IMG/VR virus record: IMGVR_UViG_3300043418_000072 | Coordinates: 62,001-126,000 of that record | Reading direction: 5' to 3' (one strand) | DNA: 64,000 nt | The notes under the pieces: generated by a model | The model's database searches: none | Told to the model about the DNA's origin: nothing | The model's input: only the letters and a program-made list of their open reading frames with translations | Made by a program: the position numbers and the translations under genes | Shown: positions 1 to 64,000 of the stretch, piece by piece | How positions within the stretch are numbered: the first letter of the stretch is position 1 | Layout of the letters: the number at the start of each line of letters is the position of its first letter

Positions 1-725
1 ACCCACACCTTGTGGAACATCCTCGCCTACGTAATATGCGGGCAGTGAAGGACTTGGACATTGTGTTTATCAGCAATGGCGAGCCAGACGAACAAAAATG
101 GTTTGAGCATACTGAGTACATGAGTAACCGCGATGTAAAATGGATTCGTGGGGTTAATGGGCGTGTTGCTGCATATCAAGCCGCAGCTAATGCCAGCACA
201 ACAGATTGGTTTCTAGCAGTGTTTGCCAAGCTAGAAGTAGTTGGCAATAGAGATATCTGGGAGTTCCGCCCGGACTATTGGCAAGGTCCCAAGCATTACA
301 TCTTTAACGCACAGAATCCTGTCAATGGACTAGTATACGGACACCAAGGAATGATTGCCTACAATAAGAGCCTTGTTTTAGCAAATAACGACCCTGGAAT
401 TGACTTTACCCTGTCACAACCGCACGAATCGGTGCCTATTCTTAGCGGGGTAGCACACTATAACCAAGACGCTTGGACCACATGGCGCACAGCCTTTAGA
501 GAGGTGTTAAAGCTGCGATTGTTTATGGACACACAGCCTACACTGGAAACTGAGCATAGACTGGAAATATGGCGCACAGTTGCGGCAGGCAACTACAGCA
601 ACTACAGCATCGATGGTGCTAACGATGCCGTTGCGTACTATGAAGAAGTACAGGGTGATTTAGCAAAGCTACAGTTGAGCTTTGAATGGGCGTGGCTACG
701 TGCCCGTTACGATGCTAAATACTGA
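1..725 (+). CDS. Glycosyltransferase-like protein, C-terminal part (5' truncated by window)
   Basis: Frame is open from the window start. DIVFIS..E, GVNGRVAAYQAAA and WRTAFRE motifs resemble phage GT2-like proteins. Confidence 0.5.
   Translation, partial: PHLVEHPRLRNMRAVKDLDIVFISNGEPDEQKWFEHTEYMSNRDVKWIRGVNGRVAAYQAAANASTTDWFLAVFAKLEVVGNRDIWEFRPDYWQGPKHYIFNAQNPVNGLVYGHQGMIAYNKSLVLANNDPGIDFTLSQPHESVPILSGVAHYNQDAWTTWRTAFREVLKLRLFMDTQPTLETEHRLEIWRTVAAGNYSNYSIDGANDAVAYYEEVQGDLAKLQLSFEWAWLRARYDAKY
716..721 (+). promoter_or_regulatory. Putative T4-type late promoter core TAAATA
   Basis: GCTAAATA lies 4 nt before the ATG at 726. The same hexamer precedes several other genes in short intergenic gaps. 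Confidence 0.5.
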
Positions 726-1565
726 ATGCGAATTAATGAAATTATAACCGAAGCAACTAACCCCGATATTCATCACTCAGAGTTCAAGCACGAGCAAGAG
801 ATTGGGGGACTACTGTATAAGGCCGAAGCAGATAACAACTCAGGCTACGGTACTACACTAGTCATTACAGTATACAATGGTAGAAAACAAATTGCGTCGA
901 CTGAATTCATTATAGACGAAGACCACAATTCACTAGTTAGTGCAAACACCTGGGTTTTGCCCAAGTACCAAGATCGGGGTGTAGCTACCACAATGTATGC
1001 TTATGCTAAGATGTTGGGCAACGACATTGTTCCGAGCAGGATACAAACAGATCAGGGCAACAGCATGTGGCGCTCATGGAATCAATCCAAACAAAGCAAA
1101 CACATTCTGCCCCGTGGTCACAAAGGCTACAACGAAGATACAGTGGGCCAATCTCTTGCTGAACTATTTGAGCCTGGTAAAGACTACAAATGGAGTTTCA
1201 CTGGCAGTGAAGAAGCAGTAGCAGTATTCCACATTGGCGAAGTGCCCTATCAATTCCATGCCTATACCTATCCCGGAGAGAATGGTACGTGGGAAGTGGA
1301 GTTTAAAAATGCCGAACGTGGACGCGGCCGCACTACTAAATTTGGATTAACTGGGACTGGTAATTCAGCTGAAGTAATGTCCACTATCACTGATATTATG
1401 CGTGAGTTCTTGCAGCGTTATCAAGGTAAAGTAACAGCACTCACATTCACAGCAGACGAACAGTCACGTCAATCGTTGTATGCTAGAATGGCCAAACGTT
1501 TATTACCAACGTGGCAGTTAACACAAACCGATAAGCAGTTTATATTAACTGCGCCTGCTAACTAA
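726..1565 (+). CDS. Two-module protein: MRINEIITE leader, GNAT-like acetyltransferase, unknown C-terminal module
   Basis: WVLPKYQDRGVATTMY matches GNAT motif A. The N-terminus is nearly identical to that of 58894..59274 (MKINEIITEA). Confidence 0.55.
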   Translation: MRINEIITEATNPDIHHSEFKHEQEIGGLLYKAEADNNSGYGTTLVITVYNGRKQIASTEFIIDEDHNSLVSANTWVLPKYQDRGVATTMYAYAKMLGNDIVPSRIQTDQGNSMWRSWNQSKQSKHILPRGHKGYNEDTVGQSLAELFEPGKDYKWSFTGSEEAVAVFHIGEVPYQFHAYTYPGENGTWEVEFKNAERGRGRTTKFGLTGTGNSAEVMSTITDIMREFLQRYQGKVTALTFTADEQSRQSLYARMAKRLLPTWQLTQTDKQFILTAPAN

Positions 1566-2667
1566 AGAACTTTTTGATTGTGCGAACCACATGTTCGACT
1601 TCGCTATCAGTCATTTCGGGGTAGATAGGCAAGCTCATACATTCGCGTGTATATGCACTTGATTCTCTAAAGAATTCATTCATATAGTCGGTGTATTCGT
1701 AACCAACTGGCAATTCAAACAATGGCTTGTCGTAGTGTATCTTTGTTTCGATGCCTGCGTCACGCATATACTGCATCAATGCGTGTCGGTTACTTAGGCG
1801 AATAACAAACTTGTGCCATGCGTGTACAACATCGTCATTGGGCAGTAGCACATCTACGTAAGACACAAGGTTCTCAATATAGTACTCAGCAATGGCTGTT
1901 CTACGCTTTTGCCAATCATCAAAGTGCTTGAGCTTCACTAACATTTGAGCACAATCACTTTCACTCATTCTACTGTTAGTCCCGGGGATTTGATGCCCGC
2001 TTGTTTTACCATTGTCCCGTAAGTCTACTATGTTGCAGAAGAACTCGTAATCGTCTGTGAGAATCATTCCGCCACTGCCATAGTTGGGAAGATTTTTAGT
2101 AGGATCAAAACTCAGCACACCTGCAGTACCCAGCTTGCCACTGGGGATACCTTTGTAGCTAGCACCAAAGCTCTGTGCAGCATCCTCTAGGATAAACAAG
2201 TCTTGATTAAAGAACTCTGTCATGACTCTAAAGCGATCGTAGTCGATTGTATTGCCAAACAAGTTGGCGTACATAATGGCACCAACTCCTGCACCTTTGA
2301 GTGCATAGTCACTGCTTTCAAGATCGATCAGTGCTTTATAATCGGTGTCGCAAAATACAGGTTCGTGCCCACTTAGTAGCACACTGTTGATTGTGGCAGC
2401 AAAGCTGATAGTGGGTATCATTACTTTGTCTCCGGCTGCAACGCCTGCCATCAAGGAGAAGATAAGTCCCTGCGTACATGACCCAACTGCAACAGCATAG
2501 CGTCTTTGGCAACGTGCAGCAATGGCTTGTTCAAACGTGTATGTTTGATGTCCATTAAGTACCTGACCAGTCTGGTAGACTGCATCGCTTGCATTAAGCA
2601 ATTCTTCACGCAGACTGGCGTACTGACGGGGTAATCCGAAGAACGGTATTAGATTTGGGTTTTCCAA
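1558..2667 (-). CDS. DegT/DnrJ/EryC1/StrS PLP-dependent sugar aminotransferase
   Basis: EDAAQSFGA, SFDPTKNL (PLP lysine), GGMILTDD and SLPIYPEM motifs. Confidence 0.92.
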   Translation of the reverse strand: MENPNLIPFFGLPRQYASLREELLNASDAVYQTGQVLNGHQTYTFEQAIAARCQRRYAVAVGSCTQGLIFSLMAGVAAGDKVMIPTISFAATINSVLLSGHEPVFCDTDYKALIDLESSDYALKGAGVGAIMYANLFGNTIDYDRFRVMTEFFNQDLFILEDAAQSFGASYKGIPSGKLGTAGVLSFDPTKNLPNYGSGGMILTDDYEFFCNIVDLRDNGKTSGHQIPGTNSRMSESDCAQMLVKLKHFDDWQKRRTAIAEYYIENLVSYVDVLLPNDDVVHAWHKFVIRLSNRHALMQYMRDAGIETKIHYDKPLFELPVGYEYTDYMNEFFRESSAYTRECMSLPIYPEMTDSEVEHVVRTIKKFFS

Positions 2668-3617
2668 AACGGGCTCGATTTAAACCAGTCGTGATACTTT
2701 TGGAAGCCTTCTTCAACATCGACCTTAGGATTAAAGTCAAAGTCTCTACGGGCAGCATCAATGTTTAATGCACCTCGACTAGGAAAGTCTGCGTCTTTGT
2801 CACGTACTTCTACTTTGCCTTTGCCTGCAATCTTAATAGCAAGGCTAGCAGCTTGTAATAAACTACAGCTATGGCTCTTGGTGATGTTGTATGTTCCGTT
2901 AACCGCTTGCTTGCTTAGGGTAGCAGCAACGATTCCGGCAGCAGCATCTTCTACGTATGTAAAGTCCAACGTTTCGTTTGCGCCGTTTACCTTAAGAGTT
3001 TCTCCGCGCATAGCTGAGAGCATAAACTTGGAAACGACTCGGTCTTCCACGTCGTATTCACCATAGACAGCAGAGGGGCGTATAATAACGTGATCAAAAA
3101 TGCCACGACGAGTATAGTCTTTAACAAGGTGTTCTCCCATATATTTCATAATGCCATATTGGCCTTGTGGATTGCAGACAGCCGACTCAGTAACATCGTC
3201 CTTAAAGTCACCGTACACCATGCTAGAGCTGATGTAAACAAACTTGGGAATCCGATTAAGTTTAGTCTGTTCTAGTAAGTTAACTAGAGCAGTAGACATC
3301 ACTTCGCTGCCCCATACAGGGTTAGCTCCTACAACCTTTTGTCTTGGAAAGCTAGCAAGGTGAATCACTGCATCGCAGTTTGCAGAGAATGTTCTAAAGA
3401 AATCCTCCACAGCCTTTCGGTCGCACAAGTCAAAGTGATGAACACTTGCCTTCATTCGACTTCTACGTGATTTGTACAAGTAGTCAAGCTCTTCTCGGTT
3501 AACAAACCCATAGTCAGTTACACTGTCAATCACGAAACATTCGTGTCCTTGTGCTTCTAACTGTCTAACTACGTTGTGGCCAATAAAGCCGGCGCCACCT
3601 GTTACAATGAATTTCAT
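2649..3617 (-). CDS. NAD-dependent nucleotide-sugar epimerase/dehydratase
   Basis: TGGAGFIG Rossmann motif, SSSMVYG and YGIMK (YxxxK). Confidence 0.92.
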   Translation of the reverse strand: MKFIVTGGAGFIGHNVVRQLEAQGHECFVIDSVTDYGFVNREELDYLYKSRRSRMKASVHHFDLCDRKAVEDFFRTFSANCDAVIHLASFPRQKVVGANPVWGSEVMSTALVNLLEQTKLNRIPKFVYISSSMVYGDFKDDVTESAVCNPQGQYGIMKYMGEHLVKDYTRRGIFDHVIIRPSAVYGEYDVEDRVVSKFMLSAMRGETLKVNGANETLDFTYVEDAAAGIVAATLSKQAVNGTYNITKSHSCSLLQAASLAIKIAGKGKVEVRDKDADFPSRGALNIDAARRDFDFNPKVDVEEGFQKYHDWFKSSPFWKTQI

Positions 3618-4525
3618 ACTGCCATCTCCGCTTTAATTGCTGCATGGCTTTCGTAACCGATCAACTTGATATCGTCCATTGTGAACTTAGTGATATCTTT
3701 GATGTCTGGGTTGATCCATAGTTGTGGCGCAGGTAAGGGTTCACGCTTCAATTGTTCTTTTACCTGCTCTACGTGATTTAGGTATATGTGTGCATCGCCT
3801 AGCACGTGAACGAACTCGCCGACCTGTAAATCGCACACTTTGGCTATCAGATGCGTAAGCAAACTATAGCTGGCGACATTGAACGGTACGCCTAAAAACA
3901 TATCACAACTTCGTTGGTACATCTGGCAACTTAGTTTGCCATCTGATACATAAAACTGAGCTAAGATATGGCACGGTGGCAGGGCCATAGCTTCTAACTC
4001 GCCTGGGTTCCATGCTGATATAATATGTCTTCGTCCGTGCGGATCTCGCTTAATACCGTCGATCAGTTGCATAAGTTGATCGACTTCTTGAAAATGGACA
4101 CTACCCTGTCTATTATATGTAGTGCCAAAGTCATCTCTAAATGTCTCTTGTGTGTGCTCTACTGGCGTGCGCCATTTGCGCCATTGCACTCCGTAAACTC
4201 GTCCGAGGTCTCCTGCGAACTTTGCGTTAGGAGTCCAATAATCAGCTCCAGCGTTACCGGACCAGATAGTTGTCTTGCTAGGGTCACGAGTTCCATGTAA
4301 TATCTCAGCGAGTCGTCTTTCATCGCCCGATCCTTCAATGAACCACAGTAACTCAGATACTACGCTGCGCCAAGCTAGCTTCTTTGTTGTTACTGCGGGA
4401 AATGATTCTGCTAGGTTATAGCGTTGCTGCATACCAAATTGGCTAATAGTGCCAGTTCCGGTACGATCTGTTTTCTCAGTCCCTTTATTCAGGACTTCCT
4501 GTAGTGCGGCCAAATAGGTGTTCAT
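3614..4525 (-). CDS. thyA: Thymidylate synthase
   Basis: DRTGTGT, LPPCH and YQRSCDMFLGVPFN motifs. The Asn indicates dUMP specificity. Confidence 0.97.
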   Translation of the reverse strand: MNTYLAALQEVLNKGTEKTDRTGTGTISQFGMQQRYNLAESFPAVTTKKLAWRSVVSELLWFIEGSGDERRLAEILHGTRDPSKTTIWSGNAGADYWTPNAKFAGDLGRVYGVQWRKWRTPVEHTQETFRDDFGTTYNRQGSVHFQEVDQLMQLIDGIKRDPHGRRHIISAWNPGELEAMALPPCHILAQFYVSDGKLSCQMYQRSCDMFLGVPFNVASYSLLTHLIAKVCDLQVGEFVHVLGDAHIYLNHVEQVKEQLKREPLPAPQLWINPDIKDITKFTMDDIKLIGYESHAAIKAEMAV

Positions 4526-4994
4526 AAATTACGTAAGTGAAATTGTTTGCTGCGTCTGATGTAGCACGTACTGGGCTCCACCCTGTTAGCAGAGATTTTA
4601 AGTTTATCTTAGTATCTATTTTATATGAACCCTTGATGTGAGTCAAGTACATTCTGTCAAAGATACCATCGCATTGTTCCAATACGTTTGGCCCGCCTAC
4701 TACCCAAATGATTTTGTCTGGGTGACGTTTTTCTAATGCAAGGATTTCTTCTTTAAGATCGCCTTTGATCTGTGCTGCATGAAATACAGGCTTAGTGGTT
4801 GCAACATATACCGTACGACCGGTTAAGGGTTTAGGTAACTTAGGATCGTCCCATGAGGTTCGCCCCATTACAACTACATGACCATCTGTAAGTCGTTTAA
4901 AGTGTTTCATATCTTCGGAGTTGTGGGGCCATGGCAGTGTGCCATTAAACCCCATTCCGCCGTATTGGTCTACGGCAAAAAGGGCGTTTATCAT
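4485..4994 (-). CDS. folA: Dihydrofolate reductase
   Basis: LPWP..EDMKHFK, VVMGRTSW, PL.GR and VVGG motifs; adjacent to thyA. Confidence 0.93.
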   Translation of the reverse strand: MINALFAVDQYGGMGFNGTLPWPHNSEDMKHFKRLTDGHVVVMGRTSWDDPKLPKPLTGRTVYVATTKPVFHAAQIKGDLKEEILALEKRHPDKIIWVVGGPNVLEQCDGIFDRMYLTHIKGSYKIDTKINLKSLLTGWSPVRATSDAANNFTYVIYEHLFGRTTGSPE

Positions 4995-5335
4995 AAGTTC
5001 TTTAGTAGATTATCTGTTGCTGGTTGCACCGCAAGGCGCACTTGCTCGATGTTAATGTAAAAATCAACATCATCGATGATGTCGTCTAAGGTCTCCAATC
5101 GCTCTTCGAGGTGAATTCTAAGAGCGTCGGGATCGGCCCCTTCGGCAAGCATTTCCTGGATATCAATAACAACTTGTGTTCCATCGGTTAGGTTCACTAC
5201 TATTGACTCCAACATCTCAATGGGCACATCCTCTTTCTCAACGTCTTTGAGGATGGCCTCCCATTGTTTTTTGCTGCTTAGATTAAGCCGCTTGCTTTTT
5301 GGTCGCTTTGGCTTTTGTGGTTTTTCTTGTGCCAT
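4991..5335 (-). CDS. Hypothetical protein (acidic C-terminus)
   Basis: Tightly packed ORF within the operon. Confidence 0.6.
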   Translation of the reverse strand: MAQEKPQKPKRPKSKRLNLSSKKQWEAILKDVEKEDVPIEMLESIVVNLTDGTQVVIDIQEMLAEGADPDALRIHLEERLETLDDIIDDVDFYINIEQVRLAVQPATDNLLKNL

Positions 5336-5981
5336 CTGTAGTAGGTGCAGTAGGGTTTAGTGTGCTTGCTTCTGTTTCAAGACGAGCAGCTTCGGCTAAC
5401 ATAGCTTCGGCTTGGCGCTTCATATCGGCTGCTTGAGTTAGACGTTGTTGTGCTAGATCTGAATCAGATAGTACACCTGCTACATATTGTTCTGCACTCA
5501 TCGAACCTTCGACACCTGCATTTGCTCTGCTATTAGCAGGCATACCTACTTCACGGGCATCAGCAGCTTGCCCACGCTTGCCGGTCATACCCTTGTTTGC
5601 ATCAATTTCTGCTAGACGCTTAACAGCACCTTCGCCCATTGCCATTTCATTTAAAATCTTGTTTAGTTCATCTAAACGCACACTTGACTTTGCGTTAGGA
5701 GTAACTAGAACTTGGTTACACGGAACCTTCTTGATCATGCCTTCTTGATGCAATACTGACAATAAGATTCGTCCATCTTGCATATATGTTCTGTGTAATA
5801 CATCTGCAATCTCTTTAGCAGATTGTCCAGCATCACCTTCGACAGCTCGCATCAAGTCATCGTGGATCATGCGTGGTAGCAAGTCACTATAAATTACAAG
5901 ACACATGTGTCCTTCGTCTGGAACTTCACGGAATAGAATAACTACTTTCCGATCGTTATGTTTACCTACGTGCTTAGCCAT
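5283..5981 (-). CDS. Hypothetical phage protein with C-terminal coiled coil and basic tail
   Basis: 232 aa ORF with GAGGAG RBS upstream. Confidence 0.7.
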   Translation of the reverse strand: MAKHVGKHNDRKVVILFREVPDEGHMCLVIYSDLLPRMIHDDLMRAVEGDAGQSAKEIADVLHRTYMQDGRILLSVLHQEGMIKKVPCNQVLVTPNAKSSVRLDELNKILNEMAMGEGAVKRLAEIDANKGMTGKRGQAADAREVGMPANSRANAGVEGSMSAEQYVAGVLSDSDLAQQRLTQAADMKRQAEAMLAEAARLETEASTLNPTAPTTDGTRKTTKAKATKKQAA

Positions 5982-6216
5982 TTTGATTCTCCTCAGTGGG
6001 TTGTGGTTGTGGTGCAGGCTGTAGTGCTCCGGTAGCAGTTAAGAACTTAACTAGCTTATCGTGCAATGCACCAACTTCGGCCATTTCTTCGGCGCGAATT
6101 GCACCGCGTTGTGCAGTGGCTTGAATAACCTTCAGCATTAAAACCATGTCTGCTAGTTGCAGGCTTGGCGCTTCTGGTTGTACTTGTTCGGGGGTTTGGG
6201 TTTGCTCTGTACTCAT
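5974..6216 (-). CDS. Hypothetical protein
   Basis: 80 aa ORF with AGGA RBS and a TAAATA motif upstream. Confidence 0.7.
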   Translation of the reverse strand: MSTEQTQTPEQVQPEAPSLQLADMVLMLKVIQATAQRGAIRAEEMAEVGALHDKLVKFLTATGALQPAPQPQPTEENQNG

Positions 6217-6221
6217 TGTGT

Positions 6222-6259
6222 ATCCTATGCGTAATAACTATAGTTATTTACGATAGGAT
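6222..6259 (-). promoter_or_regulatory. Late-type promoter (TAAATA, 6245-6250) inside an RBS-sequestering hairpin
   Basis: Minus strand ATCCTATCGTAAATAAC-TATA-GTTATTACGCATAGGAT is an imperfect inverted repeat whose 3' arm carries the AGGA RBS. Confidence 0.55.
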
Positions 6260-6278
6260 CACAGAGACGAAAAATTTC

Positions 6279-6569
6279 TTAGAAGTCTGATTGATACTGG
6301 TTAATGGTGTCCAGTATTAGACTGAAATAGCTGGCTTCTCCGGGAGTTTCAAATGCAACCATTTTTTGCATGTTAACTCCGCTACCAGTGGATTCGATGT
6401 AGAAGTCGCCTATGTAAAAGCGTCCATCCAAGTGTTCCCAAATCCAATCAGTAACTGTTTTCTCTTGGGTTGCAAGATCAAACGTTACCTTAGTGAAATG
6501 CGGAGGGCAGTGATCTACCCTTCGCAATCCAAAAACAGCAAGCGGATTGACTTCGTTATGCTTTAGCAT
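6279..6569 (-). CDS. Hypothetical protein (small FxxxxxAxxFxL family)
   Basis: C-terminal VAFETPGEASYFSL motif. Confidence 0.65.
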   Translation of the reverse strand: MLKHNEVNPLAVFGLRRVDHCPPHFTKVTFDLATQEKTVTDWIWEHLDGRFYIGDFYIESTGSGVNMQKMVAFETPGEASYFSLILDTINQYQSDF

Positions 6570-7261
6570 TAGTCATCGTTGCCCGGGGCAACACCAATCA
6601 GTTGCAGCAAGTTAACAAACAAGTTAATGAAATCTAGATACAGGTTCAGTGCTCCGAGTACTTCTACTGCGGTAGTATCTTCGCCTTCGACACTAACTGC
6701 TTCGCGGATTTGTTGAGTGTCGTATGCGGTGAATCCCAAAAAGATCACAATCGCAATAGCACTAATAACCATCTGCATTACAGTGCTGCCAATGAACAAG
6801 TTAATCAAGCTAGCAATGATAATAGCAATTAGCGCAATGAACAGCATCTGTCCCATGCCACTTAGATCCTTCTTAGTAAAGTATCCGTAAATGCTCATCA
6901 CTCCGAACAGCACAGCAGCGCCCATGAACGCAGTAAAGATACTGCCCATTGAGTAGACTACAAAGATGGCTGACATGCTCAATCCCATTAGTGCAGCAAA
7001 TACATGCAGCAGTCCAACAGATACTGATGCAGGTGGGTCAGCAGCAATCGCAGGAGTGATAAAGAAAATCGCCACTAAGGGTGCAAACAGCACAACCCAT
7101 TTCATTACACCGGTAAAAAAGAATTGCATCAGTTCATGATTGTGTCCCACTAGGAAACTAACAATCATACTGTTAAGTACAGCAGTCATCATGTAAAAAT
7201 ACACGCGACCCATTGCTTGATTGATGCCTGTTGCATCTCGATAAATTCCAGTTACAAACAT
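6569..7261 (-). CDS. Bax inhibitor-1/YccA-family membrane protein
   Basis: About 7 hydrophobic segments; YGYFTKKDLS, TAYDTQQI and ALNLYLDFINLF are family motifs. Confidence 0.9.
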   Translation of the reverse strand: MFVTGIYRDATGINQAMGRVYFYMMTAVLNSMIVSFLVGHNHELMQFFFTGVMKWVVLFAPLVAIFFITPAIAADPPASVSVGLLHVFAALMGLSMSAIFVVYSMGSIFTAFMGAAVLFGVMSIYGYFTKKDLSGMGQMLFIALIAIIIASLINLFIGSTVMQMVISAIAIVIFLGFTAYDTQQIREAVSVEGEDTTAVEVLGALNLYLDFINLFVNLLQLIGVAPGNDD

Positions 7262-7623
7262 TATGCTTTCTCCTTTGTGTCAGCTTCGTCGTTGGTGACA
7301 ATGGTAATCTTCATTTTCTCTGTTGGGATAGGACGGTCGATTGTGATCTTCTTCTCTAGTGCAGCTTCCGCTTCGCGTCGGAAGCCTTCGAACAATTCAA
7401 ACTGTCGAGTAATCTCAACAATCTCACTTGCACGGGCTAGGTCCTCGAGACGCATCTCAAGTTCCATAATGCGATCGATTGCATCTTGCATGTCAGTAGG
7501 AGCGTTGAGATAATTCTCTTGGCTACGGGCATACTTGGCCTTCTCTGCGTCAGTCATGCCCTCCCACTTTTCGGCAGACATACCGTCTTCGCTTACTTCA
7601 GTTGTGTTAGTTGCTTGTGTCAT
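7261..7623 (-). CDS. Hypothetical protein (start moved to ATG at 7623)
   Basis: MTQATNTTE follows directly on the stop of the vWA gene. The longer ORF-track start overlaps that gene. Confidence 0.6.
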   Translation of the reverse strand: MTQATNTTEVSEDGMSAEKWEGMTDAEKAKYARSQENYLNAPTDMQDAIDRIMELEMRLEDLARASEIVEITRQFELFEGFRREAEAALEKKITIDRPIPTEKMKITIVTNDEADTKEKA

Positions 7624-7624
7624 C

Positions 7625-8893
7625 TCATTTGCCTTTCGTAGCGTTTTCGTAGTGTGCCCACACACCAAACTCGGGTTCGGCACTTGGGTTACCTTTGATA
7701 ATCCACACTGTGTCGCAGTAGTTAGCAACCTTGTCTGGAGTCCAACCAAAGAAGCAGTAGTCAGTAAACATAATCAGCTTCTTAGGCTCAATGCCTTCTT
7801 CGATCAAGCGTTCCCACACGCACATTGGGTCAGTACCGCCGCCGCCGCCTGGCACAAAGCCTGCAATGTCTTCCAAGTTTTCACTTGTAAAGTCTGCGTG
7901 GTTGTGAACTTGGGTATCCCAGCCCATTACGTGGATCTTGTACTCATCGTACGATTCCATAATGCCCTTGATCTCGCTCAAGAAGATCTTCAAGTCGTGG
8001 TCGGTAATAGAACCAGAAGTGTCAATGCCAATCACAACGTCAATGGTCTCGCCGGGCTTTTGTGCAGGCAAGATAGCATCCATGTGCCAGCTCTTACGTC
8101 CGGGACGTGCAAATGTGTAGTCACTCTTGATAGTGCTTTGGATTTGTTGCTCCAACAGCTCTTTCCAAGAAATTTGTGGCTCCAGCATGTCCTTAACAAG
8201 ACGCTTAACACCTGCGGGCAAGTTACCTGCGCCAACAGCCTGTGCAGCAGCAATCATAGCTTCTTTCAGCTCATCTTTGATTGCTTTCTTTTCTGCGGCA
8301 CTCAGCTTAGGGCGGCCCTTGCCATCTTTGTCGCCATCACCATCTTCGTCGTCATCACCGTCGCCATCCAAATGCTCGTCTAACACTTGGCTCAGCAACT
8401 TGCTGATATCCATTTTATTAGCGTTTTGCATCAAGTCGTCGTAGACTTCTTCCATGCTCATGCCTTTGTACTTGGGATCGTACAGCATACCCACTACAGT
8501 GATCTTCTCGCCAACCTTCTGGTCGATCAAGTCTGCGTTAACACAGAAGTCAGCAGCAATGTTAGAGATCTTAGGATCACGGTCGCCTCGGCGTCCCATG
8601 TGGTCGTAAACCGCGTGAAGCACTTCGTGACCTACCAAGAACTCAACTTGCTTGAGTGGCATTTTGTTCACGAATTCGCTATTGTAATAGAACTTGCGAC
8701 CGTCAGTAGCGGCAGTACCGCACCACTCATCTGCATTAGTGAGTGTCATGCGTGTAGCTAAGTTGCCAAAGAAGGGAGCCTTTAACAGCAAGCCAATACG
8801 GGCAGTAATCAGTTTTTCGCGGGCAGCAGCATCCACTTTGGGATCTGTAACTGTTTTAACTTTTGGCTTTTCTGCTTGTGTAGATTCAGACAT
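7625..8893 (-). CDS. DUF2201-type metallopeptidase with vWA domain
   Basis: TAATDG, HEVLH (HExxH), acidic linker, IDTSGS MIDAS motif, GGGGTD and FTD. Confidence 0.88.
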   Translation of the reverse strand: MSESTQAEKPKVKTVTDPKVDAAAREKLITARIGLLLKAPFFGNLATRMTLTNADEWCGTAATDGRKFYYNSEFVNKMPLKQVEFLVGHEVLHAVYDHMGRRGDRDPKISNIAADFCVNADLIDQKVGEKITVVGMLYDPKYKGMSMEEVYDDLMQNANKMDISKLLSQVLDEHLDGDGDDDEDGDGDKDGKGRPKLSAAEKKAIKDELKEAMIAAAQAVGAGNLPAGVKRLVKDMLEPQISWKELLEQQIQSTIKSDYTFARPGRKSWHMDAILPAQKPGETIDVVIGIDTSGSITDHDLKIFLSEIKGIMESYDEYKIHVMGWDTQVHNHADFTSENLEDIAGFVPGGGGGTDPMCVWERLIEEGIEPKKLIMFTDYCFFGWTPDKVANYCDTVWIIKGNPSAEPEFGVWAHYENATKGK

Positions 8894-8918
8894 TTGTGTT
8901 CCTTTTTAAACTAAGTGT

Positions 8919-8947
8919 ATTATAACACTGTTTTCTTTATTGGTCAA
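8919..8947 (-). promoter_or_regulatory. Sigma70-type early promoter
   Basis: TTGACC-17 nt-TATAAT upstream of the vWA gene. Confidence 0.8.
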
Positions 8948-8957
8948 GTTGACCATT

Positions 8958-9254
8958 TTAGTCCCAATACAGTAGATATGCACTTAAACTGGCATCTGCG
9001 AAGTAAAGTTGCATGTGACTGGTATCACGCCACCATGCCCAACTTGCATCTGTGCCCCATGTAGTGTAATCCAACTCTAGACCTGGACCAAAGTTCTCCC
9101 AGCACCACACTCGACGGGCATTGAAATCCTGCATCATCACACTTGGATTTCTCAGGTGTTCTTTTGTTTTCCAGAAATCAACATAATAGGTAAACACGCC
9201 AAACCCTTTATGGCGCTTGTCCATCTTAACTATACTGTATTGTGTATGTGACAT
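8958..9254 (-). CDS. Hypothetical protein (small FxxxxxAxxFxL-like family)
   Basis: WCWENFGP and LYFADASLSAYLLYW motifs. Confidence 0.6.
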   Translation of the reverse strand: MSHTQYSIVKMDKRHKGFGVFTYYVDFWKTKEHLRNPSVMMQDFNARRVWCWENFGPGLELDYTTWGTDASWAWWRDTSHMQLYFADASLSAYLLYWD

Positions 9255-9258
9255 AGTG

Positions 9259-9281
9259 AAAAAGGGGCCTAAGCCCCTTTT
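9259..9281. terminator. Intrinsic terminator, possibly bidirectional
   Basis: AAAAA-GGGGC-CTAA-GCCCC-TTTT just downstream of the AAA ATPase gene. Confidence 0.8.
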
Positions 9282-9292
9282 GTTAACAGCAA

Positions 9293-10393
9293 TTACTTGC
9301 CAGAAGCTGCGATGATGTACTTGCCAAAACGCTTGTGGAACTCGTCAAAGTTCGGCATCTTGCCTGGCACCATTGGCAGGTTGTAAGTTGTTAGCGCAAC
9401 TCGGGCACCCATAACAACCAACTCAGTAGTGAAGTTAGCCATCATAAAGCTCAGGAAGTTGTCAGCCTGGGCATGCCAGTCAGCCATCTTGTCCTTGCCC
9501 AACTTCTTGTACGAGTCTTGCAACTCGTAGCACATGCTAATGGTCAGGGAGTACATAGCACTCACTTCCTTAACCTTCAACTCCTTGACCTTGCCGGCCA
9601 AGATGTCAGTTGGGTTAGGCATTTGTCCAGCAACCTTGCGGTGAGCCATGAACTGCACAGCAACGCCTTCGCCAACAGTACCTGCGATCAAGTCCATCAA
9701 CTCTGCGTCAGTTGCTTCTTCGTCATACAAGAAGTCTGACACGAAGCTCCATGTACGTGGAGTAGCAAACGCACGGCTTGAAGACTTTGGATCAAAGTCA
9801 AACAAGAATTGCTTGGCGTAACTCAAGTAACCCACAACGTCCTTGTGAACTTTCTTGCCCACAGCCCAAGTCTGCCAAGACTCGAAGTCTGGACGCACTT
9901 CCAAGTGGACGAAACGGTTAGCCAATGGGCTTGGCATACGGTAGCTCACACCCTTGTCGCTTTCGCGGTTACCAGCAGCCACGATAACAACGTTATCAGG
10001 CAACACATACTTGCCCACTCGACGGTTCAAAATCAGCTGGTAGCCAGCAGCTTGAACAGCAGGAGCAGCAGTGTTCATTTCGTCCAAGAACAGCACAACC
10101 ACAGGGAATTGGCTAGCCAACTCGTCGTCTGGCAGGTCAATTGGGGGAGCCCAATCCATCTTGCCGTTGTCCTTGTTGAAGAAAGGAATACCACGAATGT
10201 CAGTGGGTTCCATCTGGCCCAAACGCAAGTCAATCATGTGACCACCAAGTTCGTCAGTCAGCTCTTGCACGAGCTCGGACTTACCGATACCAGGAGGGCC
10301 CCACATAAACACGGGACGTTTGTTTTTAAATGCTCGCAACACACGGCTACGGGCTTCACCTGGGGTGACTGAACGGGACTCGGTAACTGCCAT
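9293..10393 (-). CDS. MoxR-like AAA+ ATPase
   Basis: Walker A GPPGIGKS, Walker B LFLDE, AAGN, NRF and TPRTW motifs; neighbours a vWA gene. Confidence 0.88.
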   Translation of the reverse strand: MAVTESRSVTPGEARSRVLRAFKNKRPVFMWGPPGIGKSELVQELTDELGGHMIDLRLGQMEPTDIRGIPFFNKDNGKMDWAPPIDLPDDELASQFPVVVLFLDEMNTAAPAVQAAGYQLILNRRVGKYVLPDNVVIVAAGNRESDKGVSYRMPSPLANRFVHLEVRPDFESWQTWAVGKKVHKDVVGYLSYAKQFLFDFDPKSSSRAFATPRTWSFVSDFLYDEEATDAELMDLIAGTVGEGVAVQFMAHRKVAGQMPNPTDILAGKVKELKVKEVSAMYSLTISMCYELQDSYKKLGKDKMADWHAQADNFLSFMMANFTTELVVMGARVALTTYNLPMVPGKMPNFDEFHKRFGKYIIAASGK

Positions 10394-10436
10394 TTTTAAC
10401 TCCTTTGAAATGGACTAACTAACACATTAAAAACTT

Positions 10437-10465
10437 ATTATACAACAAGAGTCTTTTCTTGTCAT
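10437..10465 (-). promoter_or_regulatory. Sigma70-type promoter
   Basis: ATGACA-17 nt-TATAAT upstream of the AAA ATPase. Confidence 0.65.
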
Positions 10466-10471
10466 ATAGTG

Positions 10472-10489
10472 TGTTGCTTTTACACAACA
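10472..10489. promoter_or_regulatory. Palindromic operator-like site TGTTG-N8-CAACA (copy 1)
   Basis: TGTTGCTTTTACACAACA; the same pattern occurs at 10576 and 11409. Confidence 0.5.
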
Positions 10490-10531
10490 CCCTTGAACTT
10501 TGCTAGCAAGTTGTTTTCTTGCTATGAGTGT

Positions 10532-10560
10532 ATTGTAACACTCTTTTCTTTATTGGCAAA
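10532..10560 (-). promoter_or_regulatory. Sigma70-type promoter
   Basis: TTGCCA-16 nt-TACAAT; the spacer closely resembles that of the 8919-8947 promoter. Confidence 0.6.
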
Positions 10561-10575
10561 ACTCTTTTTGCATTG

Positions 10576-10593
10576 TGTTGCAATTAAGCAACA
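10576..10593. promoter_or_regulatory. Palindromic operator-like site TGTTG-N8-CAACA (copy 2)
   Basis: TGTTGCAATTAAGCAACA. Confidence 0.5.
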
Positions 10594-10787
10594 AAGTCAA
10601 ACGCAAACTCTGCAGGAGTCTTGCTAACAATCACACCACCGTTAGTGACGTCGATCAATGCAGTCTCTAGCATGACTGCATCACGTGGTGTGCAAACAAC
10701 AAACAACGTACCGCTAGTGAACGCTGCCGGTGTATCGGTGCCCAGGATGTCAGACACTTTGTTAAGAACACGTTTTTCGAAACTCAT
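10584..10787 (-). CDS. Hypothetical early protein
   Basis: Has its own promoter and a CAGGAG RBS. Confidence 0.7.
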   Translation of the reverse strand: MSFEKRVLNKVSDILGTDTPAAFTSGTLFVVCTPRDAVMLETALIDVTNGGVIVSKTPAEFAFDFVA

Positions 10788-10819
10788 TTAAAACTCCTGT
10801 TTTGCTTTGCTATGTAGTT

Positions 10820-10848
10820 ATTATACCCGATCTTTCATTTCGGGTCAA
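10820..10848 (-). promoter_or_regulatory. Sigma70-type early promoter
   Basis: TTGACC-17 nt-TATAAT followed by a CATAGCAA box. Confidence 0.8.
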
Positions 10849-10861
10849 CCAAAATCTGCAA

Positions 10862-11335
10862 TTATTTGCGGGGTTTTTCGCTGCCAGTGATAATCATGTA
10901 GCCGTAACGCTGGTGGAATTCGTTAAACGTAGTCAAACGGTCCGGGATAATTGCCAACTTCTGATCACGTAAGAGATGCCGTGCAATGTACACTGGAAAA
11001 GCCACCTCTGCAATTACAGGAGGAATCTTGCGCAATTCTGTTTCTAAGGTCTCTCGATCCTTGCCAAACATCGCAACCATTTCATTAACGTCCGACACAT
11101 ACTTTTCTTTGTCTGGATCGGCATAAGGAGAATTTCCGAAGCTAACTGGAGCAGGGAAATTGTTGTGTACAAAAGTATACAGATTGTCCCATGCAGCGCA
11201 AATAGGAGCATTAATCTCAGTACCACGCTCACTGTAGTACCATGTACCAAAGTCACCGTTTGCTGCAATTACTGCATCGTTGACTGCGATGGTGGTGTCC
11301 ATTAATGCCAGTGCGTCTGTGTACTTTTGAAACAT
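10862..11335 (-). CDS. Hypothetical protein whose C-terminus resembles the C-terminus of the AAA ATPase
   Basis: PDRLTTFNEFHQRYGYMII versus PGKMPNFDEFHKRFGKYII in the ATPase. Confidence 0.6.
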   Translation of the reverse strand: MFQKYTDALALMDTTIAVNDAVIAANGDFGTWYYSERGTEINAPICAAWDNLYTFVHNNFPAPVSFGNSPYADPDKEKYVSDVNEMVAMFGKDRETLETELRKIPPVIAEVAFPVYIARHLLRDQKLAIIPDRLTTFNEFHQRYGYMIITGSEKPRK

Positions 11336-11364
11336 GCCAACCTCTGTTTGTTTGCTATGTATCT

Positions 11365-11393
11365 ATTATACCATAATTTGTCATTTCGGACAA
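11365..11393 (-). promoter_or_regulatory. Sigma70-type early promoter
   Basis: TTGTCC-17 nt-TATAAT followed by a CATAGCAA box. Confidence 0.75.
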
Positions 11394-11408
11394 ATCAAGA
11401 CGATAGGC

Positions 11409-11426
11409 TGTTGCAATTACGCAACA
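11409..11426. promoter_or_regulatory. Palindromic operator-like site TGTTG-N8-CAACA (copy 3)
   Basis: GGCTGTTGCAATTACGCAACAGCC. Confidence 0.5.
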
Positions 11427-11448
11427 GCCCAAAACTAATACTTCTGTT

Positions 11449-11904
11449 TTAGAAGTTTAGTTGTAACAGTCCTTCATGATAGTCCATTAGCAAGTTGTAA
11501 CGCTCGCGCAAGTCATACAGCACACCACGGCCCCATTCGTAGTAGTCACTGTTATGTCTAATAGACACTTTGGTCCGAGGGTTGGTAACCTTCCAGCCTG
11601 TGTAGTGCTGTTCAAAGTAGTAAGCGCCAGTGGCAGTTTCCAATTTGAATCGACGGTTGACTGCACGGGCTTGTTCAGCTTTGGTTTTGTTAGCATCATT
11701 CCCAATGGGTTTGACTTGATAACCTTGGACAATCGCGATACGCTGTTTTCGTTCACGGCTAGCTTTAATGCGATCCAGCTTGCCACCAATGCTAACAAGA
11801 TCCTTACCTGACAGCCCCATCAGCGTGGCATAGTTTACCAATGCCCGCACTTGATCCTGCTTGTCTGCTGAGAATCGTTTAAAAATTAGTTCTTCGTCTT
11901 CCAT
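11449..11904 (-). CDS. Hypothetical protein
   Basis: 151 aa ORF abutting the upstream gene. Confidence 0.65.
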   Translation of the reverse strand: MEDEELIFKRFSADKQDQVRALVNYATLMGLSGKDLVSIGGKLDRIKASRERKQRIAIVQGYQVKPIGNDANKTKAEQARAVNRRFKLETATGAYYFEQHYTGWKVTNPRTKVSIRHNSDYYEWGRGVLYDLRERYNLLMDYHEGLLQLNF

Positions 11905-12264
11905 TTAGATCACCTTGGTAATTCCGATGTAGCTGTTTTCGATTTCCCACATAACCCAGTCATGCACGGATTGGTGCTCGATGCGCTCATCAATCCATTC
12001 GTAACGATAGTTATCGGTGCCCACAAACAAGTAGCTGTGGAAATCGCTTTTGATTTTAGTTTCAATTTCGCGGATCAATCGTTCTGGCCCAGACCACAAT
12101 CCTGTAAATTTTACAGGGTGTCCCACATGTCCTTCATATCCGTGAATTCGATTTGACGGGTTGCTTGTAATACCAAGACAGGTCCTAGTGACAATTTGCT
12201 CAGTGACGTCATCAACATAACGATGACGCCAAAGATAGAAGTAATATACCTTTGGCGCTGTCAT
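11905..12264 (-). CDS. GIY-YIG-like nuclease domain protein (tentative)
   Basis: YYFYL...CLGITSNPSNRI..Y followed by a conserved Glu helix (REIE). Confidence 0.4.
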   Translation of the reverse strand: MTAPKVYYFYLWRHRYVDDVTEQIVTRTCLGITSNPSNRIHGYEGHVGHPVKFTGLWSGPERLIREIETKIKSDFHSYLFVGTDNYRYEWIDERIEHQSVHDWVMWEIENSYIGITKVI

Positions 12265-12265
12265 T

Positions 12266-13459
12266 TTAGTACCCTGCGTATTTTTGGCTGTCGGGCACTT
12301 GTGGCAAGCTCAGTTTACCAGCAAACTTAGCAGGATTGTAGTAATCCATTACCAGGATCGGGGTCAAGCAACCGTCGCTCCATGAACGTACCAAGCCGTT
12401 GTCGTCTTGGAACTTTTCCAAGCGTGACTTACAGTCCTTGTGAAAGGATTTGGGAGATCCATACACAGAGCGGAACAGATTGTACAAATCTTGCTCAACC
12501 GCAGGGGTCAATGTCGCTGGTGTCTTGGCAGTTCGAGAAGCGTGATGCAATCGACCAAATGCAAGAATAAAACCACCATCTACGCCCTTTTCAGCAGGGT
12601 AGTACTTGTTGTGCCACGCAAGTGCCCACTCCAGGTCCTGGATAGACTTTTTAAACAACTTCATGTCGGTACCATGTCCTGCAATGGTGTTTAAACCATG
12701 AATGTAAGTTACCATGCCTGGTGTTGCAAGTTGCCCTCGAGCATCACTAGCCTTTGCTGGGAACATGTTGTTCTTTTCCATTGCACACTGGATTGCTTCG
12801 CTTTGTACGTCTTCGTCAAAGTTGCTGGCATATAAACGTACACCGTTAACTCGACTACGATGCAAGTGATACGCATCAATGCCCTTGCGGCCACCACCGT
12901 TAATTTGGCGGAAACCATAGTTACCAACAGCTTCGCCCTGCAAGTCTGTGCCCGGTACTTCCATGTCTTCGTCGAACGCTTTTACTTGCACAAGGAAGTC
13001 GCCGTCGATCAAACCGGCAGTATACAAATGGTAGTACAAGCAGGAAGTTTGTTGACCTTCCCACACACTATAACGACCGTTTGCAAGTTTGGTTGCCATC
13101 ACAGGCATTGCAATACGTGGATCAAATCGTTCAAGCACGTTAGCCTGATGTTCCGCATCCTCGTCGCGCTGAATCTCGATATTGATGTCCAGGTCGCTAA
13201 TTTTAGCCCAGATCAGTTCACCGAAATGTTTGTGGGTGTATTTTTCTCCGCCAAGTCGAATGCGAAGATTGTTTAGTGCTTGCTGCACATGAGAATTGGT
13301 ATGAGCTCGTGCCCCACGTACTGTGAGCGGCTCGTAAATATTTGCTGCGCCTTGAGGCGTCATATTTACATTTTGTTGAATGACCATTGGTGCAAACGGA
13401 TTCGCTCCACGGTTGATTGTGCGTTGCACAGGAGTAGAGACTGGTGCGGCGGTTGCCAT
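12266..13459 (-). CDS. ParB/DGQHR-like domain protein (tentative)
   Basis: IQRD...FDP...YSVWEGQQT resembles the ParB-like (V/I)xDGQH motif. Confidence 0.45.
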   Translation of the reverse strand: MATAAPVSTPVQRTINRGANPFAPMVIQQNVNMTPQGAANIYEPLTVRGARAHTNSHVQQALNNLRIRLGGEKYTHKHFGELIWAKISDLDINIEIQRDEDAEHQANVLERFDPRIAMPVMATKLANGRYSVWEGQQTSCLYYHLYTAGLIDGDFLVQVKAFDEDMEVPGTDLQGEAVGNYGFRQINGGGRKGIDAYHLHRSRVNGVRLYASNFDEDVQSEAIQCAMEKNNMFPAKASDARGQLATPGMVTYIHGLNTIAGHGTDMKLFKKSIQDLEWALAWHNKYYPAEKGVDGGFILAFGRLHHASRTAKTPATLTPAVEQDLYNLFRSVYGSPKSFHKDCKSRLEKFQDDNGLVRSWSDGCLTPILVMDYYNPAKFAGKLSLPQVPDSQKYAGY

Positions 13460-13513
13460 AAGATTTTCCTTTGTATAGAGATTGAATTACCTGTAACTTA
13501 AACAGGTAGTCGA

Positions 13514-13542
13514 ATTATAACGGGAATTTCTTATTGTGTCAA
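13514..13542 (-). promoter_or_regulatory. Consensus sigma70 promoter
   Basis: TTGACA-17 nt-TATAAT, a perfect consensus. An inverted repeat TTACCTGT..ACAGGTAG lies in the leader at 13487-13509. Confidence 0.85.
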
Positions 13543-13555
13543 TTACACTAAAGTA

Positions 13556-13924
13556 TTACATTTGCAGGTTATCTAAATATTGACCCAAATTGCCTGCGTG
13601 TAGCTGCAACATTATAGCATCGCTTTCACCATACAGGAAGATGCTTTTATTGGATTTGATAAAGTAAGGCTCTTTAAACAAGCGCTCTAACTGTAGCATC
13701 TGCTTGCCAGTTACTCCTGTTAGAAGATCAATTTGGTGGGAAGGAAACTTGGAACGCTTAGTGAACCAGGTATGACCAATTGAAGTTAGTCGTAGGCTAC
13801 TGTGGTTCAATGGGTTACGCCACCATAGCTTAGTGACATCCCCGACCATGCTAACCTCAAGGCCGGCAGCAACAACGGCCTTGACGAACCAATCGTGCTG
13901 TGGATTACGGGTAGACTTGGTCAC
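13556..13924 (-). CDS. Hypothetical protein
   Basis: SLRLT..G and FLYGESDAIMLQL motifs. Confidence 0.65.
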   Translation of the reverse strand: MTKSTRNPQHDWFVKAVVAAGLEVSMVGDVTKLWWRNPLNHSSLRLTSIGHTWFTKRSKFPSHQIDLLTGVTGKQMLQLERLFKEPYFIKSNKSIFLYGESDAIMLQLHAGNLGQYLDNLQM

Positions 13925-14192
13925 CGGCTTTTAATAGAACTACTGTAAATTTGTCTGTCTTAAAAAGGGTGTTTAGTTTCTTGGCCAAGTTAATTGCATG
14001 GCCCGGATTGCTAAAAGAATTTTTCCGATACTTCGGCCCTGGGTACGAGATCAAAACATTGCTAGTCTTTAAGTTAATCGGCTGGTTATCATAGAAGACC
14101 GCCCAGATGCCTTCGCTGGCTAATACTTGATCGCTTTTGTAGTTGGTTTTGTTAACGTGTTCTAACAGTACTGTTGGCTTAGGTCTCGACAT
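13905..14192 (-). CDS. Hypothetical phage protein (MSRPKP N-terminus)
   Basis: AAGGA RBS and TAAATA upstream. Confidence 0.75.
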   Translation of the reverse strand: MSRPKPTVLLEHVNKTNYKSDQVLASEGIWAVFYDNQPINLKTSNVLISYPGPKYRKNSFSNPGHAINLAKKLNTLFKTDKFTVVLLKAGDQVYP

Positions 14193-14238
14193 TTCATAGT
14201 TCCTTGATAATAATATTTATCTCAGTAATCTACGTATA

Positions 14239-14457
14239 TTATTTAAAACCACCGCCATCAACACTAATTTGGATAACTTCGTCTGTCACTGCGCCACCTT
14301 GTGCAGATAACTCTGCAACGTTGGCAAGTAATGCGTAGATGTCGTTATGTAAGCTACGTGCTTCCTGTGCAGACAAGACCACTTGCTTGCCATTGGTTTG
14401 GTTTAGTTGCTTTACCCGATCATTGAATGTACGGATAGCCAAGGATAGTTGTTCCAT
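14239..14457 (-). CDS. Hypothetical protein
   Basis: Operon-packed ORF. Confidence 0.65.
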   Translation of the reverse strand: MEQLSLAIRTFNDRVKQLNQTNGKQVVLSAQEARSLHNDIYALLANVAELSAQGGAVTDEVIQISVDGGGFK

Positions 14458-14927
14458 TATGCTTTTAATTCTTTAATTTTATTAGTGGCTTCTGTTTTGG
14501 TTATAAATGGCCCGTGGTGCTCATAGCGACTAACTGTAATGTTCTTGGGGCAAAACTCTGTGATCCAAGTGTTGTTGAATTTAATTGCATAGTGCCCTGC
14601 GCAATATAAACTCTTGCTCTTAGGCTCCTTGCTATAGATAGGCAGCTTGCGCTGAACATCCCATACTTGATTATATGGTTTGCTGGAGCAAGGGAATCCA
14701 TACGCTTCGTGTGTAATCTTTGTTTTAGTTGGCTTAGTGGTATCAAATACAATATTGTACTTTTTGCTAATTAGCTTGATACTTGCAAATTGCTCGCGAG
14801 TATCGTCATGCACGTATGCGTATCCGCCACCCTCTTCAATTGCTTGGATTGTGGCAATTTTAGTACCATCTGATTCCACAATCCAGTACTTGTTTTTAAT
14901 AACTGGCTTTGCTACGATTGTCATCAT
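14457..14927 (-). CDS. Hypothetical protein
   Basis: Operon-packed ORF. Confidence 0.7.
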   Translation of the reverse strand: MMTIVAKPVIKNKYWIVESDGTKIATIQAIEEGGGYAYVHDDTREQFASIKLISKKYNIVFDTTKPTKTKITHEAYGFPCSSKPYNQVWDVQRKLPIYSKEPKSKSLYCAGHYAIKFNNTWITEFCPKNITVSRYEHHGPFITKTEATNKIKELKA

Positions 14928-14929
14928 TC

Positions 14930-15226
14930 TTAATCTTTCTTAAGGCAAGTTAGTGTAATAATCTTACCAATTTCTGAGCCTAAATCTTGGTCATTGGATA
15001 CAATGTGTAGATCCGGAACACGATTGTAACTTGATCTAGGGTTAATGCTAACAATATACCCACCGGTAGCAGGAGTTACACGAATATCAATGCCCTGATC
15101 AAACTCATGCCTTGTACCAGTATCGACACCAGCCATCAGACCTGACCCAGCAATAGCGTAGGGACCACCTGCACCTAATGCACCTAATGTAACGTGATTT
15201 GCAGTGGCCATATTAGCTTGTGACAT
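14930..15226 (-). CDS. Hypothetical protein, paralogue of 15228..15506
   Basis: Shared V..A.GG.IV and (H)I...D.D....(I/V)..I patterns. Confidence 0.6.
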   Translation of the reverse strand: MSQANMATANHVTLGALGAGGPYAIAGSGLMAGVDTGTRHEFDQGIDIRVTPATGGYIVSINPRSSYNRVPDLHIVSNDQDLGSEIGKIITLTCLKKD

Positions 15227-15227
15227 A

Positions 15228-15506
15228 TTAGGCCTTCATCAATTCTACAGACACAATGTCTGCAACATTTTTGGATACATCTTCATCGTCGTGGATAATG
15301 TGATTAACGTAATCGTGACGGTCACGTTGCTTATCGTAAGTGCGGACACACACAATCAACCCACCACGTGCTGCTGATACTGTGAACTGTATTTCACTTG
15401 CTGTCTCAACTCGATTTGCATACTTTGCAGTTGATGCACTAATTGACACAGCCTCGTCGGCTGGGTACAAGAATTGATGTAGTCGATTTCTTAGCCATCT
15501 TTTCAT
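15228..15506 (-). CDS. Hypothetical protein, paralogue of 14930..15226
   Basis: FTVSAARGGLIV...HIIHDDEDVSKNVADIV. Confidence 0.65.
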   Translation of the reverse strand: MKRWLRNRLHQFLYPADEAVSISASTAKYANRVETASEIQFTVSAARGGLIVCVRTYDKQRDRHDYVNHIIHDDEDVSKNVADIVSVELMKA

Positions 15507-15868
15507 TTATTTTCTTCCTCTGTTAGAGCAACAATAACTTTAAGTTTTTCGTATGCTTCGTTGATTGTGTTTACTGCATCCGCTACAGCAGGATGCTTTT
15601 CGGCTAGCCGCTTGATGCTTTCTTCTTCGGCCATCTTTTCTTGTACCCAGTGGATAGCAGATTGTGCTGTCCCAGTTAGCGAAATACTCGGAAAGGCCCC
15701 GCCTACGTGTATCCACGTCGACCCGTCAAATACTTGGAGATCGTTGCCTGTGATGCGCAACATTCCCTGCATTGGGTTGTTTGAATTTTGGCTGATATAC
15801 GGCATAGTAGAATACCCACTATCAACTACAATGCCAGTGCCCCCAGTAACACTCTTAATCATGCACAC
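15503..15868 (-). CDS. Hypothetical protein
   Basis: GMLR...LQVFDGSTW motif and a PAVADA C-terminal helix. Confidence 0.65.
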   Translation of the reverse strand: MCMIKSVTGGTGIVVDSGYSTMPYISQNSNNPMQGMLRITGNDLQVFDGSTWIHVGGAFPSISLTGTAQSAIHWVQEKMAEEESIKRLAEKHPAVADAVNTINEAYEKLKVIVALTEEENK

Positions 15869-16227
15869 ACCATATAAGCTAACAGGATGTAGGTAACTTG
15901 ATGCACCATTTGATCAAGTCCCAAGTGCGCCCAAAACGCAGGAGTTTGAATATCTCTATTGCCCCAGTTCATTTTAGCCCAGTCGGTGTGATAGTGAATC
16001 ACAAAGTCAACTAGTGCGATAACTAGAGCAAAGATCCAATACTCTGCACCAACTACTAGTGCCACTGCAATGTAGGTACCGAGTCCGTGTTTAAGGCTGT
16101 GGCGAATACCTAGCCATTGTCCGTAATGACCTTTGCTGTTAACTTCGTCCATGTCTTGGTTAACAAAGTCGATGTACCAGTGTTTAAGTTGGAACAAGAC
16201 CAGTAGTAATAGTGCAGCTTCAATCAT
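15859..16227 (-). CDS. DUF3307-like membrane protein
   Basis: KH..D, HSLKH, HYHTDWAK and GLDQMVH motifs. Confidence 0.75.
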   Translation of the reverse strand: MIEAALLLLVLFQLKHWYIDFVNQDMDEVNSKGHYGQWLGIRHSLKHGLGTYIAVALVVGAEYWIFALVIALVDFVIHYHTDWAKMNWGNRDIQTPAFWAHLGLDQMVHQVTYILLAYMVCA

Positions 16228-16450
16228 GATTTAGTTTCTCCCACATTAATTCGTTGTCGTGTACGTGTGATACCAATTGCAGGTAACCTTTTGCTAGTGC
16301 AAAATTAACCATGTCTCGAACGTCAGGCGGACATTGGGGCAGGATATGCGCCATTGCGCGGGGGTATATAGAAAACCCGTCTACTAGTGTAAAGTCTGCT
16401 TCGCCTTGCCTAATGGCACGGATAGTGGATTTGTGTTTAGCAAACGTCAT
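16220..16450 (-). CDS. Hypothetical protein
   Basis: Operon-packed ORF. Confidence 0.6.
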   Translation of the reverse strand: MTFAKHKSTIRAIRQGEADFTLVDGFSIYPRAMAHILPQCPPDVRDMVNFALAKGYLQLVSHVHDNELMWEKLNHD

Positions 16451-16677
16451 AGTCCAAATCTCCGATTAATAGCAGACTCTGCGCCTGCGAGAGTGGCTTC
16501 GTATTGGCCTTGATCAAAGTTTGTGCAAATGTGACCACGCTCGCCTTCAGTCAGGGCAGAGATACATTCAGCAATTACTAACCTGGTATACGACTCCATT
16601 TGCGAACGATTCACGCTCGGGTAATGACTGCCACCTGCTTGCAGTGCTAACTCAGTTACTTTAGCCTTGAAATCCAT
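16447..16677 (-). CDS. Hypothetical protein
   Basis: Operon-packed ORF. Confidence 0.6.
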   Translation of the reverse strand: MDFKAKVTELALQAGGSHYPSVNRSQMESYTRLVIAECISALTEGERGHICTNFDQGQYEATLAGAESAINRRFGL

Positions 16678-17203
16678 CTGCGCCCTCTACAACTTCTTCT
16701 GCATGATCGATGGCCAGTTGCAATATTTCTGCAACCATTTCGTTCAATGTAATGTTCTTTGCATGTGCTCGCAACATCAAGTCGTGCAATGTGTCTCGGT
16801 CAAGGTCCAGTGGAATACTAACCATTGTGTCGTATTCTTGCTCTGACATAATAGCAGTCATTTTTTCCACAAAGTCTTCTTCAACTTCGAGATCAACGTA
16901 GTTAACATCATCCCATGCTTGCTTATGTCCTACGTTGCGTACCAATGCTTCTGCGGTGTGCATACGACGAAGATCATCACTGCCAAATAGTCGATAAGCG
17001 CGGTTGTTTTTGTAATCGTAACAAGCAGCTTGATAGACTTCTTGCGTTACTCGATCAAAAATAATTGATGCGCTGTTGCTATCCCATCCACTGATCTGCA
17101 CGTCTAATGCGTAGGCATTTGGACCAAAGCATTGCCATTGGAAATCGCTACCTTCGGTAACACGGTACTGGCCTGCTTCAAGGAATTGTTTTAATGTAAT
17201 CAT
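16661..17203 (-). CDS. Hypothetical protein with possible C-terminal ribbon-helix-helix (start moved to 17203)
   Basis: ATGA overlap with the RNase H stop; C-terminal LM.RAH..NITLNEMV. Confidence 0.6.
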   Translation of the reverse strand: MITLKQFLEAGQYRVTEGSDFQWQCFGPNAYALDVQISGWDSNSASIIFDRVTQEVYQAACYDYKNNRAYRLFGSDDLRRMHTAEALVRNVGHKQAWDDVNYVDLEVEEDFVEKMTAIMSEQEYDTMVSIPLDLDRDTLHDLMLRAHAKNITLNEMVAEILQLAIDHAEEVVEGADGFQG

Positions 17204-18189
17204 TCTGGATATGCCTTTGAAAGAAAGTCTACGTAGTTTTGCAAGTTGTCGCTGATGCGTTTCAATTCGTACTTGCCGCAAAATTTAAGAAACTTTGTAC
17301 CAATTTGTGCTACATCTTTTGGAACACTGTTAGTTGCAATAGTTTCTGCAATTTGCAGTTTAACATCGTCGGGTTGGGCAGTCAAGTCAATGAGTGTGAC
17401 GTTTCGGTTGTAGTCATCCAACACCTTGTGCTCGACCCCATTATGGTCGACCCAACGTTGCAACATTAGATTGTTCCACGCGAACCCTTTAGCCTCACGA
17501 TCCCCGAACGCCTCCTCGAGTCCAACCTTATTTTTTGTACCCTTGGTCCGTACTCCCGGGTAGGCCGAGAAGACGTTATCGCTAGTGTCGCCGCGCATAC
17601 ACTTTTCGAAGAGAATCCACTTAGGGTCCGGTATCTTTTTGGGTTCTTTAGTTTTCTTATCTTTGACTGGGGCACCTTTCGCATCGAAGATACCTTTGAT
17701 TGTGTGGAGCTCATCGCTAATCCCGTTATATTGTTGGACATTTTCTGACAGTAACTGGTAGAAGTCGCTGTCACTACTAACGATTGTGTGTTGATCTTCT
17801 GGGTGGGCTTGGATGAAGCCGGCAATCAAATCATCGGCTTCCAAGTTAGGGTGTTGCAGGATTGTGCAGTTGCTTTTCTCAATAAAGAAAGTTTTAAGTT
17901 CGTCGAAACTTTCCCAGAACAGCTTTTCTTCTTCTTGCTCGGCTTCGGTAAGTGCAGCACGAGCCACAGTACGATTGGCCTTGTACGGAGTATAGTAACC
18001 TTTGCGCCAGCTCTTGCCTTCTAAGCAGATGATAACGTGGTCTGCTTTTTGTTCACGGAACGCTTTGCCGATGCTAGCCAGGGTAACGTGGATAGCAAAA
18101 CCCAATCGGTCCCATGTATCAGCTTGTCGATGTGCCGCATGTCGTGCGCGGAAGAAAGTGTTTGCAGTGTCTACGATTAAATATTTCAT
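17200..18189 (-). CDS. rnh: T4-type RNase H / 5'-3' flap exonuclease
   Basis: YLIVD, YKANR, EADDLI, SSDSDFYQL and RGDTSDNV acidic motifs. Start moved to MKYLIVD. Confidence 0.85.
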   Translation of the reverse strand: MKYLIVDTANTFFRARHAAHRQADTWDRLGFAIHVTLASIGKAFREQKADHVIICLEGKSWRKGYYTPYKANRTVARAALTEAEQEEEKLFWESFDELKTFFIEKSNCTILQHPNLEADDLIAGFIQAHPEDQHTIVSSDSDFYQLLSENVQQYNGISDELHTIKGIFDAKGAPVKDKKTKEPKKIPDPKWILFEKCMRGDTSDNVFSAYPGVRTKGTKNKVGLEEAFGDREAKGFAWNNLMLQRWVDHNGVEHKVLDDYNRNVTLIDLTAQPDDVKLQIAETIATNSVPKDVAQIGTKFLKFCGKYELKRISDNLQNYVDFLSKAYPE

Positions 18190-18194
18190 GTGTA

Positions 18195-18223
18195 ATAATA
18201 GCACATTGTGCCAATAACGTCAA
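18195..18223 (-). promoter_or_regulatory. Sigma70-type promoter
   Basis: TTGACG-17 nt-TATTAT ending 5 nt before the ATG, so possibly leaderless. Confidence 0.6.
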
Positions 18224-18229
18224 TGTGTG

Positions 18230-19324
18230 TTACGCCCAATTATTGAGCATAAAGTACCATTCTTCAGTATAACCCCTACGCAACCAAAATAGACTGCGCT
18301 CAGTTAAGCTCATTTGGTATTCTTTTGCTAGCTTATGTACTGAGTGCTGTCCTCCAGTTTCGGTTTCTTGATTGACACTAAAGAAAGTCTTGGACCTAGA
18401 ATTGATAATGTCTAGATAGTTACGCACATGCTCAATTGCCATTTCGGGCATACTGTCAGTGTTAACTACACAATCAAAATGGGCAGTATCTGTTGCAATT
18501 TGATCTGGGGTCAGCCAACGAATCGCTGCGGTACCAGATTCATTTGGTAACAACAAATGCTCTTTACCTAAGTTTGCAGATAACTGATATGCTTGGCAAA
18601 TGATAATAGTGGGTAGATCTACCATAGTAATATTGCGATGCCCCATTAGGTGCAGCCAATAGGGAATATATCCACCACCGCCACCGATTTCCATAATAGC
18701 TGCATCAGCAGTAGGGAATCGTGCATGTATCTTATGTGCTAGATAGAGTGAAGTAAGGTCTCGCTCGCCCATGATACCAATATTAGTGTTTAACCCATAC
18801 AGACCTCCTTGCCACTTTAGTGGACGGTAGCCCGGTACATTACTTGATAGTAGATATGCGAGGGTGTCAATTGGCACAGATAATGCAACTGGACCTTGTT
18901 CGGGATTTTGCACAGGAACGATAGCCAGGTACTCGCATACTCCAAGTAATACGTCCCAGATGCGATTGCAAATCTGTTGTGCAATAATTTGGTCACTGCG
19001 GATATTGTTTGCTGACCAATCACCTTGTGTAATGCCGTGCATTAACGGAGTATCATGAAAGTGATTGAGGTAGTTGTGTGCATCGCGTAACTGATCGTTA
19101 AGCAAGTAATTCATTAGAACTGCGTGATTAGCAGAATGTCCGTTCCACATCGCACCATAGTTATGCAATGTAGATTGGGATTTGGCAAAGGCTGCAAGCC
19201 TTGACATAAACTCTTCATCGTATTCACATGTGGTTTTGCCCCATGCACCAGTTGGTGTAACTGGCATTCCGCTACGAGCAATTTCTAAGTTTCTAGTTGG
19301 TAATAATGCAAATTGTTCTCTCAC
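18230..19324 (-). CDS. Putative sugar O-methyltransferase (SAM-dependent)
   Basis: MEIGGGGG, VDLP and VNTDSMPEM motifs. The GTG start overlaps the upstream TGA. Confidence 0.65.
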   Translation of the reverse strand: MREQFALLPTRNLEIARSGMPVTPTGAWGKTTCEYDEEFMSRLAAFAKSQSTLHNYGAMWNGHSANHAVLMNYLLNDQLRDAHNYLNHFHDTPLMHGITQGDWSANNIRSDQIIAQQICNRIWDVLLGVCEYLAIVPVQNPEQGPVALSVPIDTLAYLLSSNVPGYRPLKWQGGLYGLNTNIGIMGERDLTSLYLAHKIHARFPTADAAIMEIGGGGGYIPYWLHLMGHRNITMVDLPTIIICQAYQLSANLGKEHLLLPNESGTAAIRWLTPDQIATDTAHFDCVVNTDSMPEMAIEHVRNYLDIINSRSKTFFSVNQETETGGQHSVHKLAKEYQMSLTERSLFWLRRGYTEEWYFMLNNWA

Positions 19325-20034
19325 TGCAATCCTTGAATATGTGGTATTAGGTAGTTGGCCCAAGCGGCATGTGCGTCCTTACCATAATGGTACGAGTGTT
19401 CACTAACTGTTTTGTATCCATTGTCCCTTAACCAATGGAAGTATGTACTGTTTTCGTCATATGGGTTGATGTAATTGTTACCCCAGTTGTATCTAGGCAA
19501 ACTGTTTAGTTTTACATGTCCAAAGTAACTGTAGGTGTTGAAGAACAGGTGCTTAATACCTAAGCTGTTGAGCTTTTGATGGTAGTCCCATATACGCTTA
19601 TGCCACGTTAGCTCATTGTTTGCGTATTGCTGCTCCCTGGATATCACCCACTGTTTGTATTTGTTGCGTAACTCGAGCGGTACGTGGTCAGTTCCGCTTG
19701 CGCTAATTTGATAGTATACACTGTTGTGCAGCCACTCTTCACGCTCCCACGTCGTCCATCCAATTAATAATACTAGATCCTTGATATCGCTGGTTTCAAG
19801 GAAGATATCTGTTGTGCGAATGATACGGTCGTTACTACCGCCGCTTTCGCCTTGGTTGATCCAACTGCAATCGAGCTGATCTGCAATCTTCTTACTGTAG
19901 CTAACTGCAATATTGTCTCGATGGCCGTGTCGGTTGGGGGTGTCCCAATACGCATGGCCATCGTTAGCAAACGCTGCCGGATTTACAGCCTCTGCCGCAA
20001 CACTGTGGCTGTCGCCATTAACATATAGAATCAT
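19321..20034 (-). CDS. SGNH/GDSL-like hydrolase
   Basis: NGDSHS, G.SNDRI and C-terminal H.G..AH motifs. Confidence 0.6.
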   Translation of the reverse strand: MILYVNGDSHSVAAEAVNPAAFANDGHAYWDTPNRHGHRDNIAVSYSKKIADQLDCSWINQGESGGSNDRIIRTTDIFLETSDIKDLVLLIGWTTWEREEWLHNSVYYQISASGTDHVPLELRNKYKQWVISREQQYANNELTWHKRIWDYHQKLNSLGIKHLFFNTYSYFGHVKLNSLPRYNWGNNYINPYDENSTYFHWLRDNGYKTVSEHSYHYGKDAHAAWANYLIPHIQGLQ

Positions 20035-20234
20035 AATTTCAATTGTATAAATGTAGCCATCTTGGGATCATCAAACCTTGCTACGGACCTTCCCTTGTTT
20101 GACGGATCACCGGGCCTAACGTCCCATCCATCGCCACCTATGCGATTGTGTAGGACAAACTTCCGTGGACCAACGTGCTTTTCTAACTGGTCAGCTAACC
20201 ACAAGTATCCGCAATCGATTTCTATTTCAACCAT
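20031..20234 (-). CDS. Hypothetical protein (small FxDxxxAxF family)
   Basis: C-terminal ARFDDPKMATFIQLKL. Confidence 0.6.
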   Translation of the reverse strand: MVEIEIDCGYLWLADQLEKHVGPRKFVLHNRIGGDGWDVRPGDPSNKGRSVARFDDPKMATFIQLKL

Positions 20235-20538
20235 TTGCTCTTACCAATTCAACAACCACTCGTAGTCGTTCTAACTCATCTGCCACTGCTGGGTTGTCAT
20301 AATAAAATGCGGCATCGTTTAACAGATTCATGATACTGTCGTGCCTCTCAATATCAGTTATCATTTGGTAAAGATACGTAGTCCCATCGGCCATGATATT
20401 AGCAATGGTGCCGCGTGGGCCACTAACGTGAATAAGGTCTCCTGCTCCCGGGGGACTAGAGAAGCTCACTGTGTTTTTAGCAGTAACATAGTCTATACCG
20501 GGTACTTGGAGCACTCCGTTTATGTGGACTGATATCAT
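20227..20538 (-). CDS. Hypothetical protein
   Basis: INGVLQVPGIDY...FSSPP resembles repeats of phage tail/baseplate proteins. Confidence 0.55.
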   Translation of the reverse strand: MISVHINGVLQVPGIDYVTAKNTVSFSSPPGAGDLIHVSGPRGTIANIMADGTTYLYQMITDIERHDSIMNLLNDAAFYYDNPAVADELERLRVVVELVRANG

Positions 20539-20786
20539 TCTGTGTACGCCGGATTAGGAAACTCTAGTTCAAAGATATGCCACGTTGGTTTTGTTATTCC
20601 GGCAGCAGTTGTATCTTTAAGAATTTCGAGTGTACGCATGTGTTCGGCTTCTTGTAGTGAGAGATAAAACCCAATGCCCATCGAAAGTGAGTTTGGCGTA
20701 GATGACGATACTCCGCTGATGTATGCGCCAGTCATTTTAAGAAGCTGGTATACCTTTATAGTTTTAGGGATCGGTAGGGATTCCAT
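20535..20786 (-). CDS. Hypothetical protein
   Basis: Operon-packed ORF. Confidence 0.55.
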   Translation of the reverse strand: MESLPIPKTIKVYQLLKMTGAYISGVSSSTPNSLSMGIGFYLSLQEAEHMRTLEILKDTTAAGITKPTWHIFELEFPNPAYTE

Positions 20787-21325
20787 TAGCTTACTTCTGT
20801 TTTTCCGCCACCTAAGTCACGACGGTCGATAACACGTGGCCGCATTTCTTCTGGTTGGTTAGCTTCCCATTGCTCATACTCTTCTGTGAGAATATTACGG
20901 CAAATGGTCTTGAACCAATTGTCGACAACATCGGCATCGGTTTTGCCTTGGTAGCCTGCACGTACTAATTTAGCAACAAAGATGTCGTTCCAATCTAGTT
21001 CAAATGCTCCGTTGCCAATATTATCAGTATCTAGCTCTACGCTAGTAATAGTCACATACGGGTCTCCTTTTGCTGTTGCTACATCCTTGGGACTCTTGCC
21101 TTTAACTGTTAGTTTAGCTTTTGCTGGGGTAGCAGGCTTCTTAGCAGGTGCCTTCTTAGGAGACATAGCACTAGTCATTTTATTGATTGTTGCATCGCTT
21201 AGTTTACGCTTTGCCGTCTTTGGTGTAGGTTCGGCTACTGTCTTTTTAGCGACTGTCTTTTTAGCAGTCACTGGTTTCTTAGCTGGTACTGTCTTTTTAG
21301 CAGTCACTGGTTTCTTTGTTGCCAT
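20786..21325 (-). CDS. Phage protein with histone-H1-like Lys/Ala-rich N-terminal repeats
   Basis: KKPVTAKKTV repeats; globular-looking C-terminus FELDWN..F...L...GY.G. Confidence 0.7.
   Translation of the reverse strand: MATKKPVTAKKTVPAKKPVTAKKTVAKKTVAEPTPKTAKRKLSDATINKMTSAMSPKKAPAKKPATPAKAKLTVKGKSPKDVATAKGDPYVTITSVELDTDNIGNGAFELDWNDIFVAKLVRAGYQGKTDADVVDNWFKTICRNILTEEYEQWEANQPEEMRPRVIDRRDLGGGKTEVS
21252..21316. repeat. Direct repeat: 29 nt identical, 36 nt period (coding)
   Basis: ACTGTCTTTTTAGCAGTCACTGGTTTCTT at 21252-21280 and 21288-21316. Confidence 0.85.
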
Positions 21326-21326
21326 A

Positions 21327-21557
21327 TTAAATTCCTTTTATCATCATTATAATCGCTTCGTGTCTGTGGTACCAACGATCTTCAATCACAGGCGTTCCCG
21401 GTCCTGTGATAATCCTACGCCCGCGAATGGACACTTCCATAAACATCCAGCGCCCTGTATTATAACACTTACGTGGCCAAGCACAGAACACGTATTTAAA
21501 ATGTGCCCTGTTATTGAACGGATCGTACATTTGCACACCCGGATCAAATCCCGACAT
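21327..21557 (-). CDS. Hypothetical protein
   Basis: Operon-packed ORF. Confidence 0.6.
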   Translation of the reverse strand: MSGFDPGVQMYDPFNNRAHFKYVFCAWPRKCYNTGRWMFMEVSIRGRRIITGPGTPVIEDRWYHRHEAIIMMIKGI

Positions 21558-21757
21558 TATCTCTTACCCCATTTAATTCGTAGCCATGCTCGTTCCATTG
21601 TGTATTGCACAATAGCCAATATAAAATGGATAGCTACTGCATCACCTAGCCCTGTCCATAGGGCAGTTATCAGTAATGCTACTAATCGATAAGTAACAGT
21701 CCGTGCAATAGTTCTAATGTGTGTTTCGCTCATTTCGTCTTTCGAATATTTCATCAA
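21557..21757 (-). CDS. DUF2061-like small membrane protein
   Basis: ETH.RT..RT.TYR...ER.W..I.WG pattern. Confidence 0.65.
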   Translation of the reverse strand: MMKYSKDEMSETHIRTIARTVTYRLVALLITALWTGLGDAVAIHFILAIVQYTMERAWLRIKWGKR

Positions 21758-21911
21758 AAACCGCTCTTAGCTCTGCATTGACTCGAGCAATAGCTTCGGG
21801 GCTGTTCTGCGCTTGCCACTCTGCGCTACGTTCCAGTCCTTGACCTTCCATAACGCAGGGGCAATGTGCTTCACCACATTGTGGTCCTAAACATGCACAT
21901 GGATTGGTCAT
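21714..21911 (-). CDS. Small Cys-rich hypothetical protein
   Basis: CACLGPQCGEAHCPC. Confidence 0.55.
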   Translation of the reverse strand: MTNPCACLGPQCGEAHCPCVMEGQGLERSAEWQAQNSPEAIARVNAELRAVFDEIFERRNERNTH

Positions 21912-22780
21912 GCTAGGCTCGCATATAAGTGCATTTGCAGGTTGAGTTTGAACCCATGCTCAATGCAATAGTGTGCAGCGTATTCATGGTTGGCCTGGTT
22001 GGCCTTCAAGTCTAACAAGCCCGGTTCCCAGAAGCTGATAACTTCATCAACTGTGCTGCGTTCAGCCATTGTGATGTTGCCTTTTTCTGCACGAAGCAAT
22101 TTGATCTTCTGTGGGAAACTGTTGTACACGTTCATTGGGCTGCAATAGATCTCTTTGCCTGTTGCTACTTTCCAGTCATGTGCCCACTGCGGTACGCTGT
22201 TATACGGACTGTCTGCATCTGCACTCATAACAAACTTCAAACAGTCTGCACGTTGCAAGATAGTTGCCGACGGCGCAAAGTATTTGGTAGCTTTACCATC
22301 TTTCTCGGCACACTTAGGGCTACACACTAGCGTTACACCAACAGGAACATCAGTAACAGGAATGCCGTTACTTTCGACTTGAACTGCCTTGAAATGTGCA
22401 AGTTGACGTGCCATAAATGCACTAATGTTCTCCTGCAGGAGCGGTTCGCCGCCAGTCATTACTAACACAACACCGGGATAGTTATTTAAACCATTGTTTG
22501 CCCATGTTGGTGTTGCTTTACCTTGCTTGTTCCAATAGTCGTTGATAGCTGCATACATTTTGCCTTCGATTTGATCGTAAGTCATCCAATCGCCGTCATC
22601 AAAAAATGTATCACAAAAACTGCATACTAGATTACATTTAGCCAATCGAATAAACAATGCGGGCATACCTGCATAAGGGCCTTCGCCTTGCAGTGTAAAG
22701 AACATGCTAGTTACAAACAAGCTGTCTGCCGGAGCATCCTTAAAATACTTCTTACCAATAATTTCATTTGTTCCAAACAT
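21908..22780 (-). CDS. queE: 7-carboxy-7-deazaguanine synthase (radical SAM)
   Basis: F.TLQGEG...G.PA.FIRL..CNL.CSFCDT, TGGEPLLQ, ESNG, SPK and Q.H motifs. Confidence 0.9.
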   Translation of the reverse strand: MFGTNEIIGKKYFKDAPADSLFVTSMFFTLQGEGPYAGMPALFIRLAKCNLVCSFCDTFFDDGDWMTYDQIEGKMYAAINDYWNKQGKATPTWANNGLNNYPGVVLVMTGGEPLLQENISAFMARQLAHFKAVQVESNGIPVTDVPVGVTLVCSPKCAEKDGKATKYFAPSATILQRADCLKFVMSADADSPYNSVPQWAHDWKVATGKEIYCSPMNVYNSFPQKIKLLRAEKGNITMAERSTVDEVISFWEPGLLDLKANQANHEYAAHYCIEHGFKLNLQMHLYASLA

Positions 22781-22781
22781 A

Positions 22782-23000
22782 TTATTTCATCAATCCTTGT
22801 GCTAGTGTTTTTAGTTCTTCGTCTGTCATTAGAAAATTGTATGTGCTAGTGAAGTCAACTTCTCCGTCGCGCATACATTCTTGAATAATCTCTAAGCTAT
22901 TTAGGTCAGTGGGACTAGTGCATTTCCACATACGCACTCGCATACGGAACGCAGTTTCGTCCTTAACTGTAAATTCTTTTACTTCGATGTTGGGGTGCAT
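22782..23000 (-). CDS. Hypothetical protein
   Basis: Operon-packed ORF. Confidence 0.6.
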   Translation of the reverse strand: MHPNIEVKEFTVKDETAFRMRVRMWKCTSPTDLNSLEIIQECMRDGEVDFTSTYNFLMTDEELKTLAQGLMK

Positions 23001-23272
23001 GAGTCGTCCTTAAAAATATTTGACCAGTGGTGTAGCTTTTCTCGCTTGGCAAGGATAGCAGCTTGTACGCTAGCAGCGTCAATCACTCCGCGCTCGTTTA
23101 GCAGTTCAATCATGCAAAGCACATCACCTATCTCTGTTTCTAGATTCTCTCGCTGTGTCTTACCAGACTTGTGAGAGTTATCTAGGCCAAATCGACGGGC
23201 TTTACTAACTGCTTGGATTACTTCTGCACATTCTTCTTGCAGGATGTCCATAATTTCTTGTTGTTTATTCAT
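22979..23272 (-). CDS. MazG-like nucleotide pyrophosphohydrolase
   Basis: LQEECAEVIQA...LETEIGDVL (EExxE...ExxD). Confidence 0.8.
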   Translation of the reverse strand: MNKQQEIMDILQEECAEVIQAVSKARRFGLDNSHKSGKTQRENLETEIGDVLCMIELLNERGVIDAASVQAAILAKREKLHHWSNIFKDDSCTPTSK

Positions 23273-24113
23273 CTTTAATCTTGTTATCCCTTACCCATTT
23301 GCCAAAGTGTACGCAATGGTCTTCGTATCGGTTCATGGCTTTCATTAATGGAAAGTAATTGCCTTTTTGTAATTCAGCAGTAGCAACATCTTCTTTGAAC
23401 ACTGTTTCTAGTGTCTCAAAGATAAACCGTCTGTCGGCACTTGCATTGCTATTGTAATAGAATTGTGTGATCCAGTCAAACCCGTATTCGCTCTTAATGT
23501 CATGTGGAATAACAGTATTAACCATAACCATTCCGTCACGCCCGTATTCAACAAACGTAAACGGGAAAATATACAACCACCAACCAGTAGGATGTGTTTG
23601 CAAGATCCAGCCATCACCTTGGTCCATCTGGATGTCACCTAAGTCCACTTGCTTTGACAAGAATGGATGGATACCATTTTGATGTACGTGCAACAGGTCT
23701 GCTTCTGCGTCCATTAACCAAAGCCAGCTACCCTTGCTCGTACCCTTGCAACTGTGGCTATATTCCAGCGCATCTTCAGCAGCTAGGTCTTGTACCCATG
23801 AATGATCGGGTTCCACAAAGTCCTTGAACACTAACCCACTACGCCCAACTTGTGCAGTTCCGCAGGTTAGTTTCTTGGGATTGTTTAATGGTGTACCGTC
23901 TACTGCCCATTTAAAGTCATGAAACTTACAATAGACTTCTTGTACTACTTCTCCGGGTGAGTGCATTGGGTACATGCGATGCGGACAAAATCTATGAAAC
24001 AAATTAGCAACTGTGTCTGTGCCTTGATTGAGAATAACTTCGGGCGTAACAAAGTTGCCTGCGCTCATCGCAGACTTATGCGCATAGATTTTTGGTATAT
24101 TTTTAAACATCAT
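23265..24113 (-). CDS. Rieske [2Fe-2S] non-heme iron oxygenase (copy 1)
   Basis: CPHR...CKFH Rieske ligands, DLLHV....IH and EDV mononuclear iron ligands. Start moved to MMFKN. Confidence 0.75.
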   Translation of the reverse strand: MMFKNIPKIYAHKSAMSAGNFVTPEVILNQGTDTVANLFHRFCPHRMYPMHSPGEVVQEVYCKFHDFKWAVDGTPLNNPKKLTCGTAQVGRSGLVFKDFVEPDHSWVQDLAAEDALEYSHSCKGTSKGSWLWLMDAEADLLHVHQNGIHPFLSKQVDLGDIQMDQGDGWILQTHPTGWWLYIFPFTFVEYGRDGMVMVNTVIPHDIKSEYGFDWITQFYYNSNASADRRFIFETLETVFKEDVATAELQKGNYFPLMKAMNRYEDHCVHFGKWVRDNKIKDE

Positions 24114-24286
24114 TGATTCCAATGCTTTATCACGCCCGCTACAATAAAGCAGTTGGTTATGACGTAGCACATTACGATGGCAGTTCGAATGCAGGCAATA
24201 CGGTCTGCTTCTGCATCCGAGCTGCCTGCTTTTTCTCCTAGGGCCTTAGCCCATAGATGCCAAAATTTACGCAAATAGGTCTTCAT
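24110..24286 (-). CDS. Small phage membrane protein
   Basis: W.LWAKALGEKAG..D.EAD.IA.IRT plus one transmembrane segment. Start moved to MKTYLRK. Confidence 0.6.
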   Translation of the reverse strand: MKTYLRKFWHLWAKALGEKAGSSDAEADRIACIRTAIVMCYVITNCFIVAGVIKHWNQ

Positions 24287-24767
24287 TCCATTCACGGTGG
24301 CCGTCACGGTATGCCATGTTGCTTTGTGTTTCACGAACTTCCACGCGGTAACACCACAAACGAGCTGCTTCATGTGGGCCCCACATTTCTGGAATGTAAA
24401 CACCATTCACATACTTGTACAGCATGTCACTTAGTGCTTCGCATCCTAGTGCAGGCAACACAACAATCTTGGCCATGCCCTTCTCTTGTAGCAGTTTGAA
24501 TGTCTCCATTTCTGGATCATCTTGTGCAACGATAAGAGTGTGGTCAAATTGATCTTCGAGTGTCTTCTTTAGTTCTTTAAGTCCACCGTAATCAGCGGCC
24601 CAGTTACGAACGTCTAGGTCATTAGTTCCAAAATAGAACTTCATGCTAAATGCGTAGCCGTGAATCTTATTGCAGTGCGAGTCAGCACGCCATTGTCTGT
24701 ATGCAACAGGAAATGCGTTATGGTACTCTTTAGTACTTGTATATTTGTATTGAACGGGTGTCGTCAT
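24267..24767 (-). CDS. queD: 6-carboxytetrahydropterin synthase
   Basis: HC.KIHGY, DYG.LK....DQFDH and VEVRET motifs. Confidence 0.88.
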   Translation of the reverse strand: MTTPVQYKYTSTKEYHNAFPVAYRQWRADSHCNKIHGYAFSMKFYFGTNDLDVRNWAADYGGLKELKKTLEDQFDHTLIVAQDDPEMETFKLLQEKGMAKIVVLPALGCEALSDMLYKYVNGVYIPEMWGPHEAARLWCYRVEVRETQSNMAYRDGHREWNEDLFA

Positions 24768-24769
24768 GC

Positions 24770-24840
24770 TTATTCTCCTATGTTAAATTTTAGCATAGGC
24801 AGCAGAATTTGTATAGCGGGATGATGCTCTAAAGGCCGCT
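24770..24840 (-). promoter_or_regulatory. Candidate preQ1-I-like pseudoknot/riboswitch and RBS-sequestering hairpin upstream of queD
   Basis: P1 AGCGG/CCGCT, loop AGCA pairing with tail TGCT, A-rich linker; a CCTATG/CATAGG hairpin covers part of AGGAG. Confidence 0.45.
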
Positions 24841-25677
24841 GAACTTATTGAGTAGTGTATCTCTATTTATAAAGAACGCTTGGTGCTCTGGGTTTTTACC
24901 TAACTTACTCAAACTCTTTTTAATAATAAATTCAAGTTCGGGCAATTGGTAAAAGTTGAAAAAGGATGATTGTATTTTTGATCTGCAGAGAATACCATAC
25001 AAGTCAGCTTTTGCTATTTGGGTGTTCTTAGTTGTGTCAAGCTCCCTAACCAGTGCAGCAAATAATTCGGGAGTGTATGAGAAAAATGCACCGGGATGCT
25101 TAGATCCGTGTACCACATCTAAAAAATAATCGTGGTCAGTTAACTCAACTAGGTCGCCAATGGGTTCGTAAAAAGTAGATGAAACATGAACCGGATCGCC
25201 GTACCCTGTTAATACACAGGCGTTGGGCAGTAAGTCTGCAACAATGTTTACAATCAAAGAACGGTCAAATGGCAAACAATGTTTATGGGCATGTGCAATA
25301 AGCATTTTAACTAATTCAGTATGCTTTTCTTTCCCGCTAAAATCTAATACTAGCGGGGTTAGGTTATTATCTTGGCAGAATTTATAAGCATACCAATTCT
25401 CTGATTCAACATAGTCAGCAGCCACTATCACCGGAGTGAACGCGATACTGTTTCTAACTAACACTTTAGCCACAAACTCGCTATCAAGGCCGCCACTTAA
25501 ACACAGGTGCAGGTTGGCGTACTTGTCTGCAACCAACTGTGCAGTATAATCAGCAGCATCATCAAATGACATTACCGCCGGGGTCGCAGTTGTTTCAAAT
25601 GCAAACGGTGATGTTATATTCCCGGGGCTATTATTTTCTAAGTTAATAGATGCCCACTCATTGTGTCCAATTTTCAT
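24829..25677 (-). CDS. PP-loop (SGGxDS) adenine nucleotide alpha-hydrolase-like protein 1
   Basis: LSGGLDSE motif; C-terminal HPGAFFSYTPEL. Confidence 0.7.
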   Translation of the reverse strand: MKIGHNEWASINLENNSPGNITSPFAFETTATPAVMSFDDAADYTAQLVADKYANLHLCLSGGLDSEFVAKVLVRNSIAFTPVIVAADYVESENWYAYKFCQDNNLTPLVLDFSGKEKHTELVKMLIAHAHKHCLPFDRSLIVNIVADLLPNACVLTGYGDPVHVSSTFYEPIGDLVELTDHDYFLDVVHGSKHPGAFFSYTPELFAALVRELDTTKNTQIAKADLYGILCRSKIQSSFFNFYQLPELEFIIKKSLSKLGKNPEHQAFFINRDTLLNKFSGL

Positions 25678-26528
25678 CTCAACAGTAACTTAATCAATTG
25701 GTCTTTGTGCCACGTGAGTGCAGGGAAGAAACTATACATACCTACGCCTGCAAATTCCGCTAACTGTTTCCTAACTGCTAACGAAATTGGTAGTGTTGGA
25801 TTCGTGTCCTTGGGTTTGTACGGAAGACTATACAATTCAGCCTTGCCTGCAGATTCGCTTACGTTGACATTAAGCGACTTTGCTATTGCAAGGAACAGCT
25901 CTGGTGTATATTGGAAAAATGCGCCAGGATGTACGCCGGGCTGCATAAACTCGGTAATAAACGAAAACCACTCAATGTCGAATATCTCCCCAGCTGGCTG
26001 ATAGTAGTCATCAGTGTGAGCCCCGATTGGACTATCGCCCACTAACAGTTGGCCGCCTTTGTTGCTAACGTATTCAGCTAAGTAGGATACTATGTTAGTT
26101 AGCCCCGACACTTGCTTCAGGTCTTTTGCAATTAATCTAAACTGGCGTACCAGCCTTGGATCATTCTCAATAAAGGTGAGTATAACTGGTTCTATGTTGT
26201 GTAGTTTGCACCAATGTAATGCGCAATGAGTTTCAACGTTGTCTGGCGTTATTGCAATTATTGGAGTAAACGAGATACCGTTTCGGAATAATACTTCAGC
26301 AACATAGTCACTATCAAGGCCTCCGCTCATTGCTAAGTAGAGATTGCTACATCGATCATTAATTAACTTAGCAGTATAATCGGCGGCCTCATGGAATGTT
26401 AATGTATCGATGACCTCTGTGTGATTAAAGCTCATACTAACTGTTGACAACCTAGGGTGCTCGACTGCTATTAATGTAACTGAATACCAGTTACTGTGTC
26501 CAGCATTGATCGTTACTGAGTGCGACAT
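25674..26528 (-). CDS. PP-loop (SGGxDS) protein 2
   Basis: MSGGLDSD and HPGAFFQYTPEL. Confidence 0.7.
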   Translation of the reverse strand: MSHSVTINAGHSNWYSVTLIAVEHPRLSTVSMSFNHTEVIDTLTFHEAADYTAKLINDRCSNLYLAMSGGLDSDYVAEVLFRNGISFTPIIAITPDNVETHCALHWCKLHNIEPVILTFIENDPRLVRQFRLIAKDLKQVSGLTNIVSYLAEYVSNKGGQLLVGDSPIGAHTDDYYQPAGEIFDIEWFSFITEFMQPGVHPGAFFQYTPELFLAIAKSLNVNVSESAGKAELYSLPYKPKDTNPTLPISLAVRKQLAEFAGVGMYSFFPALTWHKDQLIKLLLR

Positions 26529-27406
26529 AGTATTTTTAAAAATTCTTCTCTATCAGGGCATGGAGCAAAATCTCTGGCACCCCAATTCAATGGTACATGT
26601 GCGTGTGCCCATTTAAACAAATCGTTATACTCGGGGATAGTCTTGGCTATATAGTTATGAGTAAAGAACTCGCACCCGGTTAGCTTAGGACGAGGCAGCA
26701 AATCAAACAGACGCCATTTGTTATCCTCAACAGGCTGAGAAGTGTCCCAATGATAAATTACGCTTGCAAGCATTTCCGGAGACCAATAAAAGAAAGCCCA
26801 CGGGTGCTTGTTTGGGTTTACTATCTCTATATAGAAATCGCTCTCGTCAAACATAAACCCACGAAAAGTTTCCGCAAATTCACGATCTGCTTTAACAAGT
26901 CGCAATTTTGGATCAGGGTAATATGATGGTAATGCGCCAGTTACTAAGTATCCACCTAGACGTTCAACTTCATTGGCTACTAAGTTAACAGTTGCGCCGA
27001 ACCAACTGATACCTTTAATTCTTCCTACTGTGCGCTTACCGTAATCTATAAATTCAAACGGGTCTACTTCAAACTTAATAAGTTCAACATCATTTTCAGC
27101 ACACCACTTATCGGCGTACCATTCGCCAATCATGAGATAACCTTTACAAGTCATCATAATGGCTTTGAACGGGACTCCAGCAGCTTTAAAGCTCTTTGCT
27201 ACATATTCGCTATCGCAACCACCACTAAGTGCAACGTAGATATTTGGGTACATTGCATAGATTTCCTTGGCAGTTGAAATAGCTATTTCTTCCAGTGGCA
27301 GTATCTTATCTGCTTGCTCTGTGAATTGTACAGTTAAATCCTCATCACGAATACGGCGAGGATTTCCGCCAAACGAATAAGTGAGCCAGTTGTTTCTACA
27401 GTACAT
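26513..27406 (-). CDS. PP-loop (SGGxDS) protein 3
   Basis: LSGGCDSE and HPWAFFYWSPEM. Confidence 0.7.
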   Translation of the reverse strand: MYCRNNWLTYSFGGNPRRIRDEDLTVQFTEQADKILPLEEIAISTAKEIYAMYPNIYVALSGGCDSEYVAKSFKAAGVPFKAIMMTCKGYLMIGEWYADKWCAENDVELIKFEVDPFEFIDYGKRTVGRIKGISWFGATVNLVANEVERLGGYLVTGALPSYYPDPKLRLVKADREFAETFRGFMFDESDFYIEIVNPNKHPWAFFYWSPEMLASVIYHWDTSQPVEDNKWRLFDLLPRPKLTGCEFFTHNYIAKTIPEYNDLFKWAHAHVPLNWGARDFAPCPDREEFLKILCRTQ

Positions 27407-28227
27407 TAGGTGTTTGCTTTATACCAATCATAGAAGTGCTTGATGTCTACTTCTAGTGGGTCGAGAGTTTTTGATGGTGTTCTGTATTTATTGTTTAGCG
27501 ATAGCCGATTAACTGCATCTACGTCTTCGTCAAATGTGACTTCTGCTACCTTAATAAAGTTTTCTCGCACATGCTGCGGAGTAGACTCATTAAACAAGTA
27601 ATGGATGTATACTTCATACCCATAGTCGGTTTGTACCATTTCGCTAAAGTACAAGCATCCTGGTTCCCACTCGATATGAGTGAATGGGTAAATGAATAGC
27701 CACCATCCGTGTTCATGGTGCTGACAAACCCAATCACTACCGTATTCAGTTTGCAACTTGTGTATGTCTACGTAACTAGTTAGCAATGGGTGAATCTTGT
27801 CAACGTGTAGCAGATCCACGTGCATTTCCATTTGCCACTTCCAGTCACCGGTTCCTGTTCTGCGTGTACTGTGACTATAGGTAAACGAATCGTTAGCCAA
27901 GTCATTGACCCATTTTGCGTCAGAGGGTTCCTGCCAGTCCATAAACATCAGCCCACTTTTGCCAACTGTAAGATTACGGGGCTTTAAACATGCCGAGTTA
28001 TTAGTAGGCGTTCCGTCATCGTTCCATTGCCAGCCATGTAGCTCGCAACGCATATTATCTGCAACGCCAGCTGGCTGCAAAATAGGAAATCCGCGATGCG
28101 GACAGATGTTAGTAAATGCTTCGAACTGTTGGTTAATAACAAACTTGTTAGATGCAAAAAACTTATTATCTTTTAAACTATCCTTGTGCCCAAAAAGTCT
28201 TGGCACCGGTCCTTTAAACAAATCCAT
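27406..28227 (-). CDS. Rieske [2Fe-2S] non-heme iron oxygenase (copy 2)
   Basis: NICPHRG...CELHGW, DLLHVDKIH and EDV motifs. Confidence 0.8.
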   Translation of the reverse strand: MDLFKGPVPRLFGHKDSLKDNKFFASNKFVINQQFEAFTNICPHRGFPILQPAGVADNMRCELHGWQWNDDGTPTNNSACLKPRNLTVGKSGLMFMDWQEPSDAKWVNDLANDSFTYSHSTRRTGTGDWKWQMEMHVDLLHVDKIHPLLTSYVDIHKLQTEYGSDWVCQHHEHGWWLFIYPFTHIEWEPGCLYFSEMVQTDYGYEVYIHYLFNESTPQHVRENFIKVAEVTFDEDVDAVNRLSLNNKYRTPSKTLDPLEVDIKHFYDWYKANT

Positions 28228-28552
28228 GTTCTACTCTATCTTGTACTTCTTTTAAATTATGTGCAGTTACATTATCCATGAACTTGAGCAAGAACATGCT
28301 TGCTGTTGAAGCATCATCTCCGTGAAAGTGTATGCGGATACCACCGGTGCCGTTTTGATGATAGTGGCACCACTTGGCTTTACCAAATGCAATGTACTCT
28401 TTATCTATTTTGTTGCCACGGTGATTGTAATAGCTGTCAACTTTCTTACGGCCGCCAACTAGCTCGCACCACTCAATGAGTTCAGTAGTCATTTCCTTAA
28501 CGTCAATCCATACTGCATAGGTTACAGTGCATCCTGGTGGTAGTGCAATCAT
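28214..28552 (-). CDS. Hypothetical protein (small FxxDxxxAxxFxL family)
   Basis: IHFHGDDASTASMFLLKF. Confidence 0.65.
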   Translation of the reverse strand: MIALPPGCTVTYAVWIDVKEMTTELIEWCELVGGRKKVDSYYNHRGNKIDKEYIAFGKAKWCHYHQNGTGGIRIHFHGDDASTASMFLLKFMDNVTAHNLKEVQDRVEHGFV

Positions 28553-28896
28553 TGTTTAAGTATCCGTTCGTTAATGATCATGTCCATGATAGACTCAATT
28601 CTACAATTCTGTATTAGGTGCCCGTATACTATGCTAAACATCAGGATAGTGTCTTCGTCTGGAAAGAATACTCTAGTACCTGTATTGCCACCGGCGCGGT
28701 TGCTATAACTAGGCTTGCACCCAGGGAACTGCACTAGATAGGATACAGTGCCCCACGACGTTGTGCTACTCGGGATAACTGCTCCACGAGCACGTAGGTA
28801 CTCAGCTGCCTCTTCTGTAAGCTCAAACAAGTCTACAGGATAGGATCCGTTCATTATTGTGATCTGCTTGCTAGATATTTTTGCCATTGTATCCAT
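28549..28896 (-). CDS. Hypothetical protein, tandem paralogue of 28214..28552
   Basis: RVFFPDEDTILMFSIVY. Confidence 0.55.
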   Translation of the reverse strand: MDTMAKISSKQITIMNGSYPVDLFELTEEAAEYLRARGAVIPSSTTSWGTVSYLVQFPGCKPSYSNRAGGNTGTRVFFPDEDTILMFSIVYGHLIQNCRIESIMDMIINERILKQ

Positions 28897-29312
28897 GTGC
28901 CTTTACTAAGGAATCCCCATTCGCGACGCTTACGACCTGGCATAAACAGTGTCCAACATTCAATACTGGGATCAAGCTCAATGCGATGATAGCTATTGGC
29001 TTTTGCACTACGGAATGATCCAGCACCACGCCATGTTGCAATCTCGCCAATCTTGTGACCCTTGCTGTTAAACTGAGGTTGCCATTCCCAGTACCCGCCC
29101 TTTAAGATAAGAGTTCGGTAATTCCAAGGATGATCATGCACGTCATCGGGATCTGACTTAAGAAACTTGTGCAGAAAAATGTTAAAGGGGAAATTCTCAC
29201 GGTCTTTAAGAAATACATAGTAACGCTCTAAATAGGGTTCGTTGTTTACACGGTCCATAACAATACGTTTGCGACCGTGTGCTTCAAGCCAGTTGAGAAT
29301 CCACTGCTTCAT
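28854..29312 (-). CDS. Cupin-fold protein (HDHPW family)
   Basis: FLH.F..SD....HDHPW..GGYWE..HRIEL..WTLF motifs. Start moved to MKQWIL. Confidence 0.7.
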   Translation of the reverse strand: MKQWILNWLEAHGRKRIVMDRVNNEPYLERYYVFLKDRENFPFNIFLHKFLKSDPDDVHDHPWNYRTLILKGGYWEWQPQFNSKGHKIGEIATWRGAGSFRSAKANSYHRIELDPSIECWTLFMPGRKRREWGFLSKGTWIQWQKYLASRSQ

Positions 29313-29320
29313 AGTTGGCT

Positions 29321-29536
29321 TTACTTGCAGGTGTCTAAAAATTGATCTAAACGCATACACGCTTCGTCAAAGTCTACGCCCCAGACATGTGCGTAAATAA
29401 TACCATCTTTAATTTGCATATCAAATGGTACCATACCGTTAAATCTAAAGTCACTAGGCATTTCAGTTGTGACCATAAACTCGTTTAATACCTTTGCACG
29501 ATTGATCAGTGCTGTTGTCATGTCTGCGGCGTTCAT
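29321..29536 (-). CDS. Hypothetical protein
   Basis: AAGGA RBS; operon-packed. Confidence 0.6.
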   Translation of the reverse strand: MNAADMTTALINRAKVLNEFMVTTEMPSDFRFNGMVPFDMQIKDGIIYAHVWGVDFDEACMRLDQFLDTCK

Positions 29537-29545
29537 GTTGTTTCC

Positions 29546-30247
29546 TTAGCGTGGTGCAAACTCTTGTTGCAATTTGATGTTGTCAAAGAACTCTTTCTTT
29601 ACGCTTGCGTCTTCTTTAAAGGCTCCGCGTAGTACTGTGGTCTGAGTAAGGCTAGAGTGAGCCATGATACCACGATTCTCACAACACCCGTGGGTAGCTT
29701 GAATATAAACTGCAACGTCCTGTGATCCAGTTGCAAGTTCAATCTCACGAGCGATGTCCATACACAGTTCTTCTTGTAGTGTTCCACGTCTTGCGCACCA
29801 CTGCGCAATCCTGGTATACTTCGATAATCCGATGAGTTTCTGTCCAGCAATAATACCAATGTAAGCCACACCTGTAACAGGTTGGTGATGATGGCTACAC
29901 ATGCTCTTAAGCTCACTGCGCACAACCAACATTCCGTCGTATGCGCCATCGCTATCATTGGGAAACGCAGTTGCGCTAGGGCTCGCATCGTACCGCCCAG
30001 CCATAATTTCGTTGTAGTACATTTTTGCAAGACGCCTTGCTGTGCCTTTTGAGTTCGGATCATTTTCACGGTCAATCAATAGTGTGTCAAGTACTTTTTC
30101 AAATGCTTCTGCTGCTTCGCTAATCAATGATTCTTTTTCTTCTTCGCCAACATACTCACTAATGTTGTCGCCTGCCCAAAAGCGTTTATTGTCTGCTCGC
30201 ATCTTGTCGCGAATAACTTGTGATAAGTTTTTACTTGTATCTGTCAT
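29546..30247 (-). CDS. folE: GTP cyclohydrolase I
   Basis: SMCSHH, GLSK..R, LQE, H.C...RG and T....G.F motifs. Confidence 0.95.
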   Translation of the reverse strand: MTDTSKNLSQVIRDKMRADNKRFWAGDNISEYVGEEEKESLISEAAEAFEKVLDTLLIDRENDPNSKGTARRLAKMYYNEIMAGRYDASPSATAFPNDSDGAYDGMLVVRSELKSMCSHHHQPVTGVAYIGIIAGQKLIGLSKYTRIAQWCARRGTLQEELCMDIAREIELATGSQDVAVYIQATHGCCENRGIMAHSSLTQTTVLRGAFKEDASVKKEFFDNIKLQQEFAPR

Positions 30248-30248
30248 T

Positions 30249-30845
30249 TTAGTCCTTGATAGTGATTGTTCTTAGGTCTGGGTACTCAACGGTTACTGGT
30301 TTGGGTTTATTAACCTTAACTCCTTCAAGCAATGCAAGTCCTTGTACTGCTTCTTCAGGTGTAGGCTTATAATGATACCCAACTCTAAACTCTTTCTGAG
30401 ATTCCCATGGTTTAATATTTAGGTCGCGTCCATCATAGCGCATTAAAATTAACGCATCATAGGCCGCCTTGTCATCTAGTAGTATAGCACCTCCGCGACC
30501 AATATGTAAAGGCTTTGTGTGCCCAAAACTCAAACATTGAATTTGCCCCGGATGATACATGTTTTCTTCCAATCGTCTAGCACTATCCCAGATTCTAGTT
30601 TTTCGAAACTTGTATTCGCCTACCCATTGTGCAGGTGACCCAACTTCGTAGTAATATTGAATATTGAGTTTGTGCATCAACATCGGAATACTCAAGTATG
30701 TAAATGGGGTAAATGCGCAAAACTCTACCTTGTCATATCTCATACAAAGTTCAATTGCATGTGTGCAGCAATCGGTCATGATTGCATAGGGTGCGCCGGT
30801 AAATTCTGCTAACGCAATTTCAAATTTCTTAATTTTATCAAACAC
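30249..30845 (-). CDS. Short DegT-like PLP-dependent aminotransferase
   Basis: FE..LA...GA.YA, WDSA and LSFGHTKP...GRGGAIL motifs; only about 200 aa. Probable GTG start at 30845. Confidence 0.7.
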   Translation of the reverse strand: MFDKIKKFEIALAEFTGAPYAIMTDCCTHAIELCMRYDKVEFCAFTPFTYLSIPMLMHKLNIQYYYEVGSPAQWVGEYKFRKTRIWDSARRLEENMYHPGQIQCLSFGHTKPLHIGRGGAILLDDKAAYDALILMRYDGRDLNIKPWESQKEFRVGYHYKPTPEEAVQGLALLEGVKVNKPKPVTVEYPDLRTITIKD

Positions 30846-31821
30846 GATTCTTGTACCAGTTATATGCTGTGTCAATGATGTTTTTTATACTGCTGTTAAT
30901 TGGATACCATCCCAATACTGAGTTAGCCACAGATGGATCTGCTACTAACAGGTCTGGATCACCCTGTCTACGTGGACCATACTTGACTGTAGTTAATCCG
31001 TATGTTTCGTAAACGTAGTCAACGATTTCTTTGTTACTGTACCCGCTACCGGTACCTAAGTTAAACACATGATGGCCAGCAATAGTGTCTGGGCCATAAT
31101 GGATAGCAAAGAACTCTGCTGCCTTAGTGTGTGCCACAGCAATATCCCAAACGTGTACGTAGTCGCGAACGCAGGTACCATCTAATGTGTCAAAGTCGTC
31201 GCCATTGATAGTAACTAATCTGCCGCTTAGGCTTGCTTCAATTGCTCGTGCAACTAGATGTGTTGCATCGGGCTCTTGCCCTAAGTCACCAGTTACTGCC
31301 GCGCCAGCAGCATTAAAATATCTAAAGCAAATGGTGTTAAATCCATATGCGGAACCGTAATCCTTTAGCACTTGTTCAACGATCATTTTAGTTGAACCGT
31401 AAGGGCTAATTGGCTGTAAGGGGCTGTTTATTGTTATTGGTGATTCTTTGGGAACCCCATATACGCTGGCGCTACTACTAAACATAATAGTAGGCCGCTT
31501 TGGTAAATCCTTTAACACATCCAGCATCTTAATAGTCTTACTAACGTTGTTATCGTAATACTCTGCTGGATTTGTCATGCTTGGGCCAACTAGACTAGTG
31601 CCTGCACAATGCACAATAATGTCTGGTTGCAGCATGATGTACATGCTGAGTGCAGCTTTGCTAGCAAAGCAATTGATCAAATGACCGTCAATGTCCTTGA
31701 CAGTGTGTTCACGGTAAACAGTGTCAACAATGTGTACAGTGTAGCCTTCTTGTTTGAAAGCTCGAGCAACGTGACTACCAATGTACCCACATCCGCCAGT
31801 GACAATAACGGTCTTTGACAT
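30838..31821 (-). CDS. galE: UDP-glucose 4-epimerase-like protein
   Basis: TGGCGYIGSH, SSSASVYG, YGSTK, RYFNAAGA and DGTCVRDYVHV motifs. Confidence 0.9.
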   Translation of the reverse strand: MSKTVIVTGGCGYIGSHVARAFKQEGYTVHIVDTVYREHTVKDIDGHLINCFASKAALSMYIMLQPDIIVHCAGTSLVGPSMTNPAEYYDNNVSKTIKMLDVLKDLPKRPTIMFSSSASVYGVPKESPITINSPLQPISPYGSTKMIVEQVLKDYGSAYGFNTICFRYFNAAGAAVTGDLGQEPDATHLVARAIEASLSGRLVTINGDDFDTLDGTCVRDYVHVWDIAVAHTKAAEFFAIHYGPDTIAGHHVFNLGTGSGYSNKEIVDYVYETYGLTTVKYGPRRQGDPDLLVADPSVANSVLGWYPINSSIKNIIDTAYNWYKNRV

Positions 31822-32004
31822 TTAGGCCTTTTTAGCTTCTGCTCGTGCGTTCTTGGTTTCAGTGATTTCGTTGCGACGAGCTTTTACGCCCTTAGCAAGT
31901 TCTTGCAATGCTTTACGAGCACGGGTGCCGGCTGCATTGTTGCCTGATTCAAACTTTTCATTCTCTGCCAAATATGCGTCGAATAGTGGTTGTAGATTTG
32001 TCAT
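31822..32004 (-). CDS. Histone H1-like (Hc1-type) small protein
   Basis: ENEKF..GN.AAGTRARKAL.EL.K...RR.EI pattern. Confidence 0.75.
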   Translation of the reverse strand: MTNLQPLFDAYLAENEKFESGNNAAGTRARKALQELAKGVKARRNEITETKNARAEAKKA

Positions 32005-32027
32005 TTTATTTTCCTTTTGTTAAATGA

Positions 32028-32693
32028 TTATTTAGATTGGTTAGCGAGGCCACGCCATTGCTTAACGGTTTCTTTGATGGACTTACCATCATCTTTCCAT
32101 GCTTTACCAGTCCAAGTCAACATTAGTTGTTTTGGATAAGGCCAAGCATCAACTTCAGACATCTCACATTCGTAGATGCCTTTGTGTACGGGGTTAATTT
32201 TAGCAGGGAACCAATCGGTTAGCAATGGTTCTGGTGTCACAGTAGGTAACTCAATGGTATGCACAACAGTGGCGGGGTCGGTTGATCCTAACCATTCTTC
32301 GCCAGTGTCTACGTTAGTTAGTCGCAATGGGCCATTTAAATAGTATTCGCATTCGTTTTGGCTCCATCCTTCGCCTTCAAGCCCTTCGTACCATAGTTCG
32401 TTCCATAGTGCTCGTAGACGGTCTTGCTCTTCCTCGGGCATATCGTCAGGGAATTCCCAATCAGTCCAACACCCATCATTAAGACTATCTAGTTCCCAGT
32501 CATTGCCATCGTCGTCAATGCGGTAATCGCTACCTTCGTTAGCTAAGTCAATGTCGGGTTGATCATCACTTTCGCAAACAAACGTGCCCCAACGGTAGCC
32601 TTCTGTTTTACGAATGATTTGGCCGTCTTTGAACCATAGTTGAACTTCTAGTGCGCTTTTCTTTTGTTCTGCTTCGATGCTCCATTTAGCCAT
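32028..32693 (-). CDS. Hypothetical acidic, Trp-rich protein
   Basis: 221 aa ORF; C-terminal TDWFP..INPVH.G.YE...WRGL. Confidence 0.7.
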   Translation of the reverse strand: MAKWSIEAEQKKSALEVQLWFKDGQIIRKTEGYRWGTFVCESDDQPDIDLANEGSDYRIDDDGNDWELDSLNDGCWTDWEFPDDMPEEEQDRLRALWNELWYEGLEGEGWSQNECEYYLNGPLRLTNVDTGEEWLGSTDPATVVHTIELPTVTPEPLLTDWFPAKINPVHKGIYECEMSEVDAWPYPKQLMLTWTGKAWKDDGKSIKETVKQWRGLANQSK

Positions 32694-32695
32694 TA

Positions 32696-32881
32696 TTAAA
32701 TTCCTTTGAGAGTTTTTAGCATTATGTATTGTTCAAATACTTCAACTATCTCGGGATCTCCCCCGAGATAGTATTCACTAGCAGCCCTCATGCTTAACGC
32801 TAAAGCAGCCGCTTCTGATAATGTAGGCCAACGTGCTTGACAGCACTCGACCCAAATTTCTTGTTTAGTATTTAGACTCAT
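32696..32881 (-). CDS. Hypothetical protein (start moved to MSLNTK)
   Basis: Fills the gap after the glycosyltransferase gene. Confidence 0.5.
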   Translation of the reverse strand: MSLNTKQEIWVECCQARWPTLSEAAALALSMRAASEYYLGGDPEIVEVFEQYIMLKTLKGI

Positions 32882-34043
32882 GTGTATGCTTGCGATAGTC
32901 AGTCGACATACGCAACCACTGTTCGCCTTTGCCTTCAATAATGTCAACAATGCGATCAGCAGTACCGCTAGTCCATGCGCTAATCTTGCCCATGTTTTCG
33001 CTTGGCTTTTGTAGCAACTTCTCTAGCTTGTCTAATGCGTCATCAATGCTCCACGGTACATACATACGAGTATGATCATTTCCAAAAGTTTCAGGGAAAG
33101 AGCGATATGCAGGATACAGTACATTACATCCCAACGCGTCAGCTTCGGAGACAGTGTTGGAGACCCAATCTTGTAAAGCACAATTAAATACAACACGAGA
33201 GTTATTAACAATGTCATAGTACTGATTCTTTTCTAGGTCTTCGTAAATGGTTAACAATCCTGCAGTCTGCATGCCACGTGTACGTTCCATGTAGCTATCG
33301 TTATTGCTTTTAAGAACAGCACCCGAGCAAACAGCAAACTCTACTCCCGAACCAGGATGACGTTCGTGCCATGCTTTGATAACATCCATGTAAAAATCTG
33401 GTTGCTTTTCTTGGTCCCAACGTGCAGAGAATACCACGCGATGCTTACGCTCATTCCATGGAGTAATCTTATTGCCCACACGCTCTTGAACTTCTTCGGT
33501 GTTAAACACCAATCCTGAAATATTGTAGATTGGTGATTTCCAACCTGCAATCTTCATGTGCATTACCATTTCTTCATTAGTGGCCAACACGCCATCGACA
33601 AAGCTGTCCACCATGCGTTCATAGTGACCCATAAATTCACCCATTCCCCAAACATGTACGAAATCGTCAGGGTCAATAGACTGAGCGAGACAACGAACAA
33701 AGATTCTTGGGCGCGAAGCCTCTGGGATTTGTTTAAGGATGTAGGGTAGGCTTTCAATCCCTGGTTGGAACATGTCTTCGAAATATACAACATCATCTTT
33801 AGTTACTGCTCCTTGTTGCATCAACCGAACCAAATTCATAATCTGGCTCATACCAAAGTAGCTGCGACCGTGTGCGTCCAGTACTTGTCCTGTAACAATC
33901 TTTTGACTGTTATCTAGTGTTAGGCCCGGAACATACACTGCTTCAACACCGCGACGATCAAACACACGTTTGTTCCATTCTGTAAGTTGTAGGGTATAGC
34001 GAGCTTTGTAACTCTCTAGTCCCATGTAATATAGCTTGCCCAT
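32865..34043 (-). CDS. GT-B (family 4-like) glycosyltransferase
   Basis: FSARWDQEKQP, then QD.VSNTVSEA...GC..L.P...SFPE, typical of the GT-B C-terminal domain. Confidence 0.8.
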   Translation of the reverse strand: MGKLYYMGLESYKARYTLQLTEWNKRVFDRRGVEAVYVPGLTLDNSQKIVTGQVLDAHGRSYFGMSQIMNLVRLMQQGAVTKDDVVYFEDMFQPGIESLPYILKQIPEASRPRIFVRCLAQSIDPDDFVHVWGMGEFMGHYERMVDSFVDGVLATNEEMVMHMKIAGWKSPIYNISGLVFNTEEVQERVGNKITPWNERKHRVVFSARWDQEKQPDFYMDVIKAWHERHPGSGVEFAVCSGAVLKSNNDSYMERTRGMQTAGLLTIYEDLEKNQYYDIVNNSRVVFNCALQDWVSNTVSEADALGCNVLYPAYRSFPETFGNDHTRMYVPWSIDDALDKLEKLLQKPSENMGKISAWTSGTADRIVDIIEGKGEQWLRMSTDYRKHTHESKY

Positions 34044-34450
34044 TAAATAGGACCTCCGTTAATTTTTGTTAAGTAATCGCGCATGGTGATATCGCTCATA
34101 TTCTGACGCCATTTATCAGCGTATGGGTCAACTGCGTGTTGCCAGTTGTATGAGTTATACGAGCGAGTAGCAGTTTCATTGCGAGATAGTGCATCGGTGA
34201 TGTGGCGTACTTGGTCTTCTAGACCGCGAATGCGACTGTGTACGGCATCCAAATCACGCTCCATTGCACGTAGCGGACCGATATCACCTTTAGCATCAGC
34301 GTCTTCGGGGTTAGTAAGCGCCACAATCATCAACAGATTGCGAAGGGCGTTTACTACACGCTCATCTTTACTGATTAGGGCAGTATCAAACAGATCCATG
34401 ACCCGTTGTAGATCAAATTCTGCTTGGCCCATGTCGTTTGTGGCGCTCAT
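34043..34450 (-). CDS. Hypothetical coiled-coil protein
   Basis: Operon-packed ORF. Confidence 0.6.
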   Translation of the reverse strand: MSATNDMGQAEFDLQRVMDLFDTALISKDERVVNALRNLLMIVALTNPEDADAKGDIGPLRAMERDLDAVHSRIRGLEDQVRHITDALSRNETATRSYNSYNWQHAVDPYADKWRQNMSDITMRDYLTKINGGPI

Positions 34451-34452
34451 AA

Positions 34453-34716
34453 TCAGCGGTACTTCCAGTTGCTGTTTTTGTCACGAGGTTTAAATTCGCG
34501 ACGCTCTTTTGGATACGGACTCCAATTGTCCTTGGGGAACTTGCCAGCTTTAACTCGCTGCATTTCGCCCCACGGTGTTTTCTCGTTGTAGAGATGGCTT
34601 TCGTCGTAGACGTAGCCCTGCTTCTTACAGAACGCCAAGTACTCTTCGAGGTCATTGAATAGACGCGAAACTTCGGGTTTCATCTTCAAGTACTTTTGCA
34701 GGTGTTCGTTTGCCAT
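34453..34716 (-). CDS. Hypothetical protein
   Basis: AAGGA RBS; F.DLE.Y..FC...GY.YDE..LY pattern. Confidence 0.7.
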   Translation of the reverse strand: MANEHLQKYLKMKPEVSRLFNDLEEYLAFCKKQGYVYDESHLYNEKTPWGEMQRVKAGKFPKDNWSPYPKERREFKPRDKNSNWKYR

Positions 34717-34727
34717 TTTATATTTCC

Positions 34728-35177
34728 TTAGATACTAATCAGTTGTGGGCGGTGAGATTCATATTTAATTAAAGCGCCGTTCTCACCATCTTCGGCAACT
34801 TCAATCCAGACACTGCGGTCAGGATACTTTGTGTTGATTTGTGTGTACAAATCATCTGCAATCATTTCGCAACTCTTAAAGTTGAGCTCTAGCGTACCGC
34901 CTGCATACAAGTTTTCGAGCCAACGTTTAAATTGGATAAACTCAATGTCGCGGTCGTTGTGAAACACGTCAATCCATACACGGAAGTGAAAGATATGACG
35001 ATGTGGTAGGCCGAGGAACGAAACGTCGTACTCGTCGCCTGTTGCTAGTGCTGGATCAGTTGCTGCTGCTGGGTATTTGTGAATGCCTTCTTTCTTGAAG
35101 GTTACCCAAATTTGTCGGTCTGCACGTTGCATGATACGCTCACGCTTATCTGCTAGTGCTTGGTCTCGTTGGCTCAT
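34728..35177 (-). CDS. QueD-like T-fold protein with LxxxHRHxF motif (DpdL-like CDG decarboxylase candidate)
   Basis: EGIH.YP, FLGLPHRHIFHF, DRDIEFI, SCEMIA and EDGENG motifs; lacks the QueD CxxxHGH/Y motif. Confidence 0.65.
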   Translation of the reverse strand: MSQRDQALADKRERIMQRADRQIWVTFKKEGIHKYPAAATDPALATGDEYDVSFLGLPHRHIFHFRVWIDVFHNDRDIEFIQFKRWLENLYAGGTLELNFKSCEMIADDLYTQINTKYPDRSVWIEVAEDGENGALIKYESHRPQLISI

Positions 35178-35359
35178 CTAATAATTCCTTGTGAGTCGGT
35201 TGTGGTATGTAAGTCAATGACTTCGTTTGCTACGTCTGAATAGTGAGTAGTACATGCAGTTTGCATTTCGTCCCACATAGCTTCAAAATCGCTATCTGAA
35301 ATGTCTGGGCGCATTTCTGCAATCACAAGACGTAACTGCTCTTTACGGAGGTTGTTCAT
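35174..35359 (-). CDS. Hypothetical protein (start moved to MNNLRK)
   Basis: ATGA overlap with the upstream stop. Confidence 0.5.
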   Translation of the reverse strand: MNNLRKEQLRLVIAEMRPDISDSDFEAMWDEMQTACTTHYSDVANEVIDLHTTTDSQGIIR

Positions 35360-35859
35360 AAAGTTTCGTCTTTCGTATAGCTGGACCAATCAGTAAATAC
35401 TTTTCGATCCATAAGGTTGTGAACACTGTGGCACCAAACACCTGGGTTAGTTGCTGCAAAGTCTTTGTCGTCTAGCTTAATTGTAGCATTATAACCTAGC
35501 TGTTGTAAATACGGCAGTTTCACCGAAATCATCGGAATAAAGTTATGATGTTCGCATAGACATCCTTCTAGTAGGCCTTCAACACATTTAGCATCAATGT
35601 CTAGCGTACAAGTATATCCTTTTTCCAAAAACGGACGAATCATGTTTTCCCAATCGTTCCAAACCGGATCGTTAATTGCAGGATTCGGAAAGCTCATATT
35701 GGCACCAAAGTAGATATGGTCCGCACCGTGTAGGTTAAGTGCAATATCTGCCAATGGCTGTATGCCCACTACAAACAGGGTTTGTTTTCCAAATGCGGGA
35801 GTATGTTCTACTTCCTTGCCTTGGAAGAACTTGACTTCTTCGTGGCCTTCTCTGATCAT
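35356..35859 (-). CDS. Hypothetical protein coupled to the TGT-like gene
   Basis: G.EVEHTPA.G..TLFV, HIYFGAN and KLDD.DF.ATNPGVW motifs; ATGA-coupled. Confidence 0.7.
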   Translation of the reverse strand: MIREGHEEVKFFQGKEVEHTPAFGKQTLFVVGIQPLADIALNLHGADHIYFGANMSFPNPAINDPVWNDWENMIRPFLEKGYTCTLDIDAKCVEGLLEGCLCEHHNFIPMISVKLPYLQQLGYNATIKLDDKDFAATNPGVWCHSVHNLMDRKVFTDWSSYTKDETL

Positions 35860-37550
35860 TGTGTGTCCTCTAAGTTGTCTAATGCTGTTTCGTCAAATTC
35901 AGTGTCGTCGTCGCTGCTTGGATCTTCTACAATAAACAGCTTGCCAAACATTGGTCGAGCACTTACTGCCTTCTTGCCCTTAAATCCGCGAGTACCAATA
36001 ATCTCAGTCCAGTAACCATTTGGGCCACCGTACATTTCGATAATCTCTTCTGCTGTTTCGCGATCAGGTGCTGCAAAAATAGCTTCAACAATGTCTTCAA
36101 AGAAAGGCGCAAGCGGCTTTTCTGATCGCATCATTGCTGGATGCTCACCTGCATCAAATCGTCTATTAGCTTCTTGTACCGCAGTCAAGTGCATCCATAC
36201 GTTATGTCCCATAAGCAATGCGTAACTAAAACTATCCCATGATGTTTTGCCCTCCTTGCTAATCTTATTTAGATCGCCGGGTTTATAGATGCAAATATCT
36301 TTCATTTTAAACAAGTCACTTAGTGGACTGTCTTCCCAGTTATCGTAGATACCATCTGCAACTACACCGGCACTCCACTTACGTGTATCGGTTGCGTACT
36401 TCTTATCATCTGCGCTCGGCGCCATACGATAAGACCATTTACCATCCTGTGGGAATACATTTTCAAAATATACTTGTCCATTAGCAGTGGCCAGAAACGG
36501 GCTTGCACAGTCGAAGCTAATAGTAAACGCAGGATTAACATACTTACGAATTGCACGTTGGATGACTGTGAGCAATACTGCCCATTCTAGTTTACTTGTG
36601 CCCAAGAAGTGCATCCAATCATGTTTGCCCTCTTGTAGTAAGTTGTCGTAACGTAGGGCCACTAGGCGTTTTAAGATCAAGTGTACGTCACACATGTTCT
36701 GACCTCCCATTGCCCAGCCATCAAAGTGCGTATCGGGATACTTAACAGGATCGCAATACTCTTTCATTACTTGATACCAATCTTCTGCGCTGTCATGATT
36801 GTCACCCTGGAGCACGTTTAAGAACTTAGTACCGCCGTTGTTCTTACCTTTACGCTGCGCCATAAAGTATTCGTTGTTATACTTTGTGGCCGCTACTGCT
36901 TCGTTGAGGGTTTTGATACCGCAGGCATCGCTGGCCTTCTTGTCATGGATAACCCAAGTTGGAATATCTAATCCCATACCGTAGTTACTGATACTATCTA
37001 GCCAGGTTAGAATCGCACTGCGCTTCTTTTGTGCTGCATCAATTAAATTTTGATAGTTTTTAGCATGATCAATAGTAACAGTCTTAGGGCCTTTTTTACC
37101 AATAACTGGCTTACCAGCTTTGTCTAACACCGGCTTAACTTCTACACCTAGTGCTACCATTGCAGCCATTTTGTCTTTGACTTCTTGGCTGTTAGGATCA
37201 CGCCATTCGCCTTCCCACAAGCCTTTGGCAATCTGGAATCCACCCGAGTCACCTAGCAGGATAGTGTTTGGGTCACGTTTGCGAACCATGTCCTCACTTG
37301 GGTCTTCTTTAGTGAGATCTAAGTTAGCATGTCCACCTGAATAGAGACTCCACTTATACGGGAACAAGCCCTTTTGATCGTTAAGCCAGTTCATCTGCTC
37401 CATGTCAGTTAGTCCTTGCGGGAAACGTGCTGGATCAACATAGTCGTTGTTAACACGCTGTTTGCCCACAAACGTACCGTAGAAGCCGCTAATAGCTGGC
37501 AAGAATACTGCGTAATCTTTTTGTTTGCTTGTTAAATTATCTTGGCTCAT
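35856..37550 (-). CDS. tRNA-guanine transglycosylase-fold protein (DpdA-like deazaguanine transferase)
   Basis: GDSGGFQI, LDIP, NVLQG, AMGG, HFLG and SFDCASP match the TGT catalytic motifs in order. No C-terminal Zn-binding CxCxxC. Sits in a folE/queD/queE context. Confidence 0.75.
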   Translation of the reverse strand: MSQDNLTSKQKDYAVFLPAISGFYGTFVGKQRVNNDYVDPARFPQGLTDMEQMNWLNDQKGLFPYKWSLYSGGHANLDLTKEDPSEDMVRKRDPNTILLGDSGGFQIAKGLWEGEWRDPNSQEVKDKMAAMVALGVEVKPVLDKAGKPVIGKKGPKTVTIDHAKNYQNLIDAAQKKRSAILTWLDSISNYGMGLDIPTWVIHDKKASDACGIKTLNEAVAATKYNNEYFMAQRKGKNNGGTKFLNVLQGDNHDSAEDWYQVMKEYCDPVKYPDTHFDGWAMGGQNMCDVHLILKRLVALRYDNLLQEGKHDWMHFLGTSKLEWAVLLTVIQRAIRKYVNPAFTISFDCASPFLATANGQVYFENVFPQDGKWSYRMAPSADDKKYATDTRKWSAGVVADGIYDNWEDSPLSDLFKMKDICIYKPGDLNKISKEGKTSWDSFSYALLMGHNVWMHLTAVQEANRRFDAGEHPAMMRSEKPLAPFFEDIVEAIFAAPDRETAEEIIEMYGGPNGYWTEIIGTRGFKGKKAVSARPMFGKLFIVEDPSSDDDTEFDETALDNLEDTQ

Positions 37551-38163
37551 TGTAATAGTTTGCTGTTTTAATTAGTTCGTAGTCGGCAGCATATCGCGCA
37601 ATAATCTTAGCACGTAGAACGGGATCTTGTTCTACTCTGAATCTCATGTGCTTGGCAATCATTTTAGTATCGTAATTGTCTTCGCCTGCGTTATCTGCTA
37701 TAGGGTTATTTAGACCTAGCTTGCAATCTAAAAAACTTTCTAAGTTCATTCCCAACTCGTAATTGAGTTTAAAGAATGTAATCTTATGGTCACCTAGTTG
37801 CTCTACGTATTTTACTTGTTCAGTGGTGTGGTCGTCAAATACAATTTGATCAAAGATGATTCGCTGTGTGAGATCATTATAGTCTTCCCTGAAATGATCG
37901 CTACCATATCCTTCCCCGAGCAACCAGCTAGCTGCATACGTTGCAAAGCCACTGAGCCAACGATCAACTGGATCACGTAGAACAACTATACATTCCTTAA
38001 TATCGGGACTGTATACGTCATTGTGACACCAATCATTGGCAACCAGCAAATTGCTCATATATGTGCTGGCGTTCTTGGGGATACTTAAATAGAAAATCCC
38101 AGTAGGGGATATTAACCCACTACCGGGACGGTATCCTCTAGGTATCAGATGACCTAAAGACAT
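37537..38163 (-). CDS. Sulfotransferase family 2-like protein
   Basis: IPKNAST (5'-PSB), LRDPVDRWLSG (3'-PB) and Y..DY.L motifs. Confidence 0.7.
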   Translation of the reverse strand: MSLGHLIPRGYRPGSGLISPTGIFYLSIPKNASTYMSNLLVANDWCHNDVYSPDIKECIVVLRDPVDRWLSGFATYAASWLLGEGYGSDHFREDYNDLTQRIIFDQIVFDDHTTEQVKYVEQLGDHKITFFKLNYELGMNLESFLDCKLGLNNPIADNAGEDNYDTKMIAKHMRFRVEQDPVLRAKIIARYAADYELIKTANYYNEPR

Positions 38164-38897
38164 TACTTCTGTTGAGCAGGAATAATGTAGCTGTAATCAG
38201 CAATGCCGCTGTCAACGGTAATCATTGCAGCACCTTCATCGCTGATCTTGAAGGTCTTGTCACCCGGCAATCCGAGGATGCTAATAACTGCGTCTACTGG
38301 CCAAGACCAGCTCTTAGTTAATGTGCCACTAACGTTGTTATCAAAAACAAAGTTACCTGCGTGACTTGACGAATCACCGAAGAAGAACTTGAGTGCTCCG
38401 TTTTCTGTTTTAGCAGTAAACGTAGTTTCTTCGCTGTTAGCACTAGCCATGAAGCGCATACGCTGGATGCTGGCAATAGTAGGAACTACATCAACACCCC
38501 AACGAACGCCTTTGAACTTAACTGCTTTGAGTTTGTCGTTAACAACTTCTGCACTCATGAAGCGATAATCGTTCTTAAAGTCACCATCTTTGTTTTCAAA
38601 GTGGATACCAGCTGGAACAGTTTCGCCTGCAGAGTTTTGCTGTGTGTTAATGCTCAACTTAGCATCGTCGCGATATACTTCGATGTTAAGGATTGTTTTT
38701 AGTTTGCCCAAGTTAGGCATACCAAACGTACCAACAAATTCTGGTACTGGGTTTTTAAATTTAGCCTCAACAATAACCGAACGATCTTCGGCGATTGTGT
38801 TTAGGACTGTTTCGCTTGCAGTGCCGGTCACTTTAACCAACTCAATTGAACCTAGTCCAAATGTGTGCTGTACGATGTCTTTTAGATTGTCTTGCAT
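38163..38897 (-). CDS. Probable sliding clamp (gp45-like processivity factor)
   Basis: 244 aa, two-repeat beta-rich pattern ending in Y.YIIPA, near the DNA polymerase; GGAG RBS and TAAATA upstream. Confidence 0.55.
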   Translation of the reverse strand: MQDNLKDIVQHTFGLGSIELVKVTGTASETVLNTIAEDRSVIVEAKFKNPVPEFVGTFGMPNLGKLKTILNIEVYRDDAKLSINTQQNSAGETVPAGIHFENKDGDFKNDYRFMSAEVVNDKLKAVKFKGVRWGVDVVPTIASIQRMRFMASANSEETTFTAKTENGALKFFFGDSSSHAGNFVFDNNVSGTLTKSWSWPVDAVISILGLPGDKTFKISDEGAAMITVDSGIADYSYIIPAQQK

Positions 38898-38943
38898 GTG
38901 TTCTCCAATGTAATGTGTAGTATATAGATATATTTAGAAAATA

Positions 38944-39879
38944 TCAAGGGTTAACGTATTTTATTTCACCTAAAACTTGATGAGCTTTAATCATTTTAAG
39001 TGTTCCGGGTTTTCTGATCTCTAACCAGCTTACTGCGGGTTCGATATCAGTTGTGCCAATCACTTCATACCCAAGTTCTTCGCAAATGGGAACTAGAAGA
39101 TGCTTGGGCGCATAGCTCATAAAGTAGCTGTCGGCATACGCTGCGCCTGCTGCTAAGTCTGCGTTGTTGTAACTGAACATGAATGTTCCGCCTGGGCGAA
39201 GCAGAGTGAATACCTGTGTTAGATAATGTTTAATGTTAGCCAATGTCAAGTAGTTAAAGAAGTTCCAACTAAACACAAAACCATATTGATTCTGAGGTAG
39301 CATGGATAGATTTTGATTTTCAATCAAGTATGGGCGCAGGCGTTGTTGGTACTCTTCAGGATAGTTACTGGATGTGCTATCTAAAAACTCCTGGAATACA
39401 TCTGTAATGTACAATGGGTCGCAACTTACTAGATACTTGGTCCAGTGTCCATCACGGCAACCGATTTCCAATCCAGGGTATCGCCAATCAACATATAAGT
39501 CAATGGCCCTAGTAACGATTTCGTCTGCACCGTTTGGTACATACAGTTGACGCACTTGACGTATACGTTCTGCATTAGCATACCGCAATTCATCTTGATA
39601 ATCGACTGCATCAAACTTAGCAGTGGCATCAGTTAGGTCTTGTCCAACAATATCTTTAATGTCATCAACTAGCGCCAATGGCTTATGCAAGCTAGCCTTG
39701 ATTTCTCGTAAGCTAGTTTGCAATTGATCTAATCTGTAGGCATAGTCTTCTGTGTACTTTCCCTTGATTAGATCAATATTGCCTACTATAGCATCAATCT
39801 CGTGCTCAATGCCTTTAGTAGGCACCAAGTCCACAAGAGCTTGCTGTAGCTCTACAACATCGTGTAGTTTCATAGTCAT
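38944..39879 (-). CDS. Class I SAM-dependent methyltransferase with coiled-coil N-terminus
   Basis: GLEIG, FVFSWNFFNY and LLRPGGTFMF motifs. Confidence 0.75.
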   Translation of the reverse strand: MTMKLHDVVELQQALVDLVPTKGIEHEIDAIVGNIDLIKGKYTEDYAYRLDQLQTSLREIKASLHKPLALVDDIKDIVGQDLTDATAKFDAVDYQDELRYANAERIRQVRQLYVPNGADEIVTRAIDLYVDWRYPGLEIGCRDGHWTKYLVSCDPLYITDVFQEFLDSTSSNYPEEYQQRLRPYLIENQNLSMLPQNQYGFVFSWNFFNYLTLANIKHYLTQVFTLLRPGGTFMFSYNNADLAAGAAYADSYFMSYAPKHLLVPICEELGYEVIGTTDIEPAVSWLEIRKPGTLKMIKAHQVLGEIKYVNP

Positions 39880-39882
39880 GGA

Positions 39883-42552
39883 TTATTCCCAACTAAACAA
39901 ACTATCAAACGTTGTTTTAATGTCAGTGCTCTCAGAGATCTTCCACTCCAATACTCCCAACAAGTTCTCAACCTTTTGGTCCACGATAGTGGTTTCCATT
40001 AAGTCTTGGTCAAACGGCAAATCCTTGAACCATTGCGGGATGTGTGCTTCGTCGGTTGGATAACCAACGCTGGTATAACCCAATGGATTATCCTTTAGCT
40101 TACATACGATAGTCTTCATACCGTCAACAATACCTGTTGAGTAGTTGTCACTGTGCATACGCTTTAGGCTGTTCCAGTTCATAGCGGCGCGAACGTGTCC
40201 GGGCATGTTGGCTTTACCTTGTGCAACTTCTGCCGCAGTGTACTTGGTTAAGTTGTTTACACGTTTGGGTGTGCCCTTTTCCCAAGCTGGCTTTGCAGCA
40301 AACTCTAGTTTGAAGTTACGCACCTTGTCAATTACAACTTGGCGTACATCGTCGCCTTCGCTAGTTAACACATCAAGCAAAATCTCACTCAGGAAGTCTT
40401 GTACAATCTTAGGTGTATCACTACGCTTCAAGTCAAGGCCCATGGCTTTAACTTTGCCTGGCTTACCATCTGTATCCAATCGCTTGTTTTCCAAATCGTA
40501 AATTAGCACTGCGTAACGTTTCTTCTTGATAAACAAACCTTTGTAAGCAACTAGTTCACGTCCACCTTTAATGATAGCACCCATTTCTCGCGGACAGTGA
40601 CATGCACGTTCCATGAATTCCGGAAAGCTATCGTTGACTCCGTCAGCAATGGTATCGTAGAGTTGAACGCAGATGTCTTTGTTCCACTCCATCGTACCTG
40701 CTTCTACTTCCGCTTTAATGGCAGGCCACGCACTAAAGTATACCGAGTCTGTGTCACCGTAGATAACCGAGTCACCAACGTGGTCATATTTGCCAGTAAT
40801 CGCTTCGTTGACTGTTGCGTCCATGTGCTTGGCGATGATGCGGCCAGTGAGCGTTGTGCTCTGACCAATGCGTTGATCGAAGAAGCGACAACCTGCATTG
40901 AGGATGGCGCCGTATAAGCTGTTGAGGTTAATTTTTTTAACGAGCTGTCGCTTGTCCCAGAACGCTGTGTCCTCAGGAGTTGTTGCGGTCTTCTTTTTGG
41001 CTTGCATTTCTTTTCGTTCGGCATACCATCTTTCTAGCAGTCCGGGAATAATACCCTTCATGTCATATTTAAAAATTGTACCATTGGCACTGATAGTCCA
41101 AGGCTGATTACCTTCAAAGATAATCTTCCACACATCGGCTGCACTGTGTACAGTTTCGCCGCCACCTTCCCAATCAATGGTGATTTCTGTACCGGGCTTG
41201 CCTTCCATTACCGCTTGATACTCTAGTGTACCAAACATGTTTTCCCAAGCATCTGCAAAACTAGACCCTGCGGCCATTTTGTCTGCAATATACTTGTCAG
41301 TCATTGTGGTTCGCAGTTGTCCGACGATTGTTTCTGGGCCCATGTTAAGGGCTCGAATAGCCGAGGGGTAGAGCGAGTTAATGTCAATCGCTCCGATGTA
41401 GTTGTGTACTCCCTTTTTGGGGTAAGCAACGTAGGCACCTGCCGCTTGTGTTTCACCTTGATCATCTCGACTCTTTCTATTAGGAACAATCATACCTCTT
41501 GCGTGAGCTTCGTTGATAATCGCCTGCTCCGTTACAGCTACCGCACCCATTGTGGTCTGTAACAACACGGTGTTGTCGTGTGCAAGTTCGTTAGCAAGAT
41601 CTAGGAAACGTAGTTTCTTGTCTAGCTTTGCTAACAACATGGTATCTTGTCGGTTATATTCAATAAACGTAGGAAAGTCTTTGTTGTACAATTGGTCCAA
41701 CGTGCCTTCGTAGGCTGTCTTACGCTCATCTAGTTCATATTCGCCAATGGCGTCCAAACTATAACTGTGTCGTTCTTCATATGTGTACTTGCGGTACAGT
41801 TGCATATAGTCCAAATGCACACGACCCAACAAGTCGAATGTCAATTGTTCTGCACCAAAACGTTCAAACATACGCTGCTTCGGCATTTGTCCCCACAAGC
41901 ATAATCGTCTAGTGTCGTCTTTACTCAACACCTTAGTAATACGCATTGTGGTATAGGGAATATCAAAGCCTTCACTGTTCCAACCACTTAGGATGTCTGC
42001 GTCTTCAATCAAGTCAAGGAACGTGTCTAGCATGTCCTTTTCTTTTTCAAACAGATAGCAGTTTTCAAAGCGATTACAAATCTCTTGTGCAGTTTCCCAG
42101 CTATAGGTCTTAGGTGGTACTACTAGAGTAACCATCTTGTCTAGCCAGTCTAGGTACACAGAGATAGCAGTAATTGGGTTAAAGGGATCTTCAGGTCGAC
42201 TGTAACCACGTACTGGATCAAAGTCGACCTCAATGTCGAAAAAGGCTGTTTGTAGCTTAGGTGAGCTAGCGCCTAAGTAGTTACTTTCAAGGCAACGAAA
42301 GATTGGGTTAATATCACTTTCCCAAAGTCTCTTGTCGCTGTTGATGCGTAGCTCTTTCTGGTACTCTTTGTTGTTACGAGTACTAAATCTAGACACAGGT
42401 GTGTCGTAGATGGTGCGGAACTTGCCGCGTGGATCGTCATAATAAAACATGTATTCGGCTGGGTATTCACGAAAAACACGTTCGCCGTTAACTCGTTCTA
42501 CTACATGGATCTTGTCTTTTGCTCTGTCAAAGATTGCGTCAACGTAACTCAT
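39883..42552 (-). CDS. Family B DNA polymerase (gp43-like)
   Basis: Exo I FDIEV, Exo II WNSEGFDIPY, DINSLYPS, K.NLNSLYG, YGDTDS and KKRY motifs. Confidence 0.97.
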   Translation of the reverse strand: MSYVDAIFDRAKDKIHVVERVNGERVFREYPAEYMFYYDDPRGKFRTIYDTPVSRFSTRNNKEYQKELRINSDKRLWESDINPIFRCLESNYLGASSPKLQTAFFDIEVDFDPVRGYSRPEDPFNPITAISVYLDWLDKMVTLVVPPKTYSWETAQEICNRFENCYLFEKEKDMLDTFLDLIEDADILSGWNSEGFDIPYTTMRITKVLSKDDTRRLCLWGQMPKQRMFERFGAEQLTFDLLGRVHLDYMQLYRKYTYEERHSYSLDAIGEYELDERKTAYEGTLDQLYNKDFPTFIEYNRQDTMLLAKLDKKLRFLDLANELAHDNTVLLQTTMGAVAVTEQAIINEAHARGMIVPNRKSRDDQGETQAAGAYVAYPKKGVHNYIGAIDINSLYPSAIRALNMGPETIVGQLRTTMTDKYIADKMAAGSSFADAWENMFGTLEYQAVMEGKPGTEITIDWEGGGETVHSAADVWKIIFEGNQPWTISANGTIFKYDMKGIIPGLLERWYAERKEMQAKKKTATTPEDTAFWDKRQLVKKINLNSLYGAILNAGCRFFDQRIGQSTTLTGRIIAKHMDATVNEAITGKYDHVGDSVIYGDTDSVYFSAWPAIKAEVEAGTMEWNKDICVQLYDTIADGVNDSFPEFMERACHCPREMGAIIKGGRELVAYKGLFIKKKRYAVLIYDLENKRLDTDGKPGKVKAMGLDLKRSDTPKIVQDFLSEILLDVLTSEGDDVRQVVIDKVRNFKLEFAAKPAWEKGTPKRVNNLTKYTAAEVAQGKANMPGHVRAAMNWNSLKRMHSDNYSTGIVDGMKTIVCKLKDNPLGYTSVGYPTDEAHIPQWFKDLPFDQDLMETTIVDQKVENLLGVLEWKISESTDIKTTFDSLFSWE

Positions 42553-42701
42553 TTGTTTTCGCCTCTGATCATTGCTACGTCTTCTAGCACAAAGCTGTCA
42601 ATGGCGCACTGTCTAATGCAGCCATTTGGGTGAAAGCAGTTTTCGCACTGCTCGCAAATTTCGATGAGGTCCTCATCTTCGAAGTAATTTCGATTACTCA
42701 T
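42549..42701 (-). CDS. Small Cys-rich hypothetical protein
   Basis: AGGAG RBS; CEQCENC.H...C...C; ATGA-coupled to the polymerase gene. Confidence 0.5.
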   Translation of the reverse strand: MSNRNYFEDEDLIEICEQCENCFHPNGCIRQCAIDSFVLEDVAMIRGENK

Positions 42702-42766
42702 ATTTTCTCCTAAGTGTAATTTTGAGCTCACACATACTCTACATGCCCGTAAGGTGGGCGATTCCG

Positions 42767-43054
42767 TTACATTGTGACTAACCTAAACAATGCAACACTG
42801 TCAATACTTACCAATAACACATAGTTAGCTAACATTCCAAAGCTACCTCTAGACCACGCACTCCACCCAAAAATAGCACACTGACTAATAAACAGTGGGT
42901 ACAGTATAAGGAAGGGTGGGGTAGGAACAGTCAGCATCATAGTGACAGAACACCCGATACTAGCTATCCACGCCGCTACTTCTAAACAGAAACGGAAGGG
43001 CCAGGCCTTAAAGTCGGCCTTAATCCATTTCCAAATGTCAATAACAACGTTCAA
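42767..43054 (-). CDS. Small membrane protein (3 transmembrane segments)
   Basis: Three hydrophobic segments. Confidence 0.7.
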   Translation of the reverse strand: MNVVIDIWKWIKADFKAWPFRFCLEVAAWIASIGCSVTMMLTVPTPPFLILYPLFISQCAIFGWSAWSRGSFGMLANYVLLVSIDSVALFRLVTM

Positions 43055-43326
43055 AGGGTTTTGCCCACAGTTTCGAGGATTGTGTTAAGCTCGTCGTGAT
43101 CGCGATTGGTCTCACCTAACTTAGCCTTGTATGCAATGCGTACTGCTTTCTTAAGGATAGCTGGTTTGATTTCCAGTTCTTCTGCGATAGCTTTGATTGT
43201 GTCGTTAAGGCCTTCGTTCAAAGTCTCAACTTCATTCATGACTTGCATGCCTTCGTTAACCAATTGAAGCAATTTGATTTTTGCATCACCGTTGAAGCTG
43301 CGGTTGTATCCGTTGTCGTTATCCAT
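43051..43326 (-). CDS. DsbA/GapR-like small dsDNA-binding protein (tentative)
   Basis: L.EGL.DTIKAIAEELEIKP..LKKA.RIA helical pattern; AGGAG RBS before the ATG at 43326. Confidence 0.5.
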   Translation of the reverse strand: MDNDNGYNRSFNGDAKIKLLQLVNEGMQVMNEVETLNEGLNDTIKAIAEELEIKPAILKKAVRIAYKAKLGETNRDHDELNTILETVGKTL

Positions 43327-43348
43327 ATAATCTCCTGTTGAAAAACAT

Positions 43349-43377
43349 ATTGTACAGTTACTTATTTGCAAAAGCAA
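43349..43377 (-). promoter_or_regulatory. Sigma70-type promoter
   Basis: TTGCTT-17 nt-TACAAT with an extended TG. Confidence 0.6.
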
Positions 43378-43387
43378 CGGATATCGG

Positions 43388-43505
43388 AAAAAGTGCTCAC
43401 TTTAGCAAGAGCCTGGCGTAGCCGATTGCTGGGGCAGCAGCCGCCCCTGTGACGCCTGGAGCAGAGCTCCTAACCGTTGACATCAACGGACCTAAGGTAG
43501 GTTTG
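43388..43505 (-). ncRNA. Candidate structured non-coding RNA (multi-stem, two possible pseudoknots)
   Basis: GC-rich intergenic segment with stems CCGTTGA/TCAACGG, GGAGC/GCTCC, GGGGC/GCCCC and AGCAA/TTGCT, plus long-range GGCGT/ACGCC. Strand inferred from the operon. Confidence 0.5.
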
Positions 43506-43511
43506 GTTTCT

Positions 43512-44612
43512 TCACAAGCTCAATTCGTCATCTTGCTTGTGAAGGTGTGCTTTTATTAATTTATCAATATATCCAAGGTTGCGTAAAACTTTGTAGGCCA
43601 AGTTTTCTACACCAAACTCACCGTATTGGTCTAGTCCACTTCTGCGCATCTTGCGGATCTTATCTGTAATGCGTTGTATGTCTGCTGAATCATCTGCGGT
43701 AGCTAATGCGGTATCGATTTGTTTAATTAGGTCGTGTACTTTGTGGTTAACCGCAGAATCATCAATGCTTGGTGGTTCAAACTTGGGTTCGTTAATCCAA
43801 CGATCGTTCAGGATACTGTAGACACCTGCACTAACTGGTGGTTCTTCAGAATCCTCTACATATAGTTCTACATCGTATCCACGAATGGTTACATCGTGTG
43901 CGTCATTCCATATTTGTTTTTTAGCACGATAAAACGCCGCAGCAATATCGTCGCATTGTAGGTCAGAGTAGCGAGTGACAATATGAAGGTCAAAATCGCT
44001 GTATTTCGTGTAGTTATAGTTACACATACTACCGGTTAAGACGATATCTAGCACCTTAAAGTCAGGTATTTCCAAGTAGTCTACAAACACCTTGGCGATC
44101 TGCATTAGCTTTAATTTAACTTCTGGACGTAAGCGATCGTTTTTCCATGCAGCAGAATTTAGGGTGTCGTGGTAAGCAATGTTGTTTTGTACGTATTCAA
44201 AGTCTTCTTTGATAATAGCAGGCTCGTTAAAGAACTTAGGGTACTTCTTGCCAAACTCACGCAAAACAACCCCAGCCATTGCGTTTGCTTCATTTTCTTC
44301 TGGACTACCTGTTGCGCCTGCGCCGGGTGGTAAACGATCTTCTTCGCGCTGCCGCCAATGCACTAGCTCGTGTGCTAGTGTACGTAGAATATCAATCGGG
44401 TGACGGTGTTCGATTGCAATGTAAATGGTTTCCGTTGCATCGTTATATGCACCAAAGCTACCTTGTTCATCATTGCCCGGCATTACTAGTACCGGGACAA
44501 TTTTAGGTAGCTTTTCAATCTCAAGGATGCGAACAGCGATAGGCAAAAACTTTGCTATCGCATGTACGAATCCCGAAGTTGATTTATCTGTGCTTCTTGG
44601 CATCGTTGGCAA
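43512..44612 (-). CDS. HExxH metallopeptidase-like domain fused to a Pol-beta-type nucleotidyltransferase
   Basis: LAHELVH...ENEANA, then GS..NYNY...SDFDLH...DVELY. Confidence 0.7.
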   Translation of the reverse strand: MPTMPRSTDKSTSGFVHAIAKFLPIAVRILEIEKLPKIVPVLVMPGNDEQGSFGAYNDATETIYIAIEHRHPIDILRTLAHELVHWRQREEDRLPPGAGATGSPEENEANAMAGVVLREFGKKYPKFFNEPAIIKEDFEYVQNNIAYHDTLNSAAWKNDRLRPEVKLKLMQIAKVFVDYLEIPDFKVLDIVLTGSMCNYNYTKYSDFDLHIVTRYSDLQCDDIAAAFYRAKKQIWNDAHDVTIRGYDVELYVEDSEEPPVSAGVYSILNDRWINEPKFEPPSIDDSAVNHKVHDLIKQIDTALATADDSADIQRITDKIRKMRRSGLDQYGEFGVENLAYKVLRNLGYIDKLIKAHLHKQDDELSL

Positions 44613-45753
44613 ATTGTTTGTTAGTTGCTTTAACTATGCCACTAAATCGTTTGTTACCACGATCATACTCGCCACGCTTGTCGGATGCACTTGCATCGGC
44701 GGCAGCGGTTGTTTTGTATTGTGCTAACTTCTCATTAGACAATTCATTAATTGGATTGTCGCTAGTTGGCAATTTAGCACGTAGCTGATCTGCCATTTGT
44801 TTGAAGTGCTGTGCTTGGGTATCACGGCCATAGCGTTCTGCTTTAGCTTGACGCTTTTCGTAGTCAGTGATCTGTGCCCATAGTGCATTGTGCTTGCGCT
44901 CGTCTGCACCTTCTGCTACTTTATTAGTGTAATCGTCGCTCGGGCCGCTTGGATACTTCTCGTACTCAGTATAACGCTGTCTTGCCAACTTCTTGGCTTC
45001 TGGGTTAGCGTCACGTAATTGTTTGTATGTGCCCATGTGTTGAGCCATAATCTGTTCGGATGTGCCCACACGCACTCTTACAGGTAGATAATCTTTATAG
45101 CTTGGGCAGAACAATTTAAACAATGATTCGGGGTGTTTGACTTTATAGTACTCAACAGTGTCTGTCATCCACTGGTCAATGTCTGCTCTACCACGTGGGT
45201 AGTTCCCTGGATCGGCCATCTCCGGTTCTGGTGCTTTCTTCTTGAAGCGATCGAGGATACCTTCTTTAACTTCAGCAGGTGCAGCTAGTGTCATCTTGCT
45301 CATGCCCTTGCCCGATTGCTGCCAAACACGATACATTTTACCATCTGCACCTTTTAACACCATAGCATTGCCAGGAATACGACTAGAATCATATTGTACA
45401 ACCATGGCATTTTGTCCACCAACTCGAACGTGTGGTTTTTGGTCATCAAAATGTTGAGCTCCGACTGCTAGTGCGCCAGCAACAACCGGGGCGCCAAGTA
45501 ATGTAGCAGTATCTTTCCAGCTTTCTGGTAATTCGTGCCCTGTAACTTCCTCAACTTCGCCACCTGTGCTGTATACAATCTCTTCAATTTGATTAAAGAT
45601 TGAACGGGGAGCAGTCATGTAATCACCGGCCCAATCAATGTAGTTCCCAAACTTCTGCATTACATGTTCATATGAACGTTCACCGTCAATGACAAAAGTT
45701 ACGGTACTTTCTGTACCCTTGTTGAGCCCCTCAAATATCTGATTTAAAAACAT
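44584..45753 (-). CDS. Mosaic polyprotein (putative virion-internal cargo)
   Basis: MFLNQIFE leader; modules separated by VKEG, KVAEG and INE. Confidence 0.6.
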   Translation of the reverse strand: MFLNQIFEGLNKGTESTVTFVIDGERSYEHVMQKFGNYIDWAGDYMTAPRSIFNQIEEIVYSTGGEVEEVTGHELPESWKDTATLLGAPVVAGALAVGAQHFDDQKPHVRVGGQNAMVVQYDSSRIPGNAMVLKGADGKMYRVWQQSGKGMSKMTLAAPAEVKEGILDRFKKKAPEPEMADPGNYPRGRADIDQWMTDTVEYYKVKHPESLFKLFCPSYKDYLPVRVRVGTSEQIMAQHMGTYKQLRDANPEAKKLARQRYTEYEKYPSGPSDDYTNKVAEGADERKHNALWAQITDYEKRQAKAERYGRDTQAQHFKQMADQLRAKLPTSDNPINELSNEKLAQYKTTAAADASASDKRGEYDRGNKRFSGIVKATNKQFANDAKKHR

Positions 45754-45754
45754 G

Positions 45755-48109
45755 TTATACTCCGCCGCCGGCCTTCTTTATTAGTGTATTTAGTTGGGTA
45801 GCAGTTGACGGGTTTGACATAACATTACCAATGGCAGGAGCCATTGCAGCAATGGTATCTTTATCCATTGAATTCATTGGTGCACCGGTGTCAGTCTTTT
45901 GCAATGTCTGTGCTGCCTTAGCAGGGTCAATTTGCACCCCAGCGGTCTTTAAGTTAGCTAGATTTTGTTGTAGCTTGGCTTGATTTTGTTTAGCTGCCGC
46001 AGCTTGTGCTGGATTAGGTGCAGCGCCCGGGGCGGTTGCTTGTGTAGATGGTTGAGTTGCACCAGCTACGCCACCTGCGGTAGCAACAGGAGCAGGAACT
46101 GCTTCGTCAACTGTTTCTTGACCGGGGCAAATATCGTTGTAGTTGTCCATAGTCAATGTTTGACCACCTGCGCTTAATTTAATTAAACGTTCAGCAACGT
46201 CATGTAGATCCATATCTGTTTTGGCATCTTCGCGAGCATATTCAAACAAGCGAATCATTAATGGAATATCCATTGTAACTGTGTCAGTTGGGTTTGTCCC
46301 TTCTTCCATTGATTGCGCTGCTGCACGAATACCTATTACTGTAGCGTTCTTGCTGTCAGCCCACTTGTATGCTGCTTCTTGACTGCTGAATTCCTTGCGC
46401 CACATTACACGCTGATCGCGCTTGTTGTAAGCATAACCATATGCTTCAACGGCTGTGTCGTTTTGAATAGGCTGTGCTTCGTCGCTGTAGTTTTCTTGTA
46501 CCTGTGGTTCAACTAATTCGCCAATCTTGTTACGAATAAGACCAATTAGCTTGCGATGTGTACCAGTTAACACACGGTTCTTTTCAATGAAGTTAAGAAT
46601 GTGCTCTGTTTCTGCTTTATACTTTGCTCTCCACTGCGGAGTTCTAGCGGTAGTAATGTCCTTGACGTTGTCTAATCTATCGGCAAGTTTAATTACAAGA
46701 CCGTAGCTGCTCATTGCAGCCATCTTGTGTGCTAAGTACTGAGCCTTGCCCATCTGTTTAATTTGTTCAGGATCACTTGTTAGTTCTTGGACCAGGCTAG
46801 CAACTAGACCACCAAACAAGTCATGCAAAATCTCATGTGTAGTATCGGTATCTTCAACTGTGTCGTGCAAATATGCAGCACTAATTAGTGCTTCAAGGTT
46901 GTGAGATTGTTTATATTGTCTAATATGATCAGCAACACGCATCGGGTGAGTGATGTATGGATCACCACCGGCTCTAGTTTGACCAGCGTGAGCTTGAGTT
47001 GCGTACTGTAACGCTTCTTCCTCGCCTTCAGCCATTGGTCTATCTGCGCCGTTGATAGTAATCATTGGGTTACGAACACCCTTCTTCTTGCACCATGCTT
47101 CAACTTTAGCTTCTGCTTCTTCTGTTGATGTTGCTGTTACTGTGACAAAATGTGCGTCTGCCGCAGTAGGTCCGTACTCAACTGTTGCACGGTACTTGAC
47201 TGGTTGAGATTGTTCTTCCGCCACACCTTGCCTTGGTAATAACTTGTTAATAGTAGTTTTAACTTTCAATCCCTTTTGTGGATGGTCAAATATAACGCCA
47301 ACATCATTGATGTCTTTGATGAATGCAATTTTGCCTGAACCCTGATAGCCACGCACACAAACAGTATCGCCTACTTTATATTTGGGAGTTGCTGCGAATC
47401 CACCTCCGCCACCTAAGCCTTCCGCCACACCTTGCTGTTGTGGGTTGAACTCTAAGGCACCTTGTGTATTACCCATGATGATATTGGCAATCTTGTAGAT
47501 GTTGTCAAAGGTCAAATCAAAGTGACGCTCAAACGGATGACCTTTTAACAAACTAAATGTAGTGAGTAGTTTGCCTTTTATTTGTCCAGTAAAGCCGCCG
47601 CCAGTGTACTTACCAATTTGGATAGCTCCGCGAGTGCTATGCGCACCCTTACGACCTGCTCTAGTCTCGTAGTATGAGTAAAGCATTGTTGGACCAAACT
47701 CCATTGGGTCATGTGGAACAAAGCGGGCTTTGATTGTTGTCTTAACAACGTTTTCTACACAGTCAAAGTCTTTAGCTACGATTTGTTTTACTTGTTCGAT
47801 GAATTCTGCCCATGGAATAAACTTACGTGAGCCTCCACCTTCGTCTGGGGCAAATTCGTCTACTTGTTGTTTGTACTGCGCGAACTCTTCTGCAAGTGAA
47901 TGTTTAACTGCATTCTCGGTTAGTTCTTTTTCTAGATCAGCAAGCATGTTCTTGCTTTCTGCTGCGCCCACTAAACGACCAGCAAAAGGATGTTTACCAT
48001 CTTTACGCTTAGTGGCTTTTTCAGTACCGCGAACTTGATCGCCGGGTTTTTGTTCTGGCTCTCCAGCGAACTTGTTCATTGACTCTAGTAGTTTACGCAT
48101 ATCGCTCAT
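45755..48109 (-). CDS. Mosaic polyprotein containing a Mesh1/SpoT-type HD hydrolase module (about 46500-47025)
   Basis: A..AH.GQ.R..G.PYI.HP..VA, AAYLHDTVEDT, V.ELT and KLADRLDN motifs; QGVAE linkers. Confidence 0.8.
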   Translation of the reverse strand: MSDMRKLLESMNKFAGEPEQKPGDQVRGTEKATKRKDGKHPFAGRLVGAAESKNMLADLEKELTENAVKHSLAEEFAQYKQQVDEFAPDEGGGSRKFIPWAEFIEQVKQIVAKDFDCVENVVKTTIKARFVPHDPMEFGPTMLYSYYETRAGRKGAHSTRGAIQIGKYTGGGFTGQIKGKLLTTFSLLKGHPFERHFDLTFDNIYKIANIIMGNTQGALEFNPQQQGVAEGLGGGGGFAATPKYKVGDTVCVRGYQGSGKIAFIKDINDVGVIFDHPQKGLKVKTTINKLLPRQGVAEEQSQPVKYRATVEYGPTAADAHFVTVTATSTEEAEAKVEAWCKKKGVRNPMITINGADRPMAEGEEEALQYATQAHAGQTRAGGDPYITHPMRVADHIRQYKQSHNLEALISAAYLHDTVEDTDTTHEILHDLFGGLVASLVQELTSDPEQIKQMGKAQYLAHKMAAMSSYGLVIKLADRLDNVKDITTARTPQWRAKYKAETEHILNFIEKNRVLTGTHRKLIGLIRNKIGELVEPQVQENYSDEAQPIQNDTAVEAYGYAYNKRDQRVMWRKEFSSQEAAYKWADSKNATVIGIRAAAQSMEEGTNPTDTVTMDIPLMIRLFEYAREDAKTDMDLHDVAERLIKLSAGGQTLTMDNYNDICPGQETVDEAVPAPVATAGGVAGATQPSTQATAPGAAPNPAQAAAAKQNQAKLQQNLANLKTAGVQIDPAKAAQTLQKTDTGAPMNSMDKDTIAAMAPAIGNVMSNPSTATQLNTLIKKAGGGV
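47215..47231 (-). repeat. QGVAE linker repeat, copy A
   Basis: GCAAGGTGTGGCGGAAG, identical to copies B and E. Confidence 0.85.
47419..47435 (-). repeat. QGVAE linker repeat, copy B
   Basis: GCAAGGTGTGGCGGAAG; 20 nt identity with copy E. Confidence 0.85.
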
Positions 48110-49569
48110 TTGTAGATTCCTGTACCGATCTTAGGGGTTAAACGTTTTGCAACATTCTTTACACGCTTAGGAACACCTGTCCCTGGCTTGCCTGTTCCGC
48201 CTGCTGGGCCAGTAGCAAATCCACCTGCGCCTGTGCCGCCAGCAGTCATCTCGCTAACTGTTTGCTTGCCTTCAGCAACACCTTGACCTTTTAAGCTACG
48301 AGTAGCTGCATTCAATTGACTAATACTTACACTGCGAGTTGTATCGCTGTTCCAGATTAAGTCAACACGTAAAGGTCTGCCATTTTTATAAAAATGCAAT
48401 TCGTTGCTGGTAGTTTTGAAATTATCTGCACCATACTGACGTAACACTTTTACAGCGTCATTCAATGGCATTGTTTCTGCAACGCCCTCAGCAACACCTT
48501 GCTCCAAAAACTCTTCGTCGGTTAAATTACCGGCTAGCAATGCTTCTAGGGTGTCAATCTGTTGATTATAGATGTCGATTAGATATTCAATTTCCATGTC
48601 GTCGTAAGCATCTGAACCGTCATACCATGTTTCGTCAACTGCTTCTGCTTCGGCATCTGTCAGTCGACGCTTTTGTGCCAATAGCTTTTTCTCTAGCATG
48701 TTGGCAATAGGTGCATACTTACGCACAACCTGTTGCCACATAGGCTCTTGTGCAAACTCTGGAAACTGTGCAGCGGCACCTTCCACCGGATCAAAGTCCT
48801 GGAATAGGTTTAGTGCTAGCACATCCTTAACTGGCATGCCAGCTTTTACTAAGTATTCGTTTAGTTGGCCTTCCGCCACACCTTGCTCACCATCTTGTTG
48901 TGCTTTGGCAGCGGCCGCACGCTTCTTGCGGAAGATTTCACGGAAGTATGCTTCATCATCTGGGTTTACACCAGGTGTTTGTTGACCACGGTGTCTCTGC
49001 TTTGCAGGAGCATTACGAGCTGCGTAATAATCTTCGTCGCTGTCAAAGTTGCGTGGATCCACTTCGTTTACTTGTCCAGTGAAGCCTTTATATGCGCCTT
49101 TAACTGCGCCAGTTACGCCGCCAACAATCTTCTTGCCCACTTGCGCCATAAACGGAGTCTTCTCCTGTGGAGCAGTCATTCTGTCCACTGACTTACGTGC
49201 ATTAGCTTCTGCGTCACGCTGTACATCAGCCATTGAATAACCTTCTTCCAATGCAGCTTGCAATTGAGCTTCGGCTGATTCAAATGCAAATGTAGGCATC
49301 GCATGTAAGTCAACTTCTTTGTCTTCGTAGCTTAGGTATTCGTATACTGTACGTAGGTAATCGTTTGCAAGAGTAATCTTCTCGCTTACCCATCCCTCGA
49401 TGTTACCATTGTCGTTAGCTTGGGCTAGAATCTTGTGTAGCTTGATAGCGTAGTCTGCTGCGTGGTAGCAGTCGGCACGAGCCATTTGTACTTCGTGGTC
49501 TGAGTGCATTTCACCTGCATCTTGGGCGATAAATGCGTTGTGTTCTGTGATAAAATCTGTTGTCTTCAT
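48106..49569 (-). CDS. Mosaic polyprotein (putative virion-internal cargo)
   Basis: MKTTDFITE leader, three QGVAEG linkers, TAAATA upstream. Confidence 0.65.
   Translation of the reverse strand: MKTTDFITEHNAFIAQDAGEMHSDHEVQMARADCYHAADYAIKLHKILAQANDNGNIEGWVSEKITLANDYLRTVYEYLSYEDKEVDLHAMPTFAFESAEAQLQAALEEGYSMADVQRDAEANARKSVDRMTAPQEKTPFMAQVGKKIVGGVTGAVKGAYKGFTGQVNEVDPRNFDSDEDYYAARNAPAKQRHRGQQTPGVNPDDEAYFREIFRKKRAAAAKAQQDGEQGVAEGQLNEYLVKAGMPVKDVLALNLFQDFDPVEGAAAQFPEFAQEPMWQQVVRKYAPIANMLEKKLLAQKRRLTDAEAEAVDETWYDGSDAYDDMEIEYLIDIYNQQIDTLEALLAGNLTDEEFLEQGVAEGVAETMPLNDAVKVLRQYGADNFKTTSNELHFYKNGRPLRVDLIWNSDTTRSVSISQLNAATRSLKGQGVAEGKQTVSEMTAGGTGAGGFATGPAGGTGKPGTGVPKRVKNVAKRLTPKIGTGIYK
48271..48285 (-). 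repeat. QGVAE linker repeat, copy C (synonymous variant)
   Basis: CAAGGTGTTGCTGAA. Confidence 0.75.
48475..48501 (-). repeat. QGVAEGVAE linker, copy D (variant, doubled)
   Basis: CAAGGTGTTGCTGAGGGCGTTGCAGAA. Confidence 0.75.
48870..48886 (-). repeat. QGVAE linker repeat, copy E
   Basis: GCAAGGTGTGGCGGAAG. Confidence 0.85.
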
Positions 49570-49595
49570 GCGAATTTCCTGTATATTATATTTAG

Positions 49596-49865
49596 TTACA
49601 CAATAAACTTGAGGCCTGCACCTTGTCCGTTTACTGCAACATTGTTAGTGATAAATTGTGCATCAGTGTTGCTGCATTTTTCAATACGTAATTCATGCCA
49701 GCCATTGTCTAAATAAACTTCAATGTGCTCACGGATATAGTGTCTACTGGTTTCCCAAATAAACGTGCGCTCCGTTAGCAGTTGGTCATCAATATAGACT
49801 CTGTATGCTGGCGGTGTTGTGTCCCACTTGCACCAAACGTCTACGTCAATGCAAGTGTGGTTCAT
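49596..49865 (-). CDS. Small beta-rich hypothetical protein
   Basis: PPAYRVYIDD.LLTER...G.HELRIE. Confidence 0.65.
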   Translation of the reverse strand: MNHTCIDVDVWCKWDTTPPAYRVYIDDQLLTERTFIWETSRHYIREHIEVYLDNGWHELRIEKCSNTDAQFITNNVAVNGQGAGLKFIV

Positions 49866-51577
49866 TTTCTAGCCTTTAGGGTCGCTAACTGTTCTTGTAA
49901 CTGTGTTAAACGGCTTAATAACTGCTCTGCTTCTTTGATCTTGTGTTTAGGTAACTTACGGGTTAAGCCGTATGCTTTCATCATTTTAGGTAATGTGCTA
50001 GCGTCAACATCATTTTGATCGCCCATGGTGGCCATTACGTATCGTGGATCTTTGCTGTTGCTAACAACACCTACACCTGCTGCATCTTCGCCTAGTGGGT
50101 TATGCAATGCGCCCCACCCGGGATGACGTGGATCGTTAATGTCCAACGAGCTATCGTCTGCTGGTTTGCGTTTAGCTAACCGGTCTTTTTCATGTTCTTT
50201 GTCAATCAAGTCACCAACTAATGCTTTCATCGGATCAGTCTTGCGCAATTCTTCACGTGCTCTTAGCTGCGCCATGTGACGATTGAAGTCTGCCGCATTA
50301 AATGGGGCATTGTGGTCGTAGGCTTCATCAATGGCAGCATCTGGCAATTCTACATTAAATTTTATTGCAATTTCGGCTCTAAAATTGTCATATGCTTTGC
50401 TATTATCGAATATAAACGTGTGTGACATTCCGTGTTTGCTTGTTTGATTGCTCGGAAATTTAATAGTCTCGCCTGCATCGTTTACAAATAAGTATTGATT
50501 TCCACTTTTTCCAACTAGCGTTGCATGTATAAGATCGGAGTTGAGTGGTATGATTCTATTCTGAATCAGCATCAATGGAGTCACAATGTATTTTTTATTT
50601 TTTACTGGCGTACTAGAAAATCTATCTAGCCCGGTAAAATATTCAGCGGTGTGGTTATCTGATTCTAGCAATGTTCCATCAATGTAGTATGCTTCGAAGA
50701 TAGCCATCTTGTCTTCTATTGACAGCTCCTCACCCAACTCTGTCCACTGCGGGACTGCATTTTCATTGGCATGCTTAAAGTACTGCACTTCGCGCTCGTG
50801 CTTTTGTGCAGCGGCTTTAGTTGGGAAAGTACCTAGATTTTTGTTACCATGCTTACTAAGCAAACGGTACTGACTACCGTGTTTAACAATATGCTCGCTA
50901 ATACCAGGAATAGCACTTGCACTGTCTGTAGCATGTGGACTGATAGAGTCCTCATTCATTGGGATTTTGTCTAGGATACGGCCCACTTCTGGGTCATTGC
51001 GACCGTACATTTGCAATAGGTATTCGCCACGTGCTTTAGCATCGTTACGGATACTGTTCCACAATGCGCGATTTTCAGTGCCGTGGCTAGCATCGTATTG
51101 CTGACCATTGATTGTGATGACTTTCTTGCGTTCTGCTGCAATAATAACGTAGCCATGCTTATCGGCAGTTTGACACTTGTTTAGATCTTCAAACTTTTGG
51201 TAGTAACTAGGCTGGCCATCTTTCTTGTATGTGCCAGGCTTTAGGCGATCTGCGTCAGGGGCGCCAACTGCAACTACAAACACAGTAGATGCAGGGTCAA
51301 ATTGTGGAGGAAGGATGTAAGGGCTTTTAACTTCTAAGATGCGATCGTTAGGCACACCAGCGGCGTGCATTAACACTGTCTTGTCTGTGAAGTTAAAGGG
51401 ACTTTTAGGCAGCTCTGTCTTGTTGCTAGTTGCAATGTAGACGTTATCGCGACCGTATTTGGCTTGTAGGCTTTCAAATACGTCGCGATGTCCTAGATGG
51501 AAGGGCTGGAAACGCCCTGGGTAAATTACAACTACTTGCGGCTGTGCCGCTTCAGTAAACATTTCAGCAATAAACAT
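49862..51577 (-). CDS. HIGH-motif cytidylyltransferase-like domain followed by mosaic modules
   Basis: MFIAEMFTE leader; YPGRFQPFHLGH, SPF.F..K and VG..D..R motifs; later modules bounded by MNE, ISE, LLE, IDE and LGE. Confidence 0.75.
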   Translation of the reverse strand: MFIAEMFTEAAQPQVVVIYPGRFQPFHLGHRDVFESLQAKYGRDNVYIATSNKTELPKSPFNFTDKTVLMHAAGVPNDRILEVKSPYILPPQFDPASTVFVVAVGAPDADRLKPGTYKKDGQPSYYQKFEDLNKCQTADKHGYVIIAAERKKVITINGQQYDASHGTENRALWNSIRNDAKARGEYLLQMYGRNDPEVGRILDKIPMNEDSISPHATDSASAIPGISEHIVKHGSQYRLLSKHGNKNLGTFPTKAAAQKHEREVQYFKHANENAVPQWTELGEELSIEDKMAIFEAYYIDGTLLESDNHTAEYFTGLDRFSSTPVKNKKYIVTPLMLIQNRIIPLNSDLIHATLVGKSGNQYLFVNDAGETIKFPSNQTSKHGMSHTFIFDNSKAYDNFRAEIAIKFNVELPDAAIDEAYDHNAPFNAADFNRHMAQLRAREELRKTDPMKALVGDLIDKEHEKDRLAKRKPADDSSLDINDPRHPGWGALHNPLGEDAAGVGVVSNSKDPRYVMATMGDQNDVDASTLPKMMKAYGLTRKLPKHKIKEAEQLLSRLTQLQEQLATLKARK

Positions 51578-51614
51578 AAAAATTCCGTTATTGCTGTATT
51601 TAGTCTAAAACGGC

Positions 51615-52085
51615 TTATAGGTTTTCCAATAGCCAGAGGTAGAAAGGACTGCTAAATTCGAGAATGTACGTACCAGTCCACCCCATGTTTACACACTGAT
51701 CAATGCGATCAACAATAGCACCGTTATATACTTGCTTTTTAACTGGAGCGTAATGGCTCTTTGAGTGTCTCAAGTGCCCAATGTCAATGTCGTCGATTTC
51801 AATGTGATCAACGTTAAGTAACATATCCTTTACGATAGTAAAGTTTTCGCCAGAGTTGTCCTTAACAGTGTCTGAGCTTTCTTTGTTTAACAAGGAAATC
51901 TCCAATTGATGATCGCCGTCAACTAAGTCAACTAAGAATTCGTGGTATTCTGTTTCACCAGATGCAGCGGCAATATATCCCGCTGCATATTCTTTACCAG
52001 AAATAGCAATGCTGTACTGGGGTTTCTTGTCCCAGTACGTACCACTAATGCCGATTCGAAACTTGATCTTTTCAATTTCTTGCAT
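51615..52085 (-). CDS. Beta-rich hypothetical protein
   Basis: P.Y.I...G.HQLEI..NK...D.LLN..IEID...F.SPFY.WLLE pattern. Confidence 0.7.
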   Translation of the reverse strand: MQEIEKIKFRIGISGTYWDKKPQYSIAISGKEYAAGYIAAASGETEYHEFLVDLVDGDHQLEISLLNKESSDTVKDNSGENFTIVKDMLLNVDHIEIDDIDIGHLRHSKSHYAPVKKQVYNGAIVDRIDQCVNMGWTGTYILEFSSPFYLWLLENL

Positions 52086-52975
52086 TATGCGTCCTTTTTA
52101 ACAGCCATATTCATAGCATCGGTTAATGCCTGTGGTAACTGTTGGCCTTCTGGCTGTGCAACTGGTGCACCAAACTGTGGCATCTTACTCAAGTCACCTT
52201 GGAACTCGTAGTGCCCAATGTGGTTCAACAACACTTTACCGTGTGCCCAAATCTCGCCACCTAGTTTTTGCCATCGACGGCAGAACAACCAGTCTTCACT
52301 CAAGTAATGCCCGCGCTCATCAATTTCACAATCAAAGATGCTGTACATCATTGGCTCGTATTGCTTACCTAATCCCACGTCATCAACATACTTGGTCTCT
52401 GGGTGTGCTGCAATCAACTGCTCGTACACTGTCTTTTTAAACATCAAGAAGCCTGTGCCCATTGTATCTACTGTAAAGATATCGCCTTGTACCTTTGTTT
52501 GTGGGTTCAAGTTAATAACGTAGTTGACTGGTAATGCTTTCTTGGGATACAGGCCACCAATAACTTCCTTGTCACATGCCATCATCTTTAATGGAGCGTC
52601 GGGTTCAAAACGGATGTCTGCATCGATGAAGAAAAAGTGTGTGGCTTGAGGATTAGTCATCATCTTAGCCATTAAGTTATTGCGAGCACGGGTAACTAAT
52701 GATTCATTGACCATTGTATCCAGGCTCCAGTTTAGTCCCACTTGTTGTGCAAGCAAAATAAAACGCAACAAACTGGTAACAGTTGGCTCGCTCATCATGC
52801 CGCCATAGCAAGGAATACCGATGTGCAAATGGCACTTAGAGAAATCAAACGGCGTACCTTGTGGCTTTGGAGCAGGTGCTGCTGTTTGTTGTGCTGCTTC
52901 TGATGCTGCTTTGATTGCAGCAATAGCGTCAGAGGTGGATTGCCCAGAGGCGGGTGTAGTTACTTTTTTAACCAT
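52085..52975 (-). CDS. GT-A (family 2-like) glycosyltransferase
   Basis: IPCYGG, ESLVTRARN, FIDAD (DxD), GTGFLM and LSEDW.FC motifs. Start moved to MVKKV. Confidence 0.75.
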   Translation of the reverse strand: MVKKVTTPASGQSTSDAIAAIKAASEAAQQTAAPAPKPQGTPFDFSKCHLHIGIPCYGGMMSEPTVTSLLRFILLAQQVGLNWSLDTMVNESLVTRARNNLMAKMMTNPQATHFFFIDADIRFEPDAPLKMMACDKEVIGGLYPKKALPVNYVINLNPQTKVQGDIFTVDTMGTGFLMFKKTVYEQLIAAHPETKYVDDVGLGKQYEPMMYSIFDCEIDERGHYLSEDWLFCRRWQKLGGEIWAHGKVLLNHIGHYEFQGDLSKMPQFGAPVAQPEGQQLPQALTDAMNMAVKKDA

Positions 52976-52994
52976 GTTTACTTTCTTGTGTGAG

Positions 52995-53162
52995 TTATCC
53001 AGCTGCAACTTCGACTACTACGCCGGCTGCAACCAATTCTTGTGTTACTTGTTCTAAGCTAGCAACAACTTCTTCAGTTGCTAGGTCTGGGTAGTGATCG
53101 TCGGAATCTTTAACCAATTTGCTAAGTCTGATTACGATTACTTGTTCTTGAATTTTTGCCAT
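52995..53162 (-). CDS. Small hypothetical protein (55 aa, not in the ORF track)
   Basis: MAKIQEQVIVIRLSKLVKD...VVVEVAAG*, with AAGGAG RBS and TAAATA upstream. Confidence 0.7.
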   Translation of the reverse strand: MAKIQEQVIVIRLSKLVKDSDDHYPDLATEEVVASLEQVTQELVAAGVVVEVAAG

Positions 53163-53195
53163 CTCGGGCTCCTTGATATTATAGTAGTATTTATT

Positions 53196-53951
53196 TCACG
53201 GTTTCACGATCTCGTGAATTTTTCCGACCATCCCCGGAGCAATCAATCCGATCATTGTTGTAATAGATGGGTCGTTGGTATAAACAAAACAACCCCATAT
53301 GTATTTCAATGGGCCCGATAACATGTTCATATTAGCTTTAGAAACTTTAACTTCGCTGCCCATTGTTTTTAAATAATTAACAATTGACTGCTTGGTTTCC
53401 ATGCTGTAGGATCCGTCTCTGAGCACTATCTTGTATTTGTATTCTTGCTTAGAATTAGGTGCTGCAATAATATGACCCGCTTCTAGCAATGCCTGCTGTT
53501 CCGGGCTAGCTGGTGTACTAATACTTAATAGTCTGCTAGCAATAGTTCGATCGTAGTTTAGTCTTGTGGCAATGTCTCTAAGAGTCTGCTCGTCTTTAGT
53601 ATAAACCTGTAGCCAGGGCTCCTCAATGCGCATTCGTATACGATTACCATATCCATTTTTGATACTGCGCAATTCTTCAAGGAATACAGGGTCTGATTTT
53701 TTTAGTTCATCTGCTTGCCGCAGTGCCCAATTGGATTGTGATGCCCAACTTCCGCCATAGTTAAAATGCTTTTGCTTAGATAGTCTGTCGGCTAAGTGAT
53801 TTGCAATGTAATCATTGGGCCTCGTGTCGGTGATAGACCTACTACCGTGAGCCTCTATGACCAGCTTATAACAAAACTGGCCATAGAACTGCTTACGTGT
53901 ATCTTCGCAAACGATCTTAGGATTTAGTTTGGTCCAGAACAATGAAACCAT
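53196..53951 (-). CDS. Hypothetical protein
   Basis: 251 aa, two similar halves ending VYTKDE and VYTNDP. Confidence 0.65.
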   Translation of the reverse strand: MVSLFWTKLNPKIVCEDTRKQFYGQFCYKLVIEAHGSRSITDTRPNDYIANHLADRLSKQKHFNYGGSWASQSNWALRQADELKKSDPVFLEELRSIKNGYGNRIRMRIEEPWLQVYTKDEQTLRDIATRLNYDRTIASRLLSISTPASPEQQALLEAGHIIAAPNSKQEYKYKIVLRDGSYSMETKQSIVNYLKTMGSEVKVSKANMNMLSGPLKYIWGCFVYTNDPSITTMIGLIAPGMVGKIHEIVKP

Positions 53952-56208
53952 CTTCGTTTACTGTAGGTTGTGGTGCGATGTCAAACGCTGATTGTGCTTC
54001 GAATGTAAACTCTTTATTAACATAGTCTACTACCATGATGGTGTTAGGACCAATGTTATCAAACAAGATTTTCTTACTCAATGGTACTTTAATCAAGTCG
54101 TTAATCTTACGTTGCACAGGGCGAGCACCCATCTTAGCATCAAAGCCTGTAGCAATGATTTCATCAATAGCCGACTCGCTCAAGCGCACTTTGATCTGAC
54201 GTTCTGCAAGCAACACGTTGATTTCGTTAACAAACTTGCTGACAATCTTGCGCATACTCAATTGGTCCAGCTTGTTGAACTTAACAATGCCGTCTAAGCG
54301 ATTGCGGAACTCTGGCTTAAAGAAGTCCTTAACTGCTTTGTCATCCTCGTCAGTCTTTTGCATACTGCGACCAAAACCAATGTTGTTACGCTCGTTTGCT
54401 GCTGCACCCAAGTTACTTGTAAGGATCACAATACAGTTACGGCAGTCAGCTTTCTTGCCGTTGCTGCTAGTAACCATACCTTCATCCATTAAGCTCAACA
54501 AGATGTTAGATACGTCGGGGTGAGCTTTTTCAATCTCATCCATTAAGATGATACTGTTAGGGCTTTTCTCAACGTCACTAATCAACATTCCGCCGCCCAA
54601 GTTGCCATCGTCGTAACCAACATAGCCAGGAGGCGCACCAATCAGTTTAGCCACGCTGTGCTTCTCTTGGTACTCGCTCATATCGTAACGCAACAGTTTC
54701 ATGCCCAAGTTCTCTGCAAGTAACTTAGCCAGTTCAGTTTTACCTGTACCAGTTGGGCCAAGGAACAAGAAGTTACCAACGGGTTTGTTCAAGCTCTTCA
54801 AGCCAGCTCGTGCCACGTAGATCTTTTCCAATACAGAATCAACCGCTTGGTCTTGTCCATACAATTTAACTTTAATGTTGCTTTCAAGGTTAGTGATTGC
54901 ACCACCATTGTTGGTATTACCAATTTGTTCAACCGGGATCTTAGTAAACTTGCTGATTGCATCCACAATATGGCTACGTGTAACAACAAAGTCCACAGTC
55001 TTAATCTTAAGACGAGCACATGTGCTGTCAATCAAGTCAATTGCTTTGTCAGGCAGCTTCTTGTCAGTTTGGTAACGAACGCTAAGATCAACTGCTGCGT
55101 CAATAGCTTCGTCTGTAATAACGCCACCATGGAATGATTCGAACTTCTCTTTGAGACCTTTAAGAATATCCTTAGCAACTGCTGGAGTTGGCTCATCAAC
55201 AGTAATACGCTGGAAACGGCGCATCAATGCACGATCCTTCTCAAAGCTCTGGCTGTATTCTTCCCAAGTTGTGCTTGCTAACACTTTGATTTGGCCTTTA
55301 GTCAATGCAGGCTTGATCATATTACCAAAGTCGACGCTGCTGTTGCTACCAGAACCTGCCCCACGCATCTGGTGCGCTTCGTCAATAAACAAAATTGCCT
55401 TGCCTTTTGCTTTGAGACCTTTAATAACGTCTTGGAACTTTTCTTCAAACTCGCCGCGGTACTTAGATCCAGCAAGCAAGCTACCAATGTCCAAGTTGTA
55501 GACAGTGTGGTCTTTCAAGTACTCAGGTACAGTGCCGTTGACAATGTTAAGGGCAAGACCTTCTGCAATGGCAGTTTTACCTACACCGGGATCGCCAATC
55601 AACAACACGTTGCTCTTGTTACGCTTAGCCAACACTTCTGCAATTTCGTCCAGCTCGTATTCGCGACCAATTACTGGATCGATGGTGCCTTCGATTGCCT
55701 GCTTGTTTAGATTAGCACAGTACTGCTCAATGAACTCGTCTGCTTTCTCTTTGCCAGCTTCTTTGCGATGTGCTTCTTCTGTATAGTGCTTGTTGTAGTA
55801 GTCGACAAGTTTTGCACGATCCATGCCGTACTTGACCATGAAGTAGTGTGCATAGGTGCTGTTCTCAGAGTGCAAGCTCAGGAACAAGTCAATGACTTGA
55901 ACGTGTGTACGTGCAGAAAATAACACTTGCGTAAATGCTCGATTAAACACACGCTCCAGCGCATGAGTCTTCTTTGGCTCAGTAACATCGGGGTTAACCA
56001 AGTCTGTTAGGCCTGCAATGTATGTTTCGAGGTCTTTGACCAAGCCATCAGTATCGATGCCGTAGCCGTAAATCAATTCATTGAATGGCTTGTATTTAAC
56101 AAGACAGAGCAACATGTGTTCTGCAACCACGTACTCGTGTTTGTGTTCTTTTGCAAGGTTTGTTGCTTCTGCAACGATGTGGTCAATTTCTGGATTAGTT
56201 TGTAGCAT
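53917..56208 (-). CDS. clpA: ClpA-like Hsp100 AAA+ ATPase
   Basis: Clp N-domain, two Walker A motifs (GDPGVGKT, GPTGTGKT), GAPPGYVG and an IGF loop (NIGFG); no ClpB middle domain. Confidence 0.88.
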   Translation of the reverse strand: MLQTNPEIDHIVAEATNLAKEHKHEYVVAEHMLLCLVKYKPFNELIYGYGIDTDGLVKDLETYIAGLTDLVNPDVTEPKKTHALERVFNRAFTQVLFSARTHVQVIDLFLSLHSENSTYAHYFMVKYGMDRAKLVDYYNKHYTEEAHRKEAGKEKADEFIEQYCANLNKQAIEGTIDPVIGREYELDEIAEVLAKRNKSNVLLIGDPGVGKTAIAEGLALNIVNGTVPEYLKDHTVYNLDIGSLLAGSKYRGEFEEKFQDVIKGLKAKGKAILFIDEAHQMRGAGSGSNSSVDFGNMIKPALTKGQIKVLASTTWEEYSQSFEKDRALMRRFQRITVDEPTPAVAKDILKGLKEKFESFHGGVITDEAIDAAVDLSVRYQTDKKLPDKAIDLIDSTCARLKIKTVDFVVTRSHIVDAISKFTKIPVEQIGNTNNGGAITNLESNIKVKLYGQDQAVDSVLEKIYVARAGLKSLNKPVGNFLFLGPTGTGKTELAKLLAENLGMKLLRYDMSEYQEKHSVAKLIGAPPGYVGYDDGNLGGGMLISDVEKSPNSIILMDEIEKAHPDVSNILLSLMDEGMVTSSNGKKADCRNCIVILTSNLGAAANERNNIGFGRSMQKTDEDDKAVKDFFKPEFRNRLDGIVKFNKLDQLSMRKIVSKFVNEINVLLAERQIKVRLSESAIDEIIATGFDAKMGARPVQRKINDLIKVPLSKKILFDNIGPNTIMVVDYVNKEFTFEAQSAFDIAPQPTVNEDGFIVLDQTKS

Positions 56209-57040
56209 CTTGATTTTTAGTTAGTTGACGAATGGCTTCTACCTGAGTTTCTGTTAAATTTGTTGGAACAGTGATATTTGCAATCAAATACAAATTACCC
56301 CTGTTGGATTGATTTAGCGCATAAAGACCCTGTCCTCCAATTTTAAATTTAGTCCCGGGCTGCGTACCTTGTGGTACTGTGAGACTAAAAGTTCGGTTGT
56401 CTAAAGTGGTAAACTCTTTGCTACATCCAATTATAGCATCAAGGCAATCAATGTCAATGGATGTGAACAAATCAATTCCGTTAATTTGGAATCTCGGGTG
56501 CGGCATAACAACAATATTAACATACAAATCGCCACGCGGCAATGTGGTAAAAAGGTTGTCGCCGAGACCCGGATACTTAATGCTGCTGTCTGAGTATACA
56601 CCACGCGGGATTTCGATATCAACTACTTGGTCTGATGTTGACCGGTTTGTATTGATATTCAGTGTGCGCTTTTGAACTTCCAATGTTTCTGCTAAGTTTA
56701 TTTGCACAGTAACTCGAATGTCTCGGTTACGCTGTTGGCGCTGTTGGAATCCGGCACCATTAAATGCAAACCCAAAATTACGCATTAGGTCATTGATATC
56801 CATATTGCCGGTATTAAAGCCGTGCTGTCTATTGCCAAATGGGTTACTGCGTTCAGCATCGTATTGCTCACGCTTTTCGGGAGTTTCAATCGCTGCGTAT
56901 GCTGCTTGGATTTCTTGGAACTTAGCTGTGTTGCCACCTTTGTCGGGATGGTTCTTGCTGGCAAGACTGCGATATGCCTTTTTGATATCGTCTTGTGTTG
57001 CCGACTCGGTTAAGCCAAGCGTTTCATAGTGAGTTGACAT
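56195..57040 (-). CDS. DnaJ-class (type II, CbpA-like) chaperone
   Basis: J-domain with HPD, G/F region, C-terminal GDLY/GNLY domain, no Zn finger. Confidence 0.9.
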   Translation of the reverse strand: MSTHYETLGLTESATQDDIKKAYRSLASKNHPDKGGNTAKFQEIQAAYAAIETPEKREQYDAERSNPFGNRQHGFNTGNMDINDLMRNFGFAFNGAGFQQRQQRNRDIRVTVQINLAETLEVQKRTLNINTNRSTSDQVVDIEIPRGVYSDSSIKYPGLGDNLFTTLPRGDLYVNIVVMPHPRFQINGIDLFTSIDIDCLDAIIGCSKEFTTLDNRTFSLTVPQGTQPGTKFKIGGQGLYALNQSNRGNLYLIANITVPTNLTETQVEAIRQLTKNQDATN

Positions 57041-57239
57041 ATTTTAATTGATACCAAGTATAGTCTTGTTCGGGTGCAAACACTGGCGTCACCTTCGCTT
57101 CTGACCTTTTAAGGTTAAACTGTACATCTACTAGACCCGGGATTCCTAAAGCTAGAATTTCATTCCTGATTTGAAACTGCGTAGGAACATCCCATACATC
57201 ATATTGATGATTAGATAATAGTTCATAAATTGGGTTCAT
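57024..57239 (-). CDS. Hypothetical protein (start moved to MNPIY)
   Basis: AGGA RBS; C-terminal VFAPEQDYTWYQLKY. Confidence 0.55.
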   Translation of the reverse strand: MNPIYELLSNHQYDVWDVPTQFQIRNEILALGIPGLVDVQFNLKRSEAKVTPVFAPEQDYTWYQLKYVNSL

Positions 57240-57240
57240 A

Positions 57241-57287
57241 AAAAAGTCCTGTATGTATATTATACAGGACTTTCCATTTGGTGTCAA
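57241..57287 (-). promoter_or_regulatory. Consensus sigma70 promoter overlapping a 12-bp hairpin/terminator
   Basis: TTGACA-17 nt-TATAAT; AAAGTCCTGTAT/ATACAGGACTTT inverted repeat at 57243-57273 followed by a T run. Confidence 0.75.
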
Positions 57288-57290
57288 GTG

Positions 57291-57488
57291 TTACTTAGTT
57301 GGTACTTTTTCGCCTTCGACCTTCTTGTGGACCTTAATAGTCTTACAAGATTGCTTTGTGCTACCATCTTTGTTCTTAACCACTTTGCCTGCTTTGTCTT
57401 TTACTTCAGTGCAGACTTCTTTCTTTTCGCCACCAGCATGTGCGGTTAATGCACACACTGCGATTACGATTGCTAATAGATCTTTCAT
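57291..57488 (-). CDS. Small secreted Lys-rich protein with two Cys
   Basis: Signal peptide ending AHA; C...C pair. Confidence 0.65.
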   Translation of the reverse strand: MKDLLAIVIAVCALTAHAGGEKKEVCTEVKDKAGKVVKNKDGSTKQSCKTIKVHKKVEGEKVPTK

Positions 57489-57497
57489 ATTATTTCC

Positions 57498-57995
57498 TTA
57501 TAGTAATGGTTGTTCAGCTTCTGGGACAATCTTCTTGCCACTTGCTGTTGTTGCTACCACAGTCGGTGCAGCAAAGGTTGGAGTAAACGCTGCTGGTGCA
57601 GGAGTTGCAGTTGGTGCCACTGCTGGAGTCGCTGTAGATAATGTTGGGCTAGGCAAACCTGCTGCATCGGGTACTGCTGATTGTCCAGCTAACTTCTCTT
57701 GTGTACGACCATATGCACTTACGCCTAATACTGCACACATACTCACATGGAACAAGCCACCGCCTTGTAGTGTAATTGGTACCCATTGACGGAATGCATC
57801 ATTGGCCGCTTGTGTTTCCCAAAACTGCACAACGGTGAACATAATTGGGAAGATGGCAAAGTCGCATAAACAGCATGCCATGTACATAAAGGCCGCACAT
57901 GGACGCCAGTATTTCTGCATCCATTCGCCTTTGCCTACTACTTCTGTTTCGACTACTTCTACTTCTACTTCTGGTTTAGTTGATTTCTTAAACAT
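57498..57995 (-). CDS. Putative holin (3TM/GTA-holin-like)
   Basis: WRP...Y...C..DF and LG...YGRT.EK motifs; in the lysis cluster. Confidence 0.6.
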   Translation of the reverse strand: MFKKSTKPEVEVEVVETEVVGKGEWMQKYWRPCAAFMYMACCLCDFAIFPIMFTVVQFWETQAANDAFRQWVPITLQGGGLFHVSMCAVLGVSAYGRTQEKLAGQSAVPDAAGLPSPTLSTATPAVAPTATPAPAAFTPTFAAPTVVATTASGKKIVPEAEQPLL

Positions 57996-58005
57996 TGTTT
58001 ACTCC

Positions 58006-58551
58006 TTAGAACCAAAGCCAAATGCCTTGACTTAGTAAAACAATGCCAATAACAGCAACCACTTCACTAAACTTATACATCTTATTGTTAACTGACAAGA
58101 TACTTGCACTCAACAACACAATAGCCAATTGGAACGCCATGCTAGCAAACGTTAACCATGGGCTGTGCTTACTTGCTTGGTCGCGGGCAGCTTCGTATGC
58201 TTGCGCTTTTGCTAGCAATTCTTTTTTACCTTCGCCCTTGACTGGATCGCTTTCGTAACGGTCAATTTTTGCTTGCAATGATTCGGCTTTAGCCTTATCC
58301 CCGCGAGCTAGATAGTCATCACGTTGACCTTCGGCGATAGTTTGCTTGATACTCTTAGACTGGAAGAAAGCGTATGTGTCAGTTGCCTTTAACATATTCT
58401 TCAATGCTGCGCCACTGTGTATGTTTGCAAAGTATGTAGTTACCGCCATGAACAATGCCATGATAACAATCACCAAGCCTGCTTTGTCTTTAATTTGTGC
58501 TTCACGCTCCGAGCGTGATAGGGGTTTTGCTTCCTTGATTTCTTCTGCCAT
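58006..58551 (-). CDS. DUF4337-like membrane protein
   Basis: N-terminal transmembrane segment, FQSKSIKQ, FQLAIVL.S and two C-terminal transmembrane segments. Confidence 0.7.
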   Translation of the reverse strand: MAEEIKEAKPLSRSEREAQIKDKAGLVIVIMALFMAVTTYFANIHSGAALKNMLKATDTYAFFQSKSIKQTIAEGQRDDYLARGDKAKAESLQAKIDRYESDPVKGEGKKELLAKAQAYEAARDQASKHSPWLTFASMAFQLAIVLLSASILSVNNKMYKFSEVVAVIGIVLLSQGIWLWF

Positions 58552-58624
58552 CTTTGATCTCCTTTATAGTTTTAGTTCTTTGGATGCTTGTGTCCACAAT
58601 GTGGACATTCTTCTTTACGGTCGC

Positions 58625-58894
58625 TCATTTAGATACTCCCTCAAAAATTTGTTTTTGTACTCGATACCATTCCTGCCAGGTATCAACCTTTACTGCACAC
58701 TCGTAGTAGGTGCTGTAATTCTGCGTCACCGTCGCAGTCAACTCACTCAACTTCACCCCGTTCTCTACTGTCGTCAGCTGTGGACATGACTCCATAGCGG
58801 CTTTGCCCGGTTCGTCGGGGAACTTAGCCACAACCGGTGCAGTTGTGCTACATCCTGATAATAATAGTGCAAACGCGATTAACGTATATTTCAT
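58625..58894 (-). CDS. Putative o-spanin (Rz1-like lipoprotein)
   Basis: Lipobox LLSGC, Pro-rich, C...NY..Y..C; lysis cluster. Confidence 0.7.
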   Translation of the reverse strand: MKYTLIAFALLLSGCSTTAPVVAKFPDEPGKAAMESCPQLTTVENGVKLSELTATVTQNYSTYYECAVKVDTWQEWYRVQKQIFEGVSK

Positions 58895-59274
58895 TAGCAA
58901 TTCCATTTACGCAAAGCCAGTGCCTTGCGAGTTGGCTTACCGTTTTCGTCCTTCATTGGGCCTTCCATGCCACTCATTCGAGCACAGAAACTCTTACGGC
59001 GCTTGGCATCTTTGCTGTCCGGCTTTAGTTCACTAGGCTTTTTAGTGACTGCGGTTTGTAGTTTGCTGCCTGGATGCTCTCTACGATAGCTGTCAACACC
59101 CTTTTGATTTAGGCCGCCATTTTTATTCTTACCTGACTTCTTTTGCCAAGCTGCGGTTTCGTCAACGGCACTTTCTTCTGCCTTTTCACAACTACCCGGA
59201 GAATACTCCTTTGTACCAGGAACACGCTTATAACCGTCCCAACATGCTTCTGTAATAATTTCGTTAATTTTCAT
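58894..59274 (-). CDS. MKINEII-leader protein with CWDGY module and basic AAWQ..GKN..GGLN module
   Basis: Two modules joined at AVDE; RRKSFCARM...WNC C-terminus. Confidence 0.7.
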   Translation of the reverse strand: MKINEIITEACWDGYKRVPGTKEYSPGSCEKAEESAVDETAAWQKKSGKNKNGGLNQKGVDSYRREHPGSKLQTAVTKKPSELKPDSKDAKRRKSFCARMSGMEGPMKDENGKPTRKALALRKWNC

Positions 59275-59732
59275 TTAATGGCCTCGTTCTTTGCTGCGGC
59301 GTTGTGTGCTTTAACTACCGGCTCGGGGATCTTGCAGGTAGCATCATATTTGGTAACTTCACGAGTGATGTATTGTTTAACCACTACAGCCTTCTCACGA
59401 ATTACTCGAACTTTTTCCTTACTCTTCTTTGCTAGCTTATCATTGGCAGTTTTAGCTTCAGCTTCTGCTGCTGCTACTTTAACTTCCATTTCAGCAACCC
59501 GGGCACGCCATTGCGTTTCCGCTGCATACCCACCTTCGAAGTAAACACCTGCAGCCAAGGTAATTGCACTAACAAGCTGTGCTATATTAACGTAACTAGA
59601 CAACATTGGCAGAGACATAAGAATCCTGTTAACAACAAAGAAACTTAGGAATGTACCGATGATACCCGCAATTAAGATAGCGTGAACTACAAATTGCAGG
59701 AAGCTGTCGGGTAGGAAATGTAGCAACCACAT
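59271..59732 (-). CDS. Putative i-spanin (Rz-like)
   Basis: N-terminal transmembrane segments, coiled coil and C-terminal Cys; follows the endolysin. Confidence 0.65.
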   Translation of the reverse strand: MWLLHFLPDSFLQFVVHAILIAGIIGTFLSFFVVNRILMSLPMLSSYVNIAQLVSAITLAAGVYFEGGYAAETQWRARVAEMEVKVAAAEAEAKTANDKLAKKSKEKVRVIREKAVVVKQYITREVTKYDATCKIPEPVVKAHNAAAKNEAIK

Positions 59733-59733
59733 A

Positions 59734-60360
59734 TCAAGCGCCTAGTACGTGCAATGCGTGTTGGTAATGCTTAATGCGATCCTCAAGTCCAATGGTACCG
59801 CCATTAATGCGTTTAGTCAACATTAGAATGTCGCCTTTATCAGCAAATTGGTTCAAGTTGTTAGATTCCCAGAACCAAGCTGCACTTTGTACACAACCCT
59901 CAAATGTAGTTAAATGCTCGCTAGCTTCTTCTACATCAATTTCAAGACTTTGTGCATAGCGGGTGTAATTGTCTTTACCAGTTAGCTGGATTAAGCCACG
60001 CCCGCAATAGCGATATCCGTCACCCGATTCTTCTGGGCCGTTGCCCATACGGTTGGCGTAAATTCTGTTAGCAATCGCAGCTTGCTTATCTGGCATAGCG
60101 CAATAGCGAGTAGCAGTTTCGAGGTCAAAGTACTTCTTAAACAATGTCACTAGGGTAGCAGGACGATAGTTTAAGTTTTCTTTAATAGCAGTAAATCCGC
60201 CGCTTTCGTGGGCGCATTGTGCAAGGAACGCTGCAAGGCGTTGGGGTGTGTCAATATCGTAGTCCGGAAGGATTTCGCACAAGGCTTCGTGCCAATGCTC
60301 TACGTGTTTGTTACCGGGGATGATTTGTTTTAATTGGTCGAGCGACAGGTTTAAACTCAT
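59734..60360 (-). CDS. Glycoside hydrolase family 19 endolysin
   Basis: AAFLAQCAHESGG, ENLNY, GRGLIQLTGK.NY, SAAWFW and INGG..GL.DR motifs. Confidence 0.92.
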   Translation of the reverse strand: MSLNLSLDQLKQIIPGNKHVEHWHEALCEILPDYDIDTPQRLAAFLAQCAHESGGFTAIKENLNYRPATLVTLFKKYFDLETATRYCAMPDKQAAIANRIYANRMGNGPEESGDGYRYCGRGLIQLTGKDNYTRYAQSLEIDVEEASEHLTTFEGCVQSAAWFWESNNLNQFADKGDILMLTKRINGGTIGLEDRIKHYQHALHVLGA

Positions 60361-60366
60361 TGAAAA

Positions 60367-60402
60367 GCTCCTAAATAGCTACAGTATTTAGCTAGTAGGA
60401 GC
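60367..60402 (-). promoter_or_regulatory. Late-type promoter (TAAATA, 60385-60390) inside a hairpin that sequesters the endolysin RBS
   Basis: GCTCCTA-C-TAGCTA-AATACTG-TAGCTA-TT-TAGGAGC then TTTT and the ATG. Confidence 0.65.
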
Positions 60403-60411
60403 CAAAATGGA

Positions 60412-60972
60412 TTAGCGGATTCCTGCTGCGATTCTTAGAGATTCAGTGAAATCGTTCTTAGGAGCTTTAGTAGTTACTTCTACTCCTGCTGCTGCTTTCA
60501 TTTTATCAATGTCTTCTTTGCCGTATCGCTCATTGTATGATTTAGCAGATAACGGAACTAGGTCAGCGATGCTATTAACAGTTGCTTCGTGATCGGTTTC
60601 GTCTGAGCGGTAACGTACACGCCAATCTTCGATGCTCTGCTCTGTCAAGTTCATCATGTCTTGTAACAGTTTGTGTACATTCTTTGGGAGATCGTAATCG
60701 CGTTCTAATTCGACAAACACCAGGTATGCGCCGTCATCTAATTCGCCGCTACTAACATCAGCATCGATTACCCACTCGTACCCTTTTTCGCAAAAACTAA
60801 CTAGGTCTTCTGCTGGTTCTTTTGTGGCAAGTTTAAAACTTAGTACTGCAACATCTTCGTCGCGCCCTAGCTTGCTCTTGTATTCATCAATATGCAACTC
60901 AGGGTGGATAAGGCGCTTTAAGTCGCCGTACTCTAGCCCTTCTTTAAGCTGCTGGTGCTGGTGCTGGTTCAT
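60412..60972 (-). CDS. Hypothetical phage protein
   Basis: IDEYKSKLG.D.D..V.SF and DADVS.GE...YLVFVE motifs. Confidence 0.7.
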   Translation of the reverse strand: MNQHQHQQLKEGLEYGDLKRLIHPELHIDEYKSKLGRDEDVAVLSFKLATKEPAEDLVSFCEKGYEWVIDADVSSGELDDGAYLVFVELERDYDLPKNVHKLLQDMMNLTEQSIEDWRVRYRSDETDHEATVNSIADLVPLSAKSYNERYGKEDIDKMKAAAGVEVTTKAPKNDFTESLRIAAGIR

Positions 60973-61510
60973 TACCTGGTCCTTGTTGTGGATTTACTTG
61001 TTCTGCGTTGCCGGTCTTGTACATCTTATCGTCTTGACCAGTTTCATATGCTTGCTCAATGTCTTCCATATCGATACTACCAGACTCAAGTTCCAAGCTA
61101 CCTTGGTGGATTTCTTGCATAAGCGTCTTAGGCATTACAATCTTAACTAACCAAACCGGGCTCTCGCCTTTCTTAGGCACCTTCGTTCCGGGCTTAAAGT
61201 CGTTGGGGTTTTTAACTTTAATCGGATATTCTAGAGTGTCTCGCTTGTAATAGACTTCGCAGTTATATTCTACTAGGCGCTCTGCTGCACGTGGGTCGGG
61301 CATAAATTTGTGCGGCCACATAAACGTGCAAGTAACAAAGTACTTCTCGTAGATTGGGCCTTCTACTAACTCCCCGTTCTTCCAGTTTTTAAACGCATAC
61401 AAGTCTAACTCGTCAATTACACGTTCAAAGTCCATAAGGGTAGCTAATGCACTGTCTGTCATAGTCAGTGTTTTTGTATTGTTAATTACATCTTTAATGC
61501 TCTGAGCCAT
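60944..61510 (-). CDS. Hypothetical phage protein
   Basis: DFERV.D..DLY.FKNW..GELV.GP and MPDP motifs; TAAATA upstream. Confidence 0.75.
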   Translation of the reverse strand: MAQSIKDVINNTKTLTMTDSALATLMDFERVIDELDLYAFKNWKNGELVEGPIYEKYFVTCTFMWPHKFMPDPRAAERLVEYNCEVYYKRDTLEYPIKVKNPNDFKPGTKVPKKGESPVWLVKIVMPKTLMQEIHQGSLELESGSIDMEDIEQAYETGQDDKMYKTGNAEQVNPQQGPGNEPAPAPAA

Positions 61511-61514
61511 TGTT

Positions 61515-62150
61515 TTATTCCGCTTTTGTATTATTTAGCCCGCTTGCTGTTCTAACTACAAGGTCTAATGGCTGATCCCCTACTGCGGAAAAATACTTAG
61601 CATTGGGATCTTGTGACAATATTTCATCTAGCTTAACTGGATCGACATGCACCGGAAACTCTAGCTGTTTAGCAATACTCTTAATATAATTTGCTTTATA
61701 CAAATACAATAACTCAGTGCTTAGGTATACTGGATTGTGTCCCATTAAATATGGAATAGCTTTTTCAAAGTGCGGTAAAGTAATCTGTCCGCGCAATCTA
61801 GTCTGCTGATGCTCTAAGATGTTTTTGTCTCTACCAATTATTGCAAATTTTAAGTTATACCCTATGTCTTTTGCTGCGTTAACAAAACCTTTATAATCCG
61901 GGATTGATACGCTTCCTTTATACATATAGGGGCAGCTTATGCTAGTAAACGCAAACTTATCAAACTGTATGTCTTTAAGTGAGAGAGGCCGACGCCAAGC
62001 TTCGGCAAATGGTTCTTGATCGTGTGGCGCCCAGTAATTATTTGTTAGATAGTCCCACCCAAACACATTTGCATTGGCTGCAAATATTTTTGAAAATAAA
62101 TGATTCCCGGACCCCTGGGGGCCGGTTATCACCAATAAGGTTTTTGACAT
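61515..62150 (-). CDS. P-loop/sulfotransferase-like protein
   Basis: ITGPQGSGNH and IIGRD motifs. Confidence 0.5.
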   Translation of the reverse strand: MSKTLLVITGPQGSGNHLFSKIFAANANVFGWDYLTNNYWAPHDQEPFAEAWRRPLSLKDIQFDKFAFTSISCPYMYKGSVSIPDYKGFVNAAKDIGYNLKFAIIGRDKNILEHQQTRLRGQITLPHFEKAIPYLMGHNPVYLSTELLYLYKANYIKSIAKQLEFPVHVDPVKLDEILSQDPNAKYFSAVGDQPLDLVVRTASGLNNTKAE

Positions 62151-63109
62151 CAGTCTAGTAAGTTAATTTGTTGACTTAACGGAATGAACACGCTGCGCAA
62201 CTGCTCAATGTGTCGATTAAACCCCGAAGGAGTAAGTTCACGCTCGTCAATGAATATTAGATTGGTATCGTAATACTGCTTGATCTCTGCGCTACGCAAT
62301 GCAGGGATGAAATTTTTAGCATACCAGTCCACAATCTCTTTAGGGGTGTTTGGCGGCAATGCAAGTGCCCATGCTGCAAATACGTTAATGTAGCTGCCGC
62401 CCACTCGAATAGGTTCTGCTGCGGGCAAATTAGCAAGGCGCTTTTCACCAGTGATGCCAATTACTTTAACGTGCCCGCTTTGTACTAGTGGCAGCGCAAT
62501 AGCAATGGGCATGATTCCAAACTCAATTCCTGCATCGCTAGCCACGGCTGTAACTGCCTGCAACGGGCCAGGGAACTGTGTAAACTTAACTTGAGTTTTG
62601 TTTCCACCAGCTTTCATCATAAAGAACTCGTATGCCATTCTGTGAGCTCCTCCACCAATTGCAAAAGTAATTGGCTTGTCTGTTTCTTTAACTAACTTAG
62701 CAAGTTCTGCAGGAGTAGTAATCTTGCTCTTGGGATTGGCAACGATCGCCAACGGACTCTTGCCCATACCAAATGCAGTTGTAAAACTGTTGTATTGGAA
62801 CTGCTTAATGTCCTTTTGCCAAATGTCATTTGTTACGTAGGTACTCATGTAACTGGGGATAGCAATAGTGTGGCCATCAGGTTTGGCGTTATATAGCAAG
62901 TTCATTGATACTACGCTGTCTGCGCCGGGCTTGAGGTCAATTACAAACACAGCAGGATTGGTTTTGTTAACCACTGCACTAATGGCGCGAAATCCAACTT
63001 CGTTGCCTGAGCCGGGTTGGTTACCAATTAAGACTGTAATGGGTTTAGTGGGTTCCCATGCAAACGCTAGCACAGGGATTAGTAGTAAGGTGATTAAAAA
63101 CTTTTTCAT
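62150..63109 (-). CDS. Tripartite tricarboxylate transporter substrate-binding protein (TctC/Bug family)
   Basis: Signal peptide; P.KPIT..I...PG.G, KPGA, KPDGHT and W.L..P.NTP.EIV motifs. Confidence 0.85.
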   Translation of the reverse strand: MKKFLITLLLIPVLAFAWEPTKPITVLIGNQPGSGNEVGFRAISAVVNKTNPAVFVIDLKPGADSVVSMNLLYNAKPDGHTIAIPSYMSTYVTNDIWQKDIKQFQYNSFTTAFGMGKSPLAIVANPKSKITTPAELAKLVKETDKPITFAIGGGAHRMAYEFFMMKAGGNKTQVKFTQFPGPLQAVTAVASDAGIEFGIMPIAIALPLVQSGHVKVIGITGEKRLANLPAAEPIRVGGSYINVFAAWALALPPNTPKEIVDWYAKNFIPALRSAEIKQYYDTNLIFIDERELTPSGFNRHIEQLRSVFIPLSQQINLLD

Positions 63110-63792
63110 ATTGTTCTCCGATTTAAATTAGTTTTAGATAGCAACCGGACTGGGTGCAAGTTAATCCAGTTATCTATGTGAGTTTGTTGAGGTTCGTTAA
63201 TTGAAAGGTCAAAATTGTTAAGTAATGCAGTACCAGGATCGTTAACTAGGTCTTTTAAAGAAACTTTAACATCAGCTTGGTCCATTGCCTGCTGCACCCC
63301 TTTTGTATAAATCTCACCGTCGATTACTTCTGCATTTCGTATAGCAAGTTTTGTACGCCTAATAGCTTCAGTTGTAGTTACAATTTCGTCTTTATACCAT
63401 TTTTTATAATATGCAAATGCTTTCTTATACCATGCCAATCTAAGCTCAGTGCGTAAGTCAGTATAGAGAAAAACTTTCTTCCCTGGTAAAGATTCCCACT
63501 GTTCAATATGATTGCAAGTGAAATATATTTTGTGTTTCCCAAGGTCCATTGTTTGAGTAACAGAATTTATAGGCCACGATTCAGTATTCTTCCATTCCGT
63601 CCCAACGGTCCACTGATTCTTGTATACTACTTTTTTAAAAAATAAAAACCATGACCGGTAAGAGTTGAGGGTGATATTTTCATGATGGAAATGGCATGTA
63701 TAGTTGCCACTTAACAATAACAAGTGCAAGAATAAAAAGCCGCCACTGCCACCGTAGTAGAATATATTTAGATCGCTAGAGTCTTTGCTCAT
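63106..63792 (-). CDS. Hypothetical protein (sulfotransferase-like N-terminus)
   Basis: YYGGSGGF.F.HLL motif. Confidence 0.55.
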   Translation of the reverse strand: MSKDSSDLNIFYYGGSGGFLFLHLLLLSGNYTCHFHHENITLNSYRSWFLFFKKVVYKNQWTVGTEWKNTESWPINSVTQTMDLGKHKIYFTCNHIEQWESLPGKKVFLYTDLRTELRLAWYKKAFAYYKKWYKDEIVTTTEAIRRTKLAIRNAEVIDGEIYTKGVQQAMDQADVKVSLKDLVNDPGTALLNNFDLSINEPQQTHIDNWINLHPVRLLSKTNLNRRTI

Positions 63793-64000
63793 TTAATAAT
63801 TGTGACTAGTATATCACTATGCTGTTTAGTTAATCGCACGTCGTGACCAAAGTTATTTTTAATCCATGCATCAGTGAAGTGGTTCCAGGTTGCATCGTGT
63901 TGGTATGCAAACTCCAGTATCCTTTTGTTCTGTACGCTGATCTCATGTAACATAGTTGGACTGTCTTGGTACCAACTGTAGTCAGGGTACTCAATATCAA
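63789..64000 (-). CDS. Hypothetical protein, C-terminal part (5' truncated)
   Basis: Open frame DIEYPDYSWYQD...VTIIK* with an ATGA overlap. Confidence 0.6.
   Translation of the reverse strand, partial: DIEYPDYSWYQDSPTMLHEISVQNKRILEFAYQHDATWNHFTDAWIKNNFGHDVRLTKQHSDILVTIIK

Follow-up and report, generated by a model that had tools for sequence, protein, structure and literature searches.

A row of cassette-built genes in an uncultured giant phage suggests a swappable payload system for packing into the head and injection into the host

Background

Of what use to a giant phage is a row of genes assembled from short modules, several of them opening with the same kind of leader? The question is raised by 64,000 nt of DNA (hereafter the window; positions 62,001-126,000 of IMG/VR record IMGVR_UViG_3300043418_000072) from an uncultured giant phage. 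With a DNA polymerase that shares 52% identity with the one of jumbo phage Phosso, this phage is a member of the T4 superfamily. Four adjacent minus-strand genes, A-D (44584-51577), and two distant genes start with a leader that resembles the capsid-targeting sequence (CTS) of T4. In T4 such propeptides, 10-20 residues long, direct proteins into the prohead and are then removed by gp21 (PMC5694885; PMC3012670).

The row suggests a swappable payload system that would travel in the head and enter the host by injection. Cassettes would be swapped by recombination across the repeat that encodes the joints between them, whose typical form is CAAGGTGTGGCGGAAGG. The genes would be transcribed late, from CTAAATA promoters like the late promoters of T4. 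The leader would act as a T4 CTS, so that the whole chain enters the prohead core, and a gp21-type prohead protease, cutting after the Glu of aliphatic-x-Glu, would remove the leader and cut every joint. The small proteins freed in this way would stay inside the head and reach the host along with the DNA, ready-made for takeover or counter-defence. Packaging, cleavage and injection are steps that we infer; to the reading of this joint-linked family as a late, head-packed, prohead-protease-cut and injected payload chain we assign a probability of about 0.55.

Results

The original prediction regarded five nearby ORFs as mosaics of short modules. The ORFs are as it described them, all on the minus strand (Table 1), and their relatives show cassette construction. 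The start of gene C overlaps the stop of gene B (ATGA), and gene E overlaps the end of gene D; the ORF of gene E spans 43512-44612 (366 aa), with the ATG at 44603 as its most likely start. An exhaustive search for relatives with gene B, in which modules were matched one by one at any position, gave 1,667 representative proteins. Family modules are 50-160 residues long and free in order, and one protein (P0091) has 13 of them, every one ending in ..GVAE. Judged by sequence comparison, genes A-D and the two distant leader genes are part of a very large, undescribed mosaic family of the "beads-on-a-string" kind in uncultured T4-superfamily jumbo phages. Gene E probably belongs to it as well. The modules of gene B are carried by no cultured phage, and the gene has no Pfam or PHROG family above threshold.

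Table 1. Positions of genes, modules, joints and promoter-like motifs in the window
Feature	Position	Strand	Remarks
Gene A	49862..51577	-	571 aa; leader MFIAEMFTE, nucleotidyltransferase (NMNAT-like), then three more modules
Gene B	48106..49569	-	487 aa; leader MKTTDFITE and modules M1-M5
Gene C	45755..48109	-	784 aa; variant leader MSDMRKLLE, about nine modules
Gene D	44584..45753	-	389 aa; leader MFLNQIFE, about five modules
Gene E	43512..44603	-	leaderless; zincin-like HExxH module, ..IIKE, nucleotidyltransferase module
Distant leader gene	726..1565	+	MRINEIITE; 279 aa
Distant leader gene	58894..59274	-	MKINEIITE; C-terminal DUF6321 module
CTAAATA promoter-like motif of A	51597..51603	-	26 nt upstream
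CTAAATA promoter-like motif of B	49589..49595	-	26 nt upstream
CTAAATA motif of D	45787..45793	-	40 nt upstream; inside the 3' end of C
A cassette, residues 273-418	50324..50761	-	missing in L002; present in L004/L005
B module M1, residues 10-109	49243..49542	-	helical hairpin; N-terminal in relatives without exception
B segment, residues 110-169	49063..49242	-	unrelated cassette instead in L005
B module M2, VDPRN.. type	48886..49062	-	in relatives directly after leader, xLNE or GVAE
B module M3	48502..48867	-	mobile cassette between two QGVAEG joints
B module M4	48286..48474	-	compact alpha/beta domain; most widespread cassette
B QGVAE joint 1	48871..48885	-	DNA CAAGGTGTGGCGGAA
B QGVAEGVAE double joint	48475..48501	-	
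B QGVAE joint 3	48271..48285	-	
C QGVAE joint 1	47420..47434	-	
C cassette, residues 232-293	47231..47416	-	M3-type cassette in its place in L002 and L005
C QGVAE joint 2	47216..47230	-	
C HD module	46490..47026	-	MESH1/SpoT-type small alarmone hydrolase-like domain; ..PMAE in front
C module, residues 601-669	46103..46309	-	widespread
D cassette, residues 9-77	45523..45729	-	directly after leader
D KVAEG joint	44908..44922	-	
E zincin-like HExxH module	44205-44603	-	
E nucleotidyltransferase module	43515-44204	-	after ..IIKE

Relatives had been proposed as a check, by looking for module gain or loss at the linkers. Three haplotypes, about 95% identical, can be compared: the window, L002 and L004/L005. 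Their A/B/C/D lengths are 571/487/784/389, 429/359/846/421 and 571/421/848/389, respectively, and at least five cassette swaps in the cluster genes distinguish them. In the alignments the joints are where cassettes enter or leave a gene or pass to an adjacent one, and all mapped breakpoints lie immediately after a Glu with a hydrophobic P3 (background 3%). The L002 breakpoints around the gene A cassette follow ..ANE and ..IDE, and those of the L005 replacement in gene B come after LEE and xNE. Module M3 (122 residues) is missing from gene B of L002 and present in its gene C (residues 237-358), 105/122 residues (86%) being identical and QGVAE joints flanking both copies. The C cassette 232-293 occurs at other positions in further relatives (P0202, P0133, P0072, P0006). 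In gene D of L002 an unrelated cassette follows an identical leader.

The joints are conserved in two ways. As a peptide, the nearly invariant consensus is (Q/E)GVAE followed by G/A/S, and xLNE forms a second type. QGVAE occurs five times in the six frames of the window, as counted originally, and only in genes B and C. GVAE was counted 300 times, in 157 family proteins and 289 distinct contexts, with 2.8 occurrences expected; HSP ends accumulate about fivefold at the joint Glu, and the sequence on the far side is unrelated between proteins. At 97 M4 junctions P1 is Glu in 92/97 and 97/97 (95-100%), P3 is V/I/L/M in 94-96%, a small residue stands at P2 and one of G/D/E/A/S at P1'. A resemblance to the sites of the T4 gp21 protease is supported by this profile of P1 Glu and aliphatic P3. 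In relatives the MCP maturation sites are predicted to be L-x-E and not GVAE, which counts against the prohead-protease reading. The wider claim that boundaries fall at hydrophobic-x-Glu motifs has to be narrowed: such a Glu stands at about 3% of positions in the cluster ORFs, so single cases of the VKE or LLE kind carry little weight alone. Statistically solid are only GVAE, xLNE and those breakpoints that were placed by comparing relatives.

As DNA, the joints use rare codons. GTG and GCG, 20% and 9% genome-wide, reach about 67-70% at joints; 66/99 further GVAE sites read GTGGCG (about 2.3% expected), as do 10/13 in a single relative, L083. The exact 17-mer of the joint matches at least 120 viral contigs. 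Since pure peptide-level selection would not foresee rare codons, the joint may have a role at the level of DNA, perhaps the primary one. This suggests a second role as a recombination joint, with the peptide possibly in part a by-product.

One could go further and suppose that the proteins are unprocessed multidomain chains of the "polyvalent" type, in which QGVAEG is a flexible spacer, tolerated as a by-product of a repeat that really serves as in-frame DNA homology for cassette recombination. The rare codons and the wide occurrence of the 17-mer would fit, as would the repeats that bound cassette moves and the linkers, predicted to be unstructured like any spacer: in AF2 models both joints flanking M4 lie outside its folded core (core pLDDT >90, joints below 50-76). 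However, joints that have drifted as DNA still keep the Glu and an aliphatic P3 (GVTE, GMAE, GIAE, GLAE, SVAE) while P2 and P1' vary, and synonymous variants exist (GTT GCT GAG; GTA GCA). The xLNE joint and the leader end alike in aliphatic-x-Glu without the DNA motif, and a mere spacer has no need of an invariant final acidic residue. We consider this explanation unlikely.

What do the cassettes contain? Where a function can be recognised from matches, they include an HD domain of the alarmone-hydrolase type, a transferase resembling NMNAT, a nucleotidyltransferase and a zincin-like module; for most cassettes no function is known. Gene A matches Pfam CTP_transf_like (residues 18-89, E=1.5e-5) and a cytidyltransferase PHROG, and its residues 3-234 are 33% identical to huge-phage record LR756508. 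The HD module of gene C matches Pfam HD_4 (3.4e-15) and PDB chains of MESH1, RelA hydrolase and SAH (1e-15 to 1e-8), and it stands alone in L006/L007. Residues 334-388 of gene D match PHROG 26930. In gene B, the AF2 model of M1 has helices at 11-51 and 59-88, with the leader as a separate short helix (4-9); M4 had no significant fold match in structure comparison. The DUF6321 module of the distant gene (Pfam, 2.6e-24) recurs as the C-terminal part of longer mosaic proteins (PHROGs) and of a cyanophage protein with a structural annotation.

The first module of gene E offers another candidate for the cutting enzyme: instead of the prohead protease, this zincin-like HExxH module might cut the chains, before packaging or after delivery. 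In about 35 loci examined it is found no more than 10 kb from polyprotein modules, and autoproteolytic release by embedded metallopeptidases has been proposed by Iyer et al. 2017 (PMC5512222). The two modules of gene E are separate ORFs in L083 and stand in reversed order within a 1652-aa mosaic ORF in L008. We nevertheless find such a role improbable. No Pfam peptidase family is recognised, the sole match being a PHROG "metallo-protease" (E=0.0026); the module is absent from most polyproteins and may be merely one more cassette, in a gene without leader. Moreover, a strict site of P1 Glu and aliphatic P3 is generally known as a signature of T4-type prohead proteases (see also PMC5694885), not of this type of zincin.

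Gene context in relatives speaks for a place in the head. Three relatives (L194, L178, L214) have a GVAE polyprotein just downstream of the portal-protease-scaffold-MCP genes. The C 601-669 module occurs in 73 loci, 24 of which also have T4-type head genes; in all 7 of these 24 that had both a portal and a prohead protease gene detected, the module is found between the two, at the gp67/gp68 position. Against the head-payload reading, genes A-E themselves are surrounded in the window by replication and nucleotide-metabolism genes, not head genes, and the syntenic place in Phosso, the closest cultured relative, holds fibre-like genes. The gp67/gp68 position, found in many T4-type phages, also leads to a different thought, namely that the chains are core or scaffold material and not effectors, filling the large jumbo prohead core and then, like T4 gp22, gp67 and gp68, being cut up at numerous Glu sites and mostly expelled. 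The leaders do resemble those of T4 gp22, gp24 and Rak2-like scaffold proteins, and many small modules have no known function. Yet enzyme cassettes (HD, NMNAT-like, nucleotidyltransferase, and Nudix in L008) are present, and such fast turnover of content between near-identical phages, unlikely in a scaffold for assembly, is what conflict genes typically show; we regard this role as very improbable.

Returning to the head-packed payload, we consider the leader, 8-10 residues with the consensus M-x-(I/L/T)-x-(D/E/Q)-(F/I/L)-(I/F/L)-x-E and a final Glu like that of the joints. As a regular expression, the shared pattern originally proposed has exactly four matches in the six frames of the window, all at ORF starts (726, 51577, 59274, 49569). 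Gene D has a variant one residue shorter and gene C another, which the original list lacked; gene E falls outside the pattern. Between the most similar pair, MRINEIITE and MKINEIITE, codons differ synonymously, so the peptide is the conserved level. The predicted likeness to the T4 CTS holds in length, pattern and terminal Glu: with a slash after that Glu, the T4 record gives MKTYQEFIAE/A (IPII/IPIII), ..ITE/A (IPI), MAKINELLRE/S (gp24) and MLKEQLIAE/A (gp22), beside MKTTDFITE/H and MKINEIITE/A here. Rak2-like head proteins have similar starts. The leader type recurs in hundreds of diverged members ahead of many unrelated payloads, which, with its retention through the swap in gene D, bears out the idea of one leader type with an exchangeable payload. 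Modules that are internal elsewhere follow it at the same residue (MKINE/VDPRN and QLNE/VDPRN). That the shared N-terminus is a common translation-initiation region or chance, the proteins acting in the cytoplasm of the infected cell, would suit the replication and nucleotide-metabolism neighbourhood but is the least probable of these alternatives in view of the synonymous codons, the restriction of the pattern to ORF starts, its spread among diverged members, its retention beside a swapped cassette and its match to an experimentally defined CTS.

The late-type motifs noted ahead of 49569 and 51577 are found there as CTAAATA; another copy lies 11 nt upstream of 726. The window has 18 copies against 10.3 expected, and 8 stand 11-40 nt ahead of a start on their own strand, for which we estimate an expectation of about 0.4. 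Genes for a GH19 endolysin-like and an Hc1 histone-like protein are preceded by the motif as well.

Discussion

The closest known kinds are T4 internal proteins and polyvalent proteins. With the former (IPI, IPII, IPIII and Alt, which have a CTS cut by gp21) the family has several traits in common: the leader is short, agrees in pattern and length and closes with aliphatic-x-Glu; the phages are of the T4 superfamily; the promoter motif is of late type; a conserved leader is followed by a hypervariable payload (PMC3012670); and delivery with DNA, here proposed, would be shared too. T4 internal proteins are, however, single and small with one cleavage, in contrast to chains in which 13 or more cassettes can follow one another with a repeated internal site, and the payloads share no sequence homology. 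The joint of the present family is conserved also as DNA, and its packaging is predicted.

Polyvalent proteins (Iyer, Burroughs, Anand, de Souza, Aravind 2017; PMC5512222) likewise have many unrelated conflict-type domains per polypeptide, extensive mosaicism and predicted co-delivery with DNA, and their authors liken them to viral polyproteins. There, however, embedded peptidase domains do the release, and no universal junction motif, CTS-type leader or T4-type prohead protease sites are reported; the cassettes of the present family are mostly small and without a match among described domains.

Inner-body or ejection proteins of the giant phages phiKZ, 201phi2-1 and SPN3US are also comparable, several head proteins being cut after Glu in small-x-Glu, some at multiple sites, with propeptides thought to target proteins into the prohead (PMC5694885). 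Theirs is a phiKZ-type lineage, not T4-type, with propeptides of >100 residues and without cassette architecture, a repeated identical joint or evidence of module shuffling.

In MuF-fused polymorphic toxins of temperate phages and in the Dar proteins of P1, a head-incorporation part bears exchangeable injected cargo. The principle of one such part with exchangeable cargo is the same; their carrier is a large MuF domain or depends on DarA/Hdf, and no such domain was detected in the cluster genes by Pfam and PHROG searches.

By analogy only, one may think of integron gene-cassette arrays. No integrase or dedicated recombinase was identified for these cassette genes. Both are ordered arrays of units that can be exchanged, with a short conserved sequence for recombination at the borders of each, but in the phage genes every unit is a protein module kept in frame inside a single ORF, and the repeat is translated.

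The phage and its gene cluster

Judged by its DNA polymerase, which is T4-type, the phage of the window belongs to the T4 superfamily. The best cultured relatives of this enzyme are those of jumbo phages: Sinorhizobium phage Phosso (469 kb; 52% identity), Atu_ph07 (48%) and the Rak2-like phages (~42%). When near-identical DNA matches to the region were sought among 50,697 phage records, none was found. Almost all genes of the window lie on the minus strand, including the five neighbouring mosaic ORFs, A to E, all of which are present where the original prediction had located them. B to E form a tightly coupled row: the B stop overlaps the C start (ATGA), C and D are separated by 1 nt, and D overlaps E. 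The start of E is most likely the ATG at 44603 and not the TTG at 44612. No Shine-Dalgarno sequence is visible ahead of E, which suggests translational coupling, and at the overlap no slippery site for a D-E frameshift fusion is evident. Small non-mosaic ORFs flank A on either side; neither has a leader, joints or a family match. At the beginning of the window there is a short plus-strand island, within which a leader-bearing ORF directly abuts the ORF before it.

Coordinates and lengths of the features discussed; "window" denotes the stretch under study, and other names denote relative loci
Feature	Sequence	Position	Strand	Length or remark
Mosaic ORF A	window	49862-51577	-	571 aa
Mosaic ORF B	window	48106-49569	-	487 aa
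Mosaic ORF C	window	45755-48109	-	784 aa
Mosaic ORF D	window	44584-45753	-	389 aa
Mosaic ORF E	window	43512-44603/44612	-
D/E overlap	window	44584-44612	-
ORF in A-B gap	window	49596-49865	-	89 aa
ORF upstream of A	window	51615-52085	-	156 aa
DNA polymerase	window	39883-42552	-
ClpA/ClpB-type double AAA+ ATPase	window	53917-56208	-	763 aa
DnaJ-like protein	window	56195-57040	-
Plus-strand island	window	12-1565	+	ORFs 12-725 and 726-1565
Leader-bearing ORF with DUF6321	window	58894-59274	-
GH19 endolysin-like gene	window	59734-60360		preceded by CTAAATA
Hc1-like gene	window	31822-32004	-	60 aa
Further CTAAATA sites	window	32029-32035, 38931-38937, 60385-60391, 61532-61538
Region compared for replacement cassette	window	49063-49242
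Region with replacement cassette	L005	8739-10004
Example ORF with module C 601-669	L037	7841-8899		352 aa
Mosaic ORF of 214-kb phage contig	L008	11878-16836		1652 aa
'Structural protein T4 GC0119'	L287 (Synechococcus phage S-P4)	3638-5227		529 aa, basic, Cys-rich
A, B, C, D by haplotype	window (= L001/L003)			571, 487, 784, 389 aa
A, B, C, D by haplotype	L002			429, 359, 846, 421 aa
A, B, C, D by haplotype	L004/L005			571, 421, 848, 389 aa

Modules and joints

An exhaustive HMMER search with B returned 1,667 representative proteins (81 at <1e-30), all from metagenomes, and they match B module by module. M1 (residues 1-109) is N-terminal in every relative; M2, M3 and M4 have no fixed place in the proteins that contain them, which are 136 to 1,386 residues long. 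Outside the module ends the sequence of the relatives is unrelated, and the Glu of the short motifs, or joints, that separate the modules is about fivefold enriched in end points of local pairwise alignments. The main joint, GVAE, is found 300 times in the 74,808 residues of the 150 best matches and the window proteins, where 2.8 copies are expected; it has 289 distinct contexts and the consensus (K/E)(Q/E)GVAE followed by G/T/A. The five copies of QGVAE reported earlier are confirmed, in B and C only. Relative P0091 (943 aa) is a pure bead string of 13 modules of 34-161 residues, every one of which ends in GVAE. A second joint, xLNE, stands ahead of several module types (QLNE/Y, LNE/VDPRN, LNE/FAPG; here and below a slash follows the Glu).

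The long mosaic ORF of L008 carries two modules of E, the nucleotidyltransferase and the zincin-like one, in reversed order, followed by many small repeats. The joints of L008 as a whole are of the LNEFAPG type, with zero GVAE.

Among the 50,697 phage records, tblastn found no match to B or to a polyprotein encoded next to the major capsid protein (MCP) gene of a relative, only the HD module and one small module of C, and the transferase module alone of A; the family has no cultured member there. The syntenic genes of Phosso are collagen-like or fibre-like, not polyproteins. We have high confidence in the cassette-and-joint architecture as such.

Cassette exchange among near-identical haplotypes

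A comparison of related loci for gain or loss of modules at the linkers had been proposed as a check, and such events are seen. IMG/VR holds two more haplotypes, ~95% identical to the window and with unchanged gene order, in which A to D have undergone clean cassette events. In B of the window, M3 (122 residues) is flanked by two QGVAEG joints. It is absent from B of L002, where gene C holds a copy of it, 86% identical (105/122), between QQQGVAEG and GEGVAED and in place of an unrelated 62-residue cassette of the window. In A, a 146-residue cassette between ANE and IDE is present or absent across haplotypes. In D the cassette right after the identical leader MFLNQIFE/G is replaced and homology restarts after L-x-E, and in B of L005 the segment from LEE/G to xNE/V is replaced. 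All mapped breakpoints follow a hydrophobic-x-Glu triplet, an arrangement with a background of 3% of positions in these ORFs. The swapped cassettes are found at other positions in further family members. Since cassettes are swapped at joints, the modules are clearly not collinear and invariant, and comparative genomics bears out that part of the original interpretation which saw here a modular, exchangeable payload.

The first part of the replacement cassette in L005 is hydrophobic and resembles a signal or TM segment, and gene D of the window is hydrophobic around residues 82-100. Membrane activity is possible for some cassettes.

Leaders and promoter-like motifs

As a regular expression, the proposed pattern of the leader has four matches in the six frames of the window (726, 51577, 59274, 49569), all at ORF starts. 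D deviates by being one residue shorter and C begins with MSDMRKLLE; for E the claim fails, as it has no leader. The two closest leaders, MRINEIITE and MKINEIITE, have three synonymous differences, which makes the peptide the conserved level.

In T4, propeptides of 10-20 residues target proteins to the prohead, and gp21 cleaves them off (PMC5694885; PMC3012670). According to the T4 record (NC_000866), IPII and IPIII start with MKTYQEFIAE/A, IPI has TITE/A, gp24 starts with MAKINELLRE/S and gp22 with MLKEQLIAE/A, and gp23 is cut at FLTE/A. The leaders MKTTDFITE/H, MKINEIITE/A and MFIAEMFTE/A agree with T4 prohead propeptides in length, pattern and terminal Glu. The putative leaders of A, B, D, 726 and 59274 thus compare well with the starts of IPI, IPII, IPIII, gp24 and gp22, a likeness of pattern in which homology is not demonstrable. 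Similar starts are seen in head proteins of pEa_SNUABM_47 (pEa47), a Rak2-like phage (MLDEIFE/A, MSKLDKFLNE/S, MSQLLTE/S).

As far as sequence can tell, leaders and joints are interchangeable. M2 is preceded by MKINE in one protein and by QLNE or GVAE in others; one relative starts with MRATEFIIE/GVAEG; the nucleotidyltransferase module of E follows IIKE in the window and forms its own ORF start (MNLKE or MNLQE) in L083 and L008. In an AF2 model the leader of M1 is a separate short low-confidence helix ahead of a helical hairpin.

The consensus of T4 late promoters is TATAAATA. The window has 18 copies of CTAAATA against 10.3 expected, a mild enrichment. Eight of them lie 11-40 nt upstream of same-strand starts, namely those of A (26 nt), B (26 nt), D (40 nt), 726 (11 nt), the GH19 endolysin-like gene, the Hc1 histone-like gene and two function-unassigned genes. 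This placement would fit a late promoter class. The copy belonging to 726 sits within the 3' end of the preceding ORF. The Hc1 (chlamydial histone H1-like) protein was recognized by Pfam at 2e-14; it may be synthesized late and condense DNA.

The joint as peptide and as DNA

M4 is the most widespread cassette, and its junctions (n=97) define the joint as a peptide. Glu closes 92/97 of the C-side and 97/97 of the N-side junctions, V/I/L/M occupies P3 in 94-96%, P2 is A/T/S/E/D, P1' is G/D/E/A/S, and further positions are free. Such a profile is that of a predicted protease site of the aliphatic-x-Glu class. AF2 modelling was of single modules, as MAFFT alignments of whole B and of M3+M4 were misaligned (fragments 15-30% vs ~70%) and were discarded; it gave pLDDT above 90 for the M4 core and 42-76 for both flanking joints.

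The joint is conserved as DNA as well. The favoured codons, GGT GTG GCG GAA, are used in 3/6 joints in the window and 10/13 in the distant locus L083, while GTG makes up 20% of Val codons and GCG 9% of Ala codons in window genes overall. At least 120 IMG/VR stretches contain the exact 17-mer CAAGGTGTGGCGGAAGG, which reads QGVAEG; among those listed, 66 of 99 additional GVAE sites (searched sites excluded) are GTGGCG vs ~2.3% expected. Because this conservation involves rare codons and lies at the DNA level, we read the joint-coding repeat as the substrate of cassette exchange. It also allows the reading that the peptide is secondary. The new ingredient is a translated repeat conserved as both DNA and peptide at every cassette boundary. 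That one 17-nt/six-residue element, CAAGGTGTGGCGGAAGG, would be at once the joint at which giant phages recombine in-frame cassettes between genes and between genomes and the prohead-protease site at which these are later cut apart, giving an integron-like injected-effector array with a T4-type leader, is a tentative idea which we consider somewhat less likely than not. A full-text literature search for QGVAE/GVAEG returned alpha-synuclein papers, none on phages.

Head genes in relatives and a possible mechanism

In the fetched loci, head genes were sought by local tblastn, the queries being head proteins of T4, pEa47 and S-RIM44. Three loci found through the 17-mer alone (L194, L178, L214) encode an MCP ~62% identical to that of pEa47, and in each a GVAE-jointed polyprotein is encoded immediately downstream. 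L194 also has portal, protease and scaffold genes and L178 protease and scaffold genes, so that homologues of gp21, gp22 and gp23 are present in relatives with the same joints. The module at C 601-669 has T4-type head genes nearby in 24 of 73 loci, and in all seven loci where both portal and protease were detected it lies between them; in T4 this interval is the site of core proteins gp67 and gp68 (T4 record). Among the matches listed in a portal-based search (other jumbo phages), no portal neighbourhood contained an ORF with two or more GVAE. DUF6321 and a Cys-rich module of P0091 recur in a protein of a cyanomyovirus, annotated by its depositors as 'structural protein, T4 GC0119'. The gene for this protein has been described as belonging to a mobile cassette of the gp17-gp18 hypervariable region (PMC3037559).

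If the original prediction is correct, the polyprotein genes would be transcribed late, the leader would bring the chain into the prohead, a gp21-type protease would cut after each joint Glu, and the freed pieces would stay in the head and then be injected. The predicted packaging, cleavage and injection are plausible and consistent with several independent lines of evidence. The placement of the window's cluster among replication genes counts against them, as do the predicted MCP maturation sites of relatives, which are L-x-E, not GVAE. For the full mechanism, from late expression through packaging, cleavage and retention to injection, we estimate a probability of roughly 0.55.

Alternatively, the processing enzyme could be the zincin-like module, which accompanies the clusters in ~35 loci. 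The HExxH module of E matches no Pfam peptidase model at E<=0.01, and its sole match is PHROG 87 'metallo-protease' (0.0026). Internal translation starts after the joint were rejected, as there is no consistent start codon downstream.

Relation to known systems and implications

Processing by a gp21-type protease in the head would resemble the mode of working of T4 internal proteins (CTS and gp21), here multiplied into polyproteins. The general concept of polyvalent proteins (PMC5512222) fits too: these unite 2-15 domains that are unrelated to each other, several of them serving conflict or as effectors, in a single phage polypeptide with mosaic variation, and the proteins described here share this makeup. 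The authors of that concept drew the polyprotein analogy and invoked embedded peptidases (PMC5512222); a universal joint and a leader of CTS type are absent from their description. The head proteins of phiKZ and SPN3US (PMC5694885) are alike in multi-site processing but not homologous: tblastn of B, C and A against the 50,697 phage records matched no phiKZ, 201phi2-1 or SPN3US head protein, and the window genome is T4-type, not phiKZ-type. Pfam and PHROG scans found no MuF (SPP1 gp7) domain, which separates these proteins from MuF-fused polymorphic toxins.

If the chains are packaged and cut, a large unnoticed group of environmental jumbo phages delivers dozens of pre-made small proteins at infection, in a plug-and-play format, and the T4 internal-protein paradigm would be widened from single proteins to polyproteins. 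The leader together with GVAE/LNE joints would be a sequence rule for mining metagenomes for thousands of early-acting anti-defence or takeover candidates, most of the minable modules being without a match to known families. Leader and cleavable joint would also be natural portable parts for cargo loading into T4-type capsids, and the joint would be a rare case of one short element selected as DNA and as peptide. Even without cleavage, the movement of cassettes at a repeat that is both conserved and translated, which is demonstrated here, is an unusual way for proteins to evolve.

Cassette identities and neighbouring genes

Most cassettes, M1-M5 and many others included, have no match to known families. 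For M4 a PDB profile search found no match and a fold search nothing significant (best RnlA at E=0.06; HicA with TM ~0.5 at E=0.5), and no function is assigned to it. Other cassettes can be named. C has an HD domain like that of MESH1/SpoT-type small alarmone hydrolases, A an NMNAT-like nucleotidyltransferase, E a Pol-beta-type nucleotidyltransferase besides its zincin-like HExxH module, and ORF 58894-59274 the DUF6321 cassette; a 344-aa ORF of L008 has an apparent Nudix motif, seen by eye only. From their family names, these enzyme types would fit takeover or counter-defence acting on nucleotide signals.

Just upstream of the polyprotein cluster is the gene for the ClpA/ClpB-type ATPase, and adjoining it one for a DnaJ-like protein, judged as such by eye from its N-terminal sequence. 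To link this pair with chain unfolding or loading is purely speculative. The same pair stands beside the cluster in L002 and L008, and in Phosso a Clp-family ATPase gene lies upstream of the DNA polymerase gene.

What the first reader, a model, noticed from the sequence alone, without database searches (positions are those of the whole stretch)
47215..48886. The QGVAE linker is conserved at DNA level (17-20 nt exact repeat across two genes): a possible module-shuffling site
Seen: GCAAGGTGTGGCGGAAG occurs identically at 47215-47231, 47419-47435 and 48870-48886, with 20 nt identity between the last two. Synonymous variants CAAGGTGTTGCTGA(A/G) occur at 48271 and 48487. Identity at all wobble positions (CAA GGT GTG GCG GAA) in three copies flanking unrelated modules is more than peptide selection requires. 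All copies are in frame and in direct orientation. Inference: the repeat may serve both as a protease site and as a microhomology or site-specific recombination anchor for in-frame insertion and excision of effector cassettes, an integron-like logic inside a coding sequence. No recombinase is visible in this window.
Basis: partly seen in the sequence, partly recalled or inferred. Interest (0 to 1): 0.8.

Follow-up and report, generated by a model that had tools for sequence, protein, structure and literature searches.

The report
Standard in-frame linker joining phage effector cassettes
A clade of uncultured T4-like phages strings small, probably capsid-packaged proteins into polyproteins joined by one five-residue linker (QGVAE) whose 15-18 coding bases are conserved even at silent positions, and protein cassettes are swapped between genes and phages exactly at this linker.

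Summary
The 17-mer occurs three times exactly, with two synonymous variants. All five copies lie on the minus strand and encode QGVAE in frame in two adjacent genes.

It is not a local oddity. The same 17-mer filled the 120-locus limit of a viral-contig scan, and all 159 copies read QGVAE. After removing one seeding copy per locus, 67% of the remaining QGVAE sites use the identical 15-mer. Codon usage predicts 0.4%, and two of the five codons are rare.

Homology between contigs stops at the linker. In 143 junction pairs only one side is homologous; in 4 pairs both sides are. In an 82-95% identical relative of the window phage, one 123-aa cassette sits in the neighbouring gene, between the same linkers.

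The proteins begin with leaders like the T4 capsid targeting sequence. The leader's final Glu aligns with the linker's Glu in front of the same modules.

Best reading: these are internal-protein polyproteins, cut after Glu by a T4-type prohead protease, and the linker DNA is the shared crossover point for in-frame cassette exchange. Cleavage and the recombination mechanism are inferred, not shown. No integrase or linked endonuclease was found. I rate it a new variant of known kinds, of high interest.

The parts
48106..49569 (-). Polyprotein gene B (487 aa). Layout: leader MKTTDFITE, module B1, linker, cassette B2, double linker, module B3, linker, Gly-rich tail B4.
   Evidence: The N-terminus resembles the T4 IPII/IPIII leader MKTYQEFIAE.
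45755..48109 (-). Polyprotein gene A (784 aa). Its start overlaps the stop of gene B (ATGA). Layout: A1, linker, A2, linker, A3, HD hydrolase, A5, A6, low-complexity tail. The later junctions are degenerate x-x-E sites (PMAE|G, SMEE|G).
48870..48886 (-). Linker 1: canonical 17-mer; QGVAE is at 48871-48885.
48475..48502 (-). Linker 2: the synonymous variant CAAGGTGTTGCTGAG followed by a tandem extra GVAE unit (a 12-nt duplication).
48270..48286 (-). Linker 3: the synonymous variant CAAGGTGTTGCTGAA.
47419..47435 (-). Linker 4: canonical 17-mer. It shares 20 nt with linker 1.
47215..47231 (-). Linker 5: canonical 17-mer.
48502..48870 (-). Cassette B2 (123 aa, begins GQLNEYLV). In the relative IMGVR_UViG_3300046092_000062 it is absent from gene B and sits in gene A between A1 and A3.
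47231..47419 (-). Cassette A2 (63 aa, begins with a Gly run). In the relatives L131, L133 and L134 this position holds a B2-type cassette instead.
46598..47014 (-). HD_4 module, a Mesh1/small-alarmone-hydrolase-like (p)ppGpp hydrolase domain.
   Evidence: Pfam HD_4 at 3.4e-15; PDB matches to MESH1, the RelA/SpoT hydrolase domain and small alarmone hydrolases.
46115..46309 (-). Module A6. In T4-like phages that lack the linker, its homologues lie in a gene between the portal (gp20) and the prohead protease (gp21).
49862..51577 (-). Upstream gene with the CTS-like start MFIAEMFTE and an NMNAT/cytidylyltransferase-like N-domain. In L047 and L137 homologues of this domain head linker-bearing frames.
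44584..45753 (-). Downstream gene with the CTS-like start MFLNQIFEG and a degenerate KVAE|G site. Its C-terminal module (LSNEKLAQYK...) follows PINE here, and follows the leader MKPSDFLTE directly in L020 and L090.

Best explanation
The window comes from a jumbo T4-like phage (100% identical over both polyprotein genes to a 354-kb IMG/VR contig). Four consecutive minus-strand genes (44584-51577) encode proteins of the T4 'internal protein' type. Each starts with a short amphipathic leader, M-[KR]-x-x-[DE]-[FIL]-[FIL]-x-E, like the T4 capsid targeting sequence. The two central genes are polyproteins of small independent modules (median about 100 aa across the family). QGVAE is the standard joint between modules.

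Inferred step 1: after the leader targets the polyprotein to the prohead core, the T4-type prohead serine protease (Peptidase_S77) cuts after the Glu of V-A-E. This protease cuts after Glu in aliphatic-x-Glu sites. The cut would release each module as a separate packaged protein, to be injected with the DNA. The recognisable modules look like host-takeover or counter-defence enzymes: an alarmone hydrolase here, and GNAT, deaminase and Tat-signal modules elsewhere.

Shown: the roughly 18 nt that encode the joint (CAAGGTGTGGCGGAAGGC) are conserved at silent positions across a clade whose DNA polymerases are only 55-97% identical. Homology between genomes switches on and off exactly at this element.

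Inferred step 2: the element is the shared short-homology crossover point for the very active T4-type recombination machinery. A crossover inside it is automatically in frame and falls between folded units. Cassettes can therefore be deleted, inserted, moved between neighbouring genes or exchanged between co-infecting phages without breaking anything. Because only copies that match the common sequence can take part in this exchange, the majority sequence is maintained as a clade-wide 'standard connector'.
For: Peptide and DNA conservation:
- All 159 exact 17-mers in 120 viral loci read QGVAE.
- 196 of 233 QGVAE sites are canonical. By leave-one-out, 76 of 113 are canonical against 0.4% expected, binomial p about 1e-153. 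GCG is the rarest Ala codon at 7%.
- The following Gly codon is GGC in 113 of 145 sites, against a 32% background.
- In an independent sample, 4 of 14 sites are canonical.
- One-nucleotide variants are 30 synonymous and 48 non-synonymous (EGVAE, KGVAE). Silent sites are therefore nearly as constrained as the peptide.

Shuffling:
- 74 junction pairs are homologous only on the left and 69 only on the right, against 4 homologous on both sides.
- DNA identity is about 0.7 on the homologous side, 0.94-1.0 in the linker, and about 0.28 from the next codon on.
- Unsplit BLAST HSP ends peak exactly at the linker Glu, 4-5 fold over random.
- Cassette B2 lies in gene B in the window and in gene A in a relative. 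The relative's gene B keeps exactly one linker plus the GVAE unit at the empty site.
- Between L131 and L133 the cassette is 74% identical while both flanks are 95% identical.

Protease and packaging:
- Leaders such as MKTYQFITE, MKAYEFITE and the window's MKTTDFITE resemble T4 MKTYQEFIAE.
- 43 ORFs have the leader's Glu at the position of the linker's Glu in front of the same module.
- T4 sites read from the T4 record are FIAE|A, TITE|A, FLTE|A and LLRE|S (PMC3012670, PMC5694885).
- L015 and L054 carry Peptidase_S77, a scaffold gene, a Gp23 capsid gene and a linker polyprotein within 4.5 kb.
- Module A6 sits between portal and protease in other T4-like phages.
- Tat signal peptides begin immediately after the linker in L107; L061 shows the same RRGFLKG motif there.

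Mechanism plausibility: T4 recombines at 6-10 bp microhomologies (PMC9391042), and T-even adhesins are shuffled at conserved motifs (PMC3157838).
Against: - No cleavage product, virion proteome or recombination event was observed; all evidence is comparative.
- The capsid protein next to a linker gene (L015) has LLE/ILE-type candidate sites, not GVAE, so nothing shows that the protease prefers this exact peptide.
- About 80% of homology endpoints lie away from QGVAE sites, so the linker is one of several kinds of boundary.
- The identity drop around the L131/L133 cassette is not razor sharp.
- Maintaining 15-18 silent-site-identical bases across polymerases only 55% identical by short-homology exchange alone needs high exchange rates or second-order selection. 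A sequence-specific factor or an mRNA-level role would explain it more simply.
- Non-canonical variants are not shared within loci beyond chance (4 observed, 2.2 expected), so there is no sign of local gene conversion.
- The prohead protease of the window's own genome was not located.
Confidence: 0.6

Rival explanations
1. The element is the recognition site of a dedicated sequence-specific DNA enzyme encoded elsewhere in these genomes, such as a homing-type endonuclease, nickase or recombinase. That enzyme would initiate cassette exchange, giving a true site-specific cassette system inside coding sequence.
For: The constraint on the exact nucleotides is global rather than local. The length, 15-18 nt, is typical of endonuclease or recombinase core sites. 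T4-like genomes are rich in homing endonucleases. In L015 and L054 a GIY-YIG gene lies directly upstream of the linker gene.
Against: Only 3 of 120 loci hold a GIY-YIG homologue. No recombinase or endonuclease family is conserved next to the linker genes. No integrase was seen among the window ORFs scanned. The element has no dyad symmetry.
Confidence: 0.15
2. The nucleotide conservation serves translation or the mRNA, and shuffling at the site is incidental. Examples are a pause at the domain boundary caused by the rare GTG-GCG codons, or the Shine-Dalgarno-like AAGGTG.
For: GTG and GCG are minority codons in these genes. AAGGTG resembles a ribosome binding site (read directly from the sequence). 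A pause between modules would aid co-translational folding (general knowledge).
Against: Three of the five codons (CAA, GGT, GAA) are the commonest synonymous choices, and the rarest Gly codon is not used. This reading does not explain why homology between genomes breaks exactly here, nor the cassette relocation.
Confidence: 0.12
3. QGVAE is only a flexible hinge that is not cleaved. The proteins act as intact multidomain 'polyvalent' proteins, and the DNA-level exchange role may still apply.
For: Multidomain polyvalent proteins delivered with phage DNA are common, and some are packaged unprocessed (PMC5512222). No cleavage data exist for this family.
Against: The linker Glu is positionally equivalent to the leader Glu, which is a proven cleavage site in T4. 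Glu is invariant while the other linker positions vary. Tat signal peptides placed directly after the linker need a free N-terminus to function.
Confidence: 0.2
4. Peptide selection plus chance or codon bias, or recent common descent of all the copies, explains the identity. The DNA itself has no function.
For: Within the window alone there are only five copies, and two of them differ.
Against: 0.4% expected against 67% observed. Homologous flanks have diverged to about 70% DNA identity while the linker stays at 94-100%. The conservation spans phages whose polymerases are 55% identical. Bacterial genomes show only single, scattered copies.
Confidence: 0.02

Closest known systems
T4 internal proteins IPI, IPII, IPIII and Alt (capsid targeting sequence; gp21 processing)
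   Same: Both have an N-terminal leader of the MKTYQEFIAE type ending in aliphatic-x-Glu. Both are small, hypervariable, unrelated proteins in a T4-like phage, and a T4-type Peptidase_S77 protease is present in the family (PMC3012670).
   Different: In T4 each internal protein is a separate gene with its own leader. Here many modules are concatenated behind one leader and separated by a standard internal site whose DNA is conserved. Packaging and injection are not shown here.
Recombinational shuffling at conserved motifs in T-even tail-fibre adhesins (His boxes of gp37; glycine-rich motifs of gp38)
   Same: In both, short conserved in-frame motifs in a T4-type phage separate hypervariable segments, and exchanges occur within or near those motifs (PMC3157838).
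   Different: The adhesin motifs are structural core elements of a single domain. Here the motif is a joint between unrelated autonomous modules, is one identical 15-18-mer used hundreds of times, and probably doubles as a protease site.
Polymorphic toxin systems (Rhs, CdiA) with a conserved pre-toxin motif such as VENN or PxxxxDPxGL
   Same: A conserved peptide encoded by conserved DNA marks the point where variable C-terminal domains are swapped by recombination. In Rhs that motif is also a cleavage site.
   Different: Those are bacterial systems with one variable tip per protein and a cognate immunity gene. Here cassettes are serial, no immunity genes are present, and the protease would act in trans.
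Polyvalent proteins of phages and conjugative elements (Iyer, Burroughs, Anand, de Souza and Aravind 2017)
   Same: Both concatenate 2-15 conflict-related domains delivered with the invading DNA, in some cases released by proteolysis (PMC5512222).
   Different: Release there is ascribed to embedded peptidase domains, and the term 'linker' does not occur in that paper's text, so no standard linker, no conserved linker DNA and no link to the T4 capsid targeting route is described there. Most modules here have no Pfam family.
Integron cassette arrays and shufflons
   Same: A single upstream expression signal (here also a targeting signal) serves an array of interchangeable cassettes bounded by a repeated site. 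In shufflons the repeated site lies in frame.
   Different: There is no IntI or Rci recombinase and no attC-like imperfect palindrome, all repeats are direct, and the cassettes are protein modules rather than whole genes.

Membership tests
T4-type internal (capsid-targeted) proteins | N-terminal capsid targeting sequence of about 10 residues resembling MKTYQEFIAE | tested here: met
   The window genes start MKTTDFITE, MFIAEMFTE and MFLNQIFEG. Many of the 91 complete N-termini fit M-[KR]-x-x-[DE]-[FIL]-[FIL]-x-E. The T4 sequences were read from NC_000866.
T4-type internal (capsid-targeted) proteins | Removal of the leader by the prohead protease after Glu in an aliphatic-x-Glu site | not testable with these tools
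   The sequence is compatible: ITE in the window, VAE in the linker, and the Glu is aligned across contexts. No proteomic data are available.
T4-type internal (capsid-targeted) proteins | The genome encodes a gp21-type prohead serine protease (Peptidase_S77) and a gp23-type capsid protein | tested here: inconclusive
   Met in the linker-bearing loci L015 and L054. The window's own 64 kb holds no head genes, and the rest of its 354-kb contig could not be read.
T4-type internal (capsid-targeted) proteins | Presence in the virion and injection with the DNA | not testable with these tools
   No cultured representative exists: tblastn of gene B and of the L107 polyprotein against 50,697 phage records gave no match.
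Integron | Tyrosine recombinase IntI adjacent to the cassette array | tested here: not met
   No integrase was found in the 50 window ORFs scanned (not every ORF was scanned). No recombinase family is conserved in the 120 loci.
Integron | attC sites: imperfect inverted repeats that fold as hairpins | tested here: not met
   The 17-mer has no internal complementarity, and its flanks are unrelated between copies.
Shufflon / invertible tail-fibre segments | Inverted in-frame repeats acted on by an Rci/Cin-type recombinase | tested here: not met
   Every copy reads in frame in the coding direction of its own gene, and copies within a gene are direct repeats. No such recombinase was found.
Polyvalent proteins (sensu Iyer et al. 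2017) | Several unrelated conflict-related domains in one polypeptide of a phage or plasmid | tested here: met
   The window proteins contain up to seven modules, one of them an alarmone hydrolase. GNAT, deaminase and Tat-signal modules occur elsewhere in the family.
Polyvalent proteins (sensu Iyer et al. 2017) | Embedded peptidase domain for self-release | tested here: inconclusive
   The only hit is a sub-threshold DUF6782 metallopeptidase match in cassette B2 (E = 0.003, below the gathering score).

The most novel reading that the evidence does not exclude
The 15-18-nt element is a clade-wide standard connector maintained by a dedicated sequence-specific DNA enzyme still to be identified. 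That would make this the first site-specific cassette-exchange system operating inside open reading frames: an 'in-frame integron' for injected phage effectors, in which one element specifies both the DNA crossover and the protein cleavage.
Probability: 0.15. Interest if true: 0.92.

Novelty: new variant of a known kind. Interest (0 to 1): 0.8.

Why it matters
If this is right, it shows how a large group of environmental T4-like phages builds and constantly re-assorts an arsenal of packaged effector proteins. One leader targets the whole chain to the capsid, one peptide releases the parts, and the DNA encoding that peptide serves as the universal splice point.

It would be an unusually clear natural case of a sequence selected at both the protein and the DNA level for evolvability.

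It also delimits hundreds of unannotated protein modules, most without any Pfam family, as autonomous units. These are good candidates for first-response counter-defence functions.

Finally, it suggests a ready-made design for packaging multi-protein cargo in T4-type capsids.

Tried and rejected
Unbiased codon estimates therefore rest on leave-one-out counts and on loci fetched through peptide patterns.
- Loci fetched through module A6 turned out to be T4-like phages almost entirely without QGVAE, 1 site in 664 kb. They were useless as a codon sample but informative about A6.
- Megablast of the two genes against the phage collection, and tblastn of gene B and of the L107 polyprotein, found no cultured relative. 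Only single modules match cyanophages.
- PHROGs gave no function for the conserved neighbours or for A6-bearing genes.
- Linked homing endonuclease: only 3 of 120 loci.
- Local concerted evolution of variants: not significant.
- T4 late promoter TATAAATA: one copy in the window, not near the cluster.
- 'Dangling' linkers next to stop codons exist (QGVAE*, QGVAEDN*) but are rare, 4 of 128.
- Repoila et al. 1994, on polymorphic T-even internal-protein loci, is not held in the library.
- The string QGVAE in the literature returns only alpha-synuclein papers.
- Assembly chimeras are unlikely as a source of the mosaicism, because a 15-20-nt repeat is shorter than assembler k-mers (inference).
- No structure prediction was run.


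Full report
**Observation.** The 17-mer GCAAGGTGTGGCGGAAG is present exactly at 47215, 47419 and 48870. Three-mismatch variants lie at 48270 and 48486. Shuffles expect 0.18 matches. The sequence reads this way on the minus strand. It lies in two adjacent, overlapping minus-strand ORFs: 48106-49569 (487 aa, 'gene B') and 45755-48109 (784 aa, 'gene A'). Every copy encodes QGVAE in frame. GVAE is found nowhere else in the six frames of the window. Under the window's codon usage, three of five sites sharing all codons has probability 0.0016.

**Genome context.** The family-B DNA polymerase at 39883-42552 is 52% identical to that of Sinorhizobium jumbo phage Phosso and 48% to Atu_ph07. The two genes are 100% identical to IMG/VR contigs of 354 kb and 240 kb. 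The rest of the window holds auxiliary metabolic and chaperone genes. No site-specific recombinase appeared among the ORFs scanned.

**The element is widespread.**
- An exact scan of viral contigs for the 17-mer stopped at its 120-locus limit with 159 copies. All 159 translate as QGVAE.
- 65 loci hold two to six QGVAE sites.
- In 596 Gb of bacterial genomes the same 17-mer occurs only as single copies in GC-rich DNA. None of 120 loci holds two copies.

**The DNA is conserved beyond the peptide.**
- Of 233 QGVAE sites, 196 use CAAGGTGTGGCGGAA.
- After dropping one seeding copy per locus, 76 of 113 do. The codon usage of the same frames predicts 0.4%, with GTG at 21% and GCG at 7%.
- The next codon, when it is Gly, is GGC in 113 of 145 sites against a 32% background. 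The conserved stretch is therefore about 18 nt.
- Around the canonical sequence lies a cloud of one-base variants, 30 silent and 48 replacing (mostly EGVAE and KGVAE). Silent positions are thus almost as constrained as the peptide.
- In loci retrieved through peptide patterns that do not include the linker, 4 of 14 GVAE sites are canonical.
- Non-canonical variants are not shared within loci beyond chance, so the constraint is global.
- The polymerases encoded next to linker genes are 55-97% identical, median 63.5%.

**Breakpoints.**
- I split 140 linker-bearing frames at QGVAE and compared junctions from different loci. In 143 pairs only one side is homologous up to the linker; in 4 pairs both sides are.
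- DNA identity is about 0.7 on the shared side, 0.94-1.0 in the linker, and random from the next codon.
- Without splitting, BLAST HSP ends peak exactly at the linker Glu, 4-5 fold above random. About 80% of ends lie elsewhere, at degenerate linkers and other boundaries.

**A natural experiment in the window's own lineage.**
- In contig 3300046092_000062 (82-95% identical), cassette B2 (window 48502-48870) is missing from gene B. What remains there is one linker plus the extra GVAE unit. That is the expected product of a crossover between linkers 1 and 2.
- In the same contig B2 sits in gene A between A1 and A3, where the window has cassette A2.
- Two relatives with 95% identical flanks carry B2 versions only 74% identical to each other.

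**What the proteins are.**
- Many of the 91 complete N-termini resemble the T4 capsid targeting sequence. Examples are MKTYQFITE, MKAYEFITE and the window's MKTTDFITE. T4 IPII and IPIII begin MKTYQEFIAE.
- In 43 ORFs a module that elsewhere follows QGVAE follows such a leader directly, with the two Glu residues in register.
- T4 prohead-protease sites read from the T4 record are FIAE|A, TITE|A, FLTE|A and LLRE|S. T4-type and giant-phage prohead proteases all cut after Glu (PMC5694885). V-A-E fits this pattern.
- Loci L015 and L054 carry Peptidase_S77, scaffold, Gp23 and a linker polyprotein together.
- Module A6 of gene A lies between portal and protease in other T4-like phages.
- Internal cassettes have a median length of 98 aa, the size of T4 internal proteins.
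- Few modules are recognisable. They are a Mesh1/small-alarmone-hydrolase domain in the window, and GNAT, deaminase and Tat-signal modules elsewhere.

**Mechanism.** I conclude that QGVAE is the standard joint of capsid-targeted internal-protein polyproteins, and that its coding DNA is the common crossover point for in-frame cassette exchange. T4 recombines at 6-10 bp microhomologies (PMC9391042) and shuffles adhesin segments at conserved motifs (PMC3157838), so short-homology recombination is sufficient in principle. No linked endonuclease or recombinase was found, but a trans-acting factor or an mRNA-level role cannot be excluded. Cleavage, packaging and the recombination events themselves are inferred.

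**Novelty.** No paper in the library describes this linker. The polyvalent-protein survey does not mention a linker at all. No cultured phage carries it. A cultured cyanophage, S-SCSM2R, joins some of the same modules through different x-K-E junctions.

Noticed in passing
window 46115-46309; L161 5695-6486: Module A6 of gene A matched 319 stretches in viral contigs. In T4-like phages without the linker it is part of a 263-aa gene between portal and prohead protease, the position of T4 gp67/gp68. It may be a prohead-core attachment module.
   Followed up: partly
window 48109-48270; L161 5695-6486 and 9845-11581: The Gly-rich tail of gene B (TAGGTGAGGFATG) resembles an AGATSGFxTG motif. That motif is present both in the A6-bearing core protein and in the N-arm of the major capsid protein of L161.
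   Followed up: no
L107 5751-8654 (residues 607-627); L061: Twin-arginine (Tat) signal peptides begin immediately after QGVAE (QGVAE|DLSRRGFLKG...). This suggests that some released modules are exported to the host periplasm after injection.
   Followed up: no
window 43512-44612: The gene just downstream of the cluster combines an HExxH motif (LAHELVHW) with a nucleotidyltransferase domain (NTP_transf_2, weak hit; phrog_36119 at 4.9e-51). It could be a metallopeptidase and was not examined further.
   Followed up: no
L137 4789-6798; window gene A residues about 80-95; many post-linker modules: A second recurring junction-like motif, (S/T)LNEFAPG followed by a Gly/Asp-rich stretch, appears several times. 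It often comes directly after QGVAEG (QGVAEGSLNEF...).
   Followed up: no
window 48475-48502; L123 about 6688-6714; L080: Tandem 12-nt duplications of the linker unit occur (QGVAE-GVAE, QGVTE-GVAE, leader-GVAE). The element begins and ends with AAGG, which could promote a one-unit slip.
   Followed up: partly
L015 3241-3987; L054 1956-2678: A GIY-YIG homing endonuclease gene lies between the major capsid gene and the linker polyprotein gene. This recalls T4 segD between genes 23 and 24.
   Followed up: partly
L211 (Synechococcus phage S-SCSM2R, PQ898602) 4057-6504: An 815-aa 'hypothetical protein' next to an NMNAT gene contains the WSDKYKKSIDC and DWQKVNRKDKTDGLS modules joined by VKE|G and LKE|D junctions. 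It is a cultured phage in which polyprotein processing could be tested.
   Followed up: partly
window 53917-57040: The phage encodes a ClpB-like double-AAA chaperone (53917-56208) next to a DnaJ homologue (56195-57040).
   Followed up: no
window 7625-10393: A DUF2201 metallopeptidase plus VWA-like protein lies beside a MoxR-type AAA ATPase. This pairing is usually seen in cellular genomes.
   Followed up: no
window 1558-4525, 23265-28227, 30838-31821: Auxiliary metabolic genes are present: a DegT aminotransferase, two NAD-dependent sugar epimerases/dehydratases, thymidylate synthase and two Rieske-domain proteins.
   Followed up: no
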